Source: a virus
Taxonomy: Duplodnaviria > Heunggongvirae > Uroviricota > Caudoviricetes
IMG/VR virus record: IMGVR_UViG_3300031994_000003
Coordinates: 194,820 to 258,819 of that record
Strand: one strand, 5' to 3'
DNA length: 64,000 nucleotides
Shown here: piece after piece, positions 1 to 64,000 of the stretch
Numbering within the stretch: position 1 is the stretch's first letter
How the letters are laid out: the number at the start of each line of letters is the position of its first letter
The notes under the pieces: model-generated
The model's input: the letters and a program-made list of their open reading frames with translations, nothing else
What the model was told of the DNA's origin: nothing
The model's database searches: none
Position numbers and translations under genes: made by a program

Positions 1-47
1 CCCATGAACGATCAATTGAATGATCAGATAATGTTATTTTAGTTCCA

Positions 48-260
48 CTATGATTTCTTGACATTTGTTTCCCTCTTACAAGTCCTAACTAAATAATAAT
101 AATCCCCAAAAATATCTTTTTCTTTAGATGCTTCGATAAAAACTTTATCACCAACTTTTAATTTCTTATCTTTATTTGTTGGAAATAAAAATTCAAAATC
201 TGAAGTATCTAGCATAAAAACATCACCATTGATGTTTTTAATAGATCCAAAAAATTCCAC
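48..260 (-). CDS. hypothetical protein (70 aa)
   Basis: Intact ORF in the six-frame track with no recognisable motifs. Confidence 0.3.
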   Translation of the reverse strand: MEFFGSIKNINGDVFMLDTSDFEFLFPTNKDKKLKVGDKVFIEASKEKDIFGDYYYLVRTCKRETNVKKS

Positions 261-317
261 TTTATCCTCTCCTTTCTTTCAGATCTCTATAAAAATAATA
301 TATAAATAAGGAAGAAA

Positions 318-599
318 TTATTCTTCCTTATTTATTTGTTTAAATTTTATCTTTTTAATTTTATTAGATAAATCTTTTGGAATAATGATACCTTTAGATT
401 TTGCTTCTTTAATTAATTCATTAATACGTTTAAGTGCTCCAGCTCGATTATTATTGACTTGTATTTTTTCTGATTCACTCATATCAGCTTTGACAACATA
501 TTGTTCAGTATAAAGTCTTACTAATACATTTAATGTATCAATTAAAATCTCATTATCAAAAGCATCATTTTTAACTGCATGTGCTATTTTAATCACCAT
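318..599 (-). CDS. hypothetical protein (93 aa)
   Basis: Intact ORF. Its start overlaps the stop of the topoisomerase gene, suggesting an operon arrangement. Confidence 0.35.
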   Translation of the reverse strand: MVIKIAHAVKNDAFDNEILIDTLNVLVRLYTEQYVVKADMSESEKIQVNNNRAGALKRINELIKEAKSKGIIIPKDLSNKIKKIKFKQINKEE

Positions 600-2619
600 C
601 CACTGCTAGAGGATTGATATCTGTTTGTTCTTTTAATTTCTTAAAATCTGCTTCTGAATATGCAGTTTTACAATCAGGATATCTATTGCATGCATAGAAT
701 GCCTTGCCTTTTGATTTCCCCTTTAATGCAACTTTTTTAACTAACTTACCTATTTTACAAACAGGACAAGTTAATGTATCTTCTTCTGACTCTTCTTTAA
801 CAATCTTTTCAATATAACGGCATCTAGGGAAACCACTACATCCATAAAAGTCACCATAAGCTCCATGGCGTATTGCTAATTGCTTTCCACATTTTGGGCA
901 AAGTTTTTCAGATAATACTGCCTTTGGCTTTTGAGAATCTGCCTTTGATGCTTCTGTTAATAGTGGCTTAAATTCAGCCCAGAAATCACTTAATACTTGA
1001 ATATCGGTAAGCTCACCCGTGGCGATTTTATCTAATTTTTCTTCTAATTCTGCAGTATATGTATAGTTTATTACTGCATCAAAATGATCTTCTGTAAATT
1101 CATTAACATGTAATCCCTTATCAATAGCCCTTATGGTTTTACCTTCTACTACAGTATAACCACGTTTTTCATCCGTAACAACACCTGCCATTGATGCATA
1201 TGTTGATGGACGACCAATTTTTAGTTCTTCTAATTTCTTAATTAGTGATGCCTCAGTATATCTTGATGGAGGATTAGTTTTCTTTTTAATTACTTCTAAT
1301 TCTCTATCCTGAATCTTTTCTCCAACTAAGAAACTAGGAACTATATTTTTTTCTTCATCATCTGCAATATATAATAATTGAAATCCGTCGAATTTAATTT
1401 TATGACCAGTTAGAACAAAATTATGATTACCATTTTTAATTTCTATATTAGTATCTACTATTATAGAATCGGCCATAAGAGATGAAACGCATCTATTATA
1501 TATAAGAGCATATACTCTTAATTCTGGTCCATATAATTCTCCGGTTTGCTTAAGAAACTCTGGTGTTTTCGTAACATCGGTACATCTTATTGCTTCATGG
1601 GCGTCCTGTACATTTTCGGCTGTGCCCTTTTTCTTTTTACTTACTTTTACTCCACTATAATATTGTTCGCCGAAATTTCCTATAATATAATCCTTTGCTG
1701 AGCTTATAAATTCATCGCTCATTCTAGTGGAATCTGTTCTTAAATATGTTATATAACCATTTTCAAATAATGATTGTGCATATTGCATTGTAGCTTTTGG
1801 TGAGTAGCCTAACTTACTACTACACTCTTGCTGTAATGAAGAAGTGATAAATGGTGGTTTTGCTGTAACTTTTCTATCTTTTGAAAGTACATTGCTTACG
1901 ACATAGTTTCCTGGAATACATTCTGATACAACCTTTATAGCATCTTTTTCTGTTGGAACAGATGTTAATTTCTTAGCATCAGTTCCTTTATATTGCGCCC
2001 TATATGTTCCACCATCTTTTAATAATGGTAAATATATTTCATAATATTCTTTAGACACAAATGCATTAATCTCTTTTTCTCTATCACATACTATTTTTAA
2101 TGCTACAGATTGTACTCTACCACCAGATTTACCACCAGTTTTTATTAATAAAATTGTGGATATTCTATACCCCATAATTTTATCTAACTTAGCTCTACAT
2201 AATGCTGACAGTGCTTTATTCACATTTAAATCGCCAGCATTCTTTAAACCTTCTAATACAGAAGATTTAGTTATCTCTTTAAATACTGCTCTCTTAACTT
2301 TTTTTGCAGGCAATTTAAGTACTTCTCTTAAATGCCATGCAATAGCTTCTCCTTCATTATCATCATCAGACGCTAGATAAACAACTTCTGCTTCCTTTGC
2401 TGCCTTCTTTAATTCTGAGACAACTTCTTTTTTCTTAGCAGAAATAATCCAATCGGTCTCAAAATTATTATCATAATCGACTCCAATTTTATATTTACCA
2501 GAATCGTTTATTTCTCTAATATGACCGAAGGATGCCATTACTTTGTAGTCTCTACCAACAAATTCTTGTATATGTTTTACTTTATTTGGTGATTCTACAA
2601 TTATAAGATACTTACTCAT
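589..2619 (-). CDS. topA: DNA topoisomerase, type IA (TopA/TopB-like) with C-terminal zinc ribbons
   Basis: The N-terminal Toprim-like start MSKYLIIVESPNKVK resembles E. coli TopA MGKALVIVESPAKAK. The C-terminus has repeated Cys4 zinc-ribbon motifs (CPKCGKQL, CPVCKIGKL, CNRYPDC). Length is 676 aa. Confidence 0.85.
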   Translation of the reverse strand: MSKYLIIVESPNKVKHIQEFVGRDYKVMASFGHIREINDSGKYKIGVDYDNNFETDWIISAKKKEVVSELKKAAKEAEVVYLASDDDNEGEAIAWHLREVLKLPAKKVKRAVFKEITKSSVLEGLKNAGDLNVNKALSALCRAKLDKIMGYRISTILLIKTGGKSGGRVQSVALKIVCDREKEINAFVSKEYYEIYLPLLKDGGTYRAQYKGTDAKKLTSVPTEKDAIKVVSECIPGNYVVSNVLSKDRKVTAKPPFITSSLQQECSSKLGYSPKATMQYAQSLFENGYITYLRTDSTRMSDEFISSAKDYIIGNFGEQYYSGVKVSKKKKGTAENVQDAHEAIRCTDVTKTPEFLKQTGELYGPELRVYALIYNRCVSSLMADSIIVDTNIEIKNGNHNFVLTGHKIKFDGFQLLYIADDEEKNIVPSFLVGEKIQDRELEVIKKKTNPPSRYTEASLIKKLEELKIGRPSTYASMAGVVTDEKRGYTVVEGKTIRAIDKGLHVNEFTEDHFDAVINYTYTAELEEKLDKIATGELTDIQVLSDFWAEFKPLLTEASKADSQKPKAVLSEKLCPKCGKQLAIRHGAYGDFYGCSGFPRCRYIEKIVKEESEEDTLTCPVCKIGKLVKKVALKGKSKGKAFYACNRYPDCKTAYSEADFKKLKEQTDINPLAVDGD

Positions 2620-2810
2620 TATTTAGAAGTATTAGGAACTTTCTTTCCATTTTCTAAATATTTATCAATTGCGTCTTGAGTATAATAACGATGTGAATTA
2701 ATTGTTATAGCTTCGATTAAACCAAGCTTATAATGATTTTTTAGTGTTGCTGTAGTTATGCCTAATAACTTTGCAACTTCTGAACTTTTATATAATTTTT
2801 TAGTTTCCAT
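2619..2810 (-). CDS. small helix-turn-helix DNA-binding protein (MerR/excisionase-like)
   Basis: The 63 aa protein has an HTH-like segment SSEVAKLLGITTATLKNHYKLGLIEAI. Confidence 0.5.
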   Translation of the reverse strand: METKKLYKSSEVAKLLGITTATLKNHYKLGLIEAITINSHRYYTQDAIDKYLENGKKVPNTSK

Positions 2811-2890
2811 TCATTCATCCTCGTTTCTTTCTTATAGTATATTGTTCTATAAAAAAGTATAAATTTTTATAAAAAAATAAATAAATGAAT

Positions 2891-2922
2891 AAAAAAAAGA
2901 CAGAACAAAAGCGTTCTGTCTT
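2891..2922 (-). terminator. rho-independent terminator (bidirectional hairpin) after the Hsp20 gene
   Basis: The stem AGACAGAAC / GTTCTGTCT at 2898-2921 is flanked by an A-run on the plus strand, which is a T-run on the minus transcript. Confidence 0.6.
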
Positions 2923-2950
2923 ATTATACGTTTTTACTTTATCATTATTA

Positions 2951-3409
2951 TTACCACTCAAAAGTGTCTAAATCAACTTTTGAAGCGGTAAGTTTATTTT
3001 GTGGGTCAGATTGTTTTGTTTTAATAATGATATTTAAAACACCATTTTTGCAATCATATGCAATGTTGTCAATCTTCTCTTTAATCATTAAATTACTAGA
3101 AATATTGACACTATATTCGAAATCATTAATCTCATTTTTCTTCTTACCAGAAATATTAATTCTAGGGAATAATCTAACACCAGATTCTGGTTGATCAAGT
3201 GTTACTTCAATAGAATCATTGTCTAATCCAATAGCATTGACTACTAATAGATATCCTTTATTGTCTTTTCTGTAGAGTCTATACTTATCTACTTCTTTGA
3301 ATGGTCTTGTATAGTTACCAAATACCTCTTCTATCATATCGTTAAAAGTTGTTACATAGTTATACATAAAAAATTCTCCTTCTAAAATAAAAATAAAATT
3401 TGTTGCCAT
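2951..3409 (-). CDS. small heat-shock protein, Hsp20/alpha-crystallin family
   Basis: The 152 aa protein follows the alpha-crystallin domain pattern (GYLLVVNAIGLDNDSIEVTL ... NGVLNIIIKTK). Confidence 0.6.
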   Translation of the reverse strand: MATNFIFILEGEFFMYNYVTTFNDMIEEVFGNYTRPFKEVDKYRLYRKDNKGYLLVVNAIGLDNDSIEVTLDQPESGVRLFPRINISGKKKNEINDFEYSVNISSNLMIKEKIDNIAYDCKNGVLNIIIKTKQSDPQNKLTASKVDLDTFEW

Positions 3410-3506
3410 AAAAAAATATGGACTTTAAAAAATAAAAAGTTAAAATAAAAATAAAAACGTATAAGATATATTTCTATATCTAATATATTGTTCTATTAAT
3501 TTTTTT

Positions 3507-3548
3507 AAAAAAAGAAAAAAATTAGCACTCATATAAGATGAGTGCTAA
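3507..3548 (-). terminator. rho-independent terminator after the polB fragment
   Basis: An inverted repeat TTAGCACTCAT-ATAAG-ATGAGTGCTAA lies immediately 3' of the TAA stop, followed by a T-run on the minus transcript. Confidence 0.7.
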
Positions 3549-3552
3549 TTTA

Positions 3553-5595
3553 TTAATTCTTTGATTTTATTAATTCATCTAAATCATTATATATTTCTTC
3601 AGTTGATGGTAACATGAAGAACTTTTCTCCTAATGCTGACCAGTTTTGACTAATAATTTCATCAGTTAATGTTGGTCCTAGGTCATTAGTTTCACCGGCA
3701 TTCTTTTCAGATTCTTCTACATCATCTTCATCTTCATCTTCTAAAGCATCTTCATCTTTATCAGATAATGTAAATAAACCAAAATAATCATATTTTTCTT
3801 TTAGTCTTTTCTTTAACATATCATCACGAATAAAGAATTTTCCTACTTCAGTTAATGAGTCAAGATTATATGCTCTAATAATACTTGGATATAATGATGA
3901 TAAGTCTTGGTCACCAACCCATCTAAATAAATGCATTGATTGGAACCCATCAAATATTGTATCACCAACAGAACTATTAAGCATTGGATCTGAAACTACA
4001 GCACCAAATTTATCTTTCTTTTCAAATAATTCTGCATATTCTGCAGTTGGTTCTAATGCTTTTCTTTCACCTAAGAAATCAATCTTAAAACTATCTGGTG
4101 GTGTAAATTGTTTTCCTGTTGCTGGATCAGTTCTTTTAGAATAATAAACCTGATTTTTATTACAGTTCATTACATAATGTTCCATACGAGCATATTTATT
4201 AACAAAGTTTGTTAATGATATTGATTTAAAGAATACTTTTTCTTTTCTTGTATTAGTGATTTCACTAAGACGTTGAAGAGTATCAATATCTAGATTTACT
4301 TTCTCTAATAATTTTAAAAGTAAAACATCTCGAACGTTATATTCATAGAATTGAGAAAACTTAACCCATGCTAAGTTCTTAATTGTTTGTCCTGGATAGA
4401 ATGGAAGTTTATGTTTATTTAATAATAATTCTGCAATAAAGTCTAATTTATATGAATCCTTTTTACCTTCACTAGCATGAATTACTGCAAAATAATATTC
4501 CATATCAAACCAGTTTATACCATCTAATACATTATAAAAGTCTAATCTTTTTCCAGTCTTTTCCTTTTTATTAGCTTGATACTTAGCATATGCTGGAACA
4601 TCAATATCATCAAAATGTCTATACTTTTCATCACAAATAGCTCTGCATGCTTCCATTTGAGCTAATTTATATGCAGATAATTTATTTTGTTTAGCATATT
4701 CTCTAATTGATTGTTTTTGTTGATAAAGGTATGCTAAACGATTTTGTAATGTCATAGCATCAAAACATTCGTTCCAGGCGCCTAAATAATCAGGATCAAT
4801 TTCATGAAGTTTAGCAAAGAATCTTTCAATACATTCTTCTTCACTATCACAAAAATAGATAAAAGAATTAACTATTTCTTCTGTATCTTCAGCATGAATT
4901 TTATCTAATACTTCATTTCTAAATTGCTCTGCATTTTCTTTAAATTCTTGTAATGATTTATTATTTTTATTATTTACAACCCATGAATGAATTATATTAG
5001 TTTTATCATCAATAAGAGTTATAATATTTACTGGGCATGGTGCAACTTCTTCTTCTGGGAATCCCATATATCCAATTGTGCCATCAATGTTTTTCTTAAA
5101 TCCATTTGGCATTAGATCAACTTCGATATCGAAGTAGCATTTATGGATTTGATATTCTGGATCTGGTTCGTATTCTTCTTGAAAGAATGAAATAATACGA
5201 TCCTGTAAATTCATATCAGCATCATATATTAATGGATGTCTAAATAAATTTTTCATTTCATATGAATTTTCTCCAGAGTGTAATAACGTTTTATCATAAA
5301 ATGATAATGTATTTGTTTTAATTGCAATATCACGATATAATAAATCATTATAAACCGTAACTTTCTGCACCTTATCTTCAGGAATATATAGTGGTGGAGC
5401 ATACGCTTCATCACTATCTCTATCCTTTAATATATAATAAGATACAAGAGGACGGTCATATATCTTAACTTGCTTTTTACCATTCTCATCACGATACCAA
5501 ACAAGAACTACATCATACTCTTGTCCATTCTTAGTTTTTCTTTTTCCTTGATATGTTTTGATAATGGTTCCTATTTTCTTTTCTTTTTCTTCCAA
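3553..5595 (-). CDS. family B DNA polymerase, N-terminal and 3'-5' exonuclease domains plus motif A only (split polB, part 1)
   Basis: Exo I (CYFDIEV), Exo II (YNVLDGINWFD) and Exo III (YKLDFIAELL) are present. Motif A DLSSLYPSIIRAYNL closely resembles RB69/T4 gp43 DLTSLYPSIIRQ. The ORF ends about 95 aa later with an acidic tail and a TAA stop. Motifs B (KxxxNSxYG) and C (YGDTDS) are absent. Confidence 0.8.
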   Translation of the reverse strand: MEEKEKKIGTIIKTYQGKRKTKNGQEYDVVLVWYRDENGKKQVKIYDRPLVSYYILKDRDSDEAYAPPLYIPEDKVQKVTVYNDLLYRDIAIKTNTLSFYDKTLLHSGENSYEMKNLFRHPLIYDADMNLQDRIISFFQEEYEPDPEYQIHKCYFDIEVDLMPNGFKKNIDGTIGYMGFPEEEVAPCPVNIITLIDDKTNIIHSWVVNNKNNKSLQEFKENAEQFRNEVLDKIHAEDTEEIVNSFIYFCDSEEECIERFFAKLHEIDPDYLGAWNECFDAMTLQNRLAYLYQQKQSIREYAKQNKLSAYKLAQMEACRAICDEKYRHFDDIDVPAYAKYQANKKEKTGKRLDFYNVLDGINWFDMEYYFAVIHASEGKKDSYKLDFIAELLLNKHKLPFYPGQTIKNLAWVKFSQFYEYNVRDVLLLKLLEKVNLDIDTLQRLSEITNTRKEKVFFKSISLTNFVNKYARMEHYVMNCNKNQVYYSKRTDPATGKQFTPPDSFKIDFLGERKALEPTAEYAELFEKKDKFGAVVSDPMLNSSVGDTIFDGFQSMHLFRWVGDQDLSSLYPSIIRAYNLDSLTEVGKFFIRDDMLKKRLKEKYDYFGLFTLSDKDEDALEDEDEDDVEESEKNAGETNDLGPTLTDEIISQNWSALGEKFFMLPSTEEIYNDLDELIKSKN

Positions 5596-5651
5596 TTATA
5601 ATCAATCCTTTCAAATTAATAATTAATTGTTTATGGATCTTTTTTTAAAAA

Positions 5652-6647
5652 TTATTTGTCTCCACTTAATAATTGGTTATTATTTACTTTCATTAAATAA
5701 GAATTATTTGCTGCAATAACACGTCCATTAGTTCTTTGATTTACTGAAATCTTAGATAATGCATCTAAAGAGTTTTCCATACATGCATCAATTTCATCTG
5801 CATAATGAATAATTATTGCTTCTAATGTTGCTGGATTTGAAGGTGATCCTTTATCAGCACTTCCATGATGAGAACTAATAAAACTAATTAATTGTAAAAT
5901 AATCGGATCTGTCATATCATATCCTAGACTATTCGCAATTGAAGTTAGTAATGATATACCCATAGGAATATGTCCCATGAAGCATCCTTCATATGTAGTT
6001 CCACCTTCATTTGTATATTCATATATTTTTCCGATATCATGAAGTATTGATCCTGCAATTACCATTTCTATAGAAGTATATTGATAATATTGTCTATATA
6101 ATGACATTGCAATCTTTGTAACACCTAATGTATGTTTTGCTAATCCACCAATATAGTTATGATGTACTTTACTTGCAGCAGGTCTTGTATAAAATTCTGG
6201 AATATTTAAAACAATATTTAAAATATCCTTTAATTTCTTACTTGTTATATATTTAGTAACTATTCCTTCAAGTTCAGCTTTTACTACATTAGTATTAACC
6301 TCATCGCGTTTTGATTTAACATTTGAAATCATCTCAGTTTTAAAACAAGATTGAACCTTTAGTTGAAGTTCATTATTAAATACACTTGGAACACAATTAA
6401 ATGTATATACATTTAATTCGTTTTCTGCCATCTTAATTATTGCAGATAAACCAAAATCCCATGTTGCCGCAGTTACAGATTCACCAGAATCTTCAAGACA
6501 AAGCATGAATTTAATTGGTTGTCTTGATTCTGGATTACCATCAAATAATACTTCAGTAACAGTTGCATTAATTGAAAATACTGTTTTAGTATCATCTCTA
6601 TTAATCTCAGCAAGTGATTTATATTGTATATTATTCAAATTTATCAT
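5652..6647 (-). CDS. HD-domain phosphohydrolase with an N-terminal OB-like region (YhaM-like)
   Basis: HD signature residues are present (LHDIGK ... HHGS ... HYADEIDA). An N-terminal region of about 100 aa precedes the HD domain. Confidence 0.55.
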   Translation of the reverse strand: MINLNNIQYKSLAEINRDDTKTVFSINATVTEVLFDGNPESRQPIKFMLCLEDSGESVTAATWDFGLSAIIKMAENELNVYTFNCVPSVFNNELQLKVQSCFKTEMISNVKSKRDEVNTNVVKAELEGIVTKYITSKKLKDILNIVLNIPEFYTRPAASKVHHNYIGGLAKHTLGVTKIAMSLYRQYYQYTSIEMVIAGSILHDIGKIYEYTNEGGTTYEGCFMGHIPMGISLLTSIANSLGYDMTDPIILQLISFISSHHGSADKGSPSNPATLEAIIIHYADEIDACMENSLDALSKISVNQRTNGRVIAANNSYLMKVNNNQLLSGDK

Positions 6648-6683
6648 CCTTTCTGGAAAAATAATTAGACAAGATTGTCTTGT

Positions 6684-7148
6684 CTAATTATTTTCTTCAT
6701 TTAAAATCTTATCTATCTCTTCATCTAAGCCATCTTCTGATAATAATGTATCGATAGCTTCTTGATGCTTAAGGGCTTTTTCCTTTTCTGCTTTGATAAA
6801 ATCAGATAATTCTTTAGCCATTGATGCTTCTTCTTCATCATCACCAGAAACATCCTTCATAGCATAATCGAGAATTTGTTTTTTTAATTTATATTTACTT
6901 TCAGCTAAACTTTGCATTTGATTTAATAGACCAATTTCGTTTGCAGTATGTTCAGCTAATTGCATTTGAGTACCTTTTGTAGTTACACTATATTGAGATA
7001 AGTCATCAATTTTTTGTTCTGTACTCGCTGCCATTTTTTTTGTTTTTTTCAAACATTCATCATAGATTTCATTTATTTCTTTAAAATAATCAGCGTAATC
7101 TTCTAATGATTCTTTAATTTGTTCTGTTTTCTTCGCCATAAATATCAC
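6684..7148 (-). CDS. hypothetical acidic coiled-coil protein (154 aa)
   Basis: Intact ORF with charged, heptad-like sequence. Confidence 0.35.
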   Translation of the reverse strand: MIFMAKKTEQIKESLEDYADYFKEINEIYDECLKKTKKMAASTEQKIDDLSQYSVTTKGTQMQLAEHTANEIGLLNQMQSLAESKYKLKKQILDYAMKDVSGDDEEEASMAKELSDFIKAEKEKALKHQEAIDTLLSEDGLDEEIDKILNEENN

Positions 7149-7188
7149 CTCTATTTATAATGAATTGTTCGAGGCAATATTTTTATAA

Positions 7189-9807
7189 TTATTCACTAAT
7201 AGTTGATACTAATGTTATTTCCATACTATTTTCTCTTAGTCTATTTAATACATACTCTTCATTAATCTCAGATTTTACACCGGATAGTTCAATGATTTGG
7301 TTAAGATTTAATGATTTAATAAATTTTTCTAAGAATGTATAATATGTATCATTAAAATGTAAATCATAATTTATATCAGTTGCAAAATATGATGTATCTT
7401 TATTTGTAAATCTGTCAAAATCACCATTATATTTTCCTTTAGCAACCATATCATTATACATAGCTGCCCATTCTGATAAACATAAGTTAATGAAGTTATC
7501 ACTTGCAAAGAAATTTAAATATTTTATAGCTATATTATGTTTAATAACATCAAATGATTTAAATATAGATGCTGTTGAAAATAGCATGGAATAATAATTA
7601 AAATCTTTACGGCTCAATGTGATATCTATGTTCTCATTATAATACATATAATAAGTATCATTTCTATACCAACTATTATCGGTTACCGCATATTTTTTAA
7701 ATCCATATTTATTTACTAAATATTCATCTACATTTTCAATAGCAGTTGTTAATGAAATAGCCTTAAAGTCATCAAAATTATTTAAATACATATCTAATAA
7801 ATATAAGAACTTATTTATATTATTAAATGGTGAATACATAGAATGTGTAATTTCTCCATGTATATATTGTTCTAGTCTAGTTTTAAATATCATTTTACTA
7901 CCAACATATTGAATATTTGGAGCAAATACTGATTCATCTGAATATCTGCAGGTAATCTTATTTATTAGATTATTATTGTTATTGACAAAATCATCTTTTA
8001 ATGCATATGCTAATAAAAGTGATGGATCTGCAAATACCGTCATATGTTTATCACATATATTATTATTTTTATTATCCTCATTAAATATATTTAATTCTGA
8101 AATATTAAGATATTTAATATTAAATTCATCCTTTAATGGATAATCTAATTCTTGATTTATTATACCAATGGGTGTTAATGATAATAATTTAATTCTTAAT
8201 AAATATTTATATAACTCACAACAATCACTAATATTAACAAGTATGTTGTCTTGTGATTCTTTAGATACTACCTCATTGAAAAGTGATGATAACTCATTTT
8301 TAGGATGCATATTAAATATATAATTAATAATTATTCTTAAATAATTACCAAATAATTCTTTAAAATTTGAATCATTTTTATAATCTTTTAGTACATTAAA
8401 ATATATATTTTCTATAGTATTAAAATTAAGAATCTTATCTATTTCTTTTTCTCTATTATCTTTAATTTCAGTATTTCTAAAAGTCATATATGATACCATA
8501 TATAATAAATATTTTATTTTATATCTTGGTTCATCTATTTGTTTTAAATTTGTAATCAATATATTAACAAATTTTGTAAAATATTCATATGGATCTAAAT
8601 AATTATTCATCTCACATAATAATACTGAGCAGTTTTCAATCTTTTTTTGTTTTCTCCAATGGTCATCCTGTAAAATTGATGATATGCAGAATGACTCAAT
8701 AGAATATTTTAATCCAGGATATTTTTCCCAGAATTCTTTTTGATGTGAGAAACTATAAAATGAATCATCATAATATTTTGATGGTGTTCCGATTAATACT
8801 GGTAATACAATATCCATTGCTCTAATATCTTTATTCTCTGCCTTTATTCTATTATTATTATATATACCAGCATCTAAGAATGAAGATATTATAAGCATAT
8901 CTTTTGATTCTCTTAGGGATTTTATATATTTATTAACATCTTTTTGCCTAAATGATTGTGCTATAAACTCTTTATTATCTTCTAATGTTATATTCTTATT
9001 TGTTGCAAGAATATTAAAATTAGAGTAGTTTGCAAATATAATACTATTTGATTCTTTAATAGCACTCATGAAATCTTTAGCATTTTTAGAATATTGTAAT
9101 ACAACATCACATATAGCTCTAACTACAACATCCGAACATATTCTTTGATGTACATCTAATGACAAGAATTCTGTTAGTATTTTTTCAGCAGTATCAAGTC
9201 TATTTAATGCTGGTCTGGTATCACATGAATATGAGCCATATGTTATAATATTGTCTGGTTCAGAACTATCTTGTAATAATAAATAATTAAATTTTACATC
9301 ACCAATAGTATGTCTGAGAATATATGAAAGAGCATTGTCATTATATGGAGTATAATCATAACCATATCGACTTCTTCCAGATAACATATTATTTGCTGTT
9401 ATATCATCTAATGCATAATGAATATTATAATATTTATTTTTAAGAAGTATATTTTTTAATATACTATACATTTTTTCACTAATTTTTTTATCTAATTCAT
9501 ATACATATCTACCATATTCTGCTAGTTTTTGATGAATATAGAAAAAATATGTTACCTCTGATTTTTCTTCCTCTTTTAATGATTTAAATAATGCTTCTGT
9601 TTCTCGATTATTAATAAAATAATTATATACTTTATTGTAAATATAAGACTCAAAAATTTCTGAAGTCAATTCTTCGGAACTTAAGCTATCTATAAAATCA
9701 TTAATTATTTTAGATTGTGTTAAAATCCACATATAGTTATATTTTGAACTTGGATATAAGACTTCAGTAATATCATCAAATCTTTTTAATTTTTCTATTA
9801 ATTCCAT
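7189..9807 (-). CDS. hypothetical large protein (872 aa), Asn/Tyr-rich
   Basis: Long intact ORF with no recognisable catalytic motif. It sits in an operon with the SbcC-like and HD genes. Confidence 0.4.
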   Translation of the reverse strand: MELIEKLKRFDDITEVLYPSSKYNYMWILTQSKIINDFIDSLSSEELTSEIFESYIYNKVYNYFINNRETEALFKSLKEEEKSEVTYFFYIHQKLAEYGRYVYELDKKISEKMYSILKNILLKNKYYNIHYALDDITANNMLSGRSRYGYDYTPYNDNALSYILRHTIGDVKFNYLLLQDSSEPDNIITYGSYSCDTRPALNRLDTAEKILTEFLSLDVHQRICSDVVVRAICDVVLQYSKNAKDFMSAIKESNSIIFANYSNFNILATNKNITLEDNKEFIAQSFRQKDVNKYIKSLRESKDMLIISSFLDAGIYNNNRIKAENKDIRAMDIVLPVLIGTPSKYYDDSFYSFSHQKEFWEKYPGLKYSIESFCISSILQDDHWRKQKKIENCSVLLCEMNNYLDPYEYFTKFVNILITNLKQIDEPRYKIKYLLYMVSYMTFRNTEIKDNREKEIDKILNFNTIENIYFNVLKDYKNDSNFKELFGNYLRIIINYIFNMHPKNELSSLFNEVVSKESQDNILVNISDCCELYKYLLRIKLLSLTPIGIINQELDYPLKDEFNIKYLNISELNIFNEDNKNNNICDKHMTVFADPSLLLAYALKDDFVNNNNNLINKITCRYSDESVFAPNIQYVGSKMIFKTRLEQYIHGEITHSMYSPFNNINKFLYLLDMYLNNFDDFKAISLTTAIENVDEYLVNKYGFKKYAVTDNSWYRNDTYYMYYNENIDITLSRKDFNYYSMLFSTASIFKSFDVIKHNIAIKYLNFFASDNFINLCLSEWAAMYNDMVAKGKYNGDFDRFTNKDTSYFATDINYDLHFNDTYYTFLEKFIKSLNLNQIIELSGVKSEINEEYVLNRLRENSMEITLVSTISE

Positions 9808-9809
9808 TA

Positions 9810-12536
9810 TTATTCTCCTGTCTCTTCAAAATTATAAATTACGGTTTTATTTTTCATATACTCTGGATTATTTAACTTCTTTTTTGCTCCAGGTAATGCA
9901 ATTATATTCATTGGTACTGAATCAAATGCATCATTATGTGAAATAATAAATACTTGTTCAATATCTAATTTACGAATTTGAGAATCAAGGATATTAATAA
10001 ATGCTTCTCTGTTTCCATCATCTAATGCGCCATCAATCTCATCTAATGATAATACATTAAATCCTTGAATTGATTGTTCAATTAATGCTAATGAAATTGA
10101 AATTGTTGTTAATGCAATTTCACCTTGTGATGCATTCTTAATATCAGATTTAATAGAATCTCCTGTTCTAACTTGAATGAAGAAATCTTTTGGACCAGAT
10201 TCAAAATGAATTTCAAATTTTCCATTAAATGCAATATTTAATAATTCATTTGCAATAATTTCTGTCTTACCTAAATATGCTTTAACATATACTAAAGGAA
10301 TACCAGATCTTGGATCTAATGCATCCTTTATTATATCATAAACGACATATGTTTCATTTAATTCCTTTTCTTGTTTCTCTAAATCAGCAATATGTCTTAA
10401 TGCAACTTCAGAGTTAGTTATATCATCAGTAATCTTTGTTTTCTCGGATTGCTTTATTGATAATAACTGAGTTAAATTATTTCTATTTGAAGTTGCTTCA
10501 ATTTTCTTTGCTGATATATCTTCATATTTATCAATAAGCTTTTTATTAGCTTTTTGTGCATTAGTAATCTTTTCCATTTCATTTAAAGCAGAATTATAAT
10601 TAGTTAAATCTGTAATATAAACATCTAATGAAAAATTTTCTTGATTTAACTTATCTAATTGCTCTTTCTTATCAGCATATTCAATAGTATTTTTTTCAAG
10701 TTGTTTATCTATTTTTTTAATTTCATTAGTATATAAATCTATTACTTCTTTTGAATTATTGATTTTTTCTAATGTATTTGTATTTTGTTTAATTAAATCA
10801 TTAATATTTAATAATTTATTAAAAGAATCAATATAGATATCAACTTCATGCTTTATTAAATTAAATATTTCTTCTACTTCATTTAATGGCTTAGACATTA
10901 TTTCTACAATATTACCATAAGTATCAACTTGATATTTATAAATAATATTTTCACTTGCTGATAAATTTTTATAATATGCAGAAGTATTTCTAAATAAATT
11001 AATAACCTCATTTATCTGTTCTGCTTTATAATTTAAATCTTCTAAACTTACTTTAATATTTTCTATTTCAACTTCTAGATTTTCTATTTCAGATGGTAGA
11101 TTTTTATATTTTAATGCATCTGCAATAAATGGACATGAATCAATATTACATTCATGTGGTCTTTTTTCTAAAATATCTAATTTACCAAGATTTGCATTTT
11201 TAAATGAACATTCTTTAACCTTTTCATCTTTTAGCTTAGCTGTTTCAGTAATTGTATTTCTAGATAATTCTCTTTGAGCTGTTAATATTCTAGTACAATC
11301 ACGCTTAAAAAATAATTCAATATTTGTTAATTTTGGATCAATAGTATTAGATTTTAATTGATTATAATTTTGAATTAGAAATTGCATAAATGCAATATAT
11401 TTATTGAGTAATAATGGAAGACTATTAACATTTACTCCTTCAAAATATTTTATTATATTTAATTTTTCTAATTCTTTTGTAATCTTCTTTTTATTGTTTT
11501 CCAATTTAGTTAATTCTTTATTTAAACTATCTGAATTATCATCTGTTCCTGTTGATAGACCATTTAGTTTATATTGATTATTAATTTTTGCATTTTGATA
11601 TTCAATTGATTTATTTGATAGATCATGAATATCTTTTTCTAATGTCGCTATACTAATCTTATTTTTAACTAATATATCTTTTAATTTTTGAATATTATTT
11701 AAATCTGTATTGAAGTTTTCATTATTTATATTTTTAGATTCAATCATTTTAATAGTTGATTGAATTTGTTTTGCTGAATTTTCTAATTCTCCCATAGCAT
11801 TCTTTAGTTCAATATAATTAATTTCACTCATTTTTGTATTATAGTGTTCAATATTAGCACCAATAATAGCTTCTTCTTTAGATTTAGCAATAATTTCATT
11901 TTCGAGAGTCTTTAATTCTTCTTTAATTGTTTCTAAATGTGATGCAATCATTTCAGATTTATCATATTTAGTTAAATCCTTGGCCAAAGATTTAAGCTTA
12001 TCAGAATCAAGCTTATATTTTTTAGATACAGTGTCATAAACTTTTAGATATTTTTCAACTTCTGAAACAAATGTTGATATATATTCTTTTCTTTTAGTTG
12101 TAGAAAAATGAACGAAATTGTCAGTATTTGAACCAATCTTGCCTATATTAAAATATTCTTTAGTTATTCCAAGTTCGTCTCTGACTTTGTCTTCAAATAG
12201 TCTAATACCTCCGCCTGGATTTAACTCGACACCATCTTTTTCGATAAAGCTTCCGGCATGCTTACCGTAATAATGTCGTATTTTATAGACTGATTCATCA
12301 CTTATGATATCAATTTCTTTGCTTCCTTCTTCTCCATAGATAAGCTCTTTTCTATCATCAAATGTTTCTTTAAATGGATGTAATGTTGATAAGATCGTAG
12401 ATTTTCCACAACCATTTCCTCCATTTAATATAGTAAATTTATTGCCATTATCTGGAAAGAATATTTCTATTTCATCTTTATTCATTCCATCTTTAATACC
12501 AATGAAATTTACTAATTTTAATCTAGTGATTCTCAT
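9810..12536 (-). CDS. SbcC/Rad50-like SMC-family ATPase
   Basis: Walker A NGGNGCGKST, a long central coiled coil, the ABC signature SQGE, and Walker B/D-loop LSLDEIDGALD. Length is 908 aa. Confidence 0.75.
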   Translation of the reverse strand: MRITRLKLVNFIGIKDGMNKDEIEIFFPDNGNKFTILNGGNGCGKSTILSTLHPFKETFDDRKELIYGEEGSKEIDIISDESVYKIRHYYGKHAGSFIEKDGVELNPGGGIRLFEDKVRDELGITKEYFNIGKIGSNTDNFVHFSTTKRKEYISTFVSEVEKYLKVYDTVSKKYKLDSDKLKSLAKDLTKYDKSEMIASHLETIKEELKTLENEIIAKSKEEAIIGANIEHYNTKMSEINYIELKNAMGELENSAKQIQSTIKMIESKNINNENFNTDLNNIQKLKDILVKNKISIATLEKDIHDLSNKSIEYQNAKINNQYKLNGLSTGTDDNSDSLNKELTKLENNKKKITKELEKLNIIKYFEGVNVNSLPLLLNKYIAFMQFLIQNYNQLKSNTIDPKLTNIELFFKRDCTRILTAQRELSRNTITETAKLKDEKVKECSFKNANLGKLDILEKRPHECNIDSCPFIADALKYKNLPSEIENLEVEIENIKVSLEDLNYKAEQINEVINLFRNTSAYYKNLSASENIIYKYQVDTYGNIVEIMSKPLNEVEEIFNLIKHEVDIYIDSFNKLLNINDLIKQNTNTLEKINNSKEVIDLYTNEIKKIDKQLEKNTIEYADKKEQLDKLNQENFSLDVYITDLTNYNSALNEMEKITNAQKANKKLIDKYEDISAKKIEATSNRNNLTQLLSIKQSEKTKITDDITNSEVALRHIADLEKQEKELNETYVVYDIIKDALDPRSGIPLVYVKAYLGKTEIIANELLNIAFNGKFEIHFESGPKDFFIQVRTGDSIKSDIKNASQGEIALTTISISLALIEQSIQGFNVLSLDEIDGALDDGNREAFINILDSQIRKLDIEQVFIISHNDAFDSVPMNIIALPGAKKKLNNPEYMKNKTVIYNFEETGE

Positions 12537-12614
12537 TCTATCACCCTTTCTAAATTTTAATTATATAAGTCGTGCTTTATATAATCGTATATATAATATA
12601 TATAATAAAAAATT

Positions 12615-12644
12615 TTTAAAAAAAAGCAGAGATATACTCTGCTT
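12615..12644 (-). terminator. rho-independent terminator
   Basis: Hairpin GCAGAG-ATATA-CTCTGC with an adjacent A-run, which is a T-run on the minus transcript. Confidence 0.55.
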
Positions 12645-12648
12645 ATTA

Positions 12649-12927
12649 TTATTCATTTTCTGCAACAAGATTATATACTTTTGCATCTTCCATATCAAAG
12701 AAGAAACTTTCATTTTCTAATGTATCGTCAAGTGCAAATTCCATTTCGGGATTTGACTCTGGATACATTTGTATTAGTATTTTTTCTGATTCATCTGCAA
12801 ATCTAGAGGACTCTTTTATAATACATTTAACAATTTCTTGCTCTAGAAAAATATTTTCTAATTCTCCTCTAACATATACAACCGTTCCTGGTGCAAATCT
12901 TTCTAATTCTTTATCTGTGTCTGCCAT
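12649..12927 (-). CDS. hypothetical acidic protein (92 aa)
   Basis: Intact ORF between the phosphoesterase and the SbcC-like gene. Confidence 0.35.
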   Translation of the reverse strand: MADTDKELERFAPGTVVYVRGELENIFLEQEIVKCIIKESSRFADESEKILIQMYPESNPEMEFALDDTLENESFFFDMEDAKVYNLVAENE

Positions 12928-13808
12928 TTTGTCATTTCCTCCATTATGTTATCTCTAATTCTAAGTTCAATATCTCTAATTGCACACTCTTGACTTTTTT
13001 CAACAGAATCATATATTGGATATTTATCAAAAATATCTTGATAATCTGTTAAATGAGTATTAACTCTGTAGTCAATATCAAGTGATTTAAATATAGGGTT
13101 AAAAATATTTGCTAGTTCAAATATTTTTTCTTGTTCCTTTCCATTTCTAAGAACAGGTATTAGTTCCTTTTCTGGATATGATAAATAAGAATGATAATAT
13201 GCTACCCCGCCTTTTGCAGTAACAATTAAATCAGTAATATCATATTTATCAGCATACCATTCTCTTAAGAATTGAGCTTTTGGCCCAGTTTCTTTATCAT
13301 TATATTCAAAGGATCTTGCATATCTGTCAATATCTTCTAAATCTAATAATTTATATTTTGTTTCATGAACATTTGCATTAATATAATGCGGATCTTTTAA
13401 TCTCGAATTATGTAAATGCCCATGAACATTTATAAAGTATCTTGTATCTAGCATCATTGGCTGATGTGATGCATATACTCTATCAGTTAAGGGAATTCCT
13501 GTTGGATATACCTCATCAAAGAATTCCCTATAATAATCTGGAGAACGTTCATCATGATTTCCCATGACCAATACTTTATAACATTTTAAATGTTTAATAA
13601 AATCTTGCCAATCTTCTCCAAGATCTCCTAATAATAACAATGTATTTCCACCAGAAACACCTTGTTTTATTAATTTCTTTATTGCATTATCATGATCTTC
13701 TTGAGATGCAAAATGACTTCTTTCACTTCTCCAAATATCTCCATCATTAAAATGCGGATCAGATATTATCTTAATACGGCCAGGCCAATTTGGAAATACC
13801 TTTCTCAT
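12903..13808 (-). CDS. calcineurin-like metallophosphoesterase (Mre11/SbcD-like nuclease or RNA-end phosphoesterase)
   Basis: Motifs DPH, GDLGED, GNHDE and HGHLH. The 301 aa protein is adjacent to an RNA-ligase-like gene and near the SbcC-like gene. Confidence 0.6.
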   Translation of the reverse strand: MRKVFPNWPGRIKIISDPHFNDGDIWRSERSHFASQEDHDNAIKKLIKQGVSGGNTLLLLGDLGEDWQDFIKHLKCYKVLVMGNHDERSPDYYREFFDEVYPTGIPLTDRVYASHQPMMLDTRYFINVHGHLHNSRLKDPHYINANVHETKYKLLDLEDIDRYARSFEYNDKETGPKAQFLREWYADKYDITDLIVTAKGGVAYYHSYLSYPEKELIPVLRNGKEQEKIFELANIFNPIFKSLDIDYRVNTHLTDYQDIFDKYPIYDSVEKSQECAIRDIELRIRDNIMEEMTKWQTQIKN

Positions 13809-13820
13809 TAGTTCTCCTTT

Positions 13821-15017
13821 CTATCCATTGTGTTTTAATAGATATTCGCGTGAAACATTTTTAAATGAAAGTGTTTCATCAGTTGCTGATCTATATACAA
13901 AACCCTCACGCTTAACATTAGGATTAATTTTTGAATATCCATCAGCTTGTAATTTTAATTCTTCCATTGTATCTGGAAGTATATATTCAATATCAATAAT
14001 TGGAACCCACTCAATATTATCAATCTTACAAGAATCAAATAATGATATCGATTCGATTGGATTTAATCTTCTTACTTTATATTGATTCTTTTCTTTATTT
14101 CCTAATTTTAAATTAAATCCTCTAAATTCAAGACCTTTAATTTTATATGGATTACCTTGAATATCTCGACCATATGTTTCACCTTGTAAAATTACAATCT
14201 TTGAATTTGTTTCTCTACCAATTTTTACTAATGCATTTTCAATATTATATTGTTTTGCAATAGTATTATATACAGAATCTTCATTTAAGAACATTCTATT
14301 ATTTCTTGAACAAATTATAAAATTCCATTTTGTTTTCTTGCTATTTAAAAATTCAATAGCATATGTTGATGATGTTCCATCAACTTTTTCTGTAACAATT
14401 AAAGGTTGTTTATAATTTAAAATTTCAGGAATATTTTCACATCTTGTTTCATCAGTCTTTTTAATCCAAACAGGAAATTGTTTCTTAAACTTTAATTCCT
14501 CTTGTTTCTTTCTTATGAAATATTGTCTAATTTTAGGATGCTTATTAACAAATTTTTCAAACCATTTAAATCTAAACTTTAAAACAATCTTTCTTTCACC
14601 TTGTTTTCTTAAGAAGATTTCCTCAGCTGTTTCAATTTTCTTAATTCCTAAAACTTCTGTAACATCACGACCAATTGATAGATCTTCACCTAACTCAGGA
14701 AATAATGTGACAGGTAATGCTAGACCTTGTGAGATTACTCCAAATTTATTAAATTTTAATGTTTTAACCTTAAATCCTTTATTAGCTAAAAATGCGAATC
14801 TTGCATCAGCATCAGATACCTTTGAATCTATTTCAATATAAACACATTTATCTCCAATGTTAAATTCACCTTTCTTAGCAATTAAATTCCAGCCTAAAAC
14901 TGTGATTTTTTCAATAGCATCTGCACCATCAATTGATTCAATTGAATTAACCTTTTCAATATGTGCTAATGCTCTATTTTTTTCTTCGTTTTGATCTTTT
15001 ACTGTATAGATTTCCAT
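13821..15017 (-). CDS. ATP-dependent polynucleotide ligase (RNA ligase-like nucleotidyltransferase)
   Basis: The lysine-adenylation motif KxDG (TEKVDGTSSTYA) is present. It is preceded by a roughly 200 aa N-terminal domain, as in DraRnl-type RNA ligases. There is no KxDGxR arginine. Confidence 0.5.
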   Translation of the reverse strand: MEIYTVKDQNEEKNRALAHIEKVNSIESIDGADAIEKITVLGWNLIAKKGEFNIGDKCVYIEIDSKVSDADARFAFLANKGFKVKTLKFNKFGVISQGLALPVTLFPELGEDLSIGRDVTEVLGIKKIETAEEIFLRKQGERKIVLKFRFKWFEKFVNKHPKIRQYFIRKKQEELKFKKQFPVWIKKTDETRCENIPEILNYKQPLIVTEKVDGTSSTYAIEFLNSKKTKWNFIICSRNNRMFLNEDSVYNTIAKQYNIENALVKIGRETNSKIVILQGETYGRDIQGNPYKIKGLEFRGFNLKLGNKEKNQYKVRRLNPIESISLFDSCKIDNIEWVPIIDIEYILPDTMEELKLQADGYSKINPNVKREGFVYRSATDETLSFKNVSREYLLKHNG

Positions 15018-15183
15018 TATTTTTATCCTTCTTGTTATCTTTATAATTATAATATAAAATAATGTTTATTATATATATTGCTATAATAATACACACTATT
15101 ACTAAAAATATTATTCCTAATACCATAGATAATATATCCATAATATCACCTCATAATATTAATACGTAAAAAAATAGAAGCAA

Positions 15184-16647
15184 TTATGCTTCTATTTTTA
15201 CTACGTCATATCTTGGATCAGATAATACTTTCATCATATATTCATATGGTGTTGTATTTAATGAACCAAGTAAAGTCTTGAAAATTGATGCTGATGCACC
15301 AGATACAAGTTGAACGCCTTTCTTTGAAGTATCTGCTAAATGGAAAACCTCTTGACGAGAATTAACATTCCAGAATACAATTCCAGGAATCTTATAACCA
15401 GCATCTTCAAACTTAGCTTTTGTAATATCATAAAACTTTGTAAAACCACGTTCAACTGCACTATCAAATTCCATATCTGAAATTATGATTAATGACTTTG
15501 GCATATCCTTTTGTGGTGCATTTGCCTTAACAGCAGTATCTAAAATTAACTCCATTGCCTTAATGATGTCTGTAGATCCACCCCAGTCGGCACGCATAGT
15601 AGTGCCAATCTTAGCTTTTAATGTAGTTAATTTAGCAAGAGAAACAAATGCGGGTCTAGTGGAGAATGTTAAGAATAAATCTTTAAATGCTCCAACATTA
15701 TGTTCAGCAAAATAAATTGCTAAACCAACAGCCGTATCAATTGGTTGGCCACCATCCCATGTCATAGAACCAGAGGTATCTGCCATAACCAATACATTGT
15801 TTTCTCCATCAATGTAGTTTGGTAAAGCCTTCCATTGCTCTTCTGCTAATGCATCACCTTTCAATGAAGAACGCACTATATCATATGGATATAATACACT
15901 AGCATTTACCTTAGTCTTTCCAGCTTTTAAATCTGCAAGATATTTTTGATATCTTTCTGTATCATGACGCATAAATGCTGCTGAATATTTCTTCATTGCA
16001 TATGCTGGAACTTTAGAGTAATCGATATCAGTATAGTTCTTTTCAACTAACTTAGATTCAACAATATTAATTTTCTTTCTTAATACTGTTAATGCTTTAC
16101 GATATTCTCTTGGTGTCATATTAAAATGACCATATGTCTTTCTAGCTAATTTCATAGCCTTTCGAGAAGCATTTTCAGATTTTAACCATTTTCCTAATAA
16201 AGAAACTTGCTTGTTATTTTTTGCATTTTCAATATCTTCTTTGAATTGATGTAATAAGAAATCATATGCTTCCTTTTCAATTAAAGTGCCATCAAACGCA
16301 TAACATAAATCCCATCTATTAAACTCAGCAATTAAACCAATATTTAATTTCATTACTTCTGGGTCATTATTAGCTAACCATCTTAGGATCATAGAAGTTG
16401 CTCTTCTTTCACCTAAACCTCTACGAATATCAGCAGCATAGAATAAACATTTTAAAGCAATAAGCTTATCTGTATTATATGCTTTTTCAAAAATTTCTAA
16501 ACACTTTTCTTGATCAAGTGTTCTCATTGCACCAATGGTACCAAATAAATCTACTAAGAAATCATTTGTTGATTTATATGCCTCCATACCATTTTCTGTG
16601 ACTGTTTCATTTTGTTGAGCCATAGCTCCTTTAATAAATTTGTTCAT
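15184..16647 (-). CDS. vWA-domain protein with Ro60/TROVE-like architecture
   Basis: A helical N-terminal region is followed by the MIDAS motif DTSGSM and a vWA-like C-terminus. Length is 487 aa. Confidence 0.45.
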   Translation of the reverse strand: MNKFIKGAMAQQNETVTENGMEAYKSTNDFLVDLFGTIGAMRTLDQEKCLEIFEKAYNTDKLIALKCLFYAADIRRGLGERRATSMILRWLANNDPEVMKLNIGLIAEFNRWDLCYAFDGTLIEKEAYDFLLHQFKEDIENAKNNKQVSLLGKWLKSENASRKAMKLARKTYGHFNMTPREYRKALTVLRKKINIVESKLVEKNYTDIDYSKVPAYAMKKYSAAFMRHDTERYQKYLADLKAGKTKVNASVLYPYDIVRSSLKGDALAEEQWKALPNYIDGENNVLVMADTSGSMTWDGGQPIDTAVGLAIYFAEHNVGAFKDLFLTFSTRPAFVSLAKLTTLKAKIGTTMRADWGGSTDIIKAMELILDTAVKANAPQKDMPKSLIIISDMEFDSAVERGFTKFYDITKAKFEDAGYKIPGIVFWNVNSRQEVFHLADTSKKGVQLVSGASASIFKTLLGSLNTTPYEYMMKVLSDPRYDVVKIEA

Positions 16648-16698
16648 AATTATTACCTTTCCTTTTCTTTTATTTTTTATAATTTATTAATTTTATTT

Positions 16699-16773
16699 TG
16701 GTGACCCCAGCAGGATTCGAACCTGCGATGGCAGATAGAAAGTCTGCTGACTTAGCCACTTGTCGATGGGGCC
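16699..16773 (-). tRNA. tRNA, probably Glu (anticodon TTC; a TCT reading is possible)
   Basis: Cloverleaf GGCCCCA...GCAGA-CTTTCTA-TCTGC...GCAGG-TTCGAAT-CCTGC-TGGGGTC-A-CCA with the CCA encoded. Position 37 is a U, which is unusual. Confidence 0.7.
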
Positions 16774-17038
16774 AAAAAAAGATGAGATATTACATCTCAT
16801 CTTTTGGAGGTAGGTATATGTTATAATTATTATCAGATCATATGGCAAATATATAATATGCTCATTCGTGATGTGCTTATATATTTCAGCATGCAAATCC
16901 ATATGTCCGTAAATCTTTTCAACAATAATTATAACATGCGCATATCTAGATACTTTTTGATTTACTTTTAACCCTAATTTTTAATATTGTTCTTCATGGT
17001 ATAAAAAATATTTTTTTGATTTTTTGTATTTTGTAACA

Positions 17039-17056
17039 TTGCTGTGTGTATCTAAT
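17039..17056 (+). repeat. direct repeat copy 1 TTGCTGTGTGTATCTAAT
   Basis: One of four copies of the motif TTGCTGT-RYGTAYCTAWW in the 640 bp intergenic region. Each copy is preceded by a T-tract. Confidence 0.6.
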
Positions 17057-17133
17057 GCGTATTGTTTATTATGCTAGGTACTTAAAATTAACAGTATTAT
17101 CCCAAATATAATCGTTATCTTTTAAATTAATCA

Positions 17134-17151
17134 TTGCTGTATGTACCTATA
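17134..17151 (+). repeat. direct repeat copy 2 TTGCTGTATGTACCTATA
   Basis: See copy 1. Spacing from copy 1 is about 95 bp. Confidence 0.6.
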
Positions 17152-17215
17152 TAATAGTAATATGTTTAAGGAATTTACTAGATACAAAAAACTTCACCCT
17201 AGTTCTTTTTTTTAT

Positions 17216-17233
17216 TTGCTGTACGTATCTAAT
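17216..17233 (+). repeat. direct repeat copy 3 TTGCTGTACGTATCTAAT
   Basis: See copy 1. Spacing from copy 2 is about 82 bp. Confidence 0.6.
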
Positions 17234-17321
17234 CCTTTATTCCTTATTTATTTTTCCCTTCCCAAAATAAGTTACTAGGTACAAAAAATATTTGTGTTGA
17301 AGACAAACTTTCTGAAATTTT

Positions 17322-17339
17322 TTGCTGTATGTACCTATA
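17322..17339 (+). repeat. direct repeat copy 4 TTGCTGTATGTACCTATA
   Basis: See copy 1. Spacing from copy 3 is about 106 bp. It is followed by GGAAAGGAGG. Confidence 0.6.
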
Positions 17340-17547
17340 GGAAAGGAGGTTCTATATTGTATAGAAGATAAGAAAGTAATCAAAGATCATAGATCTTTTT
17401 TATTGGAGGAAATCAATTTATTAAATATCTTATATTATTTAATATTTTTCTTTCTTCTATACACAATTATAATATATACTTAAAAATAAATTTATAAATT
17501 TAAGTATATATATTTTATTGTTCATATCACTTTTTTTAAAAATATTT

Positions 17548-18141
17548 TTATTTCTTTTCAGTCTTAATTGAATTCAATATTTTTGAATATTTCTTTTTAT
17601 CTTCGATAGTATATCTGTCACTTATAAAATCAGAATAATTAATTTTACTTTGTGGGCCAATAATATGTTCTTTATCATCATCAGTAAATTCTAATAATGA
17701 TAAATATCTACGAACATTAGTAGCAGATATTTTAATCATATTTCTACTAATAATCATTTCATTTAAATCAAAAACATCTTTATTTATCCAATTACTTCTA
17801 TTTTCCTCTATTCCTCTAATACAGAAATCAGGATATTCTCCACAATAGAATTTAATTGTATTCATCACATATTTACCCCACTCAGGAACATATCCGATTC
17901 CAATATCAAATATTGGCACGATTATTAATCTATCTTTACCATAGATTTTTTCTAACATTTCCTTACGTTCGTCAAATGTAAATGGGCATCGTTCAGTTCT
18001 AGATTCATTTGAAGATCCTAAAACCACAACGAATTTTTCACATAAATCTAAACCAAGATTAATTAATTGCTCATGGCCTTTATGAACAAATTGAAATCGC
18101 CCAACAATAAAACCTAATTTAAATTTTTTCATTATTTCCAT
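17548..18141 (-). CDS. nicotinamide/nicotinate mononucleotide adenylyltransferase (NadM/NadR-type)
   Basis: Nucleotidyltransferase motifs GRFQFVHKGH (HxGH) and ISATNVR. Length is 197 aa. Confidence 0.75.
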   Translation of the reverse strand: MEIMKKFKLGFIVGRFQFVHKGHEQLINLGLDLCEKFVVVLGSSNESRTERCPFTFDERKEMLEKIYGKDRLIIVPIFDIGIGYVPEWGKYVMNTIKFYCGEYPDFCIRGIEENRSNWINKDVFDLNEMIISRNMIKISATNVRRYLSLLEFTDDDKEHIIGPQSKINYSDFISDRYTIEDKKKYSKILNSIKTEKK

Positions 18142-18147
18142 CTCCAG

Positions 18148-18354
18148 TTACTCTATTATTTTAATAAGATAAATTCCAGAATATGAATTATAATTCATAA
18201 TATATTGAATATTATTTTCTTCACAATAATCTCTGATTTCATTAAATAAATCTTCATCAATTGTTGCTATGATGCCATCAGATGGCAAGGAAGAATATCG
18301 CTCAGAATATTCTTCCTTATTAATTACATTATTAAATACTTTATCAAAATGCAT
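18148..18354 (-). CDS. hypothetical protein (68 aa)
   Basis: Small intact ORF inside the NAD operon. Confidence 0.3.
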   Translation of the reverse strand: MHFDKVFNNVINKEEYSERYSSLPSDGIIATIDEDLFNEIRDYCEENNIQYIMNYNSYSGIYLIKIIE

Positions 18355-18356
18355 AA

Positions 18357-18908
18357 TTATTCAATAATATCAATATGCCACATCTTCATTGCTTCCAATG
18401 CGTTCTTATGAGATTCAGGAGTTACACAAGCACAACATCTTTCAACAATTGAAATATGAGATTCTGGGGCTGCGGCCTTAATACCACTAGCTTGATTATC
18501 TACGCAGATACCTGTACAATATCCAAAAATCTTAAAATCTAATGTTGGCCCATATTTCTTAACAAGTTTCTTTAGAACTTTACTCCATTTATCATAACCA
18601 AAAGATTTCTTATTAATAATCTTTACTTTACATTTATTTTCTTTTTGTTTCTTAAGAACGGCGTCCATAACTTCTTTTTTAATTTGCCATCCTTCAGTTC
18701 CTTTGATGCAATGTTCAACTGGTAATCTACTACCTTCCATTGTATTCATATAATTCTTATCATGAGTATCTCTGGTTAAGAAGATATACTTGCCTTTAAA
18801 ATTATTAATTTCCTCTATAATATTAGGAATTCTTTTAATGGCTTCTTCATTTCTTAATGCTCCATCGATAAAATCATTTTGTACATCTACAATTACTAAT
18901 ACTTCCAT
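18357..18908 (-). CDS. pncA: nicotinamidase, isochorismatase family (PncA-like)
   Basis: VLVIVDVQNDF, a metal-binding DTHD stretch, and the catalytic Cys in GYCTGICV. It is adjacent to pncB. Confidence 0.7.
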   Translation of the reverse strand: MEVLVIVDVQNDFIDGALRNEEAIKRIPNIIEEINNFKGKYIFLTRDTHDKNYMNTMEGSRLPVEHCIKGTEGWQIKKEVMDAVLKKQKENKCKVKIINKKSFGYDKWSKVLKKLVKKYGPTLDFKIFGYCTGICVDNQASGIKAAAPESHISIVERCCACVTPESHKNALEAMKMWHIDIIE

Positions 18909-18910
18909 AA

Positions 18911-20098
18911 TTATTCTCCTCTTCTTCTTGCAACTGCACTCTTTAAATATTCTAGATATCCTTCATCTTGGCACATTGCTTTTTCAGGATTATCTGAAAT
19001 TTTTGCAACAGGTCGGTCATTTACATATTGCAATTTAATAACAATATTTAATGGTTCAACACAAGTATCATTAGTAATAAATGTACCGATACCGAATGAT
19101 ACCTTAATTCTATCTTTGAAATATTCATAGATAGCTTGTGCCTTATCAAAGTTTAATGAATCACTAAATAGTAATGTTTTAGTTTTAGGATCAATTCCTA
19201 ACTTTTCATAATGAGCAATAATCTTTTCGCCCCATTCATAAGGGTCACCTGAGTCATGGCGAACACCACTATAGTGATTTGCTTGTACCTTATCAAAATC
19301 CTTTAAGAAACAATCTGTTGTAAGAGTATCTGTTAAAGCAGTACCCAAATCACCTTCATATTCCTCAAACCATTCCTTTAAAGCTACCTTGTTAGACATA
19401 GCTACTGGAATGTCCTCAATGCCTTGATACATTTGAACATATTCATGTGCGTATGTACCAATTGGAGTTAAGCCTAATTTATATGCTAAATAAACATTTG
19501 ATGTACCAACACAATTTTTAGTGTCGATCATTTGCTTAACAACCCATTCTTGGAATTCTCTTGATAGTCTTCTACGACAACCAAATTCAGCAAATTTAAA
19601 AGTATATTTATTAGTAACAAGGAAATCTATTACCTTATCAGATGCTCTTTTTACAGCACTATCTTTTAATTCTTGATAATCATACTTCATTCTGAAATAT
19701 ACTTCATTAACAATTTCAAGTAAATAAATTTCAAATGGAGAAACCATCCAAACTGGTCCTTCAATGCTAATCTTTAGTCTGCCATTATCATCTAAAGAAG
19801 TTGTTACATAACGTCTTAAAGGTCTATATAATCTTAAAGCTTCTACATAATCATACTTTAAAAATCTAATTGAGTGTAGATAATTAATTTCATCATCAGT
19901 AAAACTTAATGTACATAAATGATCAATTTGTGCATTGATTTCATCTAACATTTCATAAGTAAATTTTACATCCTTATTTCTACACTTAAAGATATATTTT
20001 CCTCTTAAATTTGGATGCTTGTGAAACATTACTTGTTGCATTGTAAATTTATAAAGATCTGTGTCTAATAGACTAATAACGATTGGTTCTAATTTCAT
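18911..20098 (-). CDS. pncB: nicotinate phosphoribosyltransferase
   Basis: The N-terminus IVISLLDTDLYKFTMQQVMF matches E. coli PncB [20 protein letters not shown]. The 395 aa length is typical. Confidence 0.8.
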   Translation of the reverse strand: MKLEPIVISLLDTDLYKFTMQQVMFHKHPNLRGKYIFKCRNKDVKFTYEMLDEINAQIDHLCTLSFTDDEINYLHSIRFLKYDYVEALRLYRPLRRYVTTSLDDNGRLKISIEGPVWMVSPFEIYLLEIVNEVYFRMKYDYQELKDSAVKRASDKVIDFLVTNKYTFKFAEFGCRRRLSREFQEWVVKQMIDTKNCVGTSNVYLAYKLGLTPIGTYAHEYVQMYQGIEDIPVAMSNKVALKEWFEEYEGDLGTALTDTLTTDCFLKDFDKVQANHYSGVRHDSGDPYEWGEKIIAHYEKLGIDPKTKTLLFSDSLNFDKAQAIYEYFKDRIKVSFGIGTFITNDTCVEPLNIVIKLQYVNDRPVAKISDNPEKAMCQDEGYLEYLKSAVARRRGE

Positions 20099-20126
20099 AT
20101 TTATTTTCCTCTTTTCCTTTTTATAA

Positions 20127-20732
20127 TTATAATGTTAATTTAAAAATATTTAATATTGAAAGCACACCAAGATATCCTGATAATGTTAATTCTAATTCAT
20201 TATTTTTTACCTTTTTCTGTAAAACAGTTAAAGGAATCTTATGAACTTCAATATCTTCTGTTTCTTCTAAATGTTGAGTACCTTCTTTACTTAACTCAAC
20301 AATGGCAAACATATTTGCCTCATCAGTCATTCCAGCACAAGCAGCTAATGGATAGTTTTGAATAAGTTTAAATGATTTAACCTCTCCACCAACTTCTTCA
20401 TTAACCTCTCTTGTAATTGCTGTTTCAAATGACTCATTATTTTCAATTAAACCAGCTGGGAAAGACATTACATATCTTCCCATAGCTGATCTAAATTCTT
20501 TTACCATAATGGCATATGGAATTCCATCTTCTACAATATATGTAAAGCATTCAACTGCTGTTGGTTTTACTTTATCAGGATTATTCATAACTAAATCTCT
20601 TTCATCATGTCTTGATACAAAGAAATAATTACGAAGTTTTCCATCTGTCATATATTGAGCTGTATAAAATTTTAAGAATTTTTTATCTAAATCCTTTTTT
20701 ACATTTAATAATTCTTGTGTTTTTAAACTCAT
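20127..20732 (-). CDS. Nudix hydrolase (ADP-ribose/NAD pyrophosphatase-like)
   Basis: Nudix box ETAITREVNEEVGGEV. Confidence 0.7.
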   Translation of the reverse strand: MSLKTQELLNVKKDLDKKFLKFYTAQYMTDGKLRNYFFVSRHDERDLVMNNPDKVKPTAVECFTYIVEDGIPYAIMVKEFRSAMGRYVMSFPAGLIENNESFETAITREVNEEVGGEVKSFKLIQNYPLAACAGMTDEANMFAIVELSKEGTQHLEETEDIEVHKIPLTVLQKKVKNNELELTLSGYLGVLSILNIFKLTL

Positions 20733-20748
20733 ACTATTACCTCAAATC

Positions 20749-21369
20749 CTAATTATGATCTGCCTCATCTAACATTTTAACGGTATTTTCTAAAACAGAA
20801 TATAATAATGAATCTTTTGGAATATTATATTTTTCACAAAGACCGTCAAATGATAATAATAAATTACCATTGTTTTGTCTTAAAGAAGATGCTTTACAAT
20901 CACAAAGCATTTCAATAATATCGATAAGTGTCATATCTGCAATACCATTTTTGAAATGTTCAGGGTGATGTCTTTCTTCCCTAAAATGATGATCTAGAGC
21001 AGGTTTTAAAGCTAATTTGCATTCATCATATTCAGGAGAACCATATGTTAAATATTTTAACTTTGCATTTTGTTCAGCAAAAAGTTCTACTTCTGGAGAA
21101 TACAATTTAGACACATCGTGTGTAAATGCTCTTTTTTCTAATAAAGAAATTACATAGAACATAATTTCTTCAACCTTTTTAGTATGTTGAATAGTTTCCC
21201 ATCTACATTCAAAAATTGACATGTAATCTTCTGGTGTTTCATTCTTCTCTACTAAAAAACGTGTTTTTCCACAACATTCACATTTATCTTCAACATCAAA
21301 AAATATTAAATCTTCTGGTTTAGCACCTGGTGCAATTTTACTTAAATAACATTTTTTACAAAAACCCAT
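20749..21369 (-). CDS. HD-domain phosphohydrolase (YfbR/5'-nucleotidase-like) with N-terminal Cys cluster
   Basis: RW...H...AFTHD...D spacing resembles YfbR-type HD hydrolases. The N-terminus has C-x-C-C and CKKC cysteines. Confidence 0.5.
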   Translation of the reverse strand: MGFCKKCYLSKIAPGAKPEDLIFFDVEDKCECCGKTRFLVEKNETPEDYMSIFECRWETIQHTKKVEEIMFYVISLLEKRAFTHDVSKLYSPEVELFAEQNAKLKYLTYGSPEYDECKLALKPALDHHFREERHHPEHFKNGIADMTLIDIIEMLCDCKASSLRQNNGNLLLSFDGLCEKYNIPKDSLLYSVLENTVKMLDEADHN

Positions 21370-21384
21370 TTTATCACCTTTTCC

Positions 21385-21624
21385 TTAATGTTTTCTTTTA
21401 TGTTTATTATCAAATAAACTAATGAAAAATACTACAATAAATACTAATAATGATATTGCTAGTACTGTAGCAGGGCCGATCCATAATGGAAAAACAACCC
21501 AAAACCATGACCAATCAATAACATGTGTTAATTTTAAAATTAAAAATACTATAAATAATATAAACCCTATACCACATCCACCTGATGTAGCGGCAGCTGT
21601 TCCTCTTGAATCATTATCGTTCAT
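21385..21624 (-). CDS. small hydrophobic membrane protein (79 aa)
   Basis: Two predicted TM helices (FILFIVFLILKL ... LAISLLVFIVVFFI). Confidence 0.4.
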   Translation of the reverse strand: MNDNDSRGTAAATSGGCGIGFILFIVFLILKLTHVIDWSWFWVVFPLWIGPATVLAISLLVFIVVFFISLFDNKHKRKH

Positions 21625-22157
21625 TATTGCTCTCCTCCATACTTGTATTTTAAATTTTTAAATATTTCTTTATTATCAGCAATATCAATAAATGTATTTA
21701 ATGCTGAAATTGCTGTATAATTTCTAACATCTTCACGTTCTGGTTCATCAGATGTTAATTTAACATCATATAATTCATTATCATATGCTATTGTCATAAA
21801 AACTTCTCCTTGTGGGTGCCCATCATCAGGACCTGGTCCAGATACACCACTAACAGCTATTGCACAGTCTGCATCATATAATTTCATAACTCCTAAACAC
21901 ATCATTCGCGTAGTCTCAAAATTATATGCGCCATTTTTATCTAAGAAGTCTTTATCAACACCTAAAACCTTATTCTTAATTTGATTGGTATAGACAGTTA
22001 CACCACCCTGATAATACTTACTAATTCCTGGAACTGAACAGATGCGTTCTGAAATCTTTCCAGCAGTTAGAGATTCAGCAACTGCTAACTTCAAATGATT
22101 AGTTTCTAGAATTGTTTTTAATCTATTTAAATCATATAATTCAATCATATTATTCAC
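21624..22157 (-). CDS. pncC: CinA C-terminal domain protein (PncC-like NMN deamidase)
   Basis: LKLAVAESLTAGKISERI corresponds to the CinA motif AESCTGG. The 177 aa length is typical of the CinA C-domain. Confidence 0.7.
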   Translation of the reverse strand: MNNMIELYDLNRLKTILETNHLKLAVAESLTAGKISERICSVPGISKYYQGGVTVYTNQIKNKVLGVDKDFLDKNGAYNFETTRMMCLGVMKLYDADCAIAVSGVSGPGPDDGHPQGEVFMTIAYDNELYDVKLTSDEPEREDVRNYTAISALNTFIDIADNKEIFKNLKYKYGGEQ

Positions 22158-22159
22158 CT

Positions 22160-23002
22160 TTAAATTCTAATTTCTAAACCTGATTCAAACTTTGGCATTA
22201 ATGTAACCTTATGTAAATTAGCAGCATGCATTCTATCAATTTTTTCTTTATGTACTAAATTTAAAATTTCGCCAGTTCTAATATATCTATCTAATTCATC
22301 ATAAGTAAAACCAAGTTTTTCTTCATCAGATTTTCCTGACATTCCATCATCTGGTGTCTTAAAAATTAAATCCTTTAATTCATCATAAATTCCAAGTCTA
22401 GTAGCACATACTACACCAACTTGTAATACTTCTGCAACAGTTAAATTTGCTAATGGACTAAAATCTCCGGCACTATCACCAAACTTTGTTGAATATCCAA
22501 CCCAATCCTCACTTAAATTACAAGTATTAACAACTCGTGTATTTCCTAATATAGCAGCAATACCATATAGTGTTGTCATTCTAACTCTAGCCGGAGTGTT
22601 TGTGTCATACATATCACCAAAAGTATTATTTACTCTCATTATTTCTTGCATTCTTTTACTTAATAAAGAACCTTTGCAAAAGTCTTCAAAAGAAGAGTGC
22701 CAAATAGCTGATGCTAAATCATTACACACATTACCAATATTAATAATATTAGCATTAATTCCAAGTAATTTGCAAACTTTTTTACTATCATTAATATCCT
22801 TTTGCATTCCATTTGGCATCATAACACCAAATACTTTGTCTTTTCCAATTGCTAGAACTGACAACATTGCAGTGATTGTTGAATCTTTACCACCACTAAT
22901 TCCTATTGCTATATTACAGGTACCGGCTTGTTCTCTAATCCAAGCAATAATATTATCTGTAATTAATTCAGCATTAAATTCATATTTATCATACATCTGC
23001 AT
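22160..23002 (-). CDS. nadE: NH3-dependent NAD+ synthetase
   Basis: PP-loop SGGKDS within IAIGISGGKDSTITAML. Length is 280 aa. Confidence 0.8.
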   Translation of the reverse strand: MQMYDKYEFNAELITDNIIAWIREQAGTCNIAIGISGGKDSTITAMLSVLAIGKDKVFGVMMPNGMQKDINDSKKVCKLLGINANIINIGNVCNDLASAIWHSSFEDFCKGSLLSKRMQEIMRVNNTFGDMYDTNTPARVRMTTLYGIAAILGNTRVVNTCNLSEDWVGYSTKFGDSAGDFSPLANLTVAEVLQVGVVCATRLGIYDELKDLIFKTPDDGMSGKSDEEKLGFTYDELDRYIRTGEILNLVHKEKIDRMHAANLHKVTLMPKFESGLEIRI

Positions 23003-23018
23003 TATTTATATTCTCCTT

Positions 23019-23657
23019 TTAGTTATTTAAAATACTATTAAAATCTGATATTTCATTAAATCTGTCTTTATATAATGAATATATGTTAATTAATTTTTTA
23101 CGAGATGAAGAACTCAATTCTTCATGCTTTAGTAAATATATCATATGATTTACATACCAATCAGTAAAAATATTATCTATTATACTTAATAAATGAGATA
23201 ACAAATCTACTTGACATGAAATCTTAATTTTCTTAACAACATTTTCCATATATTCATTTATTTTTCCATTATCAATATAATAATTAAACATATTCTTTAA
23301 TTCTTCTTCATATTTATCGCACGGATCATAATAAATTGCATCAACTATATCTGTTAAAATACGTGCATCACTATCAGGATTAATAGTTATATTATTAGTA
23401 CTTTTATAATTTGATATAAATCTACTTAATAATTTTACTTGATAATCATTTAATTCTATTACATTAGTCGGATATTCTCTTTCATCTAATGTAAGTAGTA
23501 GTGACTTATCTTTAATTGTAGCATTAGTTAATTTAATTATTTCATCAAATGCTTTAGATTTTAATGGAACTAAATCATCATCTAATGCTTCATAATGTGC
23601 ATCTTTAATAAAAGATTTATGTAATGATTCTGCTAAATCATCACTAGTATCATGCAT
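23019..23657 (-). CDS. hypothetical protein (212 aa)
   Basis: Intact ORF with no motif recognised. Confidence 0.35.
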   Translation of the reverse strand: MHDTSDDLAESLHKSFIKDAHYEALDDDLVPLKSKAFDEIIKLTNATIKDKSLLLTLDEREYPTNVIELNDYQVKLLSRFISNYKSTNNITINPDSDARILTDIVDAIYYDPCDKYEEELKNMFNYYIDNGKINEYMENVVKKIKISCQVDLLSHLLSIIDNIFTDWYVNHMIYLLKHEELSSSSRKKLINIYSLYKDRFNEISDFNSILNN

Positions 23658-23685
23658 AATAATACACCATCCTTTTATTTAATTT

Positions 23686-24066
23686 TTACTTCACCATCCA
23701 AATATAACAAACCAAATAAGTTAAAATAACCTGAACAAAATGAATAGATTGATCAGTAATTAAATTTATTTTATGTCTATTTGCTTTAATATCATCAACA
23801 GTTGCATGTATTATAAAATTAATAGGAATTAACCACCAAATAAAATTGCCACTAATCATAGTTGGAATCATTATTGATATGCTCCACATCATTGCATGAC
23901 AAGAAACTGACATTAAATAATCATATTTATATTTTTCATCAGGTGCATGTTGTTCCCACCATTCTTTTTGTTTTAAATTACTTAGACACATTCCTTGCAA
24001 AAAGAAATCATCTATAAAATGTGCTAAGAATATTAATGCTAACCACATAATATTATCATTCATCAT
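23686..24066 (-). CDS. hypothetical membrane protein (126 aa)
   Basis: Several hydrophobic helices. Confidence 0.35.
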   Translation of the reverse strand: MMNDNIMWLALIFLAHFIDDFFLQGMCLSNLKQKEWWEQHAPDEKYKYDYLMSVSCHAMMWSISIMIPTMISGNFIWWLIPINFIIHATVDDIKANRHKINLITDQSIHFVQVILTYLVCYIWMVK

Positions 24067-24316
24067 TACTTTCCTCCTTATTAATTTCTATTGTTATTCT
24101 ATATCCATTTTTAGAATAACTATTTTTATAAGAATCCAAAGTTTTATTATTCACACCATCAATTATAGTATTAAATACTGCTTGATCTTTAATTCTCTCT
24201 TTTAGAGAGTCATATGCATTTTCAAAATAATCATCATTTTCTTTTGTTCTATTTGCTATTTGATATCTATGGTCTAGTAATAATCTTATAGCTCTTAATA
24301 TTTCTAAATCATCCAT
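24056..24316 (-). CDS. hypothetical protein (86 aa)
   Basis: Intact ORF. Confidence 0.3.
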   Translation of the reverse strand: MDDLEILRAIRLLLDHRYQIANRTKENDDYFENAYDSLKERIKDQAVFNTIIDGVNNKTLDSYKNSYSKNGYRITIEINKEESNDE

Positions 24317-24520
24317 AAACTACTCCTTTATATATTTAATCATAGCTTTTGATTTCTTTTGTGAAATATCTTCAGCTTTGTATTTATGAGATAATAATAA
24401 AGAGAGAACTTCTTTTGCTTGTTCTCCCTTATTACATATTATCTGACCTTTTATTTTTGTATAATTATTAGTTGTTTTTTCTACATGATTTTTCATAGAA
24501 GATACCTCCTTGTTTTTTCA

Positions 24521-24859
24521 TTATGCTAGTTTATATGTTACTTCTTTAAATCCTATGTTGTCGCAGAAAAAATACCTAGAATATCTTGAATCTATATCAC
24601 GCAACTCAACAATATCTCCTACACTCATAGAATGAGGAGCAAAATTTTTTGGAAGTTCCATATTAAATTTATAAAATAATTGTTCTAAAAATTTATAAAT
24701 GTTATCAATATCTATTTTATTTATATTACCATTTAAACCACTATCATCTTGCCATACACTAACATAATCACCAATGCTAATTTTATCGTCAATTAGGTCT
24801 AGGCTTTTAAATAAATTTTTATGATTATGTGGTAAATACCATAAATAATATCGTATCAT
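24521..24859 (-). CDS. hypothetical protein (112 aa)
   Basis: Intact ORF that overlaps the NADAR gene start by 4 nt. Confidence 0.35.
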   Translation of the reverse strand: MIRYYLWYLPHNHKNLFKSLDLIDDKISIGDYVSVWQDDSGLNGNINKIDIDNIYKFLEQLFYKFNMELPKNFAPHSMSVGDIVELRDIDSRYSRYFFCDNIGFKEVTYKLA

Positions 24860-25338
24860 AAGACATCTCCATTTACAATATCTCTATAATATTTTCTAAT
24901 ATCCATTAATACCTTACCTAATAAATTTTGACCAGTACCCTTTTTTCCAACACCCCAAATATAATCAAATGGAGAGTTTTCAAATAAATATGCATCCTTA
25001 GTATCAATTAATAATTTTCTTAAATCCTTATTATGAAAATATTTTGCCATATTTACTTGATACATAATATTATAACGAATTTCATTCCATTTTGTATCAT
25101 CATAATTTTTAACTTCTCTACCAAGTCGTTTGATTTTTAATGGATCTGTTTCATTAAGTATTTTTGCAGCTGTTTCATTATCATTAAATGTCATTGCTTT
25201 CATCCACATAAATGCTTGCTCAGTGCAATTAAATTGTCTATGGGCATATACAAATTTACATGGATAAAAGTTACTAAAACACTTATAATCACCTTCTGTG
25301 TGTGACCAAAATCCAATTTTATTCATTTTATTCACCAC
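24856..25338 (-). CDS. NADAR (YbiA/DUF1768) domain protein
   Basis: Motifs FSNFYP, TEQAFMWMKA and DYIWGVGKKGTGQNLLGKVLMDIR match the NADAR family. Confidence 0.65.
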   Translation of the reverse strand: MVNKMNKIGFWSHTEGDYKCFSNFYPCKFVYAHRQFNCTEQAFMWMKAMTFNDNETAAKILNETDPLKIKRLGREVKNYDDTKWNEIRYNIMYQVNMAKYFHNKDLRKLLIDTKDAYLFENSPFDYIWGVGKKGTGQNLLGKVLMDIRKYYRDIVNGDVL

Positions 25339-25544
25339 CTAATACGCGATGAGTTCCTTGTAAAACAGATCCAATTTTTTCACAATCAATATTTATCACA
25401 GCATCATCTGCATCAGCATGACCTGATAATTTATATTCTGTAAATCTATCTGTTAAACAAATTGGCTTATTTCCATATTTATTTAATAATTCACTTGAAA
25501 AAATAACTAAGTCTTGAATAGTTTTTATTTCCATAGAATCCTCC

Positions 25545-26327
25545 TTATTCATCTAAAAACACATATTGCTCAACATAATTTTTATCTTCAGAAAATCTTG
25601 GAATATTTTCATCAATAATCCATTCACTACATCCTTGTTCATCATATCTTTTAATACAACAACTTCCACGTTGATATTTAACTGGATATGTTGTAATATC
25701 GTGATCTTTCTTAGCAATTAAAATTCTAGTATCATTTAATTTCTTTCCACATAATTCATTTTGTGAATATAATGATTGAGCAACTGAATTAATTGCATTT
25801 CTTTCAGCATCTAATTGTCTCCAAACAAAGCAATTATTTACTTCTTCTTTTGGAATATTAAATGCTCTAGCATCAAAATATGCACCTTTTTCAAATGCAT
25901 TATAATATACAACATTTTGATTTTCATCATTATCTGATTTTTTCATTCGATCAGTCATTAATCTACCAAATGCTCTGTTAAATGCTAATGCTGCCATTGA
26001 TGCTGCTACTGATGTAATCTTCTCTAATTTGTAATCAAACCATGCACTTGTTTCCAAAGTATCATAATCAATTAATAATAATGTGATTTCATCAGATTGA
26101 GTATATCCAATTTTACAACCTTGAACATGCTCACATAAATATTTAGTTGTTTCTTGCATTGCTCTTGAGAATAAATCATCAAAAGGTTTTACAAATTTTC
26201 TTGTAAAAGTATGAAAAGCACAACCATCTAAACGAATAATAACAGGAGTTCTCCTAGTTAATTTATGTTTAGAAATATTTTCATAATTTGCTTTCATTCT
26301 ATCTCCAATTTTATCTACAAATGACAT
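25545..26327 (-). CDS. Thg1-like protein (tRNA-His guanylyltransferase family 3'-5' nucleotidyltransferase)
   Basis: VIIRLDGCAFHTFTRKFVKPFD, GYTQSDE and FDARAFNIPKEEVNNCFVWRQLDAERNAINS align with Thg1 VVVRLDGRNFHRF, AYGQSDE and FDGRVVVYP...SWRQAD. Confidence 0.8.
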   Translation of the reverse strand: MSFVDKIGDRMKANYENISKHKLTRRTPVIIRLDGCAFHTFTRKFVKPFDDLFSRAMQETTKYLCEHVQGCKIGYTQSDEITLLLIDYDTLETSAWFDYKLEKITSVAASMAALAFNRAFGRLMTDRMKKSDNDENQNVVYYNAFEKGAYFDARAFNIPKEEVNNCFVWRQLDAERNAINSVAQSLYSQNELCGKKLNDTRILIAKKDHDITTYPVKYQRGSCCIKRYDEQGCSEWIIDENIPRFSEDKNYVEQYVFLDE

Positions 26328-26342
26328 ATTGCTTACCTTCTT

Positions 26343-27047
26343 TTACCATTTTTTGTATAATTTACCATTTTCTCTAAATACTCTATATCTATATTTAGAT
26401 GCCAAACAATTTGTATCATATCTCAAACTGTCTGTATTAAAATTAATTTGCCTGAAAACTTCTGAACTAATCTTATGCGAATCAATATATTCATTTACTT
26501 CAGTATCCTTCTTTGCATGCTGAAGATCCTTTATTGTTATTTGATCAACATATTGTCCATTATAGTTTTCTTTAATATAATCAAAATTTTCTACTGTTGC
26601 TAAAATAACCCATCTTATAATTGGTTTAGTTGCCTTATTTTCATTACTATTTCTTACTTCTGCGATTTTTATAGCTTTTGCTATATCAGATGGCATTGCT
26701 AATGAATATGCAATAACATCAAAATCTTTTACAAATGATTCATCAAATGACTGTATGTTGTGTGTTTGTAATTCAATCTTCTGTATATTTGGCCGTGTAT
26801 CTTTATCAATAAAATTAATTACCTCATGAATCCAATTTTTATTTAAAGTTGGTTCTGTAGCACCTGTTATTATAATATCACCATTCATATTTTGTAATAT
26901 TTTATTTAATTTATTGAAATATTTTGCTTTATTTATATTATATAAATTTTTAAATTTATTATTATTTGATGCAATACACATTGGACAATTATATAGACAT
27001 TTTTGATATGGAACACATAATTGTAAATTTAAATTATATTTTTTCAT
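26343..27047 (-). CDS. radical SAM enzyme (QueE/activase-like; function unresolved)
   Basis: CxxxCxxC cluster CLYNCPMC near the N-terminus and a GGE-like motif TGATEPTL. Length is 234 aa. Confidence 0.55.
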   Translation of the reverse strand: MKKYNLNLQLCVPYQKCLYNCPMCIASNNNKFKNLYNINKAKYFNKLNKILQNMNGDIIITGATEPTLNKNWIHEVINFIDKDTRPNIQKIELQTHNIQSFDESFVKDFDVIAYSLAMPSDIAKAIKIAEVRNSNENKATKPIIRWVILATVENFDYIKENYNGQYVDQITIKDLQHAKKDTEVNEYIDSHKISSEVFRQINFNTDSLRYDTNCLASKYRYRVFRENGKLYKKW

Positions 27048-27367
27048 ACTACCTCCATAATTTTTAAATCTTCTTTATTTAATGACCACAATTCTCCATA
27101 AGATTTTAATGGATATATAATTTTATAATCTCCTACTTTTATTACCTTATTATCAAGATCTATTGATACATCAAAATCCATTTGTAATGTTATAATTGTG
27201 TTATTAAATTTAAAATATACATAGTCTGTGTCTTTTGATGCTAATAATTTAAAAAGTATAACTGCATCAATTTCATACTTTTTTTCTAATTTTTCAATCT
27301 CTTGAATCTTATTTTGGTTCATATTATTTTCCTTTCTGAATATGGATATATCATGAGTATTTGTCAT
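27044..27367 (-). CDS. hypothetical protein (107 aa)
   Basis: Intact ORF overlapping the radical SAM gene start. Confidence 0.3.
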   Translation of the reverse strand: MTNTHDISIFRKENNMNQNKIQEIEKLEKKYEIDAVILFKLLASKDTDYVYFKFNNTIITLQMDFDVSIDLDNKVIKVGDYKIIYPLKSYGELWSLNKEDLKIMEVV

Positions 27368-27448
27368 ATATATCCTATTATAATAATATATATAACAAAA
27401 AAAAATTAAAAATATAAGCTATAACTTATATTTTTTATTATTCTTTTC

Positions 27449-27523
27449 TGGCAGGGGTAGAAGGACTCGAACCCACACTCACGGTTTTGGAGACCGGCTT
27501 GCTACCATTGACAATATACCCCT
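27449..27523 (-). tRNA. tRNA-Trp (CCA)
   Basis: Acceptor AGGGGTA/TACCCCT, anticodon loop CTCCAAA, T-arm GTGGG-TTCGAGT-CCTTC, CCA encoded. Confidence 0.8.
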
Positions 27524-27526
27524 ATA

Positions 27527-27602
27527 TGGTGCCACCGGGTGGAATTGAACCACCGACACAAGGATTTTCAGTCCTTTGCTCTACCAACTGAGCTACAGTG
27601 GC
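27527..27602 (-). tRNA. tRNA-Phe (GAA)
   Basis: GCCACTG...AAGGA-CTGAAAA-TCCTT...GGTGG-TTCAATT-CCACC-CGGTGGC-A-CCA. Confidence 0.85.
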
Positions 27603-27603
27603 A

Positions 27604-27692
27604 TGGAGGATAGGGTCGGATTCGAACCGACGCGGACCGACGTCCCTAACAGTGTTGCAGACTGCCCTCTTCAGCCTCTTGAGTACCTACCC
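27604..27692 (-). tRNA. class II (long variable arm) tRNA with Cys anticodon GCA and U73
   Basis: GGGTAGG-TA-CTC-AAGAGGCTGAA-GAG-G-GCAGT-CTGCAAC-ACTGT, then variable hairpin GGAC-GTCG-GTCC, then GTCGG-TTCGAAT-CCGAC-CCTATCC-T-CCA. The D-arm is nearly identical to that of tRNA-Ser(GCT) at 30557. Confidence 0.6.
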
Positions 27693-27712
27693 TATGTATT
27701 AGATTGATTATC

Positions 27713-28018
27713 TTAACCAATCGTTAAATTTATAAAATGATTAATAACATCAGGTAAATCAGTTTTATTTATTTTAATATATTTACCATTATTCCACTTA
27801 TAATACTGTGTTATAGTGTCATCAACTATTGGATATATTCCAGGATTTGCTGCTTCTATAACGGCATATGGATAATATCCTGCTTCATAGATATCACAAC
27901 AGTTACTTAAAATACGTTGTTCGGCTTCTTCAAAAGTTTCAAAAAAGCCAACAGTTCTAATACCTGATGGACCATATTTATCATCAATTTTATTAATTGT
28001 TCCTATGAAGTAAATCAT
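27713..28018 (-). CDS. hypothetical protein (101 aa)
   Basis: Intact ORF within the tRNA array. Confidence 0.35.
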   Translation of the reverse strand: MIYFIGTINKIDDKYGPSGIRTVGFFETFEEAEQRILSNCCDIYEAGYYPYAVIEAANPGIYPIVDDTITQYYKWNNGKYIKINKTDLPDVINHFINLTIG

Positions 28019-28041
28019 TTTTTTTCTCCTTTAACTTTAAA

Positions 28042-28117
28042 TGGTGGCCCCGGAGGAACTCGAATCCTCGACCCACAGATTAAAAGTCTGTTGCTCTACC
28101 AACTGAGCTACGGGACC
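28042..28117 (-). tRNA. tRNA-Lys (TTT)
   Basis: Anticodon arm ACAGA-CTTTTAA-TCTGT, T-loop TTCGAGT, CCA encoded. Confidence 0.85.
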
Positions 28118-28124
28118 ATATTGA

Positions 28125-28200
<76 letters not shown>

Positions 28201-28374
28201 ATAAATATCATTAACATAATTAACGCTTGAACCTCTAGCCTCCAAGGACATATCCAAATTTACTTTTAATAAATTCAAATACCCTCAGGTGGGATTTGAA
28301 CCACACGATAATTTATTTGCTACCTCTGTTACTTCTGCAGAGTCTTAATTATGTTATGTTATTATTTATATTGT

Positions 28375-28451
28375 TGGTGGATCCACAAGGGCTTGAACCT
28401 TGGACCGCCCGGTTATGGGCCGGGTGCTCTAACCAACTGAGCTATGGATCC
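28375..28451 (-). tRNA. tRNA with CAT anticodon (elongator Met or Ile2)
   Basis: GGATCCA...CCCGG-CCCATAA-CCGGG...CAAGG-TTCAAGC-CCTTG-TGGATCC-A-CCA. Position 33 is C. Confidence 0.75.
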
Positions 28452-28613
28452 ATAACGTGTTCATATTCGATCTCGTTACGCTGTCGTCATTTAGCGCCTG
28501 AACACACATACATACACCTACTATGTTATTTCAAACATACCCTCATTCCTTCCTACCAAATGTATGGCGCTTCTGCTCTCCGCGTTTAAATCTCCGTAAA
28601 ATACGAATCATTA

Positions 28614-28690
28614 GGGTGGCTTCAGTGGGACTCGAACCCACGACCTATCGGGTATGAACCGATTGCTCTAACCAACTGAGCTACAAAGCC
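28614..28690 (-). tRNA. tRNA with CAT anticodon (Met/Ile2)
   Basis: GGCTTTG...ATCGG-TTCATAC-CCGAT...GTGGG-TTCGAGT-CCCAC-TGAAGCC-A. The 3' CCA is not encoded. Confidence 0.75.
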
Positions 28691-28817
28691 AATAAATAAT
28701 TATTTGGATGATTTGGCAATTATCATCATCAGGAAACAGCTCTTAACTGCTCTTCTTCGCACCTTATGCAAAAACCGGGGATGGTTCTGTTCTTTACCAC
28801 TTAAACTACAAATAATA

Positions 28818-29231
28818 TTATTCTCTAGCTAATTTGCTAACAAGCCCCATATCAACTTGTCCATTATAATTTGCTTTAAAATGCTTCATAATAGAAGGCA
28901 TTGATTTATCTTCTAATGTGTTTATAATTTCTCTAATCTTATCTTCAGTTAATTGTTTTGGTAAGAAATCAGATAATACTTTCTTTTGTGCTTCTAATTC
29001 AGAAACTTTATCTTCTTTATTTACTTTACTAAATAATTCAATTTCTTCTTCTAATTGTTTAATCATTTTTTTAATAACCAAAACAACATCTGTATCAGAT
29101 AACTTATCAACCTTTAATTCAATAGCTTTATTCTTAATGTTTCCATAAGCTAATGATAAAATTGATTTTGCAATAATATCATTGTTTTTTCTAGCATCAT
29201 TCATTCCTTGATGGATTTCATCATACTTCAT
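28818..29231 (-). CDS. GatB/YqeY domain protein
   Basis: The 137 aa protein matches YqeY-family proteins over its whole length (...LEEEIELFSK...QKKVLSDFLPKQLTEDKIREII...). Confidence 0.65.
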   Translation of the reverse strand: MKYDEIHQGMNDARKNNDIIAKSILSLAYGNIKNKAIELKVDKLSDTDVVLVIKKMIKQLEEEIELFSKVNKEDKVSELEAQKKVLSDFLPKQLTEDKIREIINTLEDKSMPSIMKHFKANYNGQVDMGLVSKLARE

Positions 29232-29258
29232 ATTTCATATCTCCTTAATTTAATAAAT

Positions 29259-29346
29259 CTGGTGCCTCGTCTCGGATTCGAACCGAGATGGAATTTAATC
29301 CACGGATTTTAAGTCCGTTGTGTCTCACCAGTTGCACCAACGAGGC
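29259..29346 (-). tRNA. tRNA-Leu (TAA), class II
   Basis: GCCTCGT...ACGGA-CTTAAAA-TCCGT-variable arm GGATTAAATTCC...CTCGG-TTCGAAT-CCGAG-ACGAGGC-A-CCA. Confidence 0.85.
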
Positions 29347-29353
29347 ATAATAT

Positions 29354-29430
<77 letters not shown>

Positions 29431-29433
29431 TCA

Positions 29434-29506
29434 TGACGACATCGGAATCGAACCGACAACCTCCTGCGGCTAAGCAGGCGCTCTCCCTTGTTGAGCTAAT
29501 CGTCCG
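29434..29506 (-). pseudogene. aberrant tRNA-like element (good D- and T-arms, odd anticodon loop TTAGCCG, no encoded CCA, 1-72 mismatch)
   Basis: GGACGAT-TA-GCTC-AACAAGGGA-GAGC-G-CCTGC-TTAGCCG-GCAGG-AGGTT-GTCGG-TTCGATT-CCGAT-GTCGTCA. The apparent anticodon AGC has a pyrimidine at position 37. Confidence 0.45.
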
Positions 29507-29601
29507 GAACTTTAATTTTCAGATGCATCTATTAGGTAAAGTTCTTAACCTTTCTATATATAAAATAGCGTTCATGACTCGCCTTTTATAAACTTATATC
29601 A

Positions 29602-29678
29602 TGGTGTGCCTGAATGGACTTGAACCATTGACCTCTCGGTTATCAGCCGAGTGCTCTAACCAACTGAGCTACAGGCAC
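29602..29678 (-). tRNA. tRNA-Ile (GAT)
   Basis: GTGCCTG...CTCGG-CTGATAA-CCGAG...AATGG-TTCAAGT-CCATT-CAGGCAC-A-CCA. Confidence 0.85.
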
Positions 29679-29688
29679 ATTATAAAAA

Positions 29689-29764
29689 TGGTGGAAGATA
29701 GTGGGTTCGAACCACTGACCCTCTGCTTGTAAAACAGATGCTCTCCCAGCTGAGCTAATCTTCC
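29689..29764 (-). tRNA. tRNA-Val (TAC)
   Basis: GGAAGAT...TCTGT-TTTACAA-GCAGA...AGTGG-TTCGAAC-CCACT-ATCTTCC-A-CCA. Confidence 0.85.
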
Positions 29765-29765
29765 A

Positions 29766-29812
29766 TGGTGGAGATGAGGGGAGTCGAACCCCTGTATTGA
29801 ACTCCTATTCAT
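29766..29812 (-). pseudogene. truncated tRNA (3' half only: T-arm plus acceptor 3' strand plus CCA)
   Basis: AGGGG-TTCGACT-CCCCT-CATCTCC-A-CCA is present. No matching 5' acceptor strand or D-arm lies upstream. Confidence 0.45.
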
Positions 29813-30140
29813 TTATTTTCTACATGTTATTTAATTTATTTTTACCATTATACTCATAATTAACAAAAGAATATAATTCCTTAAAATTCTTATGGCGAAT
29901 TTAATACCACCAACGCTTAACTGAACTACTTTATAATTTGTTGGCAATTATATTTCGTTTTTAAATTTTATATTAAATTTAAAATATTATTGCTTAGGCA
30001 AAAACCACTTGGTTGATCATTGCGTTTGCGATTAATTTGTTTGCGTTTATTTCTAAACCTCGACGTTGTTAAGGCAGTCTGCTACCCATGCTTATAAATT
30101 TCAAAAAATCCAAGCGAATACCAAAAAACATCCCCATAAC

Positions 30141-30216
30141 TGGCGTATCCTGAAGGACTCGAACCCTCAACGCCGAGTTCGTAGCCCGGCAGTTTATCCA
30201 GTTAGCCTAAGGATAC
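30141..30216 (-). tRNA. tRNA-Arg (ACG), slightly irregular D-arm
   Basis: GTATCCT...CCGGG-CTACGAA-CTCGG...GAGGG-TTCGAGT-CCTTC-AGGATAC-G-CCA. The D-stem pairing is weak. Confidence 0.65.
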
Positions 30217-30236
30217 ACTATGAAAAAATAATATTA

Positions 30237-30557
30237 TTATTTTTCATCAGTATAAAGTGATAATAGCTTCTTTATAAATCTTTCTAAAGAAGGAGCAGTA
30301 TAATCTTCTGTTTCTCCAAGAACTTGAACTGTAATATCTGTATTACTATCAAATCTTAAAGTTAATAATCCTAAAATAGATTTACCATTAACATAACTAA
30401 AATTTCCTAGTTTAATGTTAATTTCATCAGATGTAAATTCTCCTGCTTTTTCTACAAATGCTGTTGCGAAACCTAAGTTTGATGGTTTGCAATTTTCTGG
30501 AATTGTTACTGTAAATGTGCGCATATTTTTTTGTTCTCCTTTTTTTGTATTATACAT
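30237..30557 (-). CDS. HPr-like phosphocarrier-fold protein lacking His15 (Crh/HPr mimic)
   Basis: Aligns with HPr: TFTVTIPENCKPSNLGFATAFV vs TFKVTADSGIHARPATVLV (His15 replaced), and NGKSILGLLTL vs NLKSIMGVMSL (Ser46 region conserved). Length is 106 aa. Confidence 0.55.
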   Translation of the reverse strand: MYNTKKGEQKNMRTFTVTIPENCKPSNLGFATAFVEKAGEFTSDEINIKLGNFSYVNGKSILGLLTLRFDSNTDITVQVLGETEDYTAPSLERFIKKLLSLYTDEK

Positions 30558-30647
30558 GGCGATGGCTGAGGGATTCGAACCCTCGCACCGGTTATCCGGC
30601 CTACTTCCTTAGCAGGGAAGCCTCTTGAGCCTCTTGAGTAAGCCATC
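30557..30647 (-). tRNA. tRNA-Ser (GCT), class II
   Basis: GATGGCT-TA-CTC-AAGAGGCTCAA-GAG-G-CTTCC-CTGCTAA-GGAAG-variable hairpin GGCCGGATAACCGGTGC-GAGGG-TTCGAAT-CCCTC-AGCCATC-G-CCA. Confidence 0.85.
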
Positions 30648-30654
30648 AATATAT

Positions 30655-30731
30655 TGGTCCGGATTACAGGATTCGAACCTGTGACCCCTTGATCCCAAAT
30701 CAAGTGCTCTACCAAGCTGAGCTAAATCCGG
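30655..30731 (-). tRNA. tRNA-Pro (TGG)
   Basis: CCGGATT (C1-G72)...CTTGA-TTTGGGA-TCAAG...ACAGG-TTCGAAT-CCTGT-AATCCGG-A-CCA. Confidence 0.85.
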
Positions 30732-30737
30732 ATATTA

Positions 30738-30825
30738 GGTGTTCTAGATAGGATTTGAACCTACAAATGATGGCCAGTCACAAAGGGCAATAGCCCTTCT
30801 GCATTCGCCTCATGCGAGCTAGAAC
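30738..30825 (-). pseudogene. aberrant tRNA-like element with the anticodon arm replaced by a stable GC hairpin
   Basis: Acceptor GTTCTAG/CTAGAAC, D-arm GCAT-GAGGCGA-ATGC and T-arm GTAGG-TTCAAAT-CCTAT are good. The anticodon position forms AAGGGC-TATT-GCCCTT, a 6 bp stem with a 4 nt loop. The alternative 7-nt loop CTATTGC gives a nonsense anticodon ATT. CCA is not encoded. Confidence 0.45.
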
Positions 30826-30828
30826 ATA

Positions 30829-30914
30829 TGGTGCCTGGAGCGGGAGTTGAACCCGCATGGCTTTCGCCGCTAGTTTCTAAGACTAGTGTGTCTAACCAGT
30901 TGCACCACCCAGGC
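30829..30914 (-). tRNA. tRNA-Leu (TAG), class II
   Basis: GCCTGGG...CTAGT-CTTAGAA-ACTAG-variable GGCGAAAGCC...GCGGG-TTCAACT-CCCGC-TCCAGGC-A-CCA. Confidence 0.85.
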
Positions 30915-30942
30915 ATATAGGAGTATTATAATACTCCATTTA

Positions 30943-31227
30943 TTAATATAAATTCCAATCTATTTTACCGCTAATAAATCGTTTTGCGGTAGTTTTATTA
31001 TAAACTAAATCTTCATAATTTTTATTCAAGTTATTATTTATTTTATGACGTATTACTTTATTTAAATATCGTTTATAATATTTCTTTAAATGCGGACGAC
31101 CCTTTGATCTAACATAACGATATTTATATACATCAAAATATGCACCACTATAATAGCTTCTAGACTCATTTGCTAATTTTTTAAGTCTTCTTTTAGTTAT
31201 TTGATCTCTATATCTAAAGTTTCCCAT
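30943..31227 (-). CDS. small highly basic protein (94 aa)
   Basis: Lys/Arg/Tyr-rich intact ORF inside the tRNA array. Confidence 0.35.
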   Translation of the reverse strand: MGNFRYRDQITKRRLKKLANESRSYYSGAYFDVYKYRYVRSKGRPHLKKYYKRYLNKVIRHKINNNLNKNYEDLVYNKTTAKRFISGKIDWNLY

Positions 31228-31250
31228 ATAAATATTTCCTTTCTATATAA

Positions 31251-31335
31251 TGGTGGCCAGGGTAGGACTCGAACCTACGAACCCGTTAGGGAGCAGATTT
31301 ACAGTCTGCTGACTTTGCCGCTTTGCTACCTGGCC
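31251..31335 (-). tRNA. tRNA-Tyr (GTA), class II
   Basis: GGCCAGG...GCAGA-CTGTAAA-TCTGC-variable CCCTAACGGG-...-AGGTTCGAGTCCT-ACCCTGGCC-A-CCA. The anticodon arm is identical to E. coli tRNA-Tyr. Confidence 0.85.
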
Positions 31336-31372
31336 ATGTAAAGAGCATAAATTAAATTATGCTCTGAAATAT

Positions 31373-32602
31373 TTAAATAGATTTGATAGTGATTACTCCA
31401 CCTTCACCCATTTGGTATTGTGGAACATCACCAGTCCATTTCTCTATCTTATAAACTTCAATTAACTTTTCTACACCCTTAGCTAATTCATCGGCTGTAA
31501 CTAATGTTTCATCTGGCTTATATAATTTATTATATTGTGTGCCATTTGCTTCTGTAGTAGTTACAACAGTCCAGCCATTAATAGATGCTAATTTTTGTAA
31601 TGCAATTGCAGCATTCTTTTGTCCTGCATATAAAGCAGTATCTGCTTCAATCTTTGCAACATCTTGATCTGCTTGTGCTTTAATTCTTGCAACATCAGCT
31701 TCAGCTTCTGCTCTTAATTGAGCTGACTGAGCTTCAGCTTCTGCATTCTTAATAGCAATTTGTTTATTGTTTTCTGCTTCTGCTAATTGTCTTTCTTGTT
31801 CAATTAAAGCTTGTTGTCTCTTTTGCTCTTCAGCAACCTTTGCTGCAACAGCTGCCTCAAAATCAGGTGTAAATTCTATATTTTTAATATTTACACTAGT
31901 AATTGTAATAAATTGAGAATCACTATCAGTAATAAATGGTGTTGATAATGAGTCTTTGATAACTGTTGCAACAGTTTCTCTTAATTGAATAATTTGTTCA
32001 GCAGTTTTTGTTCCAATTACTGTCTTAGTTGCATCTAACATTTTTGGAGCAATAATATCCTTTAATGCGTTTGTTGAGCCAATATTTTCTGCAACATATC
32101 TAACTTCATTATTAGGAATTCTATATTGAATATTTAAATCAAAACTAATAACTTGATTATCCTTTGAATAAGATGCAGTTTCTTCTTTAGAAAAATTTAT
32201 TGAAATAACTTTTGTATCATACATTTCATACTCATTAGTAAAATACCAGTCCCAATAAACACCAGGGTTTCTAATTCCTGTGACTGTTCCCATATGTCTT
32301 ACAACTGCAACTTCACCGGTATTGACTTGATGAATATTACCGGGAATTAAAATTAATGAAACTAACATTACTACAGCAAATGATATGAATAATATCATTG
32401 TTCTTAATAATGATTTTAATCTCTTTTCTGATTCTTCAATTTGTTCATTCAATTTTTCTGATGTGCCGTATTTAGTTTCTCTTCTAAGGTCATAAAGATT
32501 ATCTTTTAACTGATATCTTTTATAGCCTTTAAATATAGCTAATGCAATAGATGCTATCATAAGAAAAATAAATACTAATATTAATGTTATTTTAATTGCC
32601 AT
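31373..32602 (-). CDS. SPFH/band-7 (stomatin/prohibitin/HflK-like) membrane protein
   Basis: N-terminal TM helices, then an SPFH-domain pattern (VRHMGTVTGIRNPGVYW...ITITSVNIKNIEF), then an Ala/Glu/Gln-rich coiled coil. Length is 409 aa. Confidence 0.7.
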   Translation of the reverse strand: MAIKITLILVFIFLMIASIALAIFKGYKRYQLKDNLYDLRRETKYGTSEKLNEQIEESEKRLKSLLRTMILFISFAVVMLVSLILIPGNIHQVNTGEVAVVRHMGTVTGIRNPGVYWDWYFTNEYEMYDTKVISINFSKEETASYSKDNQVISFDLNIQYRIPNNEVRYVAENIGSTNALKDIIAPKMLDATKTVIGTKTAEQIIQLRETVATVIKDSLSTPFITDSDSQFITITSVNIKNIEFTPDFEAAVAAKVAEEQKRQQALIEQERQLAEAENNKQIAIKNAEAEAQSAQLRAEAEADVARIKAQADQDVAKIEADTALYAGQKNAAIALQKLASINGWTVVTTTEANGTQYNKLYKPDETLVTADELAKGVEKLIEVYKIEKWTGDVPQYQMGEGGVITIKSI

Positions 32603-32634
32603 TCCTGTTCTCCTATTTTCTCCTTTTTATTTTA

Positions 32635-32710
32635 TGGTTGGAGGGGGCGGACTTGAACCGCCGACCTCAGGGTTATGAGCCCTGCAAGCTACCAACTGCT
32701 CCACCCTCCA
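32635..32710 (-). tRNA. tRNA with CAT anticodon, likely initiator tRNA-fMet
   Basis: TGGAGGG (weak U1-A72 pair)...CAGGG-CTCATAA-CCCTG shows three consecutive G-C pairs at the base of the anticodon stem, an initiator hallmark. Then GGCGG-TTCAAGT-CCGCC-CCCTCCA-A-CCA. Confidence 0.7.
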
Positions 32711-32963
32711 ATGTAGTTATTATAATATTCAATAGTAAAAAGCGTTTCCACTTGGTTCTAAAATTAGCTTATAAAAATTAATTATAAGCAAATTTTAAAA
32801 ATTATTATCTATCATTATTTGTATTTTGAGTGTCCATATATCCTTTAAAGTCTTCATATGAAGAGTCAATATATTTGGCAGCTGCAACTATACCAATAAT
32901 GATAGCAATTGTGAAAATAATACTTACTATCATAATACTTGCTCCTTTTTTTAATTTTTTATT

Positions 32964-33039
32964 TGGTGACGGCGGAGGGACTCGAACCCTCGTATGTCAG
33001 GATGAAAACCTGATGTGTTAGCCTCTTCACCACGCCGCC
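32964..33039 (-). tRNA. tRNA-Glu (TTC)
   Basis: GGCGGCG...TCAGG-TTTTCAT-CCTGA...GAGGG-TTCGAGT-CCCTC-CGCCGTC-A-CCA. Confidence 0.8.
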
Positions 33040-33400
33040 GTTATGATGCATAAAGCATCTAAAAATGGTTTGTTTAATTAATAGATGACATATAAACCAT
33101 TACAAAAAAGTCTGCCATCTTGTATAAAAATTTCTTCATATTTTTAATCTCCAATCTAGGTTTTAGCGTCTTTTATCTTGACGAGATGATTAGAGAGTAT
33201 TATTTAGGTTATAAGAGAATCGGCAATGGACCATACTCAATGAGTCATTTCCAACGTCTATCTCTTATCTCATAGCATTAGCTACGGGTTTTATAGACTT
33301 TGCGCCTTGTCTGTGCTATAACTTAAAAAGTTATATCTATAGTTATCACTCCTATCAACAACGTTCAAGGGCTCAGCTATAACTTTTTGTTCCTTTAATT

Positions 33401-33477
33401 TGGCGGTCCGGACGAGACTCGAACTCGCGACCTCCGCAGTGACAGTGCGGCATTCTAACCAGCTGAACTACCGGACC
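33401..33477 (-). tRNA. tRNA-Asp (GTC)
   Basis: GGTCCGG...CCGCA-CTGTCAC-TGCGG...GCGAG-TTCGAGT-CTCGT-CCGGACC-G-CCA. Confidence 0.85.
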
Positions 33478-33521
33478 ATAGAAAAATAAGTAATCAAAAC
33501 ATAGATTACTTATTGAGCATT

Positions 33522-34241
33522 TTATATAACATAATTGTTAAATTCTTCTATTTCTATTGGTTCAAACATTTGTCGTTCAATACATACACATTGACTATTT
33601 ACTGTTTTAGTATGATATTCTGCTAATGTAATTTTATCTTTTGTCATTGAATGAACATGTCCATAGATAAAGAAGAATGGTACATTTTGATTCATTTTAT
33701 CAGGTCTAAATGGTATATGACTTAATATAAAATGTTGTTTTAAAACAGTTCCTCCTCCTCGTCTGAAAGGAATAACTTCTTTAAATCCAGCATTTTCATA
33801 AAATGATTTAGGCAAATTATCATGATTACCCATTATCATTCTTTTTTCACCATTAAGTTTTCCTACTAATTCTCTTAGGTATTCTTTATTACCCATACCA
33901 AAATCACCTAAAAACCAAACTGTATCTGAATTCTTAACTTTTTTGTTCCATTTATAAACTATCATATCATCATGATATTTTAAAAATGTTTTTATTGTTT
34001 CTAAATCATTATCTTTGAATGCTTTGTTAATAATATTAACCCAATCATCAACAGATTTTTCATTAGAAACATGCTCAATAATATATTCTGCAGTAGCATA
34101 GACTCTACTGGGTTCATATTTCAATATGTTTTTATGATTAAAATGAAGATCGCTAATAAAATATGTTTTCATATTTTCATCCTCCTTTATAATATTTTCT
34201 GGCAGGGCCGGCATGATTCGAACATGCGATGACGGAGTCAA
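33522..34241 (-). CDS. calcineurin-like metallophosphoesterase (Ser/Thr phosphatase-like)
   Basis: Motifs ISDLHF, FLGDFGMGN, MGNHDN and YGHVHS. Length is 239 aa. Confidence 0.65.
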   Translation of the reverse strand: MTPSSHVRIMPALPENIIKEDENMKTYFISDLHFNHKNILKYEPSRVYATAEYIIEHVSNEKSVDDWVNIINKAFKDNDLETIKTFLKYHDDMIVYKWNKKVKNSDTVWFLGDFGMGNKEYLRELVGKLNGEKRMIMGNHDNLPKSFYENAGFKEVIPFRRGGGTVLKQHFILSHIPFRPDKMNQNVPFFFIYGHVHSMTKDKITLAEYHTKTVNSQCVCIERQMFEPIEIEEFNNYVI

Positions 34242-34275
34242 AGTCCGTTGCCTTAACCAGCTTGGCTACGGCCCT
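34200..34275 (-). tRNA. tRNA-Gln (TTG)
   Basis: AGGGCCG...ACGGA-CTTTGAC-TCCGT...GCATG-TTCGAAT-CATGC-CGGCCCT-G-CCA. Confidence 0.85.
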
Positions 34276-34352
34276 ATAAATATATGGCATAATAGTCATA
34301 TAGTATATATTGTAATAGCTAATCTATCCTAGACTAACTCTTTTTGTTATAT

Positions 34353-34429
34353 TGGCGGAGACTGTGTGACTCGAACACACGACCCTCTGATTAACAGTCA
34401 GATGCTCTAACCAACTGAGCTAAGCCTCC
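34353..34429 (-). tRNA. tRNA-Asn (GTT)
   Basis: GGAGGCT...TCTGA-CTGTTAA-TCAGA...GTGTG-TTCGAGT-CACAC-AGTCTCC-G-CCA. Confidence 0.85.
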
Positions 34430-34434
34430 AAATA

Positions 34435-34510
34435 TGGTGGAGTCAATGGGGATTGAACCCACGACCTCCTGCGTGCAAAACAGGCGCTCTCCCAACTGAG
34501 CTATGGCCCC
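34435..34510 (-). tRNA. tRNA-Ala (TGC)
   Basis: GGGGCCA...CCTGT-TTTGCAC-GCAGG...GTGGG-TTCAATC-CCCAT-TGACTCC-A-CCA. The G3-U70 Ala identity pair is present, with one C5-A68 mismatch. Confidence 0.8.
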
Positions 34511-35504
34511 AAGTAAAGACTCCTTAGACATCTTAACCAGATGATAAGGATAGCTATTCCTCTCATCCTAAGGTACATCTTTACACTGATTTTAGATTGA
34601 TAGACCTCGTATTTAGTAAATGTACTAATAGCTTTAACACAGCCAAGTTCATTATTATTCCTAATAATTTTTGCTTCTAGACATATCTATTTTTTTGTCT
34701 AAAATTGAGGTATCGTAGATATGACCTAATATTTTGCACTAACACATAATGCTTACCTAGACGATGGAAAATATTAGGATTTATATTTATCTACTAACAG
34801 GTACAACCTGCTCATCTAGGGTACGTTCCCTAGAGTTCCCTTTGCTAACGTGTCCGGTGGGTGGGCTGTTGCAACAGCCGAACGGGTTTTAATGTGTTTC
34901 ACGCAGTCTTTCCTTCAGCCGCGCCCCGTCGCGGATTGGGTTCTTTTTACGTTTATTCCTTACGGGTTATCCAGTTACGTGATTTAAGCCGCAGCACCAT
35001 TTCTGGATCACTTATTCCTTCTGGGTTTAAACGACCATGCCTGTTTTCTTTAATCCGTCCGCCATGCTCTTTAAAAGAGTTTAGGTTAGAGTGATCGTTG
35101 TATGGTTTTCCTTCCATTGGAACAACTAAGTTCCTCTATTAAAATCCATTGAGCGAGGGCCGTGGTATTTCACATTCAGACCCTCAAAACTGTCAATTGA
35201 ATGATATTCTAAGCGTCATTCCCGCAAGTGCATGTATTTATTTATTGTGCGCCCCCTTATACACAGGCCCATAGTGGTATAGTAGGTTAGGTACTATACA
35301 CCCTTCTTTGTTCAGGCATTCCTCCTGAAAAGTTATTTATTAAACCTTTATTCTCCTACCCTTTTATATCAGGCTGACCTGCTTTGCCTACACAATCCAA
35401 GTTATCTCAACTAAATTGCTTCCAACGAGTTTATCTACTTTCGTAGTATCAAGGGTACAGGTCAATATTTTAATATAATTATTAAATTATATAAATATCA
35501 TTTC
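34511..35504 (-). ncRNA. large GC-enriched structured non-coding region, candidate large ornate ncRNA (ROOL/GOLLD-like class) between tRNA-Ser and tRNA-Ala
   Basis: About 1 kb has no ORF longer than 77 aa. The core from about 34790 to 35460 is conspicuously GC-richer than the AT-rich background. It contains many perfect local hairpins (GGCTGTTG-CAACAGCC, CCGCG..CGCGG) and long-range complementarity (GATCACT at 35001 with AGTGATC at 35087). It is flanked on both sides by tRNA genes on the same strand. Strand is assumed from the flanking tRNAs. Confidence 0.5.
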
Positions 35505-35591
35505 TGGCGCCGACTGAGGGATTCGAACCCCCAAACCTTTTACGGCCGACGGTTTTCAAGACCGCTGCATCCGCCACTCTGCCAAGCCGGC
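35505..35591 (-). tRNA. tRNA-Ser (TGA), class II
   Basis: GCCGGCT-TG-GCA-GAGTGGCGGA-TGC-A-GCGGT-CTTGAAA-ACCGT-variable arm-GGGGG-TTCGAAT-CCCTC-AGTCGGC-G-CCA. Confidence 0.85.
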
Positions 35592-35609
35592 ACATAAGAT
35601 AGATAAAAA

Positions 35610-36053
35610 TTATCTATCAAATTCACCAGCATAATACATTTTTAATAGATTATGAGCTGGCCTAATTTCTCTATTAGTTAAATCTGTTGCTCGTATGATT
35701 TCATTTGTTTTTGGATAATACATAAATAAATTTAATTTATTTACTATAAAGGTAATATTTAATTTATCATTATTATCATTAGATATTTCAGTATTCTCAA
35801 ATAATTCATAAGATACATAATTTAACACAGTTTCATCATTTGTTATAATGACGATATCCTTATTATTATCTTTAACCTCCGATAAGAATCTTCCATATGC
35901 TAATTCATTATTTCTATAACCAACTGATCTGTATAGAATAGTAATGTCTGCAGATGGATGTAATTTGCTTATTTTTTCATATGCATTTGCATTAATAGTT
36001 TCTTCATCTTCTGTTAAATCATCTTCTTGCATTTCAATTAAATACATATACAT
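35610..36053 (-). CDS. hypothetical protein (147 aa)
   Basis: Intact ORF between tRNA genes. Confidence 0.35.
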   Translation of the reverse strand: MYMYLIEMQEDDLTEDEETINANAYEKISKLHPSADITILYRSVGYRNNELAYGRFLSEVKDNNKDIVIITNDETVLNYVSYELFENTEISNDNNDKLNITFIVNKLNLFMYYPKTNEIIRATDLTNREIRPAHNLLKMYYAGEFDR

Positions 36054-36092
36054 ATTATTTTTTCCTCTTTTCCTCTTTTATTATTTGGTATG

Positions 36093-36168
36093 TGGTGTGA
36101 CGTGGGGGATTTGAACCCTCGACCTTCTGAGCCACAATCAGACGTTCTACCATCTGAACTAACGCCAC
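36093..36168 (-). tRNA. tRNA-His (GTG) with A73 discriminator; a G is encoded at position -1
   Basis: (G)-GTGGCGT-TA-GTTC...TCTGA-TTGTGGC-TCAGA...GAGGG-TTCAAAT-CCCCC-ACGTCAC-A-CCA. The discriminator is A rather than the bacterial C73. Confidence 0.8.
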
Positions 36169-36183
36169 CATGTATTATTTTTT

Positions 36184-36258
36184 TGGAGCGGCATGTCGGA
36201 GTTGAACCGGCACCCTCAGTTTGGAAGACTGAAATACTAACCATTATACTAATACCGC
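36184..36258 (-). tRNA. tRNA-Gly (TCC)
   Basis: GCGGTAT...TCAGT-CTTCCAA-ACTGA...GCCGG-TTCAACT-CCGAC-ATGCCGC-T-CCA. Confidence 0.8.
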
Positions 36259-36259
36259 A

Positions 36260-36334
36260 TGGAGCAGAGAACGGGAATCGAACCCGCGCCTTCACCTTGG
36301 CAAGGTGATATACTAGCCGTTATACTACCTCTAC
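36260..36334 (-). tRNA. tRNA-Gly (GCC)
   Basis: GTAGAGG...TCACC-TTGCCAA-GGTGA...GCGGG-TTCGATT-CCCGT-TCTCTGC-T-CCA. Confidence 0.8.
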
Positions 36335-36559
36335 ATGTAACTAAATAATATCTACCACTACATTATTTAGTCAAACCCTGAGACGACGAATTATGGTAGA
36401 AGCCCAATCAGGGTAATAAAGAATATTATTCATAGACACCTCTTTTACTGCTTTTGTATAATTAAAATAATATTCCATCTTAGCATCATTATAATATATT
36501 TATATTTTAACTATTATATACATTGATTGTTCATTGAACTTTTTTAAAAAATATAAATA

Positions 36560-38002
36560 TTATACTGATAATTTATAGACAGCGTTTCCACAATCATAGA
36601 TTCTATATAATCCAGCAGCTTCTGTAATCTGTAGCTCTGTTTTATTATCATCATAAAATTCTGGTAACTTTGTTTTCAATCTTTGTTTCATATAATTAAA
36701 TCGATGTAGTCTAAGTCCATTTTTTATATAGAAATAATCTGGCTTAGATACATGATCTAATGTAAATCCATTTATACTATATACATTTGACTCTAATGAT
36801 GTAAATCTTAAATCAGCATATGTTATAATGTTTTTAATATAAAATTGTTTTAAAGCATGTTTTAATAATTTACTAAAACCACCAATTACTCTAACAGATG
36901 TTGCATATCTAACCAATTCATATGTGTCTTCAATAGGCTTTTTATTTCCTAAACAAACTCTTGGCTTTGCAAATGTCATTATTGCAACTAATTCATCATT
37001 ATATACTAACCCACAATTAAATTGTGATTTATCAGCACCTTGTATGTGATTTTGCTCTAAAAAATTATTTTTTATATGAGATAGAACATTATATACAATG
37101 CTACATTCTCTAGCATATATATTTGTTTTATTTTTATTTAATATTGACATTAATTTGTTTTTAATTATATCTTGTTTATTTTCCCATTCGTCAGAAAAAA
37201 TATTAATCACTCTTATATTCATGTTTTTAAAATAATTCATTTTATCCATATGATAATATTTATCTCTAAATTTAGAACTATGCCAATATATACCATCATA
37301 CTCAATTCCAAGATTTAATTCTGGAATAAATATATCTAATTCCTGACCATTATCAAACTTTTTATTTCGTTCAATTTTATAATCAGAAATTGATTCAATA
37401 TAATTTGCAAAGTTTTCTTCTTCTTTTGATGAGTTGAATTTCCTTGCACATACCGGACATCTTCTTCCATTAGTAAATCTATTAAATGTTGTTTGATATA
37501 TAGTCCCACAAGTTTTATGTTTAATATTAAAAAATGTTTTATTATCAGCATATTCATTAATCATAGGCTCATATTCAGGATCAATTTGATTAATTTTCTT
37601 AATAACTTCTTCTTTTGCATACTTTGGAGTACCATAGCAATTGGGGCAACCATGACCATGGAGAATATCCCCTGGTCTCATTGTAAAAGTAGTTTCACAT
37701 TTAATACATTTAAAACTGGATGGAGTATTTGCTCCATTATATGTAATACATTCATAATCAATATTTTTTTGTTGGAGTTCTTGATTAAATTCTTCTACAG
37801 TTTTCTTATGTGTGCCAAAACAATATGGGCATCTATGTCCATGTGCTGACCAATCAGAAAATCTAACAAAATAATCTTTTCCACAAACTTCATGTTTAAT
37901 ATTAATTTTTTCTTTATTATTTTTATATTCTTTTGATAATAATTTATAACCGGGTTCCGCCTCAACGGCGTCTTTTACATCTTCATATGCTAGTCGTTTC
38001 AA
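36560..38002 (-). CDS. zinc-ribbon repeat protein with Vsr/DUF559-like endonuclease domain (candidate homing endonuclease)
   Basis: Four repeated CxxC...HxC/CxxC ribbons (CPYCFGTHKK, CIKCETTF, CPNCYGTPKY, CPVCARKF) are followed by LDIFIPELNLGIEYDGIYWHS, which matches the DUF559/Vsr-like E-x-D-G-xx-H motif. Length is 480 aa. Confidence 0.55.
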   Translation of the reverse strand: MKRLAYEDVKDAVEAEPGYKLLSKEYKNNKEKINIKHEVCGKDYFVRFSDWSAHGHRCPYCFGTHKKTVEEFNQELQQKNIDYECITYNGANTPSSFKCIKCETTFTMRPGDILHGHGCPNCYGTPKYAKEEVIKKINQIDPEYEPMINEYADNKTFFNIKHKTCGTIYQTTFNRFTNGRRCPVCARKFNSSKEEENFANYIESISDYKIERNKKFDNGQELDIFIPELNLGIEYDGIYWHSSKFRDKYYHMDKMNYFKNMNIRVINIFSDEWENKQDIIKNKLMSILNKNKTNIYARECSIVYNVLSHIKNNFLEQNHIQGADKSQFNCGLVYNDELVAIMTFAKPRVCLGNKKPIEDTYELVRYATSVRVIGGFSKLLKHALKQFYIKNIITYADLRFTSLESNVYSINGFTLDHVSKPDYFYIKNGLRLHRFNYMKQRLKTKLPEFYDDNKTELQITEAAGLYRIYDCGNAVYKLSV

Positions 38003-38139
38003 TTAAAGTCACCTCGTAAAATCTTTATTTACCACCATGTGTCGTAATCTACAACCATAATTATAATTAATTGTTCTATATATTTTTTTTAAAAAAATAA
38101 AAAAATGTATAAAAAATTAAAAAAAGATTAAGGAAACCC

Positions 38140-39879
38140 TTAATCTTTTGTAAATTCGTATAATGTTACTACGCAGTCTTTACCAATTTGAGTAAGGCCT
38201 CTAATAACTTCTCCATTAGGTCCGACTAAATTAGATTTTGAGAATGTAAGTTTATCTGCTTCTTCATTTGCTTGTATAGAATAGACGCCCCTTATGAACA
38301 CTGTATCACCATCATAGTCTGCACCCATTGCTTTAATAACACCATTACCAAGTATTGTTGTTCCTACAAATTCATAGTATGATGATGGTCTTATTCTAAA
38401 ATAATTCTTATCTGAACTAATTCTGTCATCATCTTTATATGCATCTAATAACATTTCTATAGTTTCTTGATTAGTATATATAAATGGATATCTATCATAA
38501 TAAAAATAATCATCACTATCTAAATCTAATTTAAGATATACTTCTCTTGTTTTTGCAGTAGAATTAATTAACACTCTTGCAGGATAAATATTCTTAATAT
38601 TTGTAACTGGGTGTCTTGTAATTAATACATGTTTATTCTTAACAGCTTTTTGTGCAGCCATCATAAATATATCTGCATATGTTAAACGACGAATATGAGC
38701 ATTTCTATTATTCTTTGCATCTGCTTCACTAGTAAATTCATAAATATTTGGACATACGACCATTTCTTCATTTGTTTGTCTGTCTTTTATATCAATACTA
38801 AATTCATCAAATCTTTCTTCACCAGACTTAATGAATCTACTCATCATTTTTTCAATATCATTCATTGATATTTGAGATACACTTAATTTAATATTTGTAT
38901 TATAATTATTATAAATAGTTGTTAAAATATCATCATTAATAATTTTATATGCTTCATGTACAATAAATGGGTGAAATGCACCTAATACTGATATTAACGT
39001 AATACCGGCGTAACCGAATGGAACGACTGTTTTATCCATAGATTTTGTATCTGAAATAACTGGTGCAACAATAACTGTATATGCACCATAATCAATAGTC
39101 TTACCAATTAAACTACGTTTTAATAATGAATTTTTTGAATTTCCAACAAATTCATTTGTTTTTGTATTTAATGATTTTCCAGTAATAGGTCCCATTGTAA
39201 TATTATATAATTTTAATAATGTATTTTGAATTCTAGTTCTAGTAGCATTACCAAAGATATCAAAATCAAAACTCATTTTCATTGAACGACAAGCAGAAAT
39301 TAACTCTTTATATGTTTGATTAATAACGTCACCTAGTGATCTTGAGTCTGCTTGCTCTTCTCTATAAAATGGCGGTAATACTAACCATTTGCTTACAAAG
39401 AATTCTTCTTTCTTTAATAATTGTAAGAATTTTAATCTTGTTTTCTTATCAATAGAATCTATTTCAGATTCTTCAAGTTCATCAATCCATTTGATCTTAT
39501 CAAAATTATTATAAATAAAATCCAATCCTGTTTCGGCATGGGGCGTATCTTCAGGAACAGTTTTTATCTTCCTATTACCATCAACAATAGCATATTTCTC
39601 ACCAATAATAATATCTCTAATATTACTCATTCTACTTGAAATAATAGAATAAACAACTGGATTTATATAATAACCTTTTAGATCAATATAACCAAATATA
39701 TTCTTTCTTTCTTCTTCTGAATAACCAAATATTTCATATGAAAATAAGCCATCATCAGTTGGTAACTTATTTGGTTGCCAGAAAATTGGATTCGTAACTT
39801 CTTTACATCCATTTAATTTTATAAATTCATCAATATTAAACATATCTAGAATCATTAATATCACCAAATTTCTTTTCAA
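38140..39879 (-). CDS. multisubunit RNA polymerase beta-prime subunit, N-terminal part (split subunit)
   Basis: GLFSYEIFG and NIFGYIDL match beta-prime GLFCAKIFG and RMGHIEL. The catalytic loop GADYDGDTV matches NADFDGD and lies near the C-terminus of the 579 aa ORF. Confidence 0.75.
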   Translation of the reverse strand: MKRNLVILMILDMFNIDEFIKLNGCKEVTNPIFWQPNKLPTDDGLFSYEIFGYSEEERKNIFGYIDLKGYYINPVVYSIISSRMSNIRDIIIGEKYAIVDGNRKIKTVPEDTPHAETGLDFIYNNFDKIKWIDELEESEIDSIDKKTRLKFLQLLKKEEFFVSKWLVLPPFYREEQADSRSLGDVINQTYKELISACRSMKMSFDFDIFGNATRTRIQNTLLKLYNITMGPITGKSLNTKTNEFVGNSKNSLLKRSLIGKTIDYGAYTVIVAPVISDTKSMDKTVVPFGYAGITLISVLGAFHPFIVHEAYKIINDDILTTIYNNYNTNIKLSVSQISMNDIEKMMSRFIKSGEERFDEFSIDIKDRQTNEEMVVCPNIYEFTSEADAKNNRNAHIRRLTYADIFMMAAQKAVKNKHVLITRHPVTNIKNIYPARVLINSTAKTREVYLKLDLDSDDYFYYDRYPFIYTNQETIEMLLDAYKDDDRISSDKNYFRIRPSSYYEFVGTTILGNGVIKAMGADYDGDTVFIRGVYSIQANEEADKLTFSKSNLVGPNGEVIRGLTQIGKDCVVTLYEFTKD

Positions 39880-39928
39880 TATAATAAATTGTTCAAAACT
39901 ACTAAAATCATATAAAAAAAAGAAGATA

Positions 39929-40624
39929 TTAATCTTCTTTTATATAAGTTACTTTAATATATGGTGATTTATTATCATTATCATTTTCTGATAAAATATA
40001 ATCAAAATCATCATAATCATCTGATTTACTATAATTAAATAAATATATATTTAATATATCATAATCATATTCATGATCAATTTCTATTTTAAAATTTTCA
40101 TATGAATACATTCTTCTATTATCATCCTGTGTTATGAATTCAATACATTTATCAAAAGACCCTTCAAATTCAGTACAAGTTTCTTTAGTATCTTCTTTTA
40201 CATTATAGATATTAACATATTCAATATTACTATCATATCGATGATTTGTAATTGCTTTAAATAATATTCTATCTGAGTAATAATCTTCATAATCATAATC
40301 AGCAGAGTCATCTAGCTCTTCATCATTTTTAAATAATTTTTTACTAATTTTATCTTCAGATATTTCAATTATATTATCATTAATCATCTTATATATAATA
40401 TCTAAATATGCACGTCTATAAGTATAATCGCTGGCAGTATTTGATAGAGTTTTATGAATTGAATCAATATATCTAGTTACAGGATCTATTTTTAATCCAT
40501 ACGATATATTTTCAATTTTATAAATTTCAATATAATCTTTATTATTTTCATATTTATTAATATAAATATAAAATCCATAATTTTGAAGTTGCATTAAATC
40601 AAAATCATCTTTTATTTTTAACAT
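39929..40624 (-). CDS. hypothetical acidic Tyr/Asp-rich protein (231 aa)
   Basis: Intact ORF between RNAP subunit genes. Confidence 0.35.
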   Translation of the reverse strand: MLKIKDDFDLMQLQNYGFYIYINKYENNKDYIEIYKIENISYGLKIDPVTRYIDSIHKTLSNTASDYTYRRAYLDIIYKMINDNIIEISEDKISKKLFKNDEELDDSADYDYEDYYSDRILFKAITNHRYDSNIEYVNIYNVKEDTKETCTEFEGSFDKCIEFITQDDNRRMYSYENFKIEIDHEYDYDILNIYLFNYSKSDDYDDFDYILSENDNDNKSPYIKVTYIKED

Positions 40625-40641
40625 AATATCAACTCCGATTC

Positions 40642-41055
40642 TTATTTAATATTAACTAACCACTCAATAACTTCAATTACATCTTTATATATTTCTTCAG
40701 TTGTCCATTTCTTACCACCGCTCTGAAGTTCTAATGGATACATTAAATCAAAGCCACTAAAATCGTCATAATGAGAATAATCCCAACCATAATAGAATCC
40801 AGATTTAATACTTGGATTATTTTTTACTATATGGGATAATGAACCTGTATATGTAAATCCACCATGTGCTGGACTATTATCATTTATATTCATATGACTA
40901 GTATTATAATATTTATGATTTTCTGGAATTCTTACATATGCGACTGGATGTGTTCCAAATGAATATATAACAAAATCAATTCCTTTAAATGTTCCTTGAT
41001 ATAATATTTTGTCTTGACGATCTTTTGTATAGATCATTTTTTCCATATTTTCCAT
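40642..41055 (-). CDS. hypothetical protein (137 aa)
   Basis: Intact ORF. Confidence 0.35.
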   Translation of the reverse strand: MENMEKMIYTKDRQDKILYQGTFKGIDFVIYSFGTHPVAYVRIPENHKYYNTSHMNINDNSPAHGGFTYTGSLSHIVKNNPSIKSGFYYGWDYSHYDDFSGFDLMYPLELQSGGKKWTTEEIYKDVIEVIEWLVNIK

Positions 41056-41069
41056 ATTATTTTCATCTC

Positions 41070-41106
41070 CTATATAAAAATAAAGGAAGAGTATTTCTAC
41101 TCTTCC
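41070..41106 (-). terminator. hairpin GGAAGAGTA-TTTC-TACTCTTCC overlapping the stop of the beta N-part gene
   Basis: Perfect 9 bp stem followed by a T-rich stretch on the minus transcript. Confidence 0.5.
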
Positions 41107-42644
41107 TCATCAGATTTTGGCGTAAAATATCCACCATCATAAACTTTAACAAATGGAACTAATGTACCACTTGTTCCTGGATCACCAGCATTAGATGCAA
41201 TTAATGATAAACGTCCAGTATAACTTGGATGTAATGAACGTTGATCTAATGAAACTGTACTAGAATATGCTTGAGGTCCATGGAATGTATATCTTAATAA
41301 TGCTCCATATAAATTAAATTCATTTGTTGAATTGAAATAATGAAGTAATTCTGAAGTTATACATTCTTTAATTAATAGCATTGGAGTTAATCCAGTAAAT
41401 ATTTTTTCAATATTTTGAACACTTACTGTAGATGAACTGAATATTGTATAAATCTTATTTCCAAAATATGCTCTTAATGGGAATAATAAATATTCATACA
41501 AACGAAGACGCTTATTTGTTAAATCTTGTCCATCAGCATTTGCTAATTCATCAAAATTTAACATAATATATTCCATAATTGTAAATACATCTTTCTTATA
41601 TTTACTTGGAATTCTCATAATTTTTCTAGTTGGTTCATCAATTAATCTCTCTAATGAGATAAATACTCCTTTTGCTTTTTCATATTTCTTAAATATGTCA
41701 GTAGTTTGAGAAAATGCATCAGTTAATTTATCTAACCAATACCACATATTTGTTAAATCTTCATATGAGAAAACAAGATTCTTTTTCTTATCTTTTTTCT
41801 TTGGAGATTTACAAAAACCAAATAATGCTAATGCTGCTTGATAATTTGGTTCATTAATTTTTTCAGTTGGTACGGAGTAATATACACCTTGAGTTTTATC
41901 TCCTTTAACTGAAAAGACTGTTCTGTCATCTTCAACTAAGTCTGCATAACTATTTGAAAATTTTATATCTGTTTTCAAGTATTCATTAAAATAATCAAGT
42001 ATTCCATCATCTTGTTCTGCTAAAAAAGCATCTACATCATCAATAACAGGATGTTTTTCAACTAATTTATTTAATGCATATTTACTCATAATATAAATTA
42101 ATGGTGATACACATTTTTCAAATGTTGCAAATTCAAATATTGGCATATCAGTTAAATTAACAGCACCATTTTCAGATTCCATGTTAAATCTATTATTTAC
42201 TAACATTGTGATTGGCATTGTCATAGCCTTAAATGAAGTTCCTCGTCCAAAACCATAACTTGAAGAATCTACAATCTGCCAAATTAGGAAATAACGAATA
42301 CCTTCATTAATATAAAATGTTTTATCTAACATTTTATTAATATATAAATCTCTCTCAATTGGTTTATCTAATCCATCAATAGTAACTTTATAATGAATCT
42401 TATTTAATCTTGATGGGGCAACAGCTTTATAATATTTTCCTTGTTGCTTAATAGGACCAAAATTAGATTCATCTGTCTCTAAAGTTATATCTTCTCTATT
42501 AATATGGATTTGTGGAATAATTTTTAAATCTTCAAATATATCCCTAACTTTTTCTAATATTTCTGAATCATCTCTTGACATGATAAAGTCATCATTAAAT
42601 TTTTCAGGAAGCCTATCCATATATCTAGATAATAATTCTTTCAT
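41097..42644 (-). CDS. multisubunit RNA polymerase beta subunit, N-terminal part (split subunit)
   Basis: RSLHPSYTGRLSLIASNAGDPGTSGTLVPF near the C-terminus matches the beta motif [25 protein letters not shown]. Confidence 0.65.
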   Translation of the reverse strand: MKELLSRYMDRLPEKFNDDFIMSRDDSEILEKVRDIFEDLKIIPQIHINREDITLETDESNFGPIKQQGKYYKAVAPSRLNKIHYKVTIDGLDKPIERDLYINKMLDKTFYINEGIRYFLIWQIVDSSSYGFGRGTSFKAMTMPITMLVNNRFNMESENGAVNLTDMPIFEFATFEKCVSPLIYIMSKYALNKLVEKHPVIDDVDAFLAEQDDGILDYFNEYLKTDIKFSNSYADLVEDDRTVFSVKGDKTQGVYYSVPTEKINEPNYQAALALFGFCKSPKKKDKKKNLVFSYEDLTNMWYWLDKLTDAFSQTTDIFKKYEKAKGVFISLERLIDEPTRKIMRIPSKYKKDVFTIMEYIMLNFDELANADGQDLTNKRLRLYEYLLFPLRAYFGNKIYTIFSSSTVSVQNIEKIFTGLTPMLLIKECITSELLHYFNSTNEFNLYGALLRYTFHGPQAYSSTVSLDQRSLHPSYTGRLSLIASNAGDPGTSGTLVPFVKVYDGGYFTPKSDEEE

Positions 42645-44083
42645 TATATAAACACCCCATCTTGATAAAGGCCATCTTCTTCAACAACCTGTTCATTATT
42701 ATTAATTTTTTCTTCTAATCTTTCAGACATAAATGCCCTTTTAGTTTCCAAATCAAATTTATTTAAATATTTTAAAATTCTTTCACCTTGACCACACATT
42801 ACCATATATGCAACTTGACCTTTTGCTTTTTGCATATCAATATTAGTATCACCATGAGCATAGTTATTAATTGTTACTCTAAGATGTCTATACAAATATC
42901 TTCTATTTGTTGGTTTATTATTATTGGTATGATCAAATGCGATTGATGTAACATTTCTATATTGACCAGTTTGGCCAAACATTTTTTCAGGTTTTAATGT
43001 AAAATATTCAATTAAACCATTTTTAGTATAAACTCTTTCAAATATATTTGTAATTAAATTCTTTGAAATTGGTCTATCAGATGAAAATGTTATATCATCA
43101 CAATATTGTGTAAAAGTAATTCCTGTTGATCTACAAATATTATAAATATCTCTTGCAGATTTTGCTACTATTTGATTTGCAATAATTGGAGAAATTGGAT
43201 TACCTAAACATAATCCATTATCAACTAGCATTTTATCTAAAAAATATTTCATTAATGAATATCCACGATATGAATCATTAAAAGCATATCTTACAACTCT
43301 TGTTACTAATGGTCTCTTACATGAAGGGAAAAAGTTACTAATATCTGCTTTTTCAATATAACGATGATCTTTATGTGGATATGCGTTGTCAATTATAGAA
43401 GACCCACTCTTATATGCAATTTGAATTCCTCTATTAATATCTTCATATGCTAATTTAAAGAATTTATTTAAATCTACTAATGAATCTAATATTTCATCAT
43501 TAGGTTTTGATAATAAACGAACTTTACCATTTGGCATAGTTCTTTCAAAATTAAAATAGATAGACTTATGTGTTCTATCTAATATTTTACATCCTACAAT
43601 TACTTTAAGAATTTGTGGATTTACAAATATCTCAAAATTATGTTCAGCTGATTGAATTACTGAAACCGCATCTTGTATTCCTTTGAATATATCTCTAACA
43701 AATATATTTTTTACTAAATCATTTTCATATTTATAATATAAATGTAATTCAGCTTGTGAGAATGTTGCACTACCATTTTGTTCATTTATTTTTGTTATTA
43801 TTTTAAATAAATATATTCCATCTTCTTTTAAATAAAATCTCCATATTCCTTCACTTTTTTCATTTTTGATATAATATAGATTATCACAAAAAGATTTATA
43901 ACTTATAGCGTTACGAACAACGTGTGCATCTTCAATAGCTCTACGCTCATCGGCTTCAAATTTTTCAATATCAGTTATTTCATTTTCATTAATTGGATAA
44001 AATATAAGACCATATCTATTTACATTTAATTGGTCTTGTGCAAAGCACAATATTTTTCCTCGATATTTAAACATGCGAAACAC
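42644..44083 (-). CDS. reverse transcriptase-like protein with roughly 190 aa N-terminal extension
   Basis: RT motif 2 KADISNFFPSC (D-I-x-x-F-F-x-S), motif 4 GLCLGNPISPIIANQ (QG..SP-like) and motif 5 YCDDITFSS (YxDD), in the correct order and spacing. The stop overlaps the start of the beta N-part gene. Confidence 0.7.
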   Translation of the reverse strand: MFRMFKYRGKILCFAQDQLNVNRYGLIFYPINENEITDIEKFEADERRAIEDAHVVRNAISYKSFCDNLYYIKNEKSEGIWRFYLKEDGIYLFKIITKINEQNGSATFSQAELHLYYKYENDLVKNIFVRDIFKGIQDAVSVIQSAEHNFEIFVNPQILKVIVGCKILDRTHKSIYFNFERTMPNGKVRLLSKPNDEILDSLVDLNKFFKLAYEDINRGIQIAYKSGSSIIDNAYPHKDHRYIEKADISNFFPSCKRPLVTRVVRYAFNDSYRGYSLMKYFLDKMLVDNGLCLGNPISPIIANQIVAKSARDIYNICRSTGITFTQYCDDITFSSDRPISKNLITNIFERVYTKNGLIEYFTLKPEKMFGQTGQYRNVTSIAFDHTNNNKPTNRRYLYRHLRVTINNYAHGDTNIDMQKAKGQVAYMVMCGQGERILKYLNKFDLETKRAFMSERLEEKINNNEQVVEEDGLYQDGVFI

Positions 44084-44095
44084 ATGCTCCTTTCT

Positions 44096-44326
44096 TTATT
44101 CTATTCCTTTTATACAAATTTTTGTATTAATTTCTTCTCCGGCCTTTGATATAAAATTCACTTCAGCATATGTTGCATCATAATCTACACTTACATAAGT
44201 ATTTACATCTTCACCAAGATTTGTTGAAGCTCCAACTACTGATTCTATAACATCATCAAATGAATCAGCAGTCACTTCTTTAAATAATTCATCCTTATAT
44301 GATATTTCATAATTTTTATTTTTCAT
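44096..44326 (-). CDS. hypothetical acidic protein (76 aa)
   Basis: Intact ORF immediately upstream of the RT gene. Confidence 0.3.
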   Translation of the reverse strand: MKNKNYEISYKDELFKEVTADSFDDVIESVVGASTNLGEDVNTYVSVDYDATYAEVNFISKAGEEINTKICIKGIE

Positions 44327-44391
44327 ATTTGCTCCTGAAATTTAAGAAGTATTCAGGAAAAATACTTCTTGAGTAATGCCTACAAAGAAAG

Positions 44392-45021
44392 CTATCTTCT
44401 AGCTTTCTTATTATTTTGTTTTTTATCTTTGTAAATTTTAACTTTTGTATCAGAAGAAATTTTCATCTTTGTTTGAACCTTATCTTCTAAATATTTTGCT
44501 TCATTATAACTATATGCATTATTTCTTTCAATCATATTTATAATATTACTTCCATTATCTCTTCCACGATTAATAAATGATGTATCAAATAGATCAATTG
44601 TAATCGGGGTATCTAATGTTGCTGTAAATTGACTTATTGCTTTAAAAGTTACATTCTTTCTAGCTTTATTATCAATTATATTAATATTATAATTCATAAT
44701 ATTAATTCCATAATATCCAAATGAAGTGTCTTTATAAAATACTAAATATTCTCCAACAAATTTATGTTTGTTGTTCGTGCGAGGACACTCATATATTTCA
44801 TATGTGTTATCATCTACAAATGATGATCTTCCATTAGGTAGGTTTGTGAATCTAATTGCTTTACCCATTAGGTCTTTTCCTGTTGTTCTATAGCAACGAA
44901 TGTTTTGAAGATCATACTTAGAAACATCGATGCCTACTTTTTTTGTTGATTTTACAATTAATTCACGTAATTTCCTATAATGTACTGTTTGGTGTAATGG
45001 TGTTATGTTATTTCCTGCCAT
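44392..45021 (-). CDS. hypothetical protein (209 aa)
   Basis: Intact ORF with a basic C-terminal tail. Confidence 0.35.
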   Translation of the reverse strand: MAGNNITPLHQTVHYRKLRELIVKSTKKVGIDVSKYDLQNIRCYRTTGKDLMGKAIRFTNLPNGRSSFVDDNTYEIYECPRTNNKHKFVGEYLVFYKDTSFGYYGINIMNYNINIIDNKARKNVTFKAISQFTATLDTPITIDLFDTSFINRGRDNGSNIINMIERNNAYSYNEAKYLEDKVQTKMKISSDTKVKIYKDKKQNNKKARR

Positions 45022-45107
45022 AATACCACACCCCTTTCTCTTTAAAGACTTAAAATTACTAGGACTATTTTAAATCTTATTAATAATATATTTTTTAATA
45101 ATTATTT

Positions 45108-45470
45108 TTAAAAGTAATATGAATCACAAGAGCTAATAAATTCTCTTCTATTTTCATAATATTCATAATCAATTCCTATTAAATCTAATTCATCCTTAAT
45201 GTTTTGTACAAATTTATCAAATTCATATTCTTCATCTCGTTGCATATGTTTTGCAATAACACCAACTAATGTTGGGTATTGTTTTGATGTCACACCAAAA
45301 TAACCAGCTCTGTCGGTTACTGATCCATCTACAACTTCTGCATATTTTAATTCACCTGAATAATGTGTGTAATCAATGTTATATTTTTCTTTTATTAAAT
45401 TTTCAATGTCTCTAATCAAATCTTCTTGTTTAAAGTCCTCAATGATAAAACTAAAATTAATTTTTTTCAT
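45108..45470 (-). CDS. hypothetical protein (120 aa)
   Basis: Intact ORF. Confidence 0.35.
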   Translation of the reverse strand: MKKINFSFIIEDFKQEDLIRDIENLIKEKYNIDYTHYSGELKYAEVVDGSVTDRAGYFGVTSKQYPTLVGVIAKHMQRDEEYEFDKFVQNIKDELDLIGIDYEYYENRREFISSCDSYYF

Positions 45471-45503
45471 AAATTGTACCTCAATGTAAAAGAAGGAAGA
45501 AGA

Positions 45504-47699
45504 CTATTCATCTTCTTCCAAATTATCATCTAATTTTAATTCAAGTACAGATAAATAGTTATCTAAAATCTGTCTTGTGATTGGTTTGTATTCTAATTTT
45601 CGTGCATTAATACTTAATGGATTTTTAGCTGTAACTAATTGTTCAACTAAATCTTGACGATCATCCATTGAAGTAGAATATGTACGAAGTAATTTTGCTA
45701 CTAAATCTGGGCGTTTAGTAACAAATAGTGCCTCAGTTTCCATTTCACCAAGACGTAATGGGTTATCATTATAAAGTGCTTTACGTTCTTTTCTAAGTGT
45801 TGATTTAGAAGGCATGTTTTTAATATTAAGCATACCTTTAGAACGAATTGAAAGTTTATTAGAGCTTTCATGTTTTAGTCTTATAAAATATTCATCGCCA
45901 ATTATTAATGGCTTTTCAATATTTTCACATTTATATTTTGTAACCCATTCTGGATGATCTTTAAATAATTCAACAAGATCTTCCATTTTTGTATTTCCAA
46001 CGAATGGTGGCTCATGAATATAAATACCGTCTTCTATAACTTTATCTAAAAAATCATGTGCTTTTACTCTATTCATTGTCATCATCTCAATATCAACAAA
46101 TTCATTTTGTTCTTTATTGATATGTTTTAAGAAATCTAAATAGATTTCTTTCTTTTCTTCATATGTTGGAGCTTCTTTCATTGCTTCAACAACATGATCT
46201 GCTATGAAATTGATATATTGTTCAAATAATTGTGCTGGATTAATACGTCCAATTACACCAAGTGGATTTAAACAAATATCTGCTCTATGCTTACCATCAG
46301 CAGTATGCGGCATTAGATCATCTGGAAGTATTGCTGAACAAACACCTTTATTTCCATAGCGTCCGGTACATTTAGCACCAACTGTTAATGGATTTTCTTT
46401 TAATATTGTGATTTCTAATTTGAAATTATCATATCTCTTTCCATCACTTCTCCATGAAATACGATCATCAATATACTCATGTGCATACTTCCATTTATAA
46501 TCTAAATCATCAGTATATTTATTTTTATTTAATGTTCGTTTTAATGGACGTTTGTAATAAAATCCATATTCTTTACGTTCTTGAATATAAGCATCTCTTT
46601 CTGTTCCAGATAAAGATTCTAAATATTCTTCTTCCGTATAAGCTGGAATTATTGTTTCTAATAATTCTGCTAATTCTTTATAATAATTATATTGCTCCTC
46701 GTAAATCTTTACAATTTCTCGTAAAAATTCATTACCATTTTTATTATCTTTTCCATATGCTTTCTGTTTTAATAATTTCAATGGAGCATTAGAATAAATG
46801 TTAATATCTGCAACTTCTCCACCACATGTGTAATAGATTTGGTCTGTTATATCAATTTCTTTCATTCTATGTTGTTGAAAATTATATAAAACATTTTGAG
46901 AATCTTCTCTTCTTGATGCAACTAAAATATTTCCTTTAGTATGCTCGCCAACTTTTGGTATTGAATGATATTCTGGAATTTCTTTATCCTTTTCATAATC
47001 AGAATATAGATTTAATAAAATATCATTTGTATTTACAGAGATTGTTGTTTTCTCAACTTTAAAACTTGTTAATTTCTTTGCGGCAGATTCAGAAATAACA
47101 AATCCATCTTCATAAGTTAATCCATATGCTGGAAGATAACATGCTTTAAGATTTACACCATATGCAAAATTACCATCATCATCATAGTTATCAGACTTAT
47201 AAATAAATTCATTTTCCTTAACTATATCCCCAACTTCTCTATCACTTAAACAATCATTAACACGATATCCATACTCTTCACAAATATTTACTGCATGATT
47301 AACATCAATACAATCATAAATACCATTGTCATATTGAACAACTAAAGTATAATTAGCTGCATTCTTACGAACTTTACCAATTATTCTAAATTGTCTTTGA
47401 GCTTTCTTATATGCAATAGAATATTTACCAACTTGATTTTCAAATCCTGTAAATATTTTTGGAAATTCTGGATTCTTTAAATGTACTGTTTGATTAATGT
47501 GGTTAGAAAACATTTGAAGTCTTTGCGTATCACAGTTATTAACAAATGGACTCAATAATTCTTCACTAAATGGATAGTGAGGATTTTCTTCTGCATCCTT
47601 TGGAATATTAAAATTAAAATAAGGTGTATTATCAGAAATTTTTAATGTTTTCTTTTTCTTTTTTTGTTGGGCTTTCCACTCTTTAAAGAAATTTGCCAT
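45504..47699 (-). CDS. multisubunit RNA polymerase beta subunit, C-terminal part (split subunit)
   Basis: GRYGNKGVCSAILPDDLMP and LNPLGVIGRINPAQLFE match beta GRHGNKGVISKINPIEDMP and LNPLGVPSRMN. RLGEMETEAL...STSMDD matches the beta C-terminus KFGEMEVWALEA...TVKSDD. Confidence 0.8.
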   Translation of the reverse strand: MANFFKEWKAQQKKKKKTLKISDNTPYFNFNIPKDAEENPHYPFSEELLSPFVNNCDTQRLQMFSNHINQTVHLKNPEFPKIFTGFENQVGKYSIAYKKAQRQFRIIGKVRKNAANYTLVVQYDNGIYDCIDVNHAVNICEEYGYRVNDCLSDREVGDIVKENEFIYKSDNYDDDGNFAYGVNLKACYLPAYGLTYEDGFVISESAAKKLTSFKVEKTTISVNTNDILLNLYSDYEKDKEIPEYHSIPKVGEHTKGNILVASRREDSQNVLYNFQQHRMKEIDITDQIYYTCGGEVADINIYSNAPLKLLKQKAYGKDNKNGNEFLREIVKIYEEQYNYYKELAELLETIIPAYTEEEYLESLSGTERDAYIQERKEYGFYYKRPLKRTLNKNKYTDDLDYKWKYAHEYIDDRISWRSDGKRYDNFKLEITILKENPLTVGAKCTGRYGNKGVCSAILPDDLMPHTADGKHRADICLNPLGVIGRINPAQLFEQYINFIADHVVEAMKEAPTYEEKKEIYLDFLKHINKEQNEFVDIEMMTMNRVKAHDFLDKVIEDGIYIHEPPFVGNTKMEDLVELFKDHPEWVTKYKCENIEKPLIIGDEYFIRLKHESSNKLSIRSKGMLNIKNMPSKSTLRKERKALYNDNPLRLGEMETEALFVTKRPDLVAKLLRTYSTSMDDRQDLVEQLVTAKNPLSINARKLEYKPITRQILDNYLSVLELKLDDNLEEDE

Positions 47700-48367
47700 T
47701 ATTCTGTTTCCTCCTTATTTTTCTTTTGTTCATTTAATTCTTTAAAATAATTTTTAATTTCTTCTTCTCGTCTATTTTTAATAAATTCACTATATTCATT
47801 AATCTTAGCTAAGAAATCAACATCTTCTTCTGTAAGTAAAACTTCATTATATTTTACCTTCCAATCAACAATTAATGGATAATATAAATAACCAGTTAAT
47901 TGTTCAATTAATTCTTTACCATTTGGCATCGGAATAGTTGTAACAATTTTTTCTAATTTCTCTAATGCTGAAATAATTTCACTCTTATGTGGCATTAAAT
48001 CAACATCAGGAAATACACATTGAATAATTCTAGCAGCTGCTAAGAATTCAATTAATCCATCAGATTCTAAATATGAAAGCATTTGAACTTTTAATTCTTC
48101 TGAATTTTTCTCAGGATCTTTATAATATGCCTCTAATAGAGATTCAATATATCTCATTGTTTCTTTAAAAGACAATTGAATGTAAATTGGCATTAATGTT
48201 GATGAAACTGATTCATTTGTATTTTCTACTAAATATTCTACAGTATCGACATCTAATAGAAGAGACTTACGATCACTTTCTATGATTTTATCAATATCGT
48301 TCTCATCGAAATCTTTAACCGGCTTATTTACTAATTGTGTGAGAACTTTAATATTTTCTTTAACCAT
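47699..48367 (-). CDS. hypothetical protein (222 aa)
   Basis: Start/stop-coupled to the beta C-part gene. It could be a further RNAP-associated subunit, but no motif supports this. Confidence 0.35.
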   Translation of the reverse strand: MVKENIKVLTQLVNKPVKDFDENDIDKIIESDRKSLLLDVDTVEYLVENTNESVSSTLMPIYIQLSFKETMRYIESLLEAYYKDPEKNSEELKVQMLSYLESDGLIEFLAAARIIQCVFPDVDLMPHKSEIISALEKLEKIVTTIPMPNGKELIEQLTGYLYYPLIVDWKVKYNEVLLTEEDVDFLAKINEYSEFIKNRREEEIKNYFKELNEQKKNKEETE

Positions 48368-48480
48368 AATTTTATTCCTCTTTTTATTTATTTAATTTGA
48401 GAAACAATAAATAAGAAAGACTTAACATCTTTCTTATTTTATCATTTCGTTTGTAGAATTGCAGAATTAAAAGTATTTAA

Positions 48481-48780
48481 TTACTTCTTATCTACTTCTA
48501 CAGATGGTTGAGCATCAGCTGCTGCTTGAGCTGCATGGTAATCTTCTAATGCCTTCTTAGCACCATAATATGCTGCCATTTGACATGCTCTTTCAACTAA
48601 TCTAGATTTCTTATTTTCCTTAACTAAATCAGCTAAAGCAATAATGTCTTCATAAATTGCTTCAGTAGGAATCTTTTCCTTACCTTCAATTTCTAATGAC
48701 TCAACATCTACAGTACCATCTGAGTTACGCATTACCTTATAACCATATTCTACTGTTGCTTCTTTTTTTACTTCTGCCAT
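48481..48780 (-). CDS. hypothetical protein (99 aa)
   Basis: Intact ORF with its own terminator hairpin at 48410-48437. Confidence 0.35.
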   Translation of the reverse strand: MAEVKKEATVEYGYKVMRNSDGTVDVESLEIEGKEKIPTEAIYEDIIALADLVKENKKSRLVERACQMAAYYGAKKALEDYHAAQAAADAQPSVEVDKK

Positions 48781-48868
48781 TTTAATTCTCCTTTTAAATT
48801 CTATTATTTATTTTTATAACAATAAATGTTATATTATATTGTTACTCATACTTTTTTTAAAAATATTT

Positions 48869-49387
48869 TTAGTTATGTGCCATAATATATATCTTCAAAT
48901 TTTTATAAGTACCTGAAGATATTAAATCTTGGTGTTTCTTTAAAATGATTTCAGGTGTTAAGTATTCAATATTTTGTAATATGAAATCTTCTGGGCAAAC
49001 ATTATTTGAGACAACGAATACTATAAAATTCTTATAGTATTCATAATCTTCTTTTGCAATTAGCATTGCTTCCATCATCTCTGCAACTGTTATAAGTTTT
49101 TCTACACTCATTTTTTCAATTAACTTAGTCCAGTTATAATTATATCCTCTATAAGTAATCATATCATCTATGCTACTATAAATAGATGATATTGCATTAT
49201 CTGCTAATGTTATATAACTACCTGATGAAGGTGTAATTAATCCCGTAGTTGTTCCAAATGATGTAGATTTTTGTCCAGTTGTAGAAGAACTACATGTATG
49301 AGAAGATGATAATGAATTATTTGAAATAGAATAATTCAAATTAGTAGTATCTGCTGTTAATAAAGATGATTTATTTACTCCATCCAT
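48869..49387 (-). CDS. hypothetical protein with Ser/Thr-rich N-terminus (172 aa)
   Basis: Intact ORF coupled to the RecA-like gene. Confidence 0.35.
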   Translation of the reverse strand: MDGVNKSSLLTADTTNLNYSISNNSLSSSHTCSSSTTGQKSTSFGTTTGLITPSSGSYITLADNAISSIYSSIDDMITYRGYNYNWTKLIEKMSVEKLITVAEMMEAMLIAKEDYEYYKNFIVFVVSNNVCPEDFILQNIEYLTPEIILKKHQDLISSGTYKNLKIYIMAHN

Positions 49388-50643
49388 TATTCAGTTACCT
49401 CAGTATTATCATTTTCTACTAATACAACATCTTCAGGTGTTTCATCTGCAATAATTTCTTCATCTAAATCATTATTGTCGTGCGATAACTTAGATGATAC
49501 TTTTAATGAAGCTTTTAATGTTTCTTCTAGAATTGTATCAAATGCACTTCTAAATTCAGGAACAGTTGCTAACTTTTCTTTTAAGTTAGACATTCTGAAC
49601 TTATATTGATCAAATCCATCAAGATACATACCAACGCCTGCACCTTTAATCATATTGTTTGCCTTTAAATATTCAAAGTTAGATAAATCATTATCTACAC
49701 CTTCCATTTGATTAAATACAAATGTAGCAGATTTTCCTGCATCAGTATTTCTAGATTTAACAACTGTTACATTGGAAATAAATCCTTTGATACCATACTT
49801 ATCTTTTTCTTCAAGTTTTTCTTTTGCTTCAATCTTTAATAATAGATTTGCTAAGTATAATAATGCAACACCACCAGAAATAGATTCTGTATTCTTTAAA
49901 AATCTAGTTTGTGCTTCTGGAGGAGTAACACCCATGCTCATGTTTGTTGTAACATGATTAATCATAACTAAAATAATATTTGATTCCATACATGGTTGCA
50001 AGCATCTATTTATAACATCTTTGTTAATAATAGCTTGACGTCCATGAACAGTTAAACTGTTTAATTCTTCACCTTCTTGATAATCTGCAGTTTTCATTGA
50101 TGCAATTGAATCTACAAGAATAAAAGTTGGTGGCATTATCTTTCTTATTGTTCCATCTTCGTTTAAAGCACCTTCAAGATTTGGAACTAAAAGTTCTTTT
50201 TCATGATCTTTTTTAAACTTGGCAACTTGCTTTACTAAACGTAAAAGAGTTTCTGTATAAATACCAACTTTCTTCATGATGACATGTTCTTTATAATAGT
50301 CATCACTCATTCCAGTGATATTTTTAACTCTGGTTTCTGTTGCTGATTGTTCATAATCAAGATAATACATTGTACTTTCATTATATTTTTTCATAATTGA
50401 ATGAATTAACTGAATTGCAAATGTAGTTTTACCTGAACCTGGCTTTCCTACAATCATAATTGGCTTACCTGCATCAATACCGATATTAAAATTTAGTTCG
50501 CCATTCTTTGCATAAGTAGTTTGTCCATTCAAATAATCAAGTACTTGAAAGTCAGTTCTAAACATTAACTGTGGAATGTTGTAACCAAAATCTTTATGGT
50601 TACCTTCAATAATAGAATTTAGTTGATCTGTAATTAGACCCAT
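49387..50643 (-). CDS. RecA-superfamily ATPase (RecA/UvsX/RadA-like recombinase or DnaB-like C-domain)
   Basis: Walker A GKPGSGKTT. Walker B FILVDSIASM matches RecA IVVDSVAAL. Length is 418 aa. Confidence 0.6.
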   Translation of the reverse strand: MGLITDQLNSIIEGNHKDFGYNIPQLMFRTDFQVLDYLNGQTTYAKNGELNFNIGIDAGKPIMIVGKPGSGKTTFAIQLIHSIMKKYNESTMYYLDYEQSATETRVKNITGMSDDYYKEHVIMKKVGIYTETLLRLVKQVAKFKKDHEKELLVPNLEGALNEDGTIRKIMPPTFILVDSIASMKTADYQEGEELNSLTVHGRQAIINKDVINRCLQPCMESNIILVMINHVTTNMSMGVTPPEAQTRFLKNTESISGGVALLYLANLLLKIEAKEKLEEKDKYGIKGFISNVTVVKSRNTDAGKSATFVFNQMEGVDNDLSNFEYLKANNMIKGAGVGMYLDGFDQYKFRMSNLKEKLATVPEFRSAFDTILEETLKASLKVSSKLSHDNNDLDEEIIADETPEDVVLVENDNTEVTE

Positions 50644-50878
50644 TATTTAATCTCTTCCTTTCTCTTTACTATATTCGGATTTTTTACATCCGGCCTAAAA
50701 TATAATAAATTGTTGAAGTCATTATTTTTAAAAATAATTGATCTACAGAAGTATTTTATCAACCATTTTTATAATATATAAATTCATCAATTATTATATT
50801 TTATAATTATAAATCATTTTATTTTTAAAAAAAGAAAGATGAACAATAAATTATATGAAATGAAAGAAGCTGATATTT

Positions 50879-51211
50879 ATGGATAGAGAAACTATTTCAA
50901 CAATATTAAATGAATTAGATATACAAGAAAATTCATGGCTTGCTATAGAAAATAAAATTCCTCTCCTATTCCTTTCTCAAGATGGCAATATTTATTCGGA
51001 TGATAAAACACAGCGTTTTAGATTCAATTCCTCAAAACAACTAGTTGAAATTGTTTATGGAAAGACTATTGATAATACTTTTTATTCATTAGACAATAAG
51101 ACTTCCAACTTTATTCCAGATTCATTTATTTCATATGATTTAATAGCTGGCATAATTCGCTCCGTTTATGCTGGTCCAAACAATACATATTTCCAAATTC
51201 CTTTCAAATAG
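50879..51211 (+). CDS. hypothetical protein (110 aa)
   Basis: Intact ORF on the plus strand. Confidence 0.35.
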   Translation: MDRETISTILNELDIQENSWLAIENKIPLLFLSQDGNIYSDDKTQRFRFNSSKQLVEIVYGKTIDNTFYSLDNKTSNFIPDSFISYDLIAGIIRSVYAGPNNTYFQIPFK

Positions 51212-51249
51212 TATTGTTTTCATATTTTTTCCTCCTTTTATAAATATAA

Positions 51250-51282
51250 GAAAAGATAAGTACATAAGTACTTATCTTTTCG
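51250..51282. terminator. bidirectional terminator hairpin between convergent genes
   Basis: AAAAGATAAGTAC-ATAA-GTACTTATCTTTT, a 13 bp stem flanked by A- and T-runs. Confidence 0.6.
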
Positions 51283-51284
51283 TT

Positions 51285-52025
51285 TTATTTTAAATCTTTT
51301 TTTAATGTATAAGCAGTTTTAAGAGTCTTTGTAACTAAATCAGATCTTAAACCTGATGCTAATAGATATGTATTTAATGTATTTAATGCTGTATGTTTTG
51401 TTAAATCTGTTGTTAATTTACTTAAATCAGCATAACCATCAACTGCAATTTGATTATAGAAGTCAGACTTCTTATCAAATCCATCTGCTCTTGGTCCATA
51501 AAATTCTTCCATAATTTTATCAGCATTAACTGCAAGAAGAGCATATGCTTCAGAGTCAATAATACTTGCAACTTTAGATTCACCTGTAACTTGTCCTGAT
51601 TTAAGTCCTCTCTTTTCAGCATCAGTATTAATATGATTCTTTTTCTTAATCATTTGTTGTAATCTCTTAATAGGAACATAACCAACAGGAACTGGATAGT
51701 GTGTTCTAATTGGTTGGTCATCTTTATCTCTATACCATACATATTCCTCTAAAGGCATATTTAATATATCTGCTGCTTTTTTGATTTGTGTTATTTTACA
51801 TTCTTCAAATGGTAATTCAAAAATTTGGATTGTTGCATCTTCTGTTTGTCCCATAGATTCTGCCCATTTAACTAATTCTTTTGGGTCAGTATTATTGAAG
51901 AATAATTTATATCTTTCTATATTTAATTTTTTATCATTATCTAATGCAGTAACAACATCCATTACAAGTTTTTCAATCTTTTGTAATTTTGTTATTTGCT
52001 CTTGTGTTAATCCTTCTGTTTTCAT
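51285..52025 (-). CDS. hypothetical protein (246 aa)
   Basis: Intact ORF. Confidence 0.4.
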   Translation of the reverse strand: MKTEGLTQEQITKLQKIEKLVMDVVTALDNDKKLNIERYKLFFNNTDPKELVKWAESMGQTEDATIQIFELPFEECKITQIKKAADILNMPLEEYVWYRDKDDQPIRTHYPVPVGYVPIKRLQQMIKKKNHINTDAEKRGLKSGQVTGESKVASIIDSEAYALLAVNADKIMEEFYGPRADGFDKKSDFYNQIAVDGYADLSKLTTDLTKHTALNTLNTYLLASGLRSDLVTKTLKTAYTLKKDLK

Positions 52026-52043
52026 TTAATCACCTCAAATTTA

Positions 52044-53486
52044 CTATGATCCTCTGGCGTTTGAGAATAATAGCCAAACAAAATACATAAATACAGCAAC
52101 TTTTATATGTAACCTTGTTCCTTCATTCTTATGTGTTTGATAATATGGACTAAGAGTATCCAAGAAATCTGCAGTCATTTCACGAACTTTAAGAATATTT
52201 GGATCATTAGAGTTTGGAGATTTAAATATTTTCTCAGATGCTATTGTAAATTCTGGACTCTTTAAGTCTTTTGCAGTTCTTTTTTGTCCTTTATCATTTA
52301 AATTTAACATATATGAATCTACAATTGCAGCACAATATGTTTCTAAATCTTTTCTTTTCTTTGTAACTATTTCATATAATGCACCACGAACAATTGTATT
52401 ATAAGTTGTTCTTGGTCCGAATTTATCATTTAAATCTTCTTTTGTTAATTTACTTGGATTATTAGCGTCTGGCTTATAATATGCTTGCATTACAGCTAAT
52501 GTTAAAACATCCTCATCAATTGGAGCTTTTGCTAAAGCAATTATTACCTTTTTAACTAAATTAGATTTTACATATGATATTGAGTTTAATTCGACCGAAT
52601 ATGATGTTCCTGCAGAATCTTCTGCTGTTGATACACCAGTAGAGTTTTTGAAGTCTAGTATGTATTTTTGTCTTTCTCTTGGATTATTATATACACTATA
52701 ATAAATAGACGCAATACCTTTTACAATAGATTCGATTCTTGTTTTAATACCTGACCATATAACAGAGTTACATACATAATAATCTCCATCTGCAGATACA
52801 CCACTACCAGAGTTTATTATTGGTGTATATTTATTAGATTTTTGCATTTTAACTAATTCAGGAATATATAAATCAAATGAACCAGATGACGTATCTTCAA
52901 TAACTAAACTTACTTGTCCAAGTTTTTTAATTTTATATTTATTAGTAATAGCAGGATGCATATTAATAATACCCTGGATACATTTATATTGTAATGATTC
53001 TTTATCAAATGAATATGGATTTCCAAAATATTTATTTACAGCAGATGCATATGCTCTCATATATGCCATTAAATAAACAAATTTAGCTTCACGAATTTTA
53101 TTTTGTTTATATAATGCAACAGCATATGCTAAAAAAGGAATAGTCATTAAATTAATTTGATTTTTACCCTTTGTTTTACCAAATTCTGTTGGAATTTCTC
53201 CAACATATTTACTTGAAAAGTAAAGTTCTGTAATCTTTTTCATATCTGCTTTCATTATACTAAATAATTTATCCCAATCATTATCATTAATAATAATTTG
53301 TAATCCAATTACACTATCATTTAATGCTTCTTGATTTGTCTTTTTATCTAATATATATTGAACTTGTCTTTGAAAATTTCTGAACACTGTACCATCTTTA
53401 GCAATATCTTCAAACATTGGAAATATTTTTGGCATTATAACATTATCATTTATAATTATTCCTCTTTGTTCATTTTCAAGTTCCAT
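52044..53486 (-). CDS. hypothetical protein (480 aa)
   Basis: Long intact ORF with no catalytic motif recognised. Confidence 0.4.
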   Translation of the reverse strand: MELENEQRGIIINDNVIMPKIFPMFEDIAKDGTVFRNFQRQVQYILDKKTNQEALNDSVIGLQIIINDNDWDKLFSIMKADMKKITELYFSSKYVGEIPTEFGKTKGKNQINLMTIPFLAYAVALYKQNKIREAKFVYLMAYMRAYASAVNKYFGNPYSFDKESLQYKCIQGIINMHPAITNKYKIKKLGQVSLVIEDTSSGSFDLYIPELVKMQKSNKYTPIINSGSGVSADGDYYVCNSVIWSGIKTRIESIVKGIASIYYSVYNNPRERQKYILDFKNSTGVSTAEDSAGTSYSVELNSISYVKSNLVKKVIIALAKAPIDEDVLTLAVMQAYYKPDANNPSKLTKEDLNDKFGPRTTYNTIVRGALYEIVTKKRKDLETYCAAIVDSYMLNLNDKGQKRTAKDLKSPEFTIASEKIFKSPNSNDPNILKVREMTADFLDTLSPYYQTHKNEGTRLHIKVAVFMYFVWLLFSNARGS

Positions 53487-53532
53487 TATATCACCATCTT
53501 TTTATATTATACATAATAAATTGTTCAAGACA

Positions 53533-53576
53533 AAAAAAATATAAGAAAAAAAGAACCTAATCTTCTTTAGGTTCCT
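53533..53576 (-). terminator. rho-independent terminator
   Basis: Stem GAACCTAA / TTAGGTTC next to a long A-run, which is a T-run on the minus transcript. Confidence 0.55.
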
Positions 53577-54075
53577 TTTCATTTAAATTGATGAAGCTTA
53601 GCAATCCAGTTCTATATGTATAAACATCTGGATCATCATCTTGCTTAACAACACCCTCCAATATTTTTTGAAAACTAACTACCTTTGGATAAAGGTTTTT
53701 AGATTTTCTTCTTTGCGTCAATATAGTCTTTAAAACAGCTCTCATATGATTTAGCTTTGCTGCTGAAAGCATACCAAATTCAACAATGTGATAATAATCG
53801 ATCATTACTTTATCTGCAATTGATTCAATTAAAACTAACTGCTCTATCAGATTTTTTACTTGTTCGCAGTTCATCTTAAATACCTCACCAATTTCAGGAA
53901 TATTGTAATCTAATACAAATGAAATATCACTTGCTTTAACATCACACTTTGTTTCATTTAATGCTAACATTGCATCTTTGTATGATATATCATCAGCAAC
54001 ACTAATACCAAAACTTCTTAGTTGTCTTACGGCAGCCTGACGCTGAAGTGATTGTGTCTTGCTCAATTTTGACAT
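53557..54075 (-). CDS. hypothetical protein (172 aa)
   Basis: Intact ORF divergent from the plus-strand paralog array. Confidence 0.35.
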   Translation of the reverse strand: MSKLSKTQSLQRQAAVRQLRSFGISVADDISYKDAMLALNETKCDVKASDISFVLDYNIPEIGEVFKMNCEQVKNLIEQLVLIESIADKVMIDYYHIVEFGMLSAAKLNHMRAVLKTILTQRRKSKNLYPKVVSFQKILEGVVKQDDDPDVYTYRTGLLSFINLNEKEPKED

Positions 54076-54176
54076 TTCTAATTACCTCCTTTATGTCTAA
54101 ATTAATAATATACTAATAATTTTATGCAAAAATTAATGTTGAACAATTTATTATATATTAAAAAAGTGGTGATAAA

Positions 54177-54563
54177 ATGAACAAATCAACAATTAAATAT
54201 ATTATAGAAAATATTTTAGATGATGAATTAAATATAATAACTCCATTAAGTAATTGTGCATATATTGTTATAACTAAACAAGAATGTAAATTTTTAAAAA
54301 CACATGATTACCATTTTATGTTTGATCATGATAATGAACTATTACGAGTATATCCAGTTAGATTAAGACATAATCAACCAGAAGATGGTATTTATTATAT
54401 AAATATTGATAATATTTATTATGAGTATCTAACAGATAATGATGGAAATCCAGTATGTGATTATTATCCATACGATCAAATTCAAATATTCAAATTATGG
54501 AATAATTATGAAAAAGATCCAGATGATAATGGTCATTATTCAAAAACTAATTCTGCTAAATAG
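54177..54563 (+). CDS. small protein, member 1 of a tandem paralogous family (128 aa)
   Basis: First of four consecutive, similarly sized plus-strand ORFs of about 100-130 aa with shared N-terminal patterns and overlapping stop/starts. Confidence 0.4.
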   Translation: MNKSTIKYIIENILDDELNIITPLSNCAYIVITKQECKFLKTHDYHFMFDHDNELLRVYPVRLRHNQPEDGIYYINIDNIYYEYLTDNDGNPVCDYYPYDQIQIFKLWNNYEKDPDDNGHYSKTNSAK

Positions 54564-54574
54564 GAAGTGATATT

Positions 54575-54871
54575 ATGACTACTGTACAAATAACATCAAT
54601 ATTATCTTCAATTAATGAAGAACCAAATGTTCTTACAGATTTAGATTTAGTATCATCAATTATGTTATATAAAAATTCTTCTATTTACCCAACTGGTCAT
54701 AATAAATATATTTTTGATAATGATAATGAAATACTATTAGAATATGAATATAATGAGGAATATGATAAAAATATTTTACAAACTGTTTATTCGTATTCAT
54801 TAATATTTGGCTTTACTATGGTTGATAGAACTCATAGAAAAGGCATGCATAGATTGGGTGTGAGCAACTAA
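54575..54871 (+). CDS. small protein, member 2 of tandem paralogous family (98 aa)
   Basis: Starts MTTVQITSIL, comparable to MTKEQVQAFL and MTTEQIRYIL in the following ORFs. Confidence 0.4.
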   Translation: MTTVQITSILSSINEEPNVLTDLDLVSSIMLYKNSSIYPTGHNKYIFDNDNEILLEYEYNEEYDKNILQTVYSYSLIFGFTMVDRTHRKGMHRLGVSN

Positions 54872-55200
54872 TGACTAAAGAACAAGTACAAGCATTTTTA
54901 AATCTAGCAGAAGTTCCATCAGATCAATGGACTAAAATAACAAATATTAATTCATTTGATATTGGAAATGATGGTAATCAAACTGTATCTGAAAAGAGTT
55001 ATTATTATTTTAATACTAGTTTAGAGTTATTATTAATTAAAGAATATTATTATAAACTTATTGGTGATCAATGGGTATTAATTCCAATTTCTGAAAATAC
55101 ATTTGATATTGCTATATCATTTGAATCTATTACATCAGTATTATTTGGACAACCGTACAAGGAATCTCCAAATGAATTACTAGGAAGTGTGTATAACTAA
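54871..55200 (+). CDS. small protein, member 3 of tandem paralogous family (109 aa)
   Basis: Its start codon overlaps the previous stop (ATGA). It has a shared D-x-W-T and E-L-L-x-x-K-x-Y-Y pattern. Confidence 0.4.
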   Translation: MTKEQVQAFLNLAEVPSDQWTKITNINSFDIGNDGNQTVSEKSYYYFNTSLELLLIKEYYYKLIGDQWVLIPISENTFDIAISFESITSVLFGQPYKESPNELLGSVYN

Positions 55201-55592
55201 TGACAACAGAACAAATTAGATATATTTTAAATATAAATGGATTTAATACAGATGAATGGACAACATTATATATTGATAACCCAAAATCAATTGGTGTAAT
55301 TGGATTATCTGGAGATAATAATATTATTGTAAATCCAACATCAATTCAATTCTTTTTTGATACAACAAATGAATTATTATATACTAAAAAATATTATGGA
55401 AATGGAAAACCAAGTAAAGAACAAAAAGATACTTTTACTATTGAAGTAGAATTTGAAGATAATACTTATTATTTTGAGCCTTCACCAAATCAATTATTTA
55501 ATGAACATTTAGGGTATATTTCCGAAGCAATAGATTTTAATACTATTGTGTCTATATTACCACAAAAGAATTCTGTATTCTCAATTTATTAA
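55200..55592 (+). CDS. small protein, member 4 of tandem paralogous family (130 aa)
   Basis: MTTEQIRYILNINGFNTDEWTTL resembles member 3 MTKEQVQAFLNLAEVPSDQWTKI. Confidence 0.4.
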   Translation: MTTEQIRYILNINGFNTDEWTTLYIDNPKSIGVIGLSGDNNIIVNPTSIQFFFDTTNELLYTKKYYGNGKPSKEQKDTFTIEVEFEDNTYYFEPSPNQLFNEHLGYISEAIDFNTIVSILPQKNSVFSIY

Positions 55593-55599
55593 AAATAAA

Positions 55600-55629
55600 A
55601 TAAGATAACATTACGTTATCTTATTTTTT
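55600..55629 (+). terminator. rho-independent terminator after the paralog array
   Basis: AAGATAAC-ATTAC-GTTATCTT followed by ATTTTTTAC. Confidence 0.6.
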
Positions 55630-55807
55630 ACTTAATCGTCATTATAATAAAACCAATAGAATATTTGTGATGCTGGTAGGATTAAAATGTATAATAATAA
55701 AAACCATGTATTGAAAAAATATGCTAAAATTATTGGAATAATATCTATTATTATGACAATATATGAAACAATTATAATTGAAATATACTTCATTAATGTT
55801 TTCATAA

Positions 55808-57139
55808 TTACATCACCTGTTCTAATCTAAGAATTACTAAATTCTTTTTAGCTCTTGTTATTGCAGTGTATAGCCATTTATATTTATCAGCAGTAAATAT
55901 TTCAGATTCATCAATAACTATAACATTATCCCATTCAGAACCTTGAGATTTATGACATGATATTGCATAACCAAATTCAAATTGTGATATTTGAAAATCT
56001 TTTACTGCTTTATTTTTATTTTTTAATTCAATAGACACTCGTTGTTTATGTTGTTCGATTGATTCATTTTGTTCTTTTCTTAAACTTCTAACAATTGTGT
56101 ATATTCCTTTTTTGTTTATATCTTTATTCAATTGATATATTCTTTGGTGTCTATCATAAATAAAATCACCAGTATTAAATATGCCAATATCATTAATTAA
56201 ATTACTTGATGTGAAATCAGGCATGAAATCTGGCTTAAATTTTAATCTTCCAAGATATTCCTTTTCATTTACAATTTCAAATGAATCAACATATCCAATA
56301 ATTCCATTTGCTAAAGGATATTCATCATTTTTACCTAAATTAAAATCATAATTATTTTGGCAACAAATTATTTTGTCTCCTTTTTCAGGAAGATCTGATG
56401 TGTATCCTAATAAATTTCTTATATACTTATTTAATTTATTTCTTGTTTTATTAGTTCCACAAATTACTTGATCTGCTGTCATTAATAATTTATCAAATGT
56501 AGCATCGGATAGATTGTGTCTATTTACAACATAAACATTATCTCCATATTTTCCATAAGGAATTTCTTGATGATTTCTAGCCATAATTGATACATCAATA
56601 ATTGGATTACCCTCTTCTTGTCTAACGATATCAGTCAATATTGCATCTGGATGATCTAATAAGTGTGGATCTTCAGATAATACTGGAGGTAATTGTGCGG
56701 GATCACCACATGCTAAAATAGGAATATTAAATGACAATAAGTCTTCAATAATCTTTTTACTAACCATTGATAATTCATCAATAATTATTAATTTAAAATT
56801 TGGAATTTCTTTTTTCTTAATAAAATGTGGTATTTTTTTTCCATTAACATAATAATCATCATCATTTATGTATATTAATCTATGTATTGTTGTAGCAGGA
56901 AGACCTTTCTTAATTAATATTGATGCAGCCTTTGCTGTTGGTGCGACATATGCTACTTGCTCTATTTCAACAGGAAGAATATTATTTACTAAATAATTTA
57001 TTAAATATGATTTTCCAGTTCCCGCATGACCAGCTAACACAAATATTGGTTGTTCTTGTGTATTAAACCAATTTTCTATTTTATTTGAAGCTGCTTCTTG
57101 TTGTGAGTTTAACATATTCTCACCCCTTTTTTTATACAT
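55808..57139 (-). CDS. SF1 helicase, Dda/RecD/Pif1-like
   Basis: Walker A GHAGTGKSYL, Walker B IIIDELSMVS, and the motif CGDPAQLPPV. Length is 443 aa. Confidence 0.75.
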   Translation of the reverse strand: MYKKRGENMLNSQQEAASNKIENWFNTQEQPIFVLAGHAGTGKSYLINYLVNNILPVEIEQVAYVAPTAKAASILIKKGLPATTIHRLIYINDDDYYVNGKKIPHFIKKKEIPNFKLIIIDELSMVSKKIIEDLLSFNIPILACGDPAQLPPVLSEDPHLLDHPDAILTDIVRQEEGNPIIDVSIMARNHQEIPYGKYGDNVYVVNRHNLSDATFDKLLMTADQVICGTNKTRNKLNKYIRNLLGYTSDLPEKGDKIICCQNNYDFNLGKNDEYPLANGIIGYVDSFEIVNEKEYLGRLKFKPDFMPDFTSSNLINDIGIFNTGDFIYDRHQRIYQLNKDINKKGIYTIVRSLRKEQNESIEQHKQRVSIELKNKNKAVKDFQISQFEFGYAISCHKSQGSEWDNVIVIDESEIFTADKYKWLYTAITRAKKNLVILRLEQVM

Positions 57140-57214
57140 TTTTATATTTATTTATAATAAATTGTTATAATGTATATTTTTTAAAAAAATAAGGAACTAA
57201 CCTAAGTTAGCTCT

Positions 57215-57850
57215 TTATTTTTTAATATTTCTTAAGAATGAATCTAAATCATTTTGAGAAGTTGAATTAGTTTTATCTTCAGTCTTTTTAGTTACATTAA
57301 TTGTAATATCTTGTCCAGATTCAACAACATCTTCTACTTCATCAACTACGTCTTCAACCTTACTTTGTAATTCAGCAAGTTTTTGTTTCTTAGCTTCTAA
57401 TTTTGCTTTTTTCTTAAGTGCTTTTAATTCGCGTTTAGTTTCTTTACGTTTTTCTTTAATATCTTCTTTTGCATTTTCAATATTTATAGTAATAGATTCT
57501 GCTACTTGAGATGCTGGAGCTTCTTTAGAAAATAATTTCTTATTTCTTCTACTTAATTTAAAACGTCTCTTAACTGCATCTCTCTTTACTTTTTTAACTA
57601 TCTTAGAATAAAAAAATTCTTCAATAATTAATAAGATAACACCAGATAATAGACAAATAGGTAGAATTAATGATAATTTTCCTATTAACTCAGCAGAATC
57701 AACTTCTTTACCCATGCTAGTAAATATAGAAGATACTGTGCTAACAAATGCTTGATCATCGATTACGAATAAAGCAGTAACAATAGCTATTGCTGCAACT
57801 AAAATTAATGTTACAATATGTATAAATTTCATGAATTTGATTTTTCTCAT
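57215..57850 (-). CDS. membrane protein with highly charged C-terminal coiled-coil (211 aa)
   Basis: N-terminal TM helices are followed by a Lys/Glu-rich tail. Confidence 0.4.
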   Translation of the reverse strand: MRKIKFMKFIHIVTLILVAAIAIVTALFVIDDQAFVSTVSSIFTSMGKEVDSAELIGKLSLILPICLLSGVILLIIEEFFYSKIVKKVKRDAVKRRFKLSRRNKKLFSKEAPASQVAESITINIENAKEDIKEKRKETKRELKALKKKAKLEAKKQKLAELQSKVEDVVDEVEDVVESGQDITINVTKKTEDKTNSTSQNDLDSFLRNIKK

Positions 57851-57973
57851 TTTATCAGAATCCTTTCATTATGTATTTATAATTAATTGTTCTAAGAAAA
57901 TAGAAACAAAATCGAACAATATATTATGAAAACATAAGAAAATAAAAAATAAAGAATAGGAGATAGATAATGT

Positions 57974-58444
57974 ATGTTTATGAGTATTTTAGCGGCTTCA
58001 GATTTCTTTCAATCTAATGCTTGGTCTATTCTTACTATTGTTATTACATTTTGTATTACATTATTAAGTAGATTAGTCATTAAAATCTATAACATGGGTA
58101 AATTATCTAGAGTAGAATTAGTTACTAAAGAAGAATTCCGTATATTAGAAGCAAATATCAGAAAAGATATGAGAAGCTATCGTGATGAGTTATTTAACTC
58201 AATATGGGAATTATGTAAAACTCAAATTCAAAATGAATTAAAAGATATTAGTGATATAAAGAGACTCGCAGAAGAAATGAGAGTAAATGGTGAAGTATTA
58301 AAGACTGAAATTAAAAATACTACTCAAAAATATGACGAAATTAAAGGATTATCTGCAAACATTCAAATTCTTGAAAATAAAGTTAAGAGACTTGAATATG
58401 GCGATAATAATATTTTAAAAGATATTCGTCGTACTGATACATAA
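57974..58444 (+). CDS. hypothetical protein with N-terminal TM helix (156 aa)
   Basis: Intact ORF on the plus strand. Confidence 0.4.
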   Translation: MFMSILAASDFFQSNAWSILTIVITFCITLLSRLVIKIYNMGKLSRVELVTKEEFRILEANIRKDMRSYRDELFNSIWELCKTQIQNELKDISDIKRLAEEMRVNGEVLKTEIKNTTQKYDEIKGLSANIQILENKVKRLEYGDNNILKDIRRTDT

Positions 58445-58461
58445 GAAATAAAGGTGATAAA

Positions 58462-59409
58462 ATGAAATTCGTTAAATTAATATTAAATTTAATAATGTTT
58501 GTATTTGTATTATTACTAACTTGGGTTGCAGCTTTTGCTGTTCAATGGGTATTATGTGTTCAAACTGGTAATGCAGATAATGGATATGTACCTGTTTCTA
58601 TTAAAGAAGACTCTGTTGGTTATAATGATGCATTTGGTTATCTTGGTACATCTGTTCAAGCAAATTATGCTACATATGGTAATGATGAATATCAATATTA
58701 TACATTTAAGTATGAAGTTGAAGAAGGCCAACCTGAAAAAACAATTACTGCCGATGTTAGAGGACCTAAATATCGTTGCAGAAACTGGTTCTCATGGAAT
58801 TGGTGGAAGAATTCACTAGGGTTATGGTTAGATTATGGTGTTGATGCAGTTGCATCTGTTTCAGCTCCTATTATTTTACCAACTTCAAATATTCAACAAT
58901 TACAAAAATATTATGGTAAGCAATTATATGAATTTAGAGATGAAATCAATACAAATTCTAAACAAACATATGGTGACACTGGATTAACATATTATGAAGT
59001 TGCAATTGCTAAACTTAGTGAAGCATTATTAACTGATAGTGAATATACATATGCAAAATGGGTAGATGACTACACATTAATGTATAACTATATGTTTAAA
59101 ATTGCAAAATATAATGCTACTATGGAAGTAACTAATGAAAATGATGAATTAGAAGTAGTTCCTGTATATGAATCATATTATAATAAATTTATTGGTTCTG
59201 ATGGACAACCTAAAACATCAATCTATTTATTATATTACACAATTATTTTAAGTTTAATTATTTCTCTTTGGATTGTTCATCAATATCCTGTTGTTACAAC
59301 ACAAAATGAATTTGGTGAAGTAGAAGTTTCTGGTGGATTATTCCGTAGAAAAAGAAATAAAGAAAAGAAAAGACATTTCTTCCATAGAAAACATAAAAAA
59401 GATAATTAA
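58462..59409 (+). CDS. membrane protein (315 aa) with N- and C-terminal TM segments and basic tail
   Basis: Intact ORF. It ends with RRKRNKEKKRHFFHRKHKKDN. Confidence 0.4.
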   Translation: MKFVKLILNLIMFVFVLLLTWVAAFAVQWVLCVQTGNADNGYVPVSIKEDSVGYNDAFGYLGTSVQANYATYGNDEYQYYTFKYEVEEGQPEKTITADVRGPKYRCRNWFSWNWWKNSLGLWLDYGVDAVASVSAPIILPTSNIQQLQKYYGKQLYEFRDEINTNSKQTYGDTGLTYYEVAIAKLSEALLTDSEYTYAKWVDDYTLMYNYMFKIAKYNATMEVTNENDELEVVPVYESYYNKFIGSDGQPKTSIYLLYYTIILSLIISLWIVHQYPVVTTQNEFGEVEVSGGLFRRKRNKEKKRHFFHRKHKKDN

Positions 59410-59416
59410 ATAAGGA

Positions 59417-60061
59417 GTGATCGCATTGGGATATGGAGATTTAGAAAGAATTGTTTGTGGTCTTGATAACTCAATGAACGATTACGAACAATCAGCGAAT
59501 GATTATGAACAAACATTATCAACACCTAAGCCATTAAAATTAAATATTGAAGGTATATCAACTTCTTCTGCATTAGCATTTCTATTCTCACCAAAAGTTG
59601 ATGAGATGGTTAATGCAATAGTTGATATATTTATGAGTGGTAATTATAATGGAACACTTGAAAAAGTTAAAGTATTGACAGCTATGTTCGAAAGAATGGG
59701 AATTGGCAAAGGTGTTTTTAATGGACCAGTTGGTACTACAATTATAAATACTATTGAAAATACAACTAAAAAGTTTAAATCAATGAAAAGTACTAATAAA
59801 CTTAAAAATTTACTAACTGCTCTAAAAAATAAAAATGCTTTATTTAAAAATTTAAAAGATGCTGGAACAAAATTATTAGATCCTGAACTTAGAAGAAAAT
59901 ATGAGGAAGCCGTTTTAGCACTTGAATCATTATGTAAAATGTTAATTGGTATATATCAAAATAGAAAATATATTAATGATAAAGTAATAAAAGGACTTCA
60001 TAATATAATGACTGAAGAAGAAGATAATGATATTATAATAATTAATAAGATAGAATGTTAG
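59417..60061 (+). CDS. hypothetical protein (214 aa)
   Basis: Intact ORF that is start/stop-coupled to the previous gene. Confidence 0.4.
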   Translation: MIALGYGDLERIVCGLDNSMNDYEQSANDYEQTLSTPKPLKLNIEGISTSSALAFLFSPKVDEMVNAIVDIFMSGNYNGTLEKVKVLTAMFERMGIGKGVFNGPVGTTIINTIENTTKKFKSMKSTNKLKNLLTALKNKNALFKNLKDAGTKLLDPELRRKYEEAVLALESLCKMLIGIYQNRKYINDKVIKGLHNIMTEEEDNDIIIINKIEC

Positions 60062-60090
60062 TTCTATCTTATTTTTTATTTTATTTTTTT
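60048..60090 (+). terminator. rho-independent terminator
   Basis: AGATAGAA-TGTTAG-TTCTATCT followed by a long T-run. The loop contains the TAG stop. Confidence 0.65.
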
Positions 60091-60163
60091 TTAAAAAAAT
60101 GAATATAACAATTTATTAACAATTAATTATAAAACAATTTCGGGAAGAATCGAGTTGATATAA

Positions 60164-61756
60164 ATGATATATAATAATGATTTAAATGTAAAGAATGAAC
60201 ATTATATTGGTAGAGTATTAGGATATAATAAATCCAATAGAACTGTAGATGTTTATTTACCACGATTAATGACTGGATTAAATGGAACAGAAATTCATAA
60301 AAATAAATTACAATTAAATAAAAACAATATAGTTAATATAGGTGATTTAAATTTAAGTGATTATATCGTAAAATCTAATGTATTAAATGTAAAACCAGAA
60401 GATTATTCTGAATCATTACCTGATGTAAATTCATTAGTAATAATTAATTCATACTTACAAAATCCATTAGACTTTACTTATAGAAAATTTAATCCAAATA
60501 ATGATTATAATGTTATTGAAGAAGAAAAATATCCTAAACAATATTCATTAACTATTGGAACAAAATCTATTGATGTTAATTATTTAGATAATATTATTAT
60601 TAATATTCCTGATGATTATAAAATAATATTAAAAGAAAATGATAAAACTAAAACAATAGATATAATAGAAAATAATGATATTGAGAATTCATTATCATTT
60701 ATTAAAGAATCTGTATTAACATTAAATAGTAATATGAATTATTTAATTAAGAATGAAAAAGAAACAGTAAAAGATACAATTGATGGTATATATAATATGA
60801 TTGATTTAGTTACATCTGATCATTATGATTTAAATTTATTAAATTCAACTAAAGAAACAATCAAAACTCAAATATTAAAAGATTCTAATGAAATTGATGA
60901 AATTAATAGCTTTGATAAATTATTTAAAATTCAAAAAATGTATAATTTAAAATCTTCAGCATTAAATTATTTGACACAAGATTATGATGAATTATATGAT
61001 TATTATAAAAATTATTGTATTAATAATAATATTGAAGTAGAAGATGATAAATATGATTTATCATTAAAAGAAACATTTAATGATATTGTATTATTAGATG
61101 AATGTAAAAATCAAATAAATAACATATTTGAAAATATAAATAAATATGAAGATATTGAAAAATTTCGTACTAATTTAAATAAGATAAGAGATTTACTATC
61201 AGTTAATAAAACAATTAAATTTTATTATGATAATAATTTAATTAAAACATACTCTAATAATTTATTTAATAATATAGAATTTCCAACAGATAATTTATTA
61301 TTAGATTATATGATTGAGAATGATGATTATTCAAATAATGATATGTATTATACAATTTGTGGATATCATACTGATACAGATAAGAATAATTTATATATAA
61401 AAGATAAAATAGAAACAAATGAAAATTTATATATTGATGTTTTTAAATATAAAGATGAAATTGGTGCTGTATTAGATACAAATTCAAATAAATATCAAAT
61501 TGGTATTATTGATATAAGTGAATATCCTAAATATAAAAACTATCAAACAAAAATATATTTTAACAATATTGAATTAGACAGAGAAGTAGATAATGAAACC
61601 GGTAATTATATAGATGAATTACCAACATATGTTAAATCTAATATATCATCTTCAACAACACAATTTACAGAAAAAGTTGAAATATTTGATAATGATATAT
61701 TAGTATTAACTTTTGAAAAGATAATTAATATTGAAGATATTTTATTAGAAAATTAA
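60164..61756 (+). CDS. hypothetical Asn/Asp/Ile-rich protein (530 aa)
   Basis: Long intact ORF with low-complexity composition. Confidence 0.4.
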   Translation: MIYNNDLNVKNEHYIGRVLGYNKSNRTVDVYLPRLMTGLNGTEIHKNKLQLNKNNIVNIGDLNLSDYIVKSNVLNVKPEDYSESLPDVNSLVIINSYLQNPLDFTYRKFNPNNDYNVIEEEKYPKQYSLTIGTKSIDVNYLDNIIINIPDDYKIILKENDKTKTIDIIENNDIENSLSFIKESVLTLNSNMNYLIKNEKETVKDTIDGIYNMIDLVTSDHYDLNLLNSTKETIKTQILKDSNEIDEINSFDKLFKIQKMYNLKSSALNYLTQDYDELYDYYKNYCINNNIEVEDDKYDLSLKETFNDIVLLDECKNQINNIFENINKYEDIEKFRTNLNKIRDLLSVNKTIKFYYDNNLIKTYSNNLFNNIEFPTDNLLLDYMIENDDYSNNDMYYTICGYHTDTDKNNLYIKDKIETNENLYIDVFKYKDEIGAVLDTNSNKYQIGIIDISEYPKYKNYQTKIYFNNIELDREVDNETGNYIDELPTYVKSNISSSTTQFTEKVEIFDNDILVLTFEKIINIEDILLEN

Positions 61757-61831
61757 TTTTTTAACTAAAAAATATAAAAAAGAACAATAAATTATAAAAA
61801 AATAATAAAAAATAAAAAAGGTGATTAAAAT

Positions 61832-62773
61832 ATGGCAAAGAAAAAAGAAGAATTAATTGATGAAATTCTTAATGATCCATCTATTACAGAAAATATGCGT
61901 GCTCAACTTAAAAAAGAGCTTGAAGATGAAAGTAAGCAAAAAACAAGAGATGTTGTTTATGAAATCTTAAAAGTATTTGGCTTAGCATTATTAACATTAT
62001 TTATCCTTGTTGGATTTGAAATGTTATTTGAACTTTCTTTATTTGGTGCAATTTTCCAACATAGTCACTACACATTCTGGTGGGGACAATTAATGGGAAC
62101 TGATAAAATTGGTGGTTGGAAGATTGATGATGTAATGTATAGTTATGATGCAGCTAAGCAATTATTTGCATCATCAGGATATGCTGATTTCAATGAATGG
62201 CTAACTGCAGTAAATGCAGTACAATTCTCTCCAGCATTTGATGACTGGCTATGGTTTAGTAATCCATGGCTACCATCTACTATTATTACATTAGTAATGA
62301 TCGGTATGGGTGCAGGATTAGCTCTAGTATATTCAATTGTAATTAATGATATTATTAGTCTAGTTAAACGTCTTAAAGGAATTGGTAAAGCATTCTTTAA
62401 GGAAACTACTGGAAATGTTCAAGAAGCATTTGAATCACAATTAGCAAAAGATAAAGAAGAAAAGACATTATTTGACGCTGATGATGAAGTTGAAGAAGAA
62501 AAAGTAATAGAAGAAAAAGTTAAGAAAGAAAAAAAACAAAGAGTACCAAAGCCTAAAAAGGAAAAGGTAGAAGATTATGAAGTTAAGAAAAGAGATACTA
62601 CAGAATCATTATTTGATGATGTAGATGATGCTACATTAGATGAGTTATTAAAGGCTCCTCATACTGCAGAAGAACAAAACTTATTAACTAAGCTAGAATC
62701 AAATGAAGATACTCCAACACTAACAGTAGTTGCTGAAGCTGCTCCTGGTGCAAGAGTAGATACTGATGATTAA
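61832..62773 (+). CDS. membrane protein (313 aa) with acidic/Lys-rich C-terminus
   Basis: Several TM helices (LALLTLFILVGF, IITLVMIGMGAGLALVYSIVI). Confidence 0.4.
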   Translation: MAKKKEELIDEILNDPSITENMRAQLKKELEDESKQKTRDVVYEILKVFGLALLTLFILVGFEMLFELSLFGAIFQHSHYTFWWGQLMGTDKIGGWKIDDVMYSYDAAKQLFASSGYADFNEWLTAVNAVQFSPAFDDWLWFSNPWLPSTIITLVMIGMGAGLALVYSIVINDIISLVKRLKGIGKAFFKETTGNVQEAFESQLAKDKEEKTLFDADDEVEEEKVIEEKVKKEKKQRVPKPKKEKVEDYEVKKRDTTESLFDDVDDATLDELLKAPHTAEEQNLLTKLESNEDTPTLTVVAEAAPGARVDTDD

Positions 62774-62778
62774 TTAAA

Positions 62779-62813
62779 AAAGATAAAACGTTAAGTCGTT
62801 TTATCTTTTTTTA
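62779..62813 (+). terminator. rho-independent terminator
   Basis: AGATAAAACG-TTAAGT-CGTTTTATCT followed by TTTTTTT. Confidence 0.7.
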
Positions 62814-62904
62814 TATTAAATAAATATATAGAATAACATAAAAATATAGCGTTGAACAATTTATTATGTATAATGCTAAATTTTTAGTATGGATGTGATG
62901 ATAT

Positions 62905-64000
62905 ATGAAAACAACATTAGAAAATTTATTAATGTTTTTAGGAACACGTGAAGAAGTAGAGCATGCTGATTCAATAGATAAATGCTTCTATTTTGCATGG
63001 GATACTGGTGAAATTTGGTTAGGAAACAAGCATGGTTCCAAAACTAAATATGGTGGATCTAGAAACACTCTATCAGAAGTAGATATTAGAAAAATTGTTA
63101 ATAGTGAGAATAGAATTGCTATGTCTCAGGTTAATAATACTGCAAATGAAATTGCAAATGAGCAAAAATCATTTATTTTAAATATTAATGATAAAATACG
63201 TCAAGTTGTTGCTAAAGTAGATACAATTAATGATAATACAACACAATATGTTAAAGATAGAGTTGAAAGTGTTCTTGAAGGAATGCAAACAAATTTCTAT
63301 ACAAAAGATAATATTAATGAACTATTATCTAGATATGTTTTATTATCTGATTATAATAATGATAAAGCAAAACTCGTTACAAAAGATGAAATGAATCAAT
63401 CCGTTTTACTTCCACAAACTGGTGATTACTTATATCGTAATTTAACTAGATTAAATGGATATTATTTCTGTACAAAAGACTATACGAGTGCTACATATAA
63501 TTTCTATTTAGGAACTATATATAGTATAAGTAGAGGTGTTGTTACAGAATTAGGATCATCTGGTGGCGGTGGTGGAGATGCTTCTACTAGAATTAATAAG
63601 TTCTTAGTATCAAATTCTGATTACATATTAAAACAATATGGAGAACCGTTATCTACAACAACTCAATTTATCTATAATATTGTAAATGGCAAATATGCTA
63701 CTTCTGCTGGAATATATTATGATAATGAATTAATTTCTGTTGATATTGATTTAACATCAACAACAGATAAAACAAAAGTTATCAATATGAGCGAGATGAA
63801 TAGTACTGCTGGCCGTCATACATTTAAGCTTTCAATATTAAGTAAAAATGGAGAAACTATTAGCTCTTCAGTAAATCTTGATATTGTTAGACCTATTTAT
63901 TATGGTGTATTTGATGATACTGTTCCATCACTATCAAGTTTAGCTAAAGCTCAATTAAAATTAGATCCAACAGGAAGATATAATGTTTCAACAACTTCAG
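62905..64000 (+). CDS. partial ORF (about 365 or more aa, continues beyond the window); possible virion or surface protein
   Basis: An ATG at 62905 is preceded by an AT-rich leader. The reading frame is open with no stop through the end of the window. It contains a GSSGGGGGD linker. This ORF is not in the supplied track because it has no stop inside the window. Confidence 0.45.
   Translation, partial: MKTTLENLLMFLGTREEVEHADSIDKCFYFAWDTGEIWLGNKHGSKTKYGGSRNTLSEVDIRKIVNSENRIAMSQVNNTANEIANEQKSFILNINDKIRQVVAKVDTINDNTTQYVKDRVESVLEGMQTNFYTKDNINELLSRYVLLSDYNNDKAKLVTKDEMNQSVLLPQTGDYLYRNLTRLNGYYFCTKDYTSATYNFYLGTIYSISRGVVTELGSSGGGGGDASTRINKFLVSNSDYILKQYGEPLSTTTQFIYNIVNGKYATSAGIYYDNELISVDIDLTSTTDKTKVINMSEMNSTAGRHTFKLSILSKNGETISSSVNLDIVRPIYYGVFDDTVPSLSSLAKAQLKLDPTGRYNVSTTS

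What the first reader, a model, noticed from the sequence alone, without database searches (positions are those of the whole stretch)
17548..25338. Phage-encoded complete NAD+ salvage module plus NADAR and Nudix: candidate counter-defence against NAD-depleting immunity and ADP-ribosylation
Consecutive minus-strand genes encode an NMN/NaMN adenylyltransferase (HxGH, ISATNVR), nicotinamidase PncA, nicotinate phosphoribosyltransferase PncB (N-terminus nearly identical in pattern to E. coli PncB), a Nudix hydrolase, a YfbR-like HD hydrolase, the CinA C-domain (PncC NMN deamidase) and NadE NAD synthetase. Together this is a full Preiss-Handler route from nicotinamide, NMN or ADP-ribose fragments back to NAD+. 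A NADAR-domain protein lies in the same block. By established knowledge, phage NAD reconstitution pathways (NARP1/2) counter Thoeris, DSR, SIR2 and SEFIR-type NAD depletion, and NADAR enzymes reverse DarT-type DNA ADP-ribosylation. This module is larger than the described two-gene NARPs and is of a different enzymatic type (Preiss-Handler rather than ADPR-PP/Namat or NadV/Nmnat).
Basis: partly seen in the sequence, partly recalled or inferred. Interest (0 to 1): 0.8.

Follow-up and report, generated by a model that had tools for sequence, protein, structure and literature searches.

The report
Phage copy of bacterial NAD salvage operon
A very large gut or rumen phage carries a full set of enzymes for rebuilding the cofactor NAD+ from nicotinamide, apparently copied from a Clostridia operon; this kind of cluster has already been catalogued in gut jumbo phages, so it is a solid but not new example, and its proposed role against NAD-destroying bacterial immunity remains untested.

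Summary
At 17548-25338, all on the minus strand and tightly packed, profile searches confirm a NadM/archaeal-type NMN/NaMN adenylyltransferase, nicotinamidase PncA, PncB, an ADP-ribose-pyrophosphatase-like Nudix, PncC, NH3-dependent NadE and a NADAR protein, with catalytic motifs intact. The "YfbR-like HD hydrolase" is really DUF5662, and the evidence that it is HD-like is weak.

The window is a jumbo phage: its proteins occur on a 333-kb contig, it has split RNAP genes, about 29 tRNAs and a tmRNA. Across 22 related viral loci the conserved core is PncA-PncB-adenylyltransferase-NadE. Nudix, PncC and NADAR are occasional additions. Rumen and gut Clostridia carry the same four genes as an NrtR-regulated operon (PncB 66-71% identical), so the phage core is probably a captured host operon.

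Preiss-Handler clusters in gut jumbo phages, and the counter-defence idea, were published in 2024 (PMC11662467). Phage NADARs that counter DarTG1 are also known. I therefore file this as a new member of a known kind. Whether it serves counter-defence or supplies the phage's own NAD-consuming enzymes cannot be decided by computation.

The fresh leads are two unexplained passengers that recur in these clusters: DUF5662 and a rare viperin-like radical SAM protein.

The parts
17548..18141 (-). NMN/NaMN adenylyltransferase of the NadM/archaeal NMNAT type (HxGH 'FVHKGH', 'ISATNVR'); not NadD
   Evidence: PF01467 43.8 bits. Best NCBIfam matches are NadM and archaeal NMNAT models, all below their cutoffs. 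Best PDB matches are 1f9a MJ0541 and NadM 2qjo/2qjt. 39-45% identical to the NMNAT in Clostridia PncA-NadE-NMNAT-PncB operons.
18148..18354 (-). 68-aa ORF of unknown function between NMNAT and PncA
   Evidence: No family hit. Also called as a gene on the Logan contig.
18357..18908 (-). Nicotinamidase PncA (nicotinamide -> nicotinate + NH3)
   Evidence: PF00857 69 bits. Best PDB match is P. horikoshii pyrazinamidase/nicotinamidase 1ilw/1im5, with D8, K100, the Cys in 'GICV' and the metal ligands D47/H49/H66 aligned. Present in 20/22 related viral loci.
18911..20098 (-). Nicotinate phosphoribosyltransferase PncB (nicotinate + PRPP -> NaMN)
   Evidence: NF003704 507 bits (cutoff 379) and TIGR01514 450 bits. 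PDB 3os4 326 bits, with the GTYAHE phosphohistidine motif. 66-71% identical to PncB of Clostridia MAGs.
20127..20732 (-). Stand-alone Nudix hydrolase, ADP-ribose/ADP-sugar pyrophosphatase-like
   Evidence: PF00293 37.5 bits. Best NCBIfam matches are NudE and ADPR diphosphatase, below cutoffs. Best PDB matches are 1v8i ADPRase and NUDT5. Nudix box intact. In L012, L013 and L020 a Nudix domain is fused to the NMNAT.
20749..21369 (-). DUF5662 protein: N-terminal 4-Cys zinc ribbon plus a helical, possibly HD-like metal-binding domain; function unknown
21385..21624 (-). 79-aa predicted two-helix membrane protein, unknown function
   Evidence: No significant family. Homologues lie near the NadD-NadE fusions in L005 and L019 and near PncA in L036.
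21624..22157 (-). PncC / CinA C-terminal domain, NMN deamidase (NMN -> NaMN)
   Evidence: PF02464 133 bits; TIGR00199 110.7 bits (cutoff 68.9). PDB matches 5kol and 4ct8 CinA. Adjacent to NadE also in L001 and L037.
22160..23002 (-). NH3-dependent NAD+ synthetase NadE (single domain, SGGKDS P-loop)
   Evidence: PF02540 131 bits; TIGR00552 124.6 bits (cutoff 63.65). PDB 2e18 at 102 bits and 3fiu at 72 bits. phrog_11189 'NAD synthetase' 151.8 bits. Present in 17/22 related loci.
23019..24859 (-). Five small ORFs between NadE and NADAR (212 aa unknown; 126 aa DUF3307 membrane protein; 86 aa; 58 aa; 112 aa YodL-like); no evidence that they belong to the NAD pathway
   Evidence: Pfam gives only DUF3307 at 26.7 bits and YodL at 52 bits. 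NCBIfam gives nothing.
24856..25338 (-). NADAR domain protein of the YbiA/PnNADAR type (Glu in the last strand, 'LFE..WG'); candidate guanine-ADP-ribose glycohydrolase; probably an independent unit
   Evidence: PF08719 160.7 bits; TIGR02464 154 bits (cutoff 73.7). PDB 8bau 80.5 bits and YbiA 2b3w. The subfamily rule comes from PMC11125620. Co-occurs with the salvage genes in only 1/22 related loci (L020).
25545..26327 (-). Thg1-like tRNA-His guanylyltransferase (neighbour; syntenic with the NAD genes in related phages)
   Evidence: PF04446 103.6 bits; phrog_4717 261 bits. Lies inside the NAD clusters of L001 and L037 and near that of L005.
26343..27047 (-). Rare small radical SAM protein (C11, C17x3C21x2C24), viperin-like fold; recurrent passenger of phage NAD salvage clusters; function unknown

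Best explanation
The stretch 17548-23002 is a phage-borne NAD+ salvage operon of the deamidating (Preiss-Handler / pyridine-nucleotide-cycle) type.

Proposed pathway:
- PncA turns nicotinamide into nicotinate.
- PncB joins nicotinate to host-made PRPP to give NaMN.
- PncC feeds any NMN into the same pool as NaMN.
- A NadM/archaeal-type adenylyltransferase makes NaAD.
- The NH3-dependent NadE amidates NaAD to NAD+.
- The stand-alone Nudix most likely splits free ADP-ribose into AMP and ribose-5-phosphate. This removes a reactive by-product and returns carbon to the host PRPP pool.

The four core genes are homologous to an NrtR-regulated PncA-NadE-NMNAT-PncB operon of rumen and gut Clostridia. 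They were probably captured from that host group and then extended with phage-specific extras (PncC, Nudix, DUF5662, a small membrane protein).

The benefit to the phage is keeping NAD+ available during infection. The most likely selective pressure is NAD+ destruction by host NADase defences (TIR, SIR2, SEFIR and similar), which release exactly the nicotinamide that PncA takes in. The same module would also recycle nicotinamide and NMN produced by the phage's own NAD-consuming enzymes.

The NADAR protein at 24856-25338 is a separate enzyme, plausibly an AdfN-like remover of ADP-ribose from guanine in DNA. It is a neighbour of the salvage genes but not a conserved partner.

Shown here: gene identities, intact catalytic motifs, conservation of the four-gene core, and the bacterial counterpart. 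Inferred: enzyme activities, NaMN use by the NadM-type enzyme, co-transcription, and any counter-defence role.
For: Gene packing on one strand, with gaps of -11 to +28 nt, comes.

Phage context: DNA polymerase, SbcC, UvsX, Dda and split RNAP beta subunits; 28-29 tRNAs plus a tmRNA; the exact proteins occur on contigs of up to 332,878 bp.

Core conservation in 22 PncB-anchored IMG/VR loci: PncA 20/22, NadE 17/22, an adenylyltransferase 17/22. The adenylyltransferase slot is filled by three non-orthologous types: NadM-type; NadD fused to NadE in L005 and L019; and 'GSFNPxTNAH' NadD/eukaryotic-NMNAT-like proteins. This argues that the step is required and that it sits next to NadE in the pathway. 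The same five genes form a compact cluster in an independent T4-like contig, L028.

The bacterial counterpart NrtR-PncA-NadE-NMNAT-PncB sits in true Clostridia loci with GC around 0.5 and flanks such as AsnB and FeoAB.

Precedent that phage NAD+ rebuilding defeats NADase defences: NARP1/2 (10.1101/2024.02.11.579819) and NARP3 (PMC13464706). The counter-defence idea was proposed for jumbo-phage Preiss-Handler clusters in PMC11662467.
Against: No experiment exists for any deamidating phage pathway.

The adenylyltransferase is of the NadM/archaeal type. By my recollection of the literature, the characterised members of that type prefer NMN, so use of NaMN is an inference from operon composition.

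PncC's substrate, NMN, is produced by NAD-dependent DNA ligase and not by NADase defences. A close relative (L037) has the NAD-consuming RNA 2'-phosphotransferase Tpt1 inside the cluster and an ART-PolyVal ADP-ribosyltransferase downstream. Both observations fit internal recycling as well as counter-defence.

The route costs up to three ATP plus PRPP and takes four steps, so it is slower than NARP1 or NARP2.

No promoter, terminator or riboswitch evidence defines the transcription unit.

Only 64 kb of a genome of at least 333 kb was seen, so the phage's NAD consumers and the host's defences are unknown.
Confidence: 0.6

Rival explanations
1. Metabolic provisioning and not immunity evasion. The module is an auxiliary metabolic operon that sustains or recycles NAD+ for the phage's own NAD-consuming enzymes (NAD-dependent DNA ligase producing NMN; Tpt1-type RNA repair and ADP-ribosyltransferases producing nicotinamide) and for a large burst. 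It was not selected by host NADase defences.
For: PncC salvages NMN, which is the LigA by-product (established pyridine nucleotide cycle knowledge). L037 has Tpt1 (PF01885) inside the cluster and an ART-PolyVal downstream. The block sits among tRNA and RNA-repair genes: Thg1, RNA ligase, a phosphoesterase, a DUF2828/TROVE-like protein and a tRNA array. The core is a housekeeping host operon. [quoted passage not shown]
Against: The window encodes no Tpt1, and no LigA or ART was detected among the annotated ORFs. All experimentally tested phage NAD pathways (NARP1-3) act as counter-defence. The two roles do not exclude each other.
Confidence: 0.3
2. The product is the same, but the last two steps run in the Francisella order. 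NadE acts as an NMN synthetase (NaMN -> NMN), and the NadM-type enzyme then adenylates NMN to NAD+. NaAD is never formed.
For: The adenylyltransferase is NadM/archaeal-type. NadE's second-best solved relative is 3fiu, which by my recollection is the F. tularensis NadE, described as an NMN synthetase working with NadM (Sorci et al. 2009, cited in PMC7824862; the paper itself is not held). No NadD is present.
Against: PncC, encoded directly upstream of NadE with a 2-nt gap, would undo NMN synthesis and create a futile cycle. The orthologous NadE in L005 and L019 is fused to a NadD-type domain, which implies NaAD is the substrate. NadE's best PDB match is an ordinary archaeal NAD synthetase, 2e18.
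Confidence: 0.2
3. The whole co-directional array 17548-27367 is one integrated counter-defence island. NAD+ rebuilding, ADP-ribose removal from DNA (NADAR), degradation of ADPR-derived signals or by-products (DUF5662, Nudix), a nucleotide-modifying radical SAM enzyme and tRNA repair (Thg1) would work together.
For: There is no gap larger than 28 nt across 19 ORFs. The rSAM and Thg1 genes lie inside the NAD clusters of L001 and L037, and rSAM lies inside L016/17/21 and L028. DUF5662 lies directly upstream of PncB in 8/22 loci. Jumbo-phage surveys link NADAR, Macro and Nudix domains to ADPR processing and to NAD-dependent RNA repair (PMC7824862).
Against: NADAR co-occurs in 1/22 loci. DUF5662 and the rSAM protein also occur away from NAD genes. 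Many of the loci are related phages, so shared ancestry could explain the synteny. No function is known for DUF5662 or the rSAM protein.
Confidence: 0.15
4. The block is bacterial DNA (host contamination, mis-assembly or a prophage-flanking host operon) and is not phage-encoded.
For: PncB is 66-71% identical to Clostridia PncB, and the same four-gene set exists as a bacterial operon.
Against: GC is 0.26-0.29 through the block, the same as the flanking phage genes, against 0.41-0.58 in the bacterial operons. Phage replication and transcription genes lie on both sides on the same strand. The identical arrangement was recovered on an independent Logan contig. The other three core proteins are only 39-47% identical to the bacterial ones. 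The bacterial regulator NrtR is absent.
Confidence: 0.02

Closest known systems
Preiss-Handler 'NAD-jumbo phage' gene clusters (Li et al. 2024, Microbiome, PMC11662467; e.g. Kuafu_71 pncB-nadD-nadE)
   Same: A large gut or rumen phage. Clustered pncB, an adenylyltransferase and nadE give a complete deamidated route to NAD+. The counter-defence hypothesis against Sir2-type depletion had already been raised there. The source contig exceeds 200 kb.
   Different: This cluster starts from nicotinamide (PncA), uses a NadM/archaeal-type adenylyltransferase where that paper names nadD, and adds PncC, a stand-alone Nudix, DUF5662 and a small membrane protein. That paper does not mention PncC, Nudix or NADAR (0 occurrences). 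The likely donor or host group is Clostridia, not the Bacteroidota predicted for the Kuafu clade.
Clostridia NrtR-regulated salvage operon NrtR-PncA-NadE-NMNAT-PncB (e.g. L060, Ruminococcus sp. MAG RUG13966)
   Same: The same four enzymes, including the NadM-type adenylyltransferase, are tightly clustered. PncB is 68% identical, NadE 47%, PncA 41% and NMNAT 39%.
   Different: The phage version has a different gene order, lacks the NrtR regulator, has 27% GC, and is interleaved with phage-specific genes (Nudix, DUF5662, TM79, PncC).
NARP2 / Vibrio phage KVP40 NadV + NatV (Nampt plus bifunctional NMNAT-Nudix)
   Same: Rebuilds NAD+ from nicotinamide plus PRPP. It contains a NadM-type NMNAT and an ADPR-pyrophosphatase-type Nudix. 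Those two are fused in KVP40 and in relatives L012, L013 and L020, and split here.
   Different: There is no Nampt/NadV here. The base is first deamidated (PncA) and re-amidated at the end (NadE), giving four steps where NARP2 needs two. NARP2 is experimentally validated and this module is not.
NARP1 (Adps + Namat) and NARP3 (PnuC + NadR)
   Same: A phage-encoded route that restores NAD+ after depletion.
   Different: No PRPS-like Adps, no Namat, no PnuC transporter and no NadR kinase domain are present. ADPR is not reused directly, and no precursor is imported.
AdfN phage NADARs (anti-DarTG1; Johannesman et al. 2025, PMC11825919) and PnNADAR/YbiA
   Same: A stand-alone NADAR domain without an N-terminal extension, encoded by a phage. 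The conserved catalytic region aligns with 8bau and YbiA.
   Different: This one is the Glu type (YbiA/PnNADAR-like; TIGR02464 above cutoff), unlike the His-type T4 AdfN or the Asp-type DarG1. That study found only one phage NADAR near the YbiA group. Activity and target are untested here.

Membership tests
Preiss-Handler / pyridine nucleotide cycle salvage (PncA-PncB-NadD-NadE, plus PncC) | Nicotinamidase with a Asp-Lys-Cys triad and a metal site (D-x-H ... H) | tested here: met
   Alignment to 1ilw/1im5 gives D8, K100, the Cys in GICV, and D47/H49/H66. PF00857 69 bits. The NCBIfam PncA equivalog scores only 20 bits (cutoff 174), so the assignment rests on residues and context.
Preiss-Handler / pyridine nucleotide cycle salvage (PncA-PncB-NadD-NadE, plus PncC) | Nicotinate phosphoribosyltransferase (N and C domains, phosphohistidine) | tested here: met
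   NF003704 507 bits (cutoff 379); TIGR01514 450 bits (cutoff 269.55). GTYAHE aligns to GTQAHE of 3os4.
Preiss-Handler / pyridine nucleotide cycle salvage (PncA-PncB-NadD-NadE, plus PncC) | NaMN adenylyltransferase of the NadD family | tested here: not met
   The enzyme is NadM/archaeal NMNAT type and matches no NadD model. Functional equivalence is inferred from the bacterial PncA-NadE-NMNAT-PncB operons and from NadD-type enzymes filling the same slot in relatives.
Preiss-Handler / pyridine nucleotide cycle salvage (PncA-PncB-NadD-NadE, plus PncC) | NAD+ synthetase with an SGGxDS ATP-pyrophosphatase loop | tested here: met
   TIGR00552 124.6 bits (cutoff 63.65). GISGGKDS aligns with 2e18 and 3fiu.
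Preiss-Handler / pyridine nucleotide cycle salvage (PncA-PncB-NadD-NadE, plus PncC) | NMN deamidase (PncC domain) | tested here: met
   TIGR00199 110.7 bits (cutoff 68.9). The 'AESLTAGK' and 'Y..NQIK' regions align to CinA/PncC structures. Activity was not tested.
NAD-jumbo phage (PMC11662467): phage >200 kb with a complete salvage or Preiss-Handler pathway | Genome >200 kb and of phage origin | tested here: met
   Exact window proteins P0001 and P0121 occur on contigs of up to 332,878 bp. Phage replication and transcription families are present. No structural gene lies within the 64-kb window.
NAD-jumbo phage (PMC11662467): phage >200 kb with a complete salvage or Preiss-Handler pathway | All steps of one pathway are encoded | tested here: met
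   PncA, PncB, an adenylyltransferase and NadE are all present. Substrate preference of the adenylyltransferase was not tested.
NARP1 | PRPS-like Adps plus Namat | tested here: not met
   No PRPP-synthetase-like hit was found in any ORF of the block. The PRTase passes PncB equivalog cutoffs and is 68% identical to bacterial PncB, so it is not a Namat.
NARP2 | Nampt/NadV plus bifunctional NMNAT-Nudix | tested here: not met
   No NadV is present; the match to the NAMPT family phrog_448 is only 83.6 bits, against 507 bits to PncB. NMNAT and Nudix are present but as separate genes.
NARP3 | PnuC transporter plus NadR (NMNAT plus ribosylnicotinamide kinase) | tested here: not met
   No PnuC hit was found. 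The NMNAT is 197 aa with no kinase domain.
NADAR superfamily / AdfN-like anti-DarT1 factors | NADAR (YbiA) fold and conserved catalytic region, including the acidic or His residue of the last strand | tested here: met
   PF08719 160.7 bits. Alignment to 8bau and 2b3w shows 'LFE...WG', i.e. the Glu type. The rule is from PMC11125620.
NADAR superfamily / AdfN-like anti-DarT1 factors | Removes ADP-ribose from guanine in DNA and neutralises DarT1 | not testable with these tools
   This needs enzyme and plating assays. The YbiA-like branch also contains housekeeping riboflavin-intermediate N-glycosidases (TIGR02464 154 bits).
   [not shown]
Radical SAM superfamily (viperin-like) | CX3CX2C cluster motif and a partial TIM-barrel rSAM core | tested here: met
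   [not shown]

The most novel reading that the evidence does not exclude
The two unexplained genes that keep turning up in these phage clusters are new enzymatic parts of an extended phage NAD/ADP-ribose module. One is DUF5662 (zinc ribbon plus a possibly HD-like metallo-domain), found directly upstream of PncB in 8 of 22 loci. The other is a very rare viperin-like radical SAM protein (13 homologues among 5.8 billion proteins), found inside or beside NAD clusters in at least five arrangements. Possible roles include destroying ADPR-derived immune signals or by-products and feeding the fragments into salvage, or making or unmaking a modified nucleotide. Together with the salvage core this would amount to an untested deamidating 'NARP4'-type counter-defence with new accessory chemistry.
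Probability: 0.15. Interest if true: 0.75.

Novelty: new member of a known kind. Interest (0 to 1): 0.45.

Why it matters
NAD+ depletion is one of the commonest outcomes of bacterial anti-phage immunity. Three phage pathways that rebuild NAD+ (NARP1-3) have been shown to defeat it. A deamidating four-step route has been catalogued in phages but never tested.

This locus offers a clean, compact candidate, with a defined minimal core (PncA, PncB, adenylyltransferase, NadE) and a clear bacterial template. That makes the experiment straightforward: does a Preiss-Handler operon protect phages from Thoeris, DSR or SIR2 systems? It also shows how a phage can take over a whole host salvage operon and lose its regulator.

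The comparative work also flags two uncharacterised protein families, DUF5662 and a viperin-like radical SAM, whose repeated placement in these clusters suggests unknown NAD- or nucleotide-related chemistry.

If the module merely tops up NAD+ for the phage's own enzymes, it is an ordinary auxiliary metabolic gene set.

Tried and rejected
- Megablast of the block against 50,697 deposited phage genomes gave no match. tblastn with PncB found only 13 records. Two of them ('Acinetobacter phage MD-2021a') are plainly bacterial chromosome (serB, phoBR, psd), and Atu_ph07 has only an isolated PncB.
- Promoter and terminator scans were uninformative in this AT-rich DNA: 114 promoter-like sites against 104 expected, and no terminator in the block.
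- Rfam found only tRNAs and the tmRNA, with no NAD+ riboswitch or other cis-regulator.
- DUF5662: a profile search against PDB sequences found nothing meaningful. Foldseek against the PDB had no hit with E<1. The afdb50 library was unavailable. No paper mentions DUF5662. The idea that it is the ADPR-1''-phosphate phosphatase of extended NARP1 was dropped because that enzyme is a Macro-domain protein.
- DUF5662 as an exclusive NAD-pathway component was rejected. It also sits next to lysis genes (L024) and next to DUF2828 genes (L026).
- Tpt1 in the window: none found by tblastn with the L037 protein.
- I could not decide from sequence whether NadE is an NAD synthetase or an NMN synthetase. The defining paper (PMC2651253) is not held, so I did not claim a residue signature.
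- Searches for structural phage genes in the window's unannotated ORFs gave no PHROG hits. The phage assignment therefore rests on replication and transcription genes, contig size and related viral contigs.

Full report
1. THE OBSERVATION

The region 17548-25338 holds consecutive minus-strand ORFs at exactly the reported coordinates. The co-directional run in fact extends to 27367. It comprises 19 ORFs, and the gaps between neighbours range from an 11-nt overlap to 28 nt.

Pfam and NCBIfam confirm seven of the eight named functions:
- 17548-18141: a cytidylyltransferase-like HIGH-superfamily enzyme. Its best matches are NadM and archaeal NMN adenylyltransferases, and its best solved relatives are MJ0541 (1f9a) and NadM (2qjo/2qjt).
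- 18357-18908: an isochorismatase-family protein. It aligns with the P. horikoshii nicotinamidase and keeps D8, K100, the Cys in 'GICV' and the metal ligands D47/H49/H66.
- 18911-20098: PncB. It scores 507 bits on NF003704 (cutoff 379), and the phosphohistidine motif GTYAHE is conserved against 3os4.
- 20127-20732: a Nudix protein with an intact Nudix box. Its nearest solved relatives are ADP-ribose and ADP-sugar pyrophosphatases.
- 21624-22157: the PncC domain (TIGR00199 110.7 bits, cutoff 68.9; for structures).
- 22160-23002: a single-domain NH3-type NadE with an SGGKDS loop.
- 24856-25338: a NADAR protein (160.7 bits).

The exception is 20749-21369. It is Pfam DUF5662 and not a recognisable YfbR or HD protein.

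2. IS IT A PHAGE?

GC is 0.22-0.31 across most of the window, rising to 0.35-0.37 only in the tRNA region. PHROG hits on both sides of the block include DNA polymerase, an SbcC-like nuclease, RNA ligase, a UvsX-like recombinase, a Dda-like helicase and several split RNA-polymerase beta-subunit families typical of jumbo phages. There are 28-29 tRNAs and a tmRNA.

The exact DUF5662 and rSAM proteins of the window are recorded on contigs of up to 332,878 bp. An independent Logan contig has the identical gene order. No capsid or tail gene lies in the 64-kb window. Related clusters, however, sit next to Gp23 and T4-portal genes (L028, L037). A phage origin is therefore well supported.

3. WHICH PARTS ARE CONSERVED?

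A PncB-anchored scan of IMG/VR gave 22 loci at 44-75% identity. I scored gene content with BLAST against window proteins and additional seed sequences:
- PncA is present in 20/22, NadE in 17/22 and an adenylyltransferase in 17/22.
- The adenylyltransferase slot is filled by three different kinds of enzyme. The first is NadM-type, as here. In L012, L013 and L020 that type is fused to a Nudix-containing domain, which in L012/L013 is homologous to the regulator NrtR. The second is a NadD-type domain fused to the N-terminus of NadE (L005, L019: 'GTFNPIHxGH ... SSTEIR' followed by 'GISGGKDS'). The third is a set of ~210-aa 'GSFNPxTNAH ... ISST' proteins lying between PncB and NadE.
- Such non-orthologous displacement inside a conserved cluster argues strongly that the step is needed and works together with NadE.
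- PncC recurs only in L001 and L037. A stand-alone Nudix is found only in the window. NADAR recurs only in L020.
- An independent T4-like contig (L028) has a compact rSAM-NadE-PncB-PncA-NMNAT cluster, with PncB 72% identical to the window's.

4. ORIGIN

A scan of one genome per bacterial species returned 482 PncB relatives. The top 80 are all 66-71% identical and come from rumen or gut Clostridia MAGs: Ruminococcus, Lachnospiraceae, Oscillospiraceae and Eubacterium. These loci have a median GC of 0.49.

At least nine of them carry a tight PncA-NadE-NMNAT-PncB operon whose products are about 42, 47, 39 and 68% identical to the window proteins. L060 is truly bacterial, flanked by AsnB, FeoAB, VanW, HAD and MatE genes, and its operon is preceded by NrtR (Nudix plus NrtR winged helix).

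The phage core therefore mirrors a cellular, NrtR-regulated salvage operon that already uses a NadM-type adenylyltransferase with PncA, PncB and NadE. This supports the view that the enzyme set is a complete pathway and points to Clostridia as the donor and probable host group. The window-type Nudix, PncC, NADAR, rSAM and Thg1 are absent from the bacterial loci. DUF5662-like genes occur within 3-4 kb of the operon in only two of them.

5. MECHANISM

The best-supported reading is the deamidating pyridine nucleotide cycle:
- nicotinamide -> nicotinate (PncA)
- nicotinate -> NaMN (PncB, using host PRPP)
- NaMN -> NaAD (adenylyltransferase)
- NaAD -> NAD+ (NadE, using NH3)

PncC routes NMN into NaMN. 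The Nudix most likely splits ADP-ribose into AMP and ribose-5-phosphate.

The block has no PRPP synthetase or Adps-like enzyme.

An alternative order, NadE making NMN from NaMN and the NadM-type enzyme finishing as in Francisella, cannot be excluded. NadE's second-best solved relative is 3fiu, which by my recollection is the Francisella NadE. Two observations argue against this order. PncC sits directly upstream of NadE in the operon and would create a futile cycle. And the orthologous NadE is fused to NadD in L005 and L019.

6. PURPOSE

Experimentally, phage NAD+ rebuilding (NARP1/2: 10.1101/2024.02.11.579819; NARP3: PMC13464706) counters NADase defences. The conserved entry enzyme here, PncA, takes the nicotinamide that those defences release.

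Other features fit internal recycling equally well. NMN, PncC's substrate, is the by-product of NAD-dependent ligase. The close relative L037 has the NAD-consuming RNA 2'-phosphotransferase Tpt1 inside the cluster and an ART-PolyVal downstream. The window's block also sits among tRNA and RNA-repair genes. The window itself has no Tpt1.

I therefore rate a functional salvage module as very likely (about 0.85) and counter-defence as its main selected role as about even. The combined statement gets 0.6.

7. NADAR

The protein matches PnNADAR (8bau) and YbiA and passes the TIGR02464 cutoff. It has Glu in the last strand, which marks the YbiA branch according to PMC11125620. It is not the His-type T4 AdfN or the Asp-type DarG1.

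Phage NADARs that reverse DarT1 are established (PMC11825919), so an anti-DarT1-like role is plausible. However, the YbiA branch also includes housekeeping enzymes. In addition, the gene lies five ORFs from NadE and accompanies the salvage genes in only 1 of 22 loci. I treat it as a separate unit.

8. UNEXPLAINED PASSENGERS

9. COMPARISON WITH THE LITERATURE, AND VERDICT

Li et al. 2024 (PMC11662467) reported that 174 of 668 gut jumbo phages encode complete salvage or Preiss-Handler pathways, including clustered pncB-nadD-nadE. They also proposed counter-defence against Sir2-type depletion. Iyer et al. surveyed phage NAD/ADPR systems, including NadV, NadM, NadR, NADAR and Nudix (PMC7824862, PMC9503650).

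The present locus is therefore a new member of a known kind. It has some variant features: PncA entry, a NadM-type enzyme in place of NadD, PncC, a split Nudix, and a Clostridia-derived core. I found no experimental validation of such a pathway in the library searched. Interest is moderate (0.45). The locus is a good experimental candidate and yields two uncharacterised families worth following, but it would not surprise a specialist.

Noticed in passing
[not shown]
   Followed up: partly
L037:6101-6670 and L037:12618-13793: In a close relative (PncB 74% identical) the NAD cluster contains Tpt1 (PF01885, the NAD+-consuming RNA 2'-phosphotransferase) between the rSAM gene and NadE. An ART-PolyVal ADP-ribosyltransferase lies downstream. 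This links phage NAD salvage to NAD-dependent RNA repair. The window has no Tpt1.
   Followed up: partly
window 27449-36334 (-): A dense array of about 28 tRNA genes plus a tmRNA (29766-30135, tag ANKLIANAMINQVVFA) lies immediately upstream of the block. It includes an odd tRNA with a 2-nt anticodon call (29433-29505) and a tRNA-Asn(att) call that Rfam does not list. The tRNA-His gene (36093-36168) is accompanied by a phage Thg1 (25545-26327).
   Followed up: no
window 16903-17547: A ~650-nt non-coding stretch lies downstream of the NMNAT gene. It has four copies of an 18-nt motif (minus strand TATAGGTACATACAGCAA; at 17039, 17134, 17216 and 17322) spaced 82-106 nt apart, each paired with a second short repeat (CTAGGTAC/CTAGATAC). 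The motif occurs nowhere else in the window, and Rfam finds nothing here.
   Followed up: partly
window 12903-16647 (-); L004/L022:7871-13089: An RNA-repair-like set (metallophosphoesterase, PF09414 RNA ligase, DUF2828/DUF7788 vWA protein annotated as RNA-binding in PHROGs) lies just downstream. In L004 and L022 the same DUF2828 and RNA ligase genes directly flank DUF5662-PncB-PncA. In L026 two DUF5662 copies sit next to a DUF2828 gene that is split by a GIY-YIG endonuclease.
   Followed up: partly
L012:6041-7465 and L013:7930-9384: These phage proteins of 474-484 aa fuse an N-terminal region homologous to the bacterial NAD regulator NrtR (Nudix plus winged helix; 35% identical to the L111 NrtR region) to a C-terminal NMNAT. 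This is an unusual regulator-enzyme fusion.
   Followed up: partly
window 21385-21624 (-): A 79-aa two-helix membrane protein sits between DUF5662 and PncC. Homologues lie near the NadD-NadE fusions in L005 and L019 and next to PncA in the human-faecal phage contig L036. A role in precursor uptake is conceivable but untested.
   Followed up: no
CAKLQH020000008.1 / CAKLQF020000012.1 (L032): Records deposited as 'Acinetobacter phage MD-2021a' carry ordinary chromosomal genes around pncB (serB, dtd, psd, phoBR, ribB). They look like bacterial contigs misfiled as phage.
   Followed up: yes
window 36560-38002, 38140-39879, 45504-47699, 51285-52025 (-): Several separate ORFs match jumbo-phage RNA polymerase beta-subunit families, suggesting split multisubunit RNAP genes. 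A large HNH/homing endonuclease (phrog_559, 408 bits) lies directly beside one of them.
   Followed up: no
window ~54000-64000: Coding strand and GC/AT skew flip here: plus-strand genes from 57974 onward and positive GC skew. None of the plus-strand ORFs tested matches any PHROG or Pfam family.
   Followed up: no
window 5652-6647 (-): An HD-domain protein resembling the 3'-5' exoribonuclease YhaM (NF010007 119 bits, below cutoff) lies among the replication genes.
   Followed up: no

Follow-up and report, generated by a model that had tools for sequence, protein, structure and literature searches.

The window, by which we mean the whole 64,000-nucleotide stretch of giant-phage DNA analysed here (positions 194,820 to 258,819 of the IMG/VR virus record IMGVR_UViG_3300031994_000003), encodes a Thg1-like protein (TLP) just downstream of an array of tRNA and tmRNA genes. 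The features of the locus, together with several genes resembling RNA-repair functions, are collected in Table 1. The tRNA-His(GTG) gene of the array lies about 10 kb from the TLP gene and on the same strand. No terminator-like site was found on scanning the interval that separates the array from the TLP gene, and the promoter-like sites returned by a promoter scan were not above chance. One tRNA-like gene of the array, at 29433..29505, is aberrant and shows a G1.A72 mismatch, the sole such case. In addition to its Pfam domains, the RNA ligase matches TIGR02306 (E 1.2e-25) and phrog_968 (E 1.5e-54). The radical-SAM-like protein encoded next to the TLP gives weak CofH/MqnE-type matches and no PHROG match.

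Table 1. Position and assignment of the features of the window
Feature	Position	Strand	Assignment and remarks
HD-domain protein resembling 3'-5' exoribonuclease YhaM	5652..6647	(-)	Pfam HD; NF010007 YhaM E 2.1e-34, below curated cut-off
Metallophosphoesterase adjoining RNA ligase	12903..13808	(-)	Pfam Metallophos E 1.5e-8; phrog_547 E 2.1e-29
ATP-dependent RNA ligase (DRB0094 / PHA02142 OB-fold type)	13821..15017	(-)	Pfam PHA02142 E 1.3e-22, RNA_ligase E 6.3e-13
DUF2828/DUF7788 protein (PHROG 'RNA-binding protein')	15184..16647	(-)	Adjoins tRNA-Glu; Pfam; phrog_850 E 1.5e-128
tRNA-Glu, 29th tRNA	16699..16773		Outside the array
NADAR-domain protein	24856..25338	(-)	Pfam PF08719 E 4.9e-47; downstream of TLP, same gene string
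Thg1-like protein (TLP)	25545..26327	(-)	260 aa, ATG start; predicted bacterial-clade templated 3'-5' nucleotidyltransferase
Radical-SAM-like protein (CxxxCxxC)	26343..27047	(-)	Ends 15 nt upstream of TLP start; Pfam Radical_SAM E 1.4e-4, below curated cut-off
28 tRNA or tRNA-like genes and tmRNA	27449..36334	(-)	Array directly upstream of TLP operon
Second metallophosphoesterase, within tRNA array	33522..34241	(-)	Pfam; phrog_547 E 6.2e-43
tRNA-His(GTG)	36093..36168	(-)	ARAGORN and cloverleaf; A73, encoded CCA

The first-pass annotation had assigned the TLP gene product to the Thg1 family, and profile searches bear this out. The protein matches Pfam Thg1 (PF04446; E 9.5e-30, 103.6 bits for a cut-off of 29.2) over profile positions 3-130 of 130, and its residues 5-257 match positions 3-240 of the 250 positions of PHROG 4717, 'tRNA-His guanylyltransferase' (E 2e-77). 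It contains the motifs RLDG..FHTF, GYTQSDE and FVWRQLD. BtTLP (PDB 4KGK) is similar to it across residues 5-259 (E 1.7e-54) and the archaeal M. acetivorans TLP is recovered with an E-value of 2.1e-9, while the eukaryotic Thg1 proteins (human, Candida and others; 3otb, 7cv1, 3wbz) match only its N-terminal part, with E-values of 2e-5 to 3.5e-5. In an alignment of 26 sequences, residues E16, R32, D34, S78, D79 and E80 are invariant. D34, D79 and E80 align with D30, D75 and E76 of BtTLP (D29, D76 and E77 of hTHG1), and E16 and R32 with E12 and R28 of BtTLP; the roles of these five BtTLP residues are given in PMC3701042. As judged from these comparisons, the ORF is an intact member of the Thg1/TLP superfamily with a complete predicted active site, and it is placed in the bacterial TLP clade, outside the eukaryotic Thg1 clade.

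The nearest homologues of the protein are metagenomic (53-57% identity), followed by GenBank phage proteins at 40-45% identity; no near relative was found in GenBank. Likewise, megablast of the region 24000..37000 against GenBank phages returned short tRNA matches only and no close relative of the window, and a single-protein scan of IMG/VR for close relatives of the window found none. The TLP family is already annotated in many phages, and the family annotation of the window gene is correct. PHROG 4717 includes proteins of the Fusobacterium phages Fnu1/FNU3, Bacillus Bastillevirinae, Pectobacterium phage CBB and Pseudomonas phage 201phi2-1, which the window TLP joins. FNU3 resembles the window in carrying a tRNA-His with G-1, U-2, A73 and CCA, an RNA ligase gene beside its tRNAs, a prohibitin/SPFH gene and a radical-SAM gene. 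Unlike in these GenBank phages, the TLP gene of the window directly follows the tRNA and tmRNA array (29 tRNAs with the outlying tRNA-Glu). The protein resembles BtTLP (4KGK/4KGM) in its full-length match, its carboxylates and its length, and would be expected to share its chemistry, in which the 5' end is first activated and then extended by templated 3'-5' addition. It differs from BtTLP in being encoded by a phage, beside a tRNA array, and in an insertion of about 20 residues near residues 125-145. With eukaryotic Thg1 (yeast, human; 3OTB) the window shares the superfamily fold, the catalytic carboxylates and an A73 partner tRNA. It departs from the eukaryotic system in the marginal N-terminal match of the protein and in a partner tRNA whose G-1 is encoded and conserved.

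The tRNA-His(GTG) gene described by the first-pass annotation, with A73, CCA and a genomic G-1 that cannot pair, was confirmed by ARAGORN and by direct reading. Upstream of the mature sequence, G-1 is at position 36169 and a T (U-2) at 36170, so that the gene reads tacaT-G-GTGGCGT. The acceptor stem GTGGCGT/ACGTCAC forms 7 of 7 pairs, one of them G-U, starting with G1:C72. Direct reading yielded no alternative register that would give C73, and G-1 opposite A73 makes an eighth acceptor pair impossible. The tRNA thus shares the encoded G-1 following U-2, and the encoded CCA, with canonical bacterial tRNA-His, but has A as discriminator in place of C73. It is not of the G-1-less alphaproteobacterial type (A73, no G-1, G1:U72), since the window gene encodes G-1 and pairs G1:C72.

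The first-pass annotation had also argued that a G-1:C73 pair protects G-1 from bacterial RNase P. This argument holds up: the pair is identified in reviews, and in a study of RNase P cleavage sites, as the chief determinant of the shift of cleavage to -1. If the encoded G-1 were simply processed away, as proposed, the conservation of this base would however be unexpected. In IMG/VR, the A73-type phage tRNA-His class comprises at least 82 unique sequences, and position -1 is a G in 78 of 82 (95%), compared with 8% G in the flanks. G-1 is thus under selection, which suggests that it stays in the mature tRNA rather than being removed and added again. Furthermore, T occupies position -1 in 25 of the 27 other tRNAs of the window but position -2 in its tRNA-His, which is the pattern expected if cleavage occurs 5' of G-1. 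Most likely, the window tRNA-His (U-2, G-1, A73, CCA) matures with its encoded G-1; we infer from conservation that this base would be retained although unpaired. We did not find a description of this A73/G-1 class of phage tRNA-His in the literature.

In order to determine whether the TLP and this type of tRNA-His go together, we considered their distribution in phages. The TLP family is found in 162 GenBank records and in at least 563 IMG/VR loci. In IMG/VR scans from which the best 80 loci were taken, 65 of 80 and 62 of 77 TLP loci have no tRNA within 10 kb of the TLP gene. Staphylococcus phage PMBT8 encodes a TLP with 43.8% identity and lacks tRNA genes across 98.9% of its genome, so that the substrate of its TLP cannot be a phage tRNA-His. 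Other phages combine a TLP with a tRNA-His of the G-1:C73 type (L071, L076, L489, L491, and L005 with L113). Bacillus phages possess A73 tRNA-His both with a TLP and without it, the latter in JBP901 and Nate. The tRNA cluster of the Lak-A1 megaphage (485-501 kb, 19 tRNA calls) contains no tRNA-His(GTG); a Lak candidate was rejected, the match being a tRNA-Asn. Enzyme and A73 tRNA-His are therefore not always paired, which argues against the dedicated tRNA-His role that had been proposed for the enzyme.

Some co-occurrence of the TLP with G-1/A73 tRNA-His is nevertheless real. Both are present in the window, in Fusobacterium Fnu1-like phages, in Pectobacterium phage CBB and in contig L260. Across the Fnu1-like phages, G-1 and A73 are invariant even though the acceptor stem shows covariation. 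A query of concatenated A73 tRNA-His sequences, run on GenBank in the insensitive 'near' mode, retrieved phage CBB only. Within 10 kb flanks in IMG/VR, a TLP gene accompanies 3 of 89 A73 loci and 0 of 120 C73 loci (p 0.076). Among lineages found through their TLP, A73 occurs in 2 of 5, compared with 11 of 94 in the background, a difference that is not significant (p 0.13). The closest relatives of the TLP fall into 25 lineages, none of which has a G-1/A73 tRNA-His within 10 kb, and the contigs of these relatives are absent from the A73-type tRNA-His matches listed. A specific link of the window TLP to the phage tRNA-His is thus not established.

The neighbourhood of the TLP gene was compared across 81 loci from 25 lineages. 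The commonest phage neighbours are metallophosphoesterases (two clusters, in 4 of 25 lineages each) and RNA ligase (3 lineages). The family of the metallophosphoesterase located within the tRNA array of the window (cluster 80) occurs near a TLP gene in 4 of 25 lineages, and the combination of two Pfam domains seen in the window RNA ligase occurs near it in 3 other phage lineages. Conservation of the neighbourhood is weak, the best neighbour family reaching 4 of 25 lineages. The radical-SAM, NADAR and YodL neighbours in the window were rejected as conserved partners of the TLP, as they are not conserved across the 25 lineages.

The best-supported reading of these data, and the one towards which we lean with modest confidence, is the alternative already raised by the first-pass annotation: the TLP would repair tRNA 5' ends in general, as part of a set of phage RNA-repair tools. 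BtTLP favours 5'-truncated tRNA, for which its kcat/KM exceeds that of -1 addition by 5- to 160-fold, and it also acts on non-His tRNAs. A kinetic preference for 5'-truncated tRNAs combined with Watson-Crick templated addition is known for BtTLP and MaTLP only. The 5'-end repair activity of bacterial-type Thg1-like proteins was reportedly described in 2010. By analogy with BtTLP, the window TLP would use ATP or GTP to activate the 5'-monophosphate of a tRNA missing at least one 5' nucleotide. It would then replace the lost nucleotides by 3'-5' addition, reading the opposite (3') strand of the acceptor stem as a Watson-Crick template, until the stem is complete again. Together with the RNA ligase, the two phosphoesterases, the DUF2828/DUF7788 protein and the YhaM-like exonuclease, it could form an RNA-repair and quality-control kit. 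Such a kit may keep the tRNA pools of phage and host usable in infection, in the face of nuclease damage or imprecise 5' processing. Re-addition of -1 to tRNA-His cut at +1 by RNase P would be at most a side activity of the TLP. No nuclease of host defence is known to us that acts on the 5' ends of tRNAs; the substrates of the TLP, templated repair in vivo and a link to host defence are suggested here by analogy. The same logic of tRNA-pool protection applies to Pnkp with Rnl1/Rnl2 of T4 and to the RNA-repair genes of jumbo phages, and the window likewise has an RNA ligase and phosphoesterases. These T4 and jumbo-phage systems reseal breaks in the anticodon loop, whereas in the window it would be the acceptor stem whose 5' strand is rebuilt. 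Anantharaman et al. 2010 and Iyer et al. 2021 had already noted Thg1 genes in phages, along with both ideas about their function. We did not find a paper testing a phage TLP in the literature.

Repair might also take the form of 5'-editing, in which mismatched 5' nucleotides are replaced as in amoebal mitochondria. This was rejected because none of the 27 other tRNAs of the window is mismatched at its 5' end: 26 of these acceptor stems are fully paired and that of Ala has one internal mismatch, in a count that uses corrected registers for Met 28614 and Asn(att).

Since three further lineages combine the TLP with a G-1/A73 tRNA-His, a fail-safe role is conceivable. Host RNase P would cut some of the tRNA-His precursor at +1, since G-1 cannot pair with A73, and the TLP would restore -1, as U templated by A73 or as G, thereby keeping the 5'-phosphate at -1 that HisRS requires; general repair may persist alongside. 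Indeed, cleavage at -1 is said to depend most critically on the G-1:C73 pair, and a comparable scheme of mixed cleavage plus repair has been described for plant mitochondrial tRNA-His. With A73-tRNA-His as substrate, BtTLP adds either U-1 or G-1, and it rescues a yeast thg1-delta strain with its A73 tRNA-His. The fixation of G-1 and A73 in the covarying stems of the Fnu1-like phages is also in keeping with such a role. On the other hand, BtTLP is slow on A73 substrates (108-230 M-1 s-1), the enrichment of A73 among TLP-bearing lineages falls short of significance, and the lineages of closest TLP relatives lack this tRNA type near the gene. The TLP of the tRNA-less phage PMBT8 and the Bacillus phages having A73 tRNA-His but no TLP also speak against it. 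We therefore regard a fail-safe role as unlikely, if far from negligible. With the same reserve, phages may have evolved a distinct and widespread tRNA-His (U-2, G-1, G1U2G3...C70A71C72, A73, CCA) in which an unpaired G-1 would be essential, the TLP being its partner in the window phage, the Fnu1-like phages and CBB and restoring -1 after RNase P has cut at +1.

More doubtful is the proposal of the first-pass annotation that the pair performs exactly the reaction of eukaryotic Thg1 on A73 tRNA-His. In this reading the encoded G-1 would always be removed and the TLP would serve as the obligatory, dedicated G-1-adding maturation enzyme. It is true that A73 is the eukaryotic discriminator, that the RNase P logic holds, that the TLP and tRNA-His genes share a genome region and strand, and that the same pair exists in FNU3 and CBB. 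Yet eukaryotic tRNA-His genes do not encode G-1, and a genomic G-1 kept in 95% of unique sequences would be pointless if always discarded. Moreover, the TLP belongs with BtTLP, outside the eukaryotic clade, and non-templated G addition is so far limited to eukaryotic enzymes. For BtTLP, G-1 addition is about 50-fold less efficient with A73-tRNA-His than with C73, and about 40-fold more U than G is added opposite A73. As the enzyme is also widespread in phages without such a tRNA, the TLP is unlikely to be dedicated to the maturation of this unusual tRNA-His. Least probable of all is that the TLP extends or 5'-activates (App-/Gpp-) other phage or host RNAs, or primes nucleic-acid synthesis: App- and Gpp-activated 5' ends accumulate with BtTLP, Dictyostelium TLPs have distinct and partly non-tRNA-His roles according to PMC5041481, and a phage without tRNAs carries a TLP gene, but every member of the family characterised so far acts on a tRNA or a tRNA-like acceptor stem, the window gene abuts a tRNA array and the locus holds no pointer to another substrate.

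For the window itself, the practical conclusion is modest. More generally, phage TLPs could offer a tractable route to what damages tRNA 5' ends in infection, and Fnu1, CBB and the Bacillus Bastillevirinae are culturable phages in which they can be studied. That a whole class of phage tRNA-His conserves G-1 opposite A73 also calls into question the textbook account, in which bacterial RNase P leaves G-1 in place owing to its pairing with C73. If the TLP were truly the partner of this tRNA-His, a bacterial-type TLP would for the first time have a physiological substrate assigned to it, and the phage would combine the bacterial route to tRNA-His identity (encoded G-1) with the eukaryotic one (A73 plus a Thg1-family enzyme) in a hybrid of the two.

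Profile searches confirmed that the ORF described in the first-pass annotation as Thg1-like belongs to this family: its product, hereafter TLP (Thg1-like protein), matches Pfam Thg1 (PF04446) with an E-value of 9.5e-30, far over the curated cut-off, and PHROG 4717, 'tRNA-His guanylyltransferase', with an E-value of 2e-77. The top relative of solved structure is the characterised TLP of Bacillus thuringiensis (BtTLP, 4KGK; E 1.7e-54, residues 5-259); an archaeal TLP matched with E 2e-9, and human, Candida and other eukaryotic Thg1 with E about 2e-5, the match being confined to the N-terminal part. The metal-binding carboxylates D30, D75 and E76 of BtTLP and its residues E12 and R28 (PMC3701042) align with D34, D79, E80, E16 and R32 of the window TLP; these five residues and S78 do not vary across 25 aligned homologues. 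The active site appears complete, and the BtTLP match and the conserved catalytic residues place the protein in the bacterial TLP clade as an intact enzyme, distinct from the eukaryotic Thg1 type. An identical protein is present on a 332,878-bp contig. The source is a jumbo phage without a close GenBank relative; the G+C content of the window is 27.5%.

TLPs are no rarity in phages, and the window gene adds to a known, widely annotated family. Homologues were found by tblastn in 162 GenBank phage records, where they are routinely annotated 'tRNA-His guanylyltransferase'; carriers include Bacillus Bastillevirinae, phage G, Fusobacterium phage Fnu1, Lak megaphages, Caulobacter and Brevundimonas phages and enterobacterial jumbo phages. 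More than 560 IMG/VR loci were confirmed in each of two scans. Thg1 in large phages was already noted by Anantharaman et al. 2010 and Iyer et al. 2021, who raised both tRNA-His maturation and RNA repair against host defence as possible roles. Our literature search found no paper testing either role.

The clade placement matters because BtTLP has measured kinetics, and all functional readings of the window TLP rest on homology to it. BtTLP adds G-1 about 50-fold more efficiently opposite C73 than A73, prefers U over G about 40-fold opposite A73 at equimolar GTP and UTP, favours 5'-truncated tRNAs 5- to 160-fold, also repairs non-His tRNAs, and weakly rescues yeast thg1-delta with A73 tRNA-His (PMC3061083). 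From these data it follows that a templated enzyme acting on an A73 tRNA-His would give U-1, not G-1. U-1 might still be enough for HisRS, since the main determinant reported for this synthetase is a 5'-phosphate at position -1. We lean towards the reading that the TLP is a general templated tRNA 5'-end repair enzyme for phage and host tRNA pools, with restoration of position -1 of tRNA-His as at most one of its reactions.

The coordinates of the window features are collected in the table.

Coordinates of the TLP gene, the tRNA genes and other features of the window
Feature	Position	Strand	Description
TLP ORF	25545..26327	(-)	260 aa, ATG start
tRNA-His(GTG)	36093..36168	(-)	acceptor stem GTGGCGT/ACGTCAC, 7/7 pairs
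tmRNA	29766..30135	(-)	within tRNA array; tag peptide ANKLIANAMINQVVFA
tRNA-like gene	29433..29505	(-)	6-nt anticodon loop (TTAGCC); G1.A72 mismatch atop acceptor stem; CCA not encoded
tRNA-Cys(GCA)	27604..27692	(-)	89 nt, long variable arm
tRNA, anticodon AUU	30738..30825	(-)	88 nt, long variable arm; 3' end ACC
tRNA-Met(CAU)	28614..28690	(-)	3' end ACCC, not ACCA
YqeY/GatB-like protein	28818..29231	(-)	within tRNA array
HPr-like protein	30237..30557	(-)	within tRNA array
SPFH/prohibitin protein	31373..32602	(-)	within tRNA array
NAD+ salvage/synthesis set	17548..23002	(-)	contiguous, complete: NMNAT-like cytidylyltransferase, PncA-like isochorismatase, NAPRTase, NUDIX, CinA/PncC, NadE
NADAR protein	24856..25338		follows the NAD+ set
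Reverse-transcriptase-domain ORF	42644..44083	(-)	RVT_1, E 1.4e-9
RNA polymerase beta-like ORF	45504..47699	(-)	Rpb2 domain 6, E 1.5e-23

The TLP gene is the third of a tightly packed same-strand string directly downstream of the tRNA array (107-aa ORF, radical-SAM-like ORF, TLP, 74-aa ORF, NADAR-domain protein, YodL-like protein); the radical-SAM-like ORF ends 15 nt upstream of its start, the 74-aa ORF overlaps its stop, and a terminator scan found no terminator-like site between the array and the gene. Other window genes code for a DRB0094/PHA02142-type RNA ligase adjoining a phosphoesterase, a second phosphoesterase within the tRNA array, a DUF2828/DUF7788 protein named 'RNA-binding protein' in PHROGs, a YhaM-like exonuclease and a YqeY-domain protein. 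Across 25 lineages, the commonest TLP neighbours are metallophosphoesterases (two clusters, found in 4 lineages apiece) and, in 3 lineages, an RNA ligase that shares both Pfam domains with the one in the window. Fusobacterium phage FNU3, like the window, has an RNA ligase, which there adjoins the tRNAs. These recurrent neighbours and the position of the FNU3 ligase point weakly but consistently to an RNA-repair setting. In FNU3, too, a prohibitin gene is present, three genes downstream of the FNU3 TLP. We take the NAD+ set to resemble the NAD+-restoring (NAD+-reconstitution) counter-defence pathways reported in phages. The reverse-transcriptase and Rpb2-domain ORFs lie close together, and the latter fits a phage multisubunit RNA polymerase.

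ARAGORN detected 29 tRNA or tRNA-like genes and one tmRNA, all on the minus strand; 28 of the 29 and the tmRNA lie within 27.4-36.3 kb. The tmRNA tag ends in ...VFA where ...LAA is usual, which may hint at the tagging and proteolysis system of the host. CCA is encoded by all but three of the array tRNAs other than the tRNA-like gene, which may be either a pseudogene or a target of 5'/3' end remodelling. The 8-bp stem that ARAGORN gives tRNA-Met is better read as U-1 plus an ordinary 7-bp stem. Direct reading of tRNA-His bore out the A73, encoded CCA and genomic G-1 reported earlier. Of the remaining 27 tRNAs, 25 carry T at position -1 (p 2e-10, with T making up 0.33 of the strand); tRNA-His has this T at -2, followed by G-1.

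The first-pass annotation had argued that RNase P would probably remove this unpaired G-1. The logic is sound: the G-1:C73 pair is described as the most critical feature shifting the bacterial RNase P cut one nucleotide upstream, a second determinant being a U directly 5' of the cleavage site (RNase P literature). The sequence data, however, speak against the expected outcome. We enumerated across IMG/VR the tRNA-His of pattern G1U2G3...C70A71C72-A73-CCA, leaving upstream bases free, and obtained 115 loci with 82 unique sequences. Among these 82, position -1 is G in 78, whereas G makes up 8% of flanking positions, and position -2 mostly holds U (65) or C (12). A nucleotide merely discarded by RNase P would not show such conservation, so the simplest reading is that the mature tRNA probably keeps G-1 even with no partner at 73. 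That the TLP is a fail-safe for tRNA-His cut at +1 by RNase P owing to A73 is a doubtful reading.

We consider it improbable that the TLP is dedicated to A73 tRNA-His through obligatory G-1 addition, as first proposed. A U-2/G-1/A73/CCA tRNA-His does accompany a TLP in three lineages beyond the window, namely FNU3 and its relatives, Pectobacterium phage CBB and contig L260, and in the FNU3 group the acceptor stems covary (GTGGGAG/CTCTCAC versus GTGGTAA/TTACCAC) with G-1 and A73 unchanged. However, the 10-kb flanks of the TLP gene are free of tRNAs at 65 of 80 and 62 of 77 loci among the IMG/VR matches listed, Staphylococcus phage PMBT8 (TLP identity 43.8%) has zero tRNA genes in 87,142 of its 88,129 bp, and the tRNA cluster of Lak-A1 has no tRNA-His(GTG). 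Several TLP-bearing lineages carry tRNA-His with G-1:C73 (L071, L076, L489, L491, and L005 with L113) or U-1/U73 (L035). In Bacillus Bastillevirinae, a tRNA-His with A73, C1:G72 and no G-1 occurs in TLP-positive QCM8, Bc431v3 and BMBsp2, and also in JBP901 and Nate, both absent from the GenBank TLP matches (loci L204 3994..4069 and L405-L408). By known identity rules, such a tRNA should be a poor substrate for standard bacterial HisRS. A73 was found in 2 of 5 lineages identified by their TLP, versus 11 of 94 in a random phage tRNA-His sample (p 0.13), and a TLP inside the flanks, the only region compared, of 3/89 A73 versus 0/120 C73 loci (p 0.076). At most, the link is suggestive, and it is clearly not obligatory; TLPs without tRNAs, TLPs with C73 and A73 without a TLP match speak against a dedicated partnership. 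Action on a non-tRNA substrate seems very improbable.

The same random sample comprised 51 G-1/C73, 23 T-1/C73 and 11 A73 tRNA-His, 3 of the latter being G-1/A73. The T-1/C73 genes (L082, L088, L104, L107, L112, L133, L137, L138, L140 and others), many from one family with actgcctt directly upstream of GTGTCG..., would be ideally suited to having G-1 added by a templated TLP reaction; no TLP was seen in their short flanks. Many unrelated phage tRNA-His have tandem U.U mismatches at acceptor positions 4:69 and 5:68 (5' N-N-G-T-T-G... / ...C-T-T-C-N-N 3'; L071, L076, L489, L491, L035/L467, L097, L099, L182, L188, L196), and in one TLP lineage such a tRNA-His precedes the TLP gene by about 5.8 kb.

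The class of G-1/A73 phage tRNA-His, in which an unpaired G-1 is conserved, seems not to have been described in the searchable literature, and this by-product of the analysis is of more interest than the TLP gene itself.

Follow-up and report, generated by a model that had tools for sequence, protein, structure and literature searches.

Small structured-RNA cassettes, rather than one large RNA, appear to occupy a non-coding gap in the tRNA array of a rumen-type jumbo phage

The window analyzed here, a 64,000-nucleotide stretch of phage DNA, belongs to a rumen-type jumbo phage that encodes an AR9/phiKZ-like multisubunit RNA polymerase (RNAP), tRNAs for all 20 amino acids, and a tmRNA (29766-30135, minus strand; ARAGORN and Rfam). 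Within its tRNA array, a non-coding gap of about 1 kb (994 nt, 34511-35504) runs from tRNA-Ser(tga) (35505-35591; Rfam tRNA score, 52.1 bits) to tRNA-Ala(tgc) (34435-34510; 62.6 bits), both called by ARAGORN. An initial annotation of the sequence had recognized this pair of flanking tRNAs as lying on one strand; that strand is the minus strand, which carries all 29 tRNAs and the tmRNA (ARAGORN) as well as the genes neighboring the gap. Because both flanking tRNAs are on the minus strand, the gap RNA reads from 35504 to 34511, with tRNA-Ser upstream, and all RNA features described below are minus-strand features.

The sliding-window GC check proposed with the initial annotation gave values of 0.40 to 0.52 across 34700-35399 (200-nt windows), compared to 0.20 to 0.30 in the flanking coding DNA, and the reported GC enrichment is thus real (0.39 to 0.52 versus about 0.25). 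Taken block by block, GC contents are 0.40, 0.39, 0.45, and 0.52 in the GC-rich parts and 0.05 and 0.30 in two AT-rich spacers, the first being a 5% GC stretch at 35468-35504 and the second the 3' tail at 34511-34792 (30% GC), where a strong hairpin (34520-34574) lies just before tRNA-Ala.

The gap is non-coding. As the initial annotation had stated, it holds no credible open reading frame (ORF): the longest is 77 aa (plus strand, 34861-35094), a 54-aa ORF lies on the minus strand, and stops occur throughout all six frames, at 13 to 30 per frame. TAA, TAG, and TGA are all frequent in every frame; therefore, recoding cannot rescue an ORF. None of the small ORFs matched Pfam, and a phmmer search with the 77-aa ORF against 1.84 billion representatives returned only tandem-repeat proteins, artefacts whose scores were summed over up to 20 repeats. 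When the 41-aa antisense ORF of the conserved module C (see below) was used as a query for miscalled genes in related phages, nothing was found. The 77-aa and 54-aa ORFs, together with three consecutive third-position differences between the window and its relative L004 after the ATGGAAGGAAAACCAT motif, are what a protein-coding or degraded gene, possibly in an alternative genetic code, would have in its favor; yet in L004 an indel breaks the frame of this same motif (MEGKPF*), and copies of the AACCC..AAGGAA unit lie in different frames. We give a coding origin almost no credence, and the decayed protein gene that had been raised as the alternative is rejected on the stops, Pfam, and phmmer results.

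No Rfam 15 family reached its gathering score for the gap RNA when the whole 64-kb window was searched, and a search of 34450-35560 at E <= 10 yielded only tRNA fragments and a 13-bit similarity to cow-rumen-1. The ROOL, GOLLD, HEARO, raiA, tmRNA, RNase P, and group I/II intron models suggested for this check all went unmatched at E <= 10, as did OLE. For ROOL (RF03087; gathering score, 99.1 bits), the same search served as its own positive control, detecting true copies in the relatives L039 (253 bits), L064 (274 bits), and L072 (173 bits), while the conserved 3' domain of GOLLD (RF01998) was unmatched in the window and in every relative's array searched. Drum RNA (RF02958) did not reach its 43-bit threshold and is absent from the window. 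For YrlA/Y RNA, the region contains no model match, no GNCGAAN0-1G motif, and no tRNA-like element. Several resemblances picked out by eye were also discarded: group I intron P/Q/R/S-like words (UUGCGGGAAUG and AAUCCGCG), an RNase P CR-I-like GGAAAGAC with UAGAUGA, and a 23S-like GUGAAAUACCAC are contradicted by the model searches and alignments; a GGAAAG resemblance was not borne out by covariance models; and a hammerhead-like GAUGAG plus hairpin has no GAAA after it. A retron link was rejected as well, the retron-type reverse transcriptase being 8 kb distant and the gap upstream of it coding. The cow-rumen-1 (RF02946) similarity reaches only 13.3 bits (E = 9), below the cut-off of 53.4, and was not recovered in L074 or L075. 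The two RNAs share a habitat and an arrangement of a hairpin followed by a conserved tail, in which the window's helix H2 plus CCACCGGACACGUUAGCAAAGG aligns to the consensus cCgCCGGACAcGAUCGAAGAGG; we regard this as a lead and not as a match.

Relatives of the locus were sought by several routes. Blastn of the region against 50,697 INPHARED phage records returned nothing, the exact probe CCGCGACGGGGCGCGGCTGAAGGAAAG was unmatched in IMG/VR, and the 147-aa neighboring protein as a query led to only one close relative. A 16-mer probe, ATGGAAGGAAAACCAT, gave 55 matches, about the chance expectation, of which only L039 is real. Synteny through RNAP beta' identified L004, which has a tRNA array in a different tRNA order, along with L001, L006, and L007, which contain no tRNAs and no homologue of the gap. 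In the genome collection, one real copy of module C was present, in the rumen Clostridiales metagenome-assembled genome L077; L076 was a chance match. The resulting covariation sample comprises 7 to 13 related sequences from one habitat. This comparison with related phages, which the initial annotation had proposed, revealed two RNA families, modules C/D and the B RNA, conserved in related rumen jumbo phages and folded into helices that covary.

Module C (35148-35243) is defined as a family by a GCG/CGC helix crossing GAAUGA/UCAUUC and by a hairpin GAGGGUC/GRCCCUC with the loop UGAAUGUGAAAUACCAC. The window has both, as an H-type pseudoknot at 35199-35225 and as hairpin S2 (GAGGGUC/GGCCCUC) at 35155-35185, and no terminator follows the module. 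Blastn finds it at 85-97% identity in about 10-11 rumen-metagenome or viral loci (L039, L064, and L066-L074), and it also occurs in L075 and L077. In the alignment, 95.2% of cells are paired compared to 32-47% for slid controls, and the 17-nt loop is invariant in 10 of 11 aligned sequences, with L075 carrying one change (ACAAC for ACCAC). The module varies little, and double changes were seen at only three pairs: GAAUAA/UUAUUC in L068, GUG/CAC in L075, and a third in L071, scored by the tool as AU to UG at columns 25/37, where MAFFT misaligns. By eye, the L071 stem at these columns reads GAAUGC/GCAUUC. An HPr-like protein encoded beside the RNA reaches no more than 53-60% identity in L064, L068, and L072; therefore, the C RNA is better conserved than its protein neighbor. 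Module D (35099-35150), with the hairpin GGAAC-UUAGUU-GUUCC at 35119-35134, is 79% identical to L039 by blastn and 90.6% identical in L071, where it is contiguous with C and its hairpin carries the compensatory change GAAAC/GUUUC.

Downstream of these modules, the B RNA (34793-35118) is built of hairpins with AAGGAA loops, separated by AACCC linkers, and then a multi-hairpin core of 101 nt. Its first hairpin, H0 (35102-35117), is AUGG-AAGGAAAA-CCAU with a Shine-Dalgarno-like loop, and hairpins of this type appear two to three times per array in the relatives (hairpin scan), on stems as different as UGG/CCA, UAG/CUA, GUCAG/CUGAC, GUUAG/CUAAC, GGAG/CUCC, or GAC/GUC. A 91-nt hairpin at 35006-35096 follows, closed by GAUCACU/AGUGAUC and recovered in the minimum free energy (MFE) fold; judged by eye, it is the positional equivalent of the CCAC..GUGG/CUAG..CUAG hairpin located after H0 in L039, L066, L070, and L074, which shows a compensatory UUAG/CUAA. 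Two more AAGGAA-loop hairpins came from the hairpin scan, CGU-AAGGAAUAA-ACG at 34950-34964 and H1, GCGCGG-CUGAAGGAAAGA-CUGCGU, at 34901-34924, with AACCC linkers between the hairpins of 34901-34964; H1 aligns with GUCAG-AAGGAAAA-CUGAC of the relatives. The stems quoted in the initial annotation (GGCTGTTG/CAACAGCC, GATCACT/AGTGATC, and GCCGCGCCCCGTCGCGG) are all present, and they differ in standing. The GCCGCGCCCCGTCGCGG stem (34919-34934) is specific to the window and competes with a conserved hairpin, whereas GGCTGTTG/CAACAGCC is helix H2 of the conserved core, which is retained and covaries in the relatives.

This 3' core, B-core (34793-34893), reads 5' to 3' as UUAAAACCCGUUC, H2 (34864-34879), CACCCACC, GGACACGUUAGCAAAGGGAACUC, H4 (34815-34834), GAUGAG, and H5 (34796-34812). 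A covariance model, R1, was built from seven relatives with the window left out. It comprises AAAACCC-UUUGG, H2, CCACCCACC, and CA(C/G)GUUA(A)GC..GGGAACUC, then a variable hairpin, and finally H5 with a GGUUG loop. R1 matched the window at 34793-34893 on the minus strand over its full length (model positions 1-107; 56 bits, E = 4e-11), with no second significant match in the 64 kb. In the B-core alignment, which was fitted to the model and from some sequences of which variable stems had been trimmed before building, H2 and H5 are 91.9% paired, double changes occur at 8 of 12 pairs, and none of 500 shuffles reached the score. Since MAFFT and RNAalifold misaligned the variable hairpin H4, the model does not include it, and its covariation was judged only by eye. 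Between conserved flanks, H2 can be as short as 16 nt or as long as about 130 nt. The linkers are invariant in the sequences compared, and the window copy, at 101 nt with short stems, is the minimal form.

The 5' domain (M1/M2, 35245-35467) is lineage specific, with a homologue only in L003 (about 97% identical), and a 28-nt probe from it had no exact match in IMG/VR. It contains a GNRA hairpin, CUAC-GAAA-GUAG (35435-35446), a CAAU..AUUG hairpin (35393-35418), two further hairpins (35311-35329 and 35274-35303), and a possible pseudoknot in which GACCUG (35458-35463) would pair with CAGGUC (35376-35381) and UACCCUU (35451-35457) with AAGGGUA (35357-35363). Two of the hairpins carry compensatory changes in L003, CUAC/GUAG becoming CCA/UGG around an unchanged GAAA loop, and CAAU/AUUG becoming CAGA/UUUG. 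Altogether, about half of the gap has no homologue beyond this 97%-identical relative, namely, this domain, a large part of the B RNA's 5' half, and the 3' tail, for which none was found among the loci compared.

For the whole region, the MFE z score is -3.6 (minus strand) or -4.2 (plus strand), from only 20 shuffles, while the three GC-rich blocks folded separately are ordinary, at -0.75 to -1.04, with the 5' domain at -0.96. The evidence for structure is comparative, not energetic: the description of the gap as highly structured gains support from covarying helices and none from stability. Ordinary block energies, the mosaic order of the modules (see below), and the half of the gap without homologues would also suit a non-functional spacer of recombination debris, GC-rich because it derives from decayed tRNA or noncoding RNA (ncRNA) genes, all the more as recombination concentrates in tRNA islands, an example being the different order of the tRNAs in L004. 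Debris would not be expected, however, to keep C at 85-97% identity beside a protein at 53-60%, to hold the 17-nt C loop and the B-core linkers invariant, to preserve helices by compensatory changes, or to let stems vary in length between fixed flanks, and we consider this origin very improbable.

Cassette orders and combinations differ between phages. The window runs C-D-B, while in the relatives B precedes C wherever both are seen, at a spacing of 190-390 nt filled with differing inserts or other modules. No other locus has C ahead of B, an argument for the cassettes being separable. In the relatives, the ORF-free arrays are longer than 2.3 kb; that of L070 extends over 2.4 kb, where the RNA strand lacks any 70-aa ORF and the only such stretch is one of 71 aa, antisense, at the contig end. 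Besides B and C, these arrays hold true ROOL (L039, L064, and L072), skipping-rope (L064), and, immediately upstream of C in L068, L072, L073, and L074, a drum-like element that scores 26-37 bits (37 bits in L068) against the cut-off of 43. In L070 and L075, tRNA-like inserts lie inside B stems; the L070 insert has an open acceptor-like stem that continues into the B helix and a 4-nt GCGA cap in place of the anticodon loop.

The initial annotation had proposed a single large ornate RNA of roughly 1 kb. A structured non-coding RNA region within a jumbo-phage tRNA island is supported by the comparative data; the single molecule is not, as homologues exist only for C/D (35119-35243, about 125 nt) and for the 101-nt core of the roughly 330-nt B RNA. 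Likewise, the setting is typical of ROOL and GOLLD, and relatives carry true ROOL, but the gap itself is neither. A unit of about 0.7-1 kb of the ROOL/GOLLD class, perhaps divergent or circularly permuted, would share this niche and could be released as one molecule of about 1 kb by the flanking tRNAs. Moreover, B and C occur together in each relative with enough upstream flank except L004, which could mean joint work, and B is GOLLD-like in that its 3' core is conserved, its 5' part varies, and tRNA-like elements are embedded in it (PMC12286853). Nevertheless, the search at E <= 10 that recovers true ROOL in relatives (253-274 bits), at positions other than those of the B and C homologues, detects neither family here; C and B are inverted relative to the other phages, with unrelated modules between them; the 5' domain (beyond L003) and the tail are without homologues; and a conserved long-range helix linking the parts was not seen. 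We judge one RNA folding as a unit to be unlikely.

The gap is instead probably a piece of a phage "ncRNA island," in which independent structured-RNA cassettes are interspersed among tRNA genes and read from the minus strand. As judged from the alignments, it is a mosaic of smaller modules, not one conserved large RNA. Frequent G-U pairs (GU:7 at columns 18/105 of the B-core alignment and UG:7 at columns 61/81 of the C alignment) would be A-C mismatches on the plus strand, which indicates that the minus strand is the functional one. No strong or convincing promoter or terminator was found on the minus strand inside the gap; therefore, it is probably transcribed together with the tRNA array. 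The tRNA-maturing enzymes might then excise it, 3' trimming at tRNA-Ser setting the 5' end of the released RNA and RNase P, cutting at the 5' end of tRNA-Ala, setting its 3' end. Such a precursor would be about 1 kb long, and additional trimming may turn it into stable B and C/D species.

What these RNAs may do is more speculative. By analogy with ROOL and GOLLD, they could act, as scaffolds or decoys, on whichever translation or tRNA machinery is taken over by the phage, the hints being the Shine-Dalgarno-like AAGGA loops exposed by B and the tRNA-like domains in the variable stems of the relatives' B RNAs; no partner protein is consistently adjacent to the arrays. A narrower proposal would make B a sponge whose AAGGAA(A/U)A loops mimic Shine-Dalgarno or CsrA-type ANGGA sites and titrate the 30S subunit or a CsrA-like regulator. 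AAGGAA does occur four times compared to 0.66 expected (reached in 3 of 500 shuffles), three times in loops with covarying stems, and AAGGA is the commonest 5-mer upstream of the phage's start codons (14 of 47 ORFs). In the relatives, by eye, the first loop is followed 7-10 nt on by AUG, UUG, or GUG and a 4-codon mini-ORF, which in the window lacks a start codon. However, CsrB carries roughly 18-22 GGA sites, far more than the two to four per RNA seen here, and CsrB/RsmZ-type sponges have many GGA-loop hairpins where the window has three or four AAGGAA-loop hairpins. The conserved loops of B-core and C contain no GGA, so titration cannot explain their conservation, and we hold the sponge to be a long shot.

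A second specific role, as Y-RNA-like partners of a phage Ro60-like protein in RNA repair or quality control with an adjacent RNA ligase, seems similarly improbable, if not slightly more so. The YrlA tRNA-like topology is opposite to that of the L070 insert, with its open acceptor-like stem and capped anticodon side. The window does encode a Ro60-like protein (DUF2828, DUF7788, and vWA; 15184-16647) beside an RNA ligase and tRNA-Glu, and in L004 and L075 a DUF2828 homologue immediately follows the ncRNA array on its downstream side; the window gene, however, is 18 kb from the gap, and the 13 kb of L064 contain none. In bacteria and phages, Y RNAs contain tRNA-like domains and are encoded on the same strand as Ro60, no more than about 4 kb from it (PMC4201824), and ROT/TROVE proteins are encoded by some jumbo phages (PMC7824862). 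The relatives' B RNAs have tRNA-like inserts, but the window's B RNA has no such domain, and the region has neither a YrlA/Y_RNA match nor GNCGAAN0-1G, in contrast to YrlA (RF02553), which it otherwise recalls through the arrays of those two relatives.

Set beside known phage RNAs, the cassettes are new families of a known kind, at least two of them, B and C, matching no Rfam 15 family. ROOL, first seen in the cow rumen, is a phage and prophage ncRNA found near tRNA islands (PMC5737381, PMC12286853). It shares arrays with B and C homologues, but it is a single RNA, about 580 nt long, that folds with six multistem junctions, whereas the conserved units here, of about 100-330 nt, shuffle independently. 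GOLLD, another tRNA-island RNA, is conserved in its 3' region and less so in its 5' region, has a linker sometimes containing tRNAs, and bound ribosomes in pull-downs (PMC12286853). The likeness of B to it, in core, variable 5' half, and tRNA-like inserts, is one of organization and not of homology, B-core being about 100 nt against >800 nt for GOLLD, with no covariance match at E <= 10. Drum and skipping-rope (RF02958 and RF02924; Weinberg et al. 2017) are likewise small, highly conserved, and complex in fold, but neither is in the window, and C has its own pseudoknot-plus-hairpin fold with no terminator behind it.

It is possible, though we would put it no higher than a tentative suggestion, that B and C represent two previously undescribed phage RNA classes in multi-kilobase ORF-free islands, whose cassettes are shuffled like defense-island genes. 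B would then be a third tRNA-like-carrying scaffold class beside GOLLD and ROOL, presenting Shine-Dalgarno-like loops and tRNA-like domains to host translation or tRNA surveillance, and the island would be an RNA toolkit for translation takeover or counter-defense. This locus places ROOL and GOLLD, two abundant phage RNAs with elaborate folds, within larger cassette arrays in rumen jumbo phages. The co-travel and interchangeability of the cassettes and their tRNA-like or ribosome-binding-like features offer handles for testing the function of tRNA-island RNAs, through co-occurrence statistics, pull-down candidates, and structural studies on small constructs. The value of the window copy lies in its minimal B-core and in its being the one C-before-B locus. 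Separately, L009 and L057 carry a different repeat, AAACCCGU, which may encode a KPVK-repeat peptide.

The window is part of an AT-rich jumbo phage: its ORF at 38140-39879 is 25-33% identical to the RNA polymerase (RNAP) beta' of AR9, vB_BsuM-Goe21, Staphylococcus and phiR1-37-type jumbo phages, that at 45504-47699 holds an RNA polymerase Rpb2 domain, and proteins identical to the window's are also recorded on a 332,878-bp contig. ARAGORN and Rfam place 29 tRNA genes and one tmRNA in the window, every one on the minus strand, and the interval at 34511-35504 lies, as the initial annotation had stated, between tRNA-Ser(tga) (35505-35591, minus, upstream) and tRNA-Ala(tgc) (34435-34510, minus, downstream). 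Since both flanking tRNAs are on the minus strand, an RNA made with them reads from 35504 to 34511. The lack of a credible ORF and the GC enrichment reported in the same annotation both held: the interval's longest ORF, on the plus strand, reaches just 77 aa, all six frames contain 13-30 stops each, with all three stop codons represented, and GC computed along the sequence is 0.40-0.52 over 34700-35399 against 0.20-0.30 in the surroundings. A decayed protein gene, the alternative it had named, was rejected, as the small ORFs have no Pfam match and phmmer, run exhaustively with the 77-aa ORF, returned only tandem-repeat proteins with scores summed over up to 20 repeats.

Elsewhere in the window, a metallophosphoesterase ORF (33522-34241, minus, 239 aa, TTG start) overlaps tRNA-Gln (34200-34275), and its real start is probably further downstream. 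One minus-strand tRNA is called with a two-base anticodon 'ag' (29433-29505; Rfam tRNA, 40 bits), long extra arms occur in the 88-nt 'tRNA-Asn(att)' (30738-30825, minus) and the 89-nt tRNA-Cys (27604-27692, minus), and the tmRNA (29766-30135, minus) carries the tag ANKLIANAMINQVVFA. A retron-type reverse transcriptase (42644-44083, minus, 479 aa; PADLOC RT_II-A, 107 bits; NCBIfam retron_St85_RT, 118 bits against a cut-off of 235; Pfam RVT_1) is flanked by RNAP-subunit-like genes, and the 308-nt gap upstream of it (44084-44391) apparently holds an ORF of ~80 aa and not an obvious msr/msd.

Against the 4,227 models of Rfam 15, the interval gave zero matches at gathering score, and when searched alone at E <= 10 it yielded just the tRNA ends on either side and, at 13.3 bits, a resemblance to cow-rumen-1. 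The proposed membership of the ROOL or GOLLD classes therefore has no support even at this permissive threshold, nor is there any for HEARO, raiA, OLE, tmRNA, RNase P, group I/II introns or Y RNAs. A blastn search of the region against 50,697 phage records gave no match. Phage tRNA islands are known to carry structured RNAs whose function is unknown; however, the two RNA families described below, B and C, are not themselves known, as neither matches any of the 4,227 models, and literature searches on phage structured RNAs in general gave no description of either.

Relatives were found by several routes. A ~97% identical contig (L003) aligns over the first 230 nt of the interval and shows compensatory changes (CUAC-GAAA-GUAG to CCA-GAAA-UGG; CAAU/AUUG to CAGA/UUUG), and L004, found via RNAP beta' homologues (58% protein identity), has a 920-nt non-coding gap in its tRNA array that shares words with the interval. 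The word ATGGAAGGAAAACCAT led to L039, an IMG/VR contig of 109.8 kb, and conserved probes led to L064, eight more JGI metagenome contigs (L066-L074), L075 and L077, the latter from a rumen Clostridiales MAG. Counting positions (reg) down the minus strand from 35504 (window coordinate = 35505 - reg), blastn identified reg 262-357 (35148-35243, module C) as 85-97% identical in ten loci, reg 355-406 as module D homology, and reg 613-706, the core of B, as 76-80% identical; the whole window compared with the relatives' loci gave no further ncRNA homology outside the interval. Every homologue is metagenome-derived; two origins are explicitly rumen (the RUG177 MAG of L077 and the cow-rumen origin of ROOL), and the dataset series suggests the same habitat for the rest. 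The L077 module C copy (1-70; ONCR01000053.1, uncultured Clostridiales RUG177) sits at the extreme start of a 12-kb contig and either hints weakly at the host lineage or reflects mis-binning of a phage fragment. Tandem GGAAGGAAAACC / AAACCCGU units resembling B words, on an unrelated small viral contig (L009 7170-7560; L057), may encode a KPVK-repeat peptide.

All copies of module C share ...AGCGGGAAUGACGCUUAGAAUAUCAUUCAYUUGAYAGUUUUGAGGGUCUGAAUGUGAAAUACCACGRCCCUC, and the data fit two crossing helices, both with compensatory variants, GCG/CGC (GUG/CAC in L075) and GAAUGA/UCAUUC (GAAUAA/UUAUUC in L068; GAAUGC/GCAUUC in L071, by eye, since its 5' part is misaligned by MAFFT). In the following hairpin, GAGGGUC/GRCCCUC, variation is limited to G-U wobbles, and 10 of the 11 aligned copies have an identical 17-nt loop, the exception being a single change in L075. 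Across this alignment (n=11), 95.2% of cells pair, compared with 32-47% in slid controls, and three pairs show double changes. In L071 the D hairpin reads GAAAC/GUUUC in place of GGAAC/GUUCC. In L064, L068 and L072 module C keeps 90-92% identity, against 53-60% for a nearby HPr-like protein, and the RNA is the more strongly constrained of the two neighbors. This HPr-like (PTS-HPr) ORF (106 aa; 30237-30557, minus) is itself kept inside tRNA/ncRNA islands (L064 4853-5155; L072 2587-2868; L068 1382-1660); ROOL directly follows it in L064 and L072, and tRNA-Arg and tmRNA follow it in the window, where ROOL is absent from all 64 kb.

B RNA runs from 35118 to ~34793 on the minus strand and comprises (i) hairpin H0 (AUGG-AAGGAAAA-CCAU), (ii) a 91-nt hairpin closed by GAUCACU/AGUGAUC, a complement noticed in the initial annotation, (iii) two further AAGGAA-loop hairpins with AACCC linkers between, and (iv) a 101-nt core in the order UUAAAACCCGUUC, H2 (GGCUGUUG/CAACAGCC, also noticed there, with its pairing kept in relatives), CACCCACC, GGACACGUUAGCAAAGGGAACUC, H4 (CUAGGG/CCCUAG), GAUGAG and H5. 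In the relatives, linkers are near-invariant and stems vary: H0/H1 as UGG/CCA, UAG/CUA, GUCAG/CUGAC, GUUAG/CUAAC, GGAG/CUCC or GAC/GUC; H4 as CAGAA/UUCUG, CAGAG/CUCUG, UCUUG/CGAGA or UCUUGA/UCAAGA; H5 as GUGAGG/CCUCAC or GAUGAG/CUCAUC. H2 is 16-18 nt long in the window, L039 and L064, and 68-130 nt in other loci. A covariance model of the core, built from seven relatives with the window excluded, long variable stems trimmed beforehand from some sequences and only H2 and H5 annotated, recovered 34793-34893 at full length (56 bits, E = 4e-11) and no other significant match across the 64 kb. In its alignment, H2/H5 are 91.9% paired, compared with 33-52% in slid controls, with double changes at 8 of 12 pairs. 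Read on the plus strand, the numerous G-U pairs turn into A-C mismatches, which identifies the minus strand as that of the RNA. With only 13 bits (E = 0.82), the L004 copy is an uncertain member.

The description 'highly structured' thus stands for conserved helices, kept by compensatory changes in relatives, but its thermodynamic side was overstated: the whole interval has MFE z-scores of -3.6 (minus) and -4.2 (plus) with 20 shuffles, but each of the three GC-rich blocks, folded on its own, lies only between -0.75 and -1.04.

In every relative showing both modules (L039, L064, L066, L070, L072/L073, L074, L075), B lies 190-390 nt before C; the window instead runs C-D-B. The sequence between B and C also differs, being a drum-like element (26-37 bits) in L068, L072, L073 and L074, another module in L064 and a short linker in L075, and the relatives' arrays contain independently defined RNAs, namely ROOL (L039, L064, L072) and skipping-rope (L064). 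Given this variable order and content, the unit of conservation is the cassette and not the whole interval, which we read as a short array of cassettes. The initial annotation was right to see structured ncRNA in the niche of ROOL and GOLLD, but wrong to see one large ornate RNA of those classes. The physical product may still be a single ~1-kb RNA, as the interval is free of any convincing minus-strand promoter or terminator and genuine tRNAs stand on both sides. Arrays in the relatives are long: the 2.4-kb contig L070, whose RNA strand is without a 70-aa ORF, begins just after a TATTGTATAAT-type promoter.

The interval is non-coding, conserved, covarying, strand-specific and modular. It would be co-transcribed with the tRNA array and set free as the flanking tRNAs mature, with RNase P cutting at tRNA-Ala and 3' processing taking place at tRNA-Ser. 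GOLLD and ROOL, the best analogy, are self-assembling tRNA-island RNAs of phages with unknown role (PMC12286853; PMC5737381), and GOLLD sometimes holds tRNAs in a linker and bound ribosomes in pull-downs (PMC12286853). B resembles GOLLD in its conserved 3' and variable 5' layout and in tRNA-like elements inserted in variable B stems of two relatives: that of L070 (1800-1865, minus; 26.5 bits) has a 4-nt GCGA cap replacing the anticodon loop, and that of L075 (5746-5885, minus; 30.5 bits) a 67-nt insertion in the anticodon region. By eye, the L039 array also appears to end in an acceptor/T-arm minihelix. AAGGA in the B hairpin loops is the phage's commonest ribosome-binding 5-mer (upstream of 14 of 47 ORFs), and AAGGAA occurs 4 times against 0.66 expected. 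From this analogy, layout and loop sequence, we favor, as a speculation, an RNA scaffold or decoy aimed at translation or the tRNA machinery, with low confidence in any particular target.

The SD-like loop of the second AAGGAAAA hairpin is followed 7-10 nt 3' by AUG, UUG or GUG in L039, L004, L066, L070, L074 and L075, opening a 4-codon mini-ORF (M-T-T/A/I-I/S-stop) whose start-codon position varies among canonical starts only; in the window copy the start codon is missing. Either chance or a minigene akin to the bar minigenes of phage lambda could account for this.

Weaker than the scaffold or decoy reading is a rival in which the RNA acts like a Y RNA together with the phage's Ro60-like DUF2828 protein: the DUF2828 gene adjoins the array in L004 and L075, but it is 18 kb distant in the window, and neither a YrlA match (Rfam, E <= 10) nor a GNCGAA motif was found in the interval. 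In the window, this gene belongs to an RNA-repair-like cluster (13821-17345, minus) of an RNA ligase (13821-15017, minus), the Ro60-like DUF2828+DUF7788+vWA protein (15184-16647, minus) and tRNA-Glu (16699-16773, minus). At ~16940-17345 follow four tandem units that start with UAG(G/A)UAC(A/G)YACAGCAA and end with GUAYCUAG 40-90 nt on; they may represent regulatory sites or small RNAs closed by a stem.
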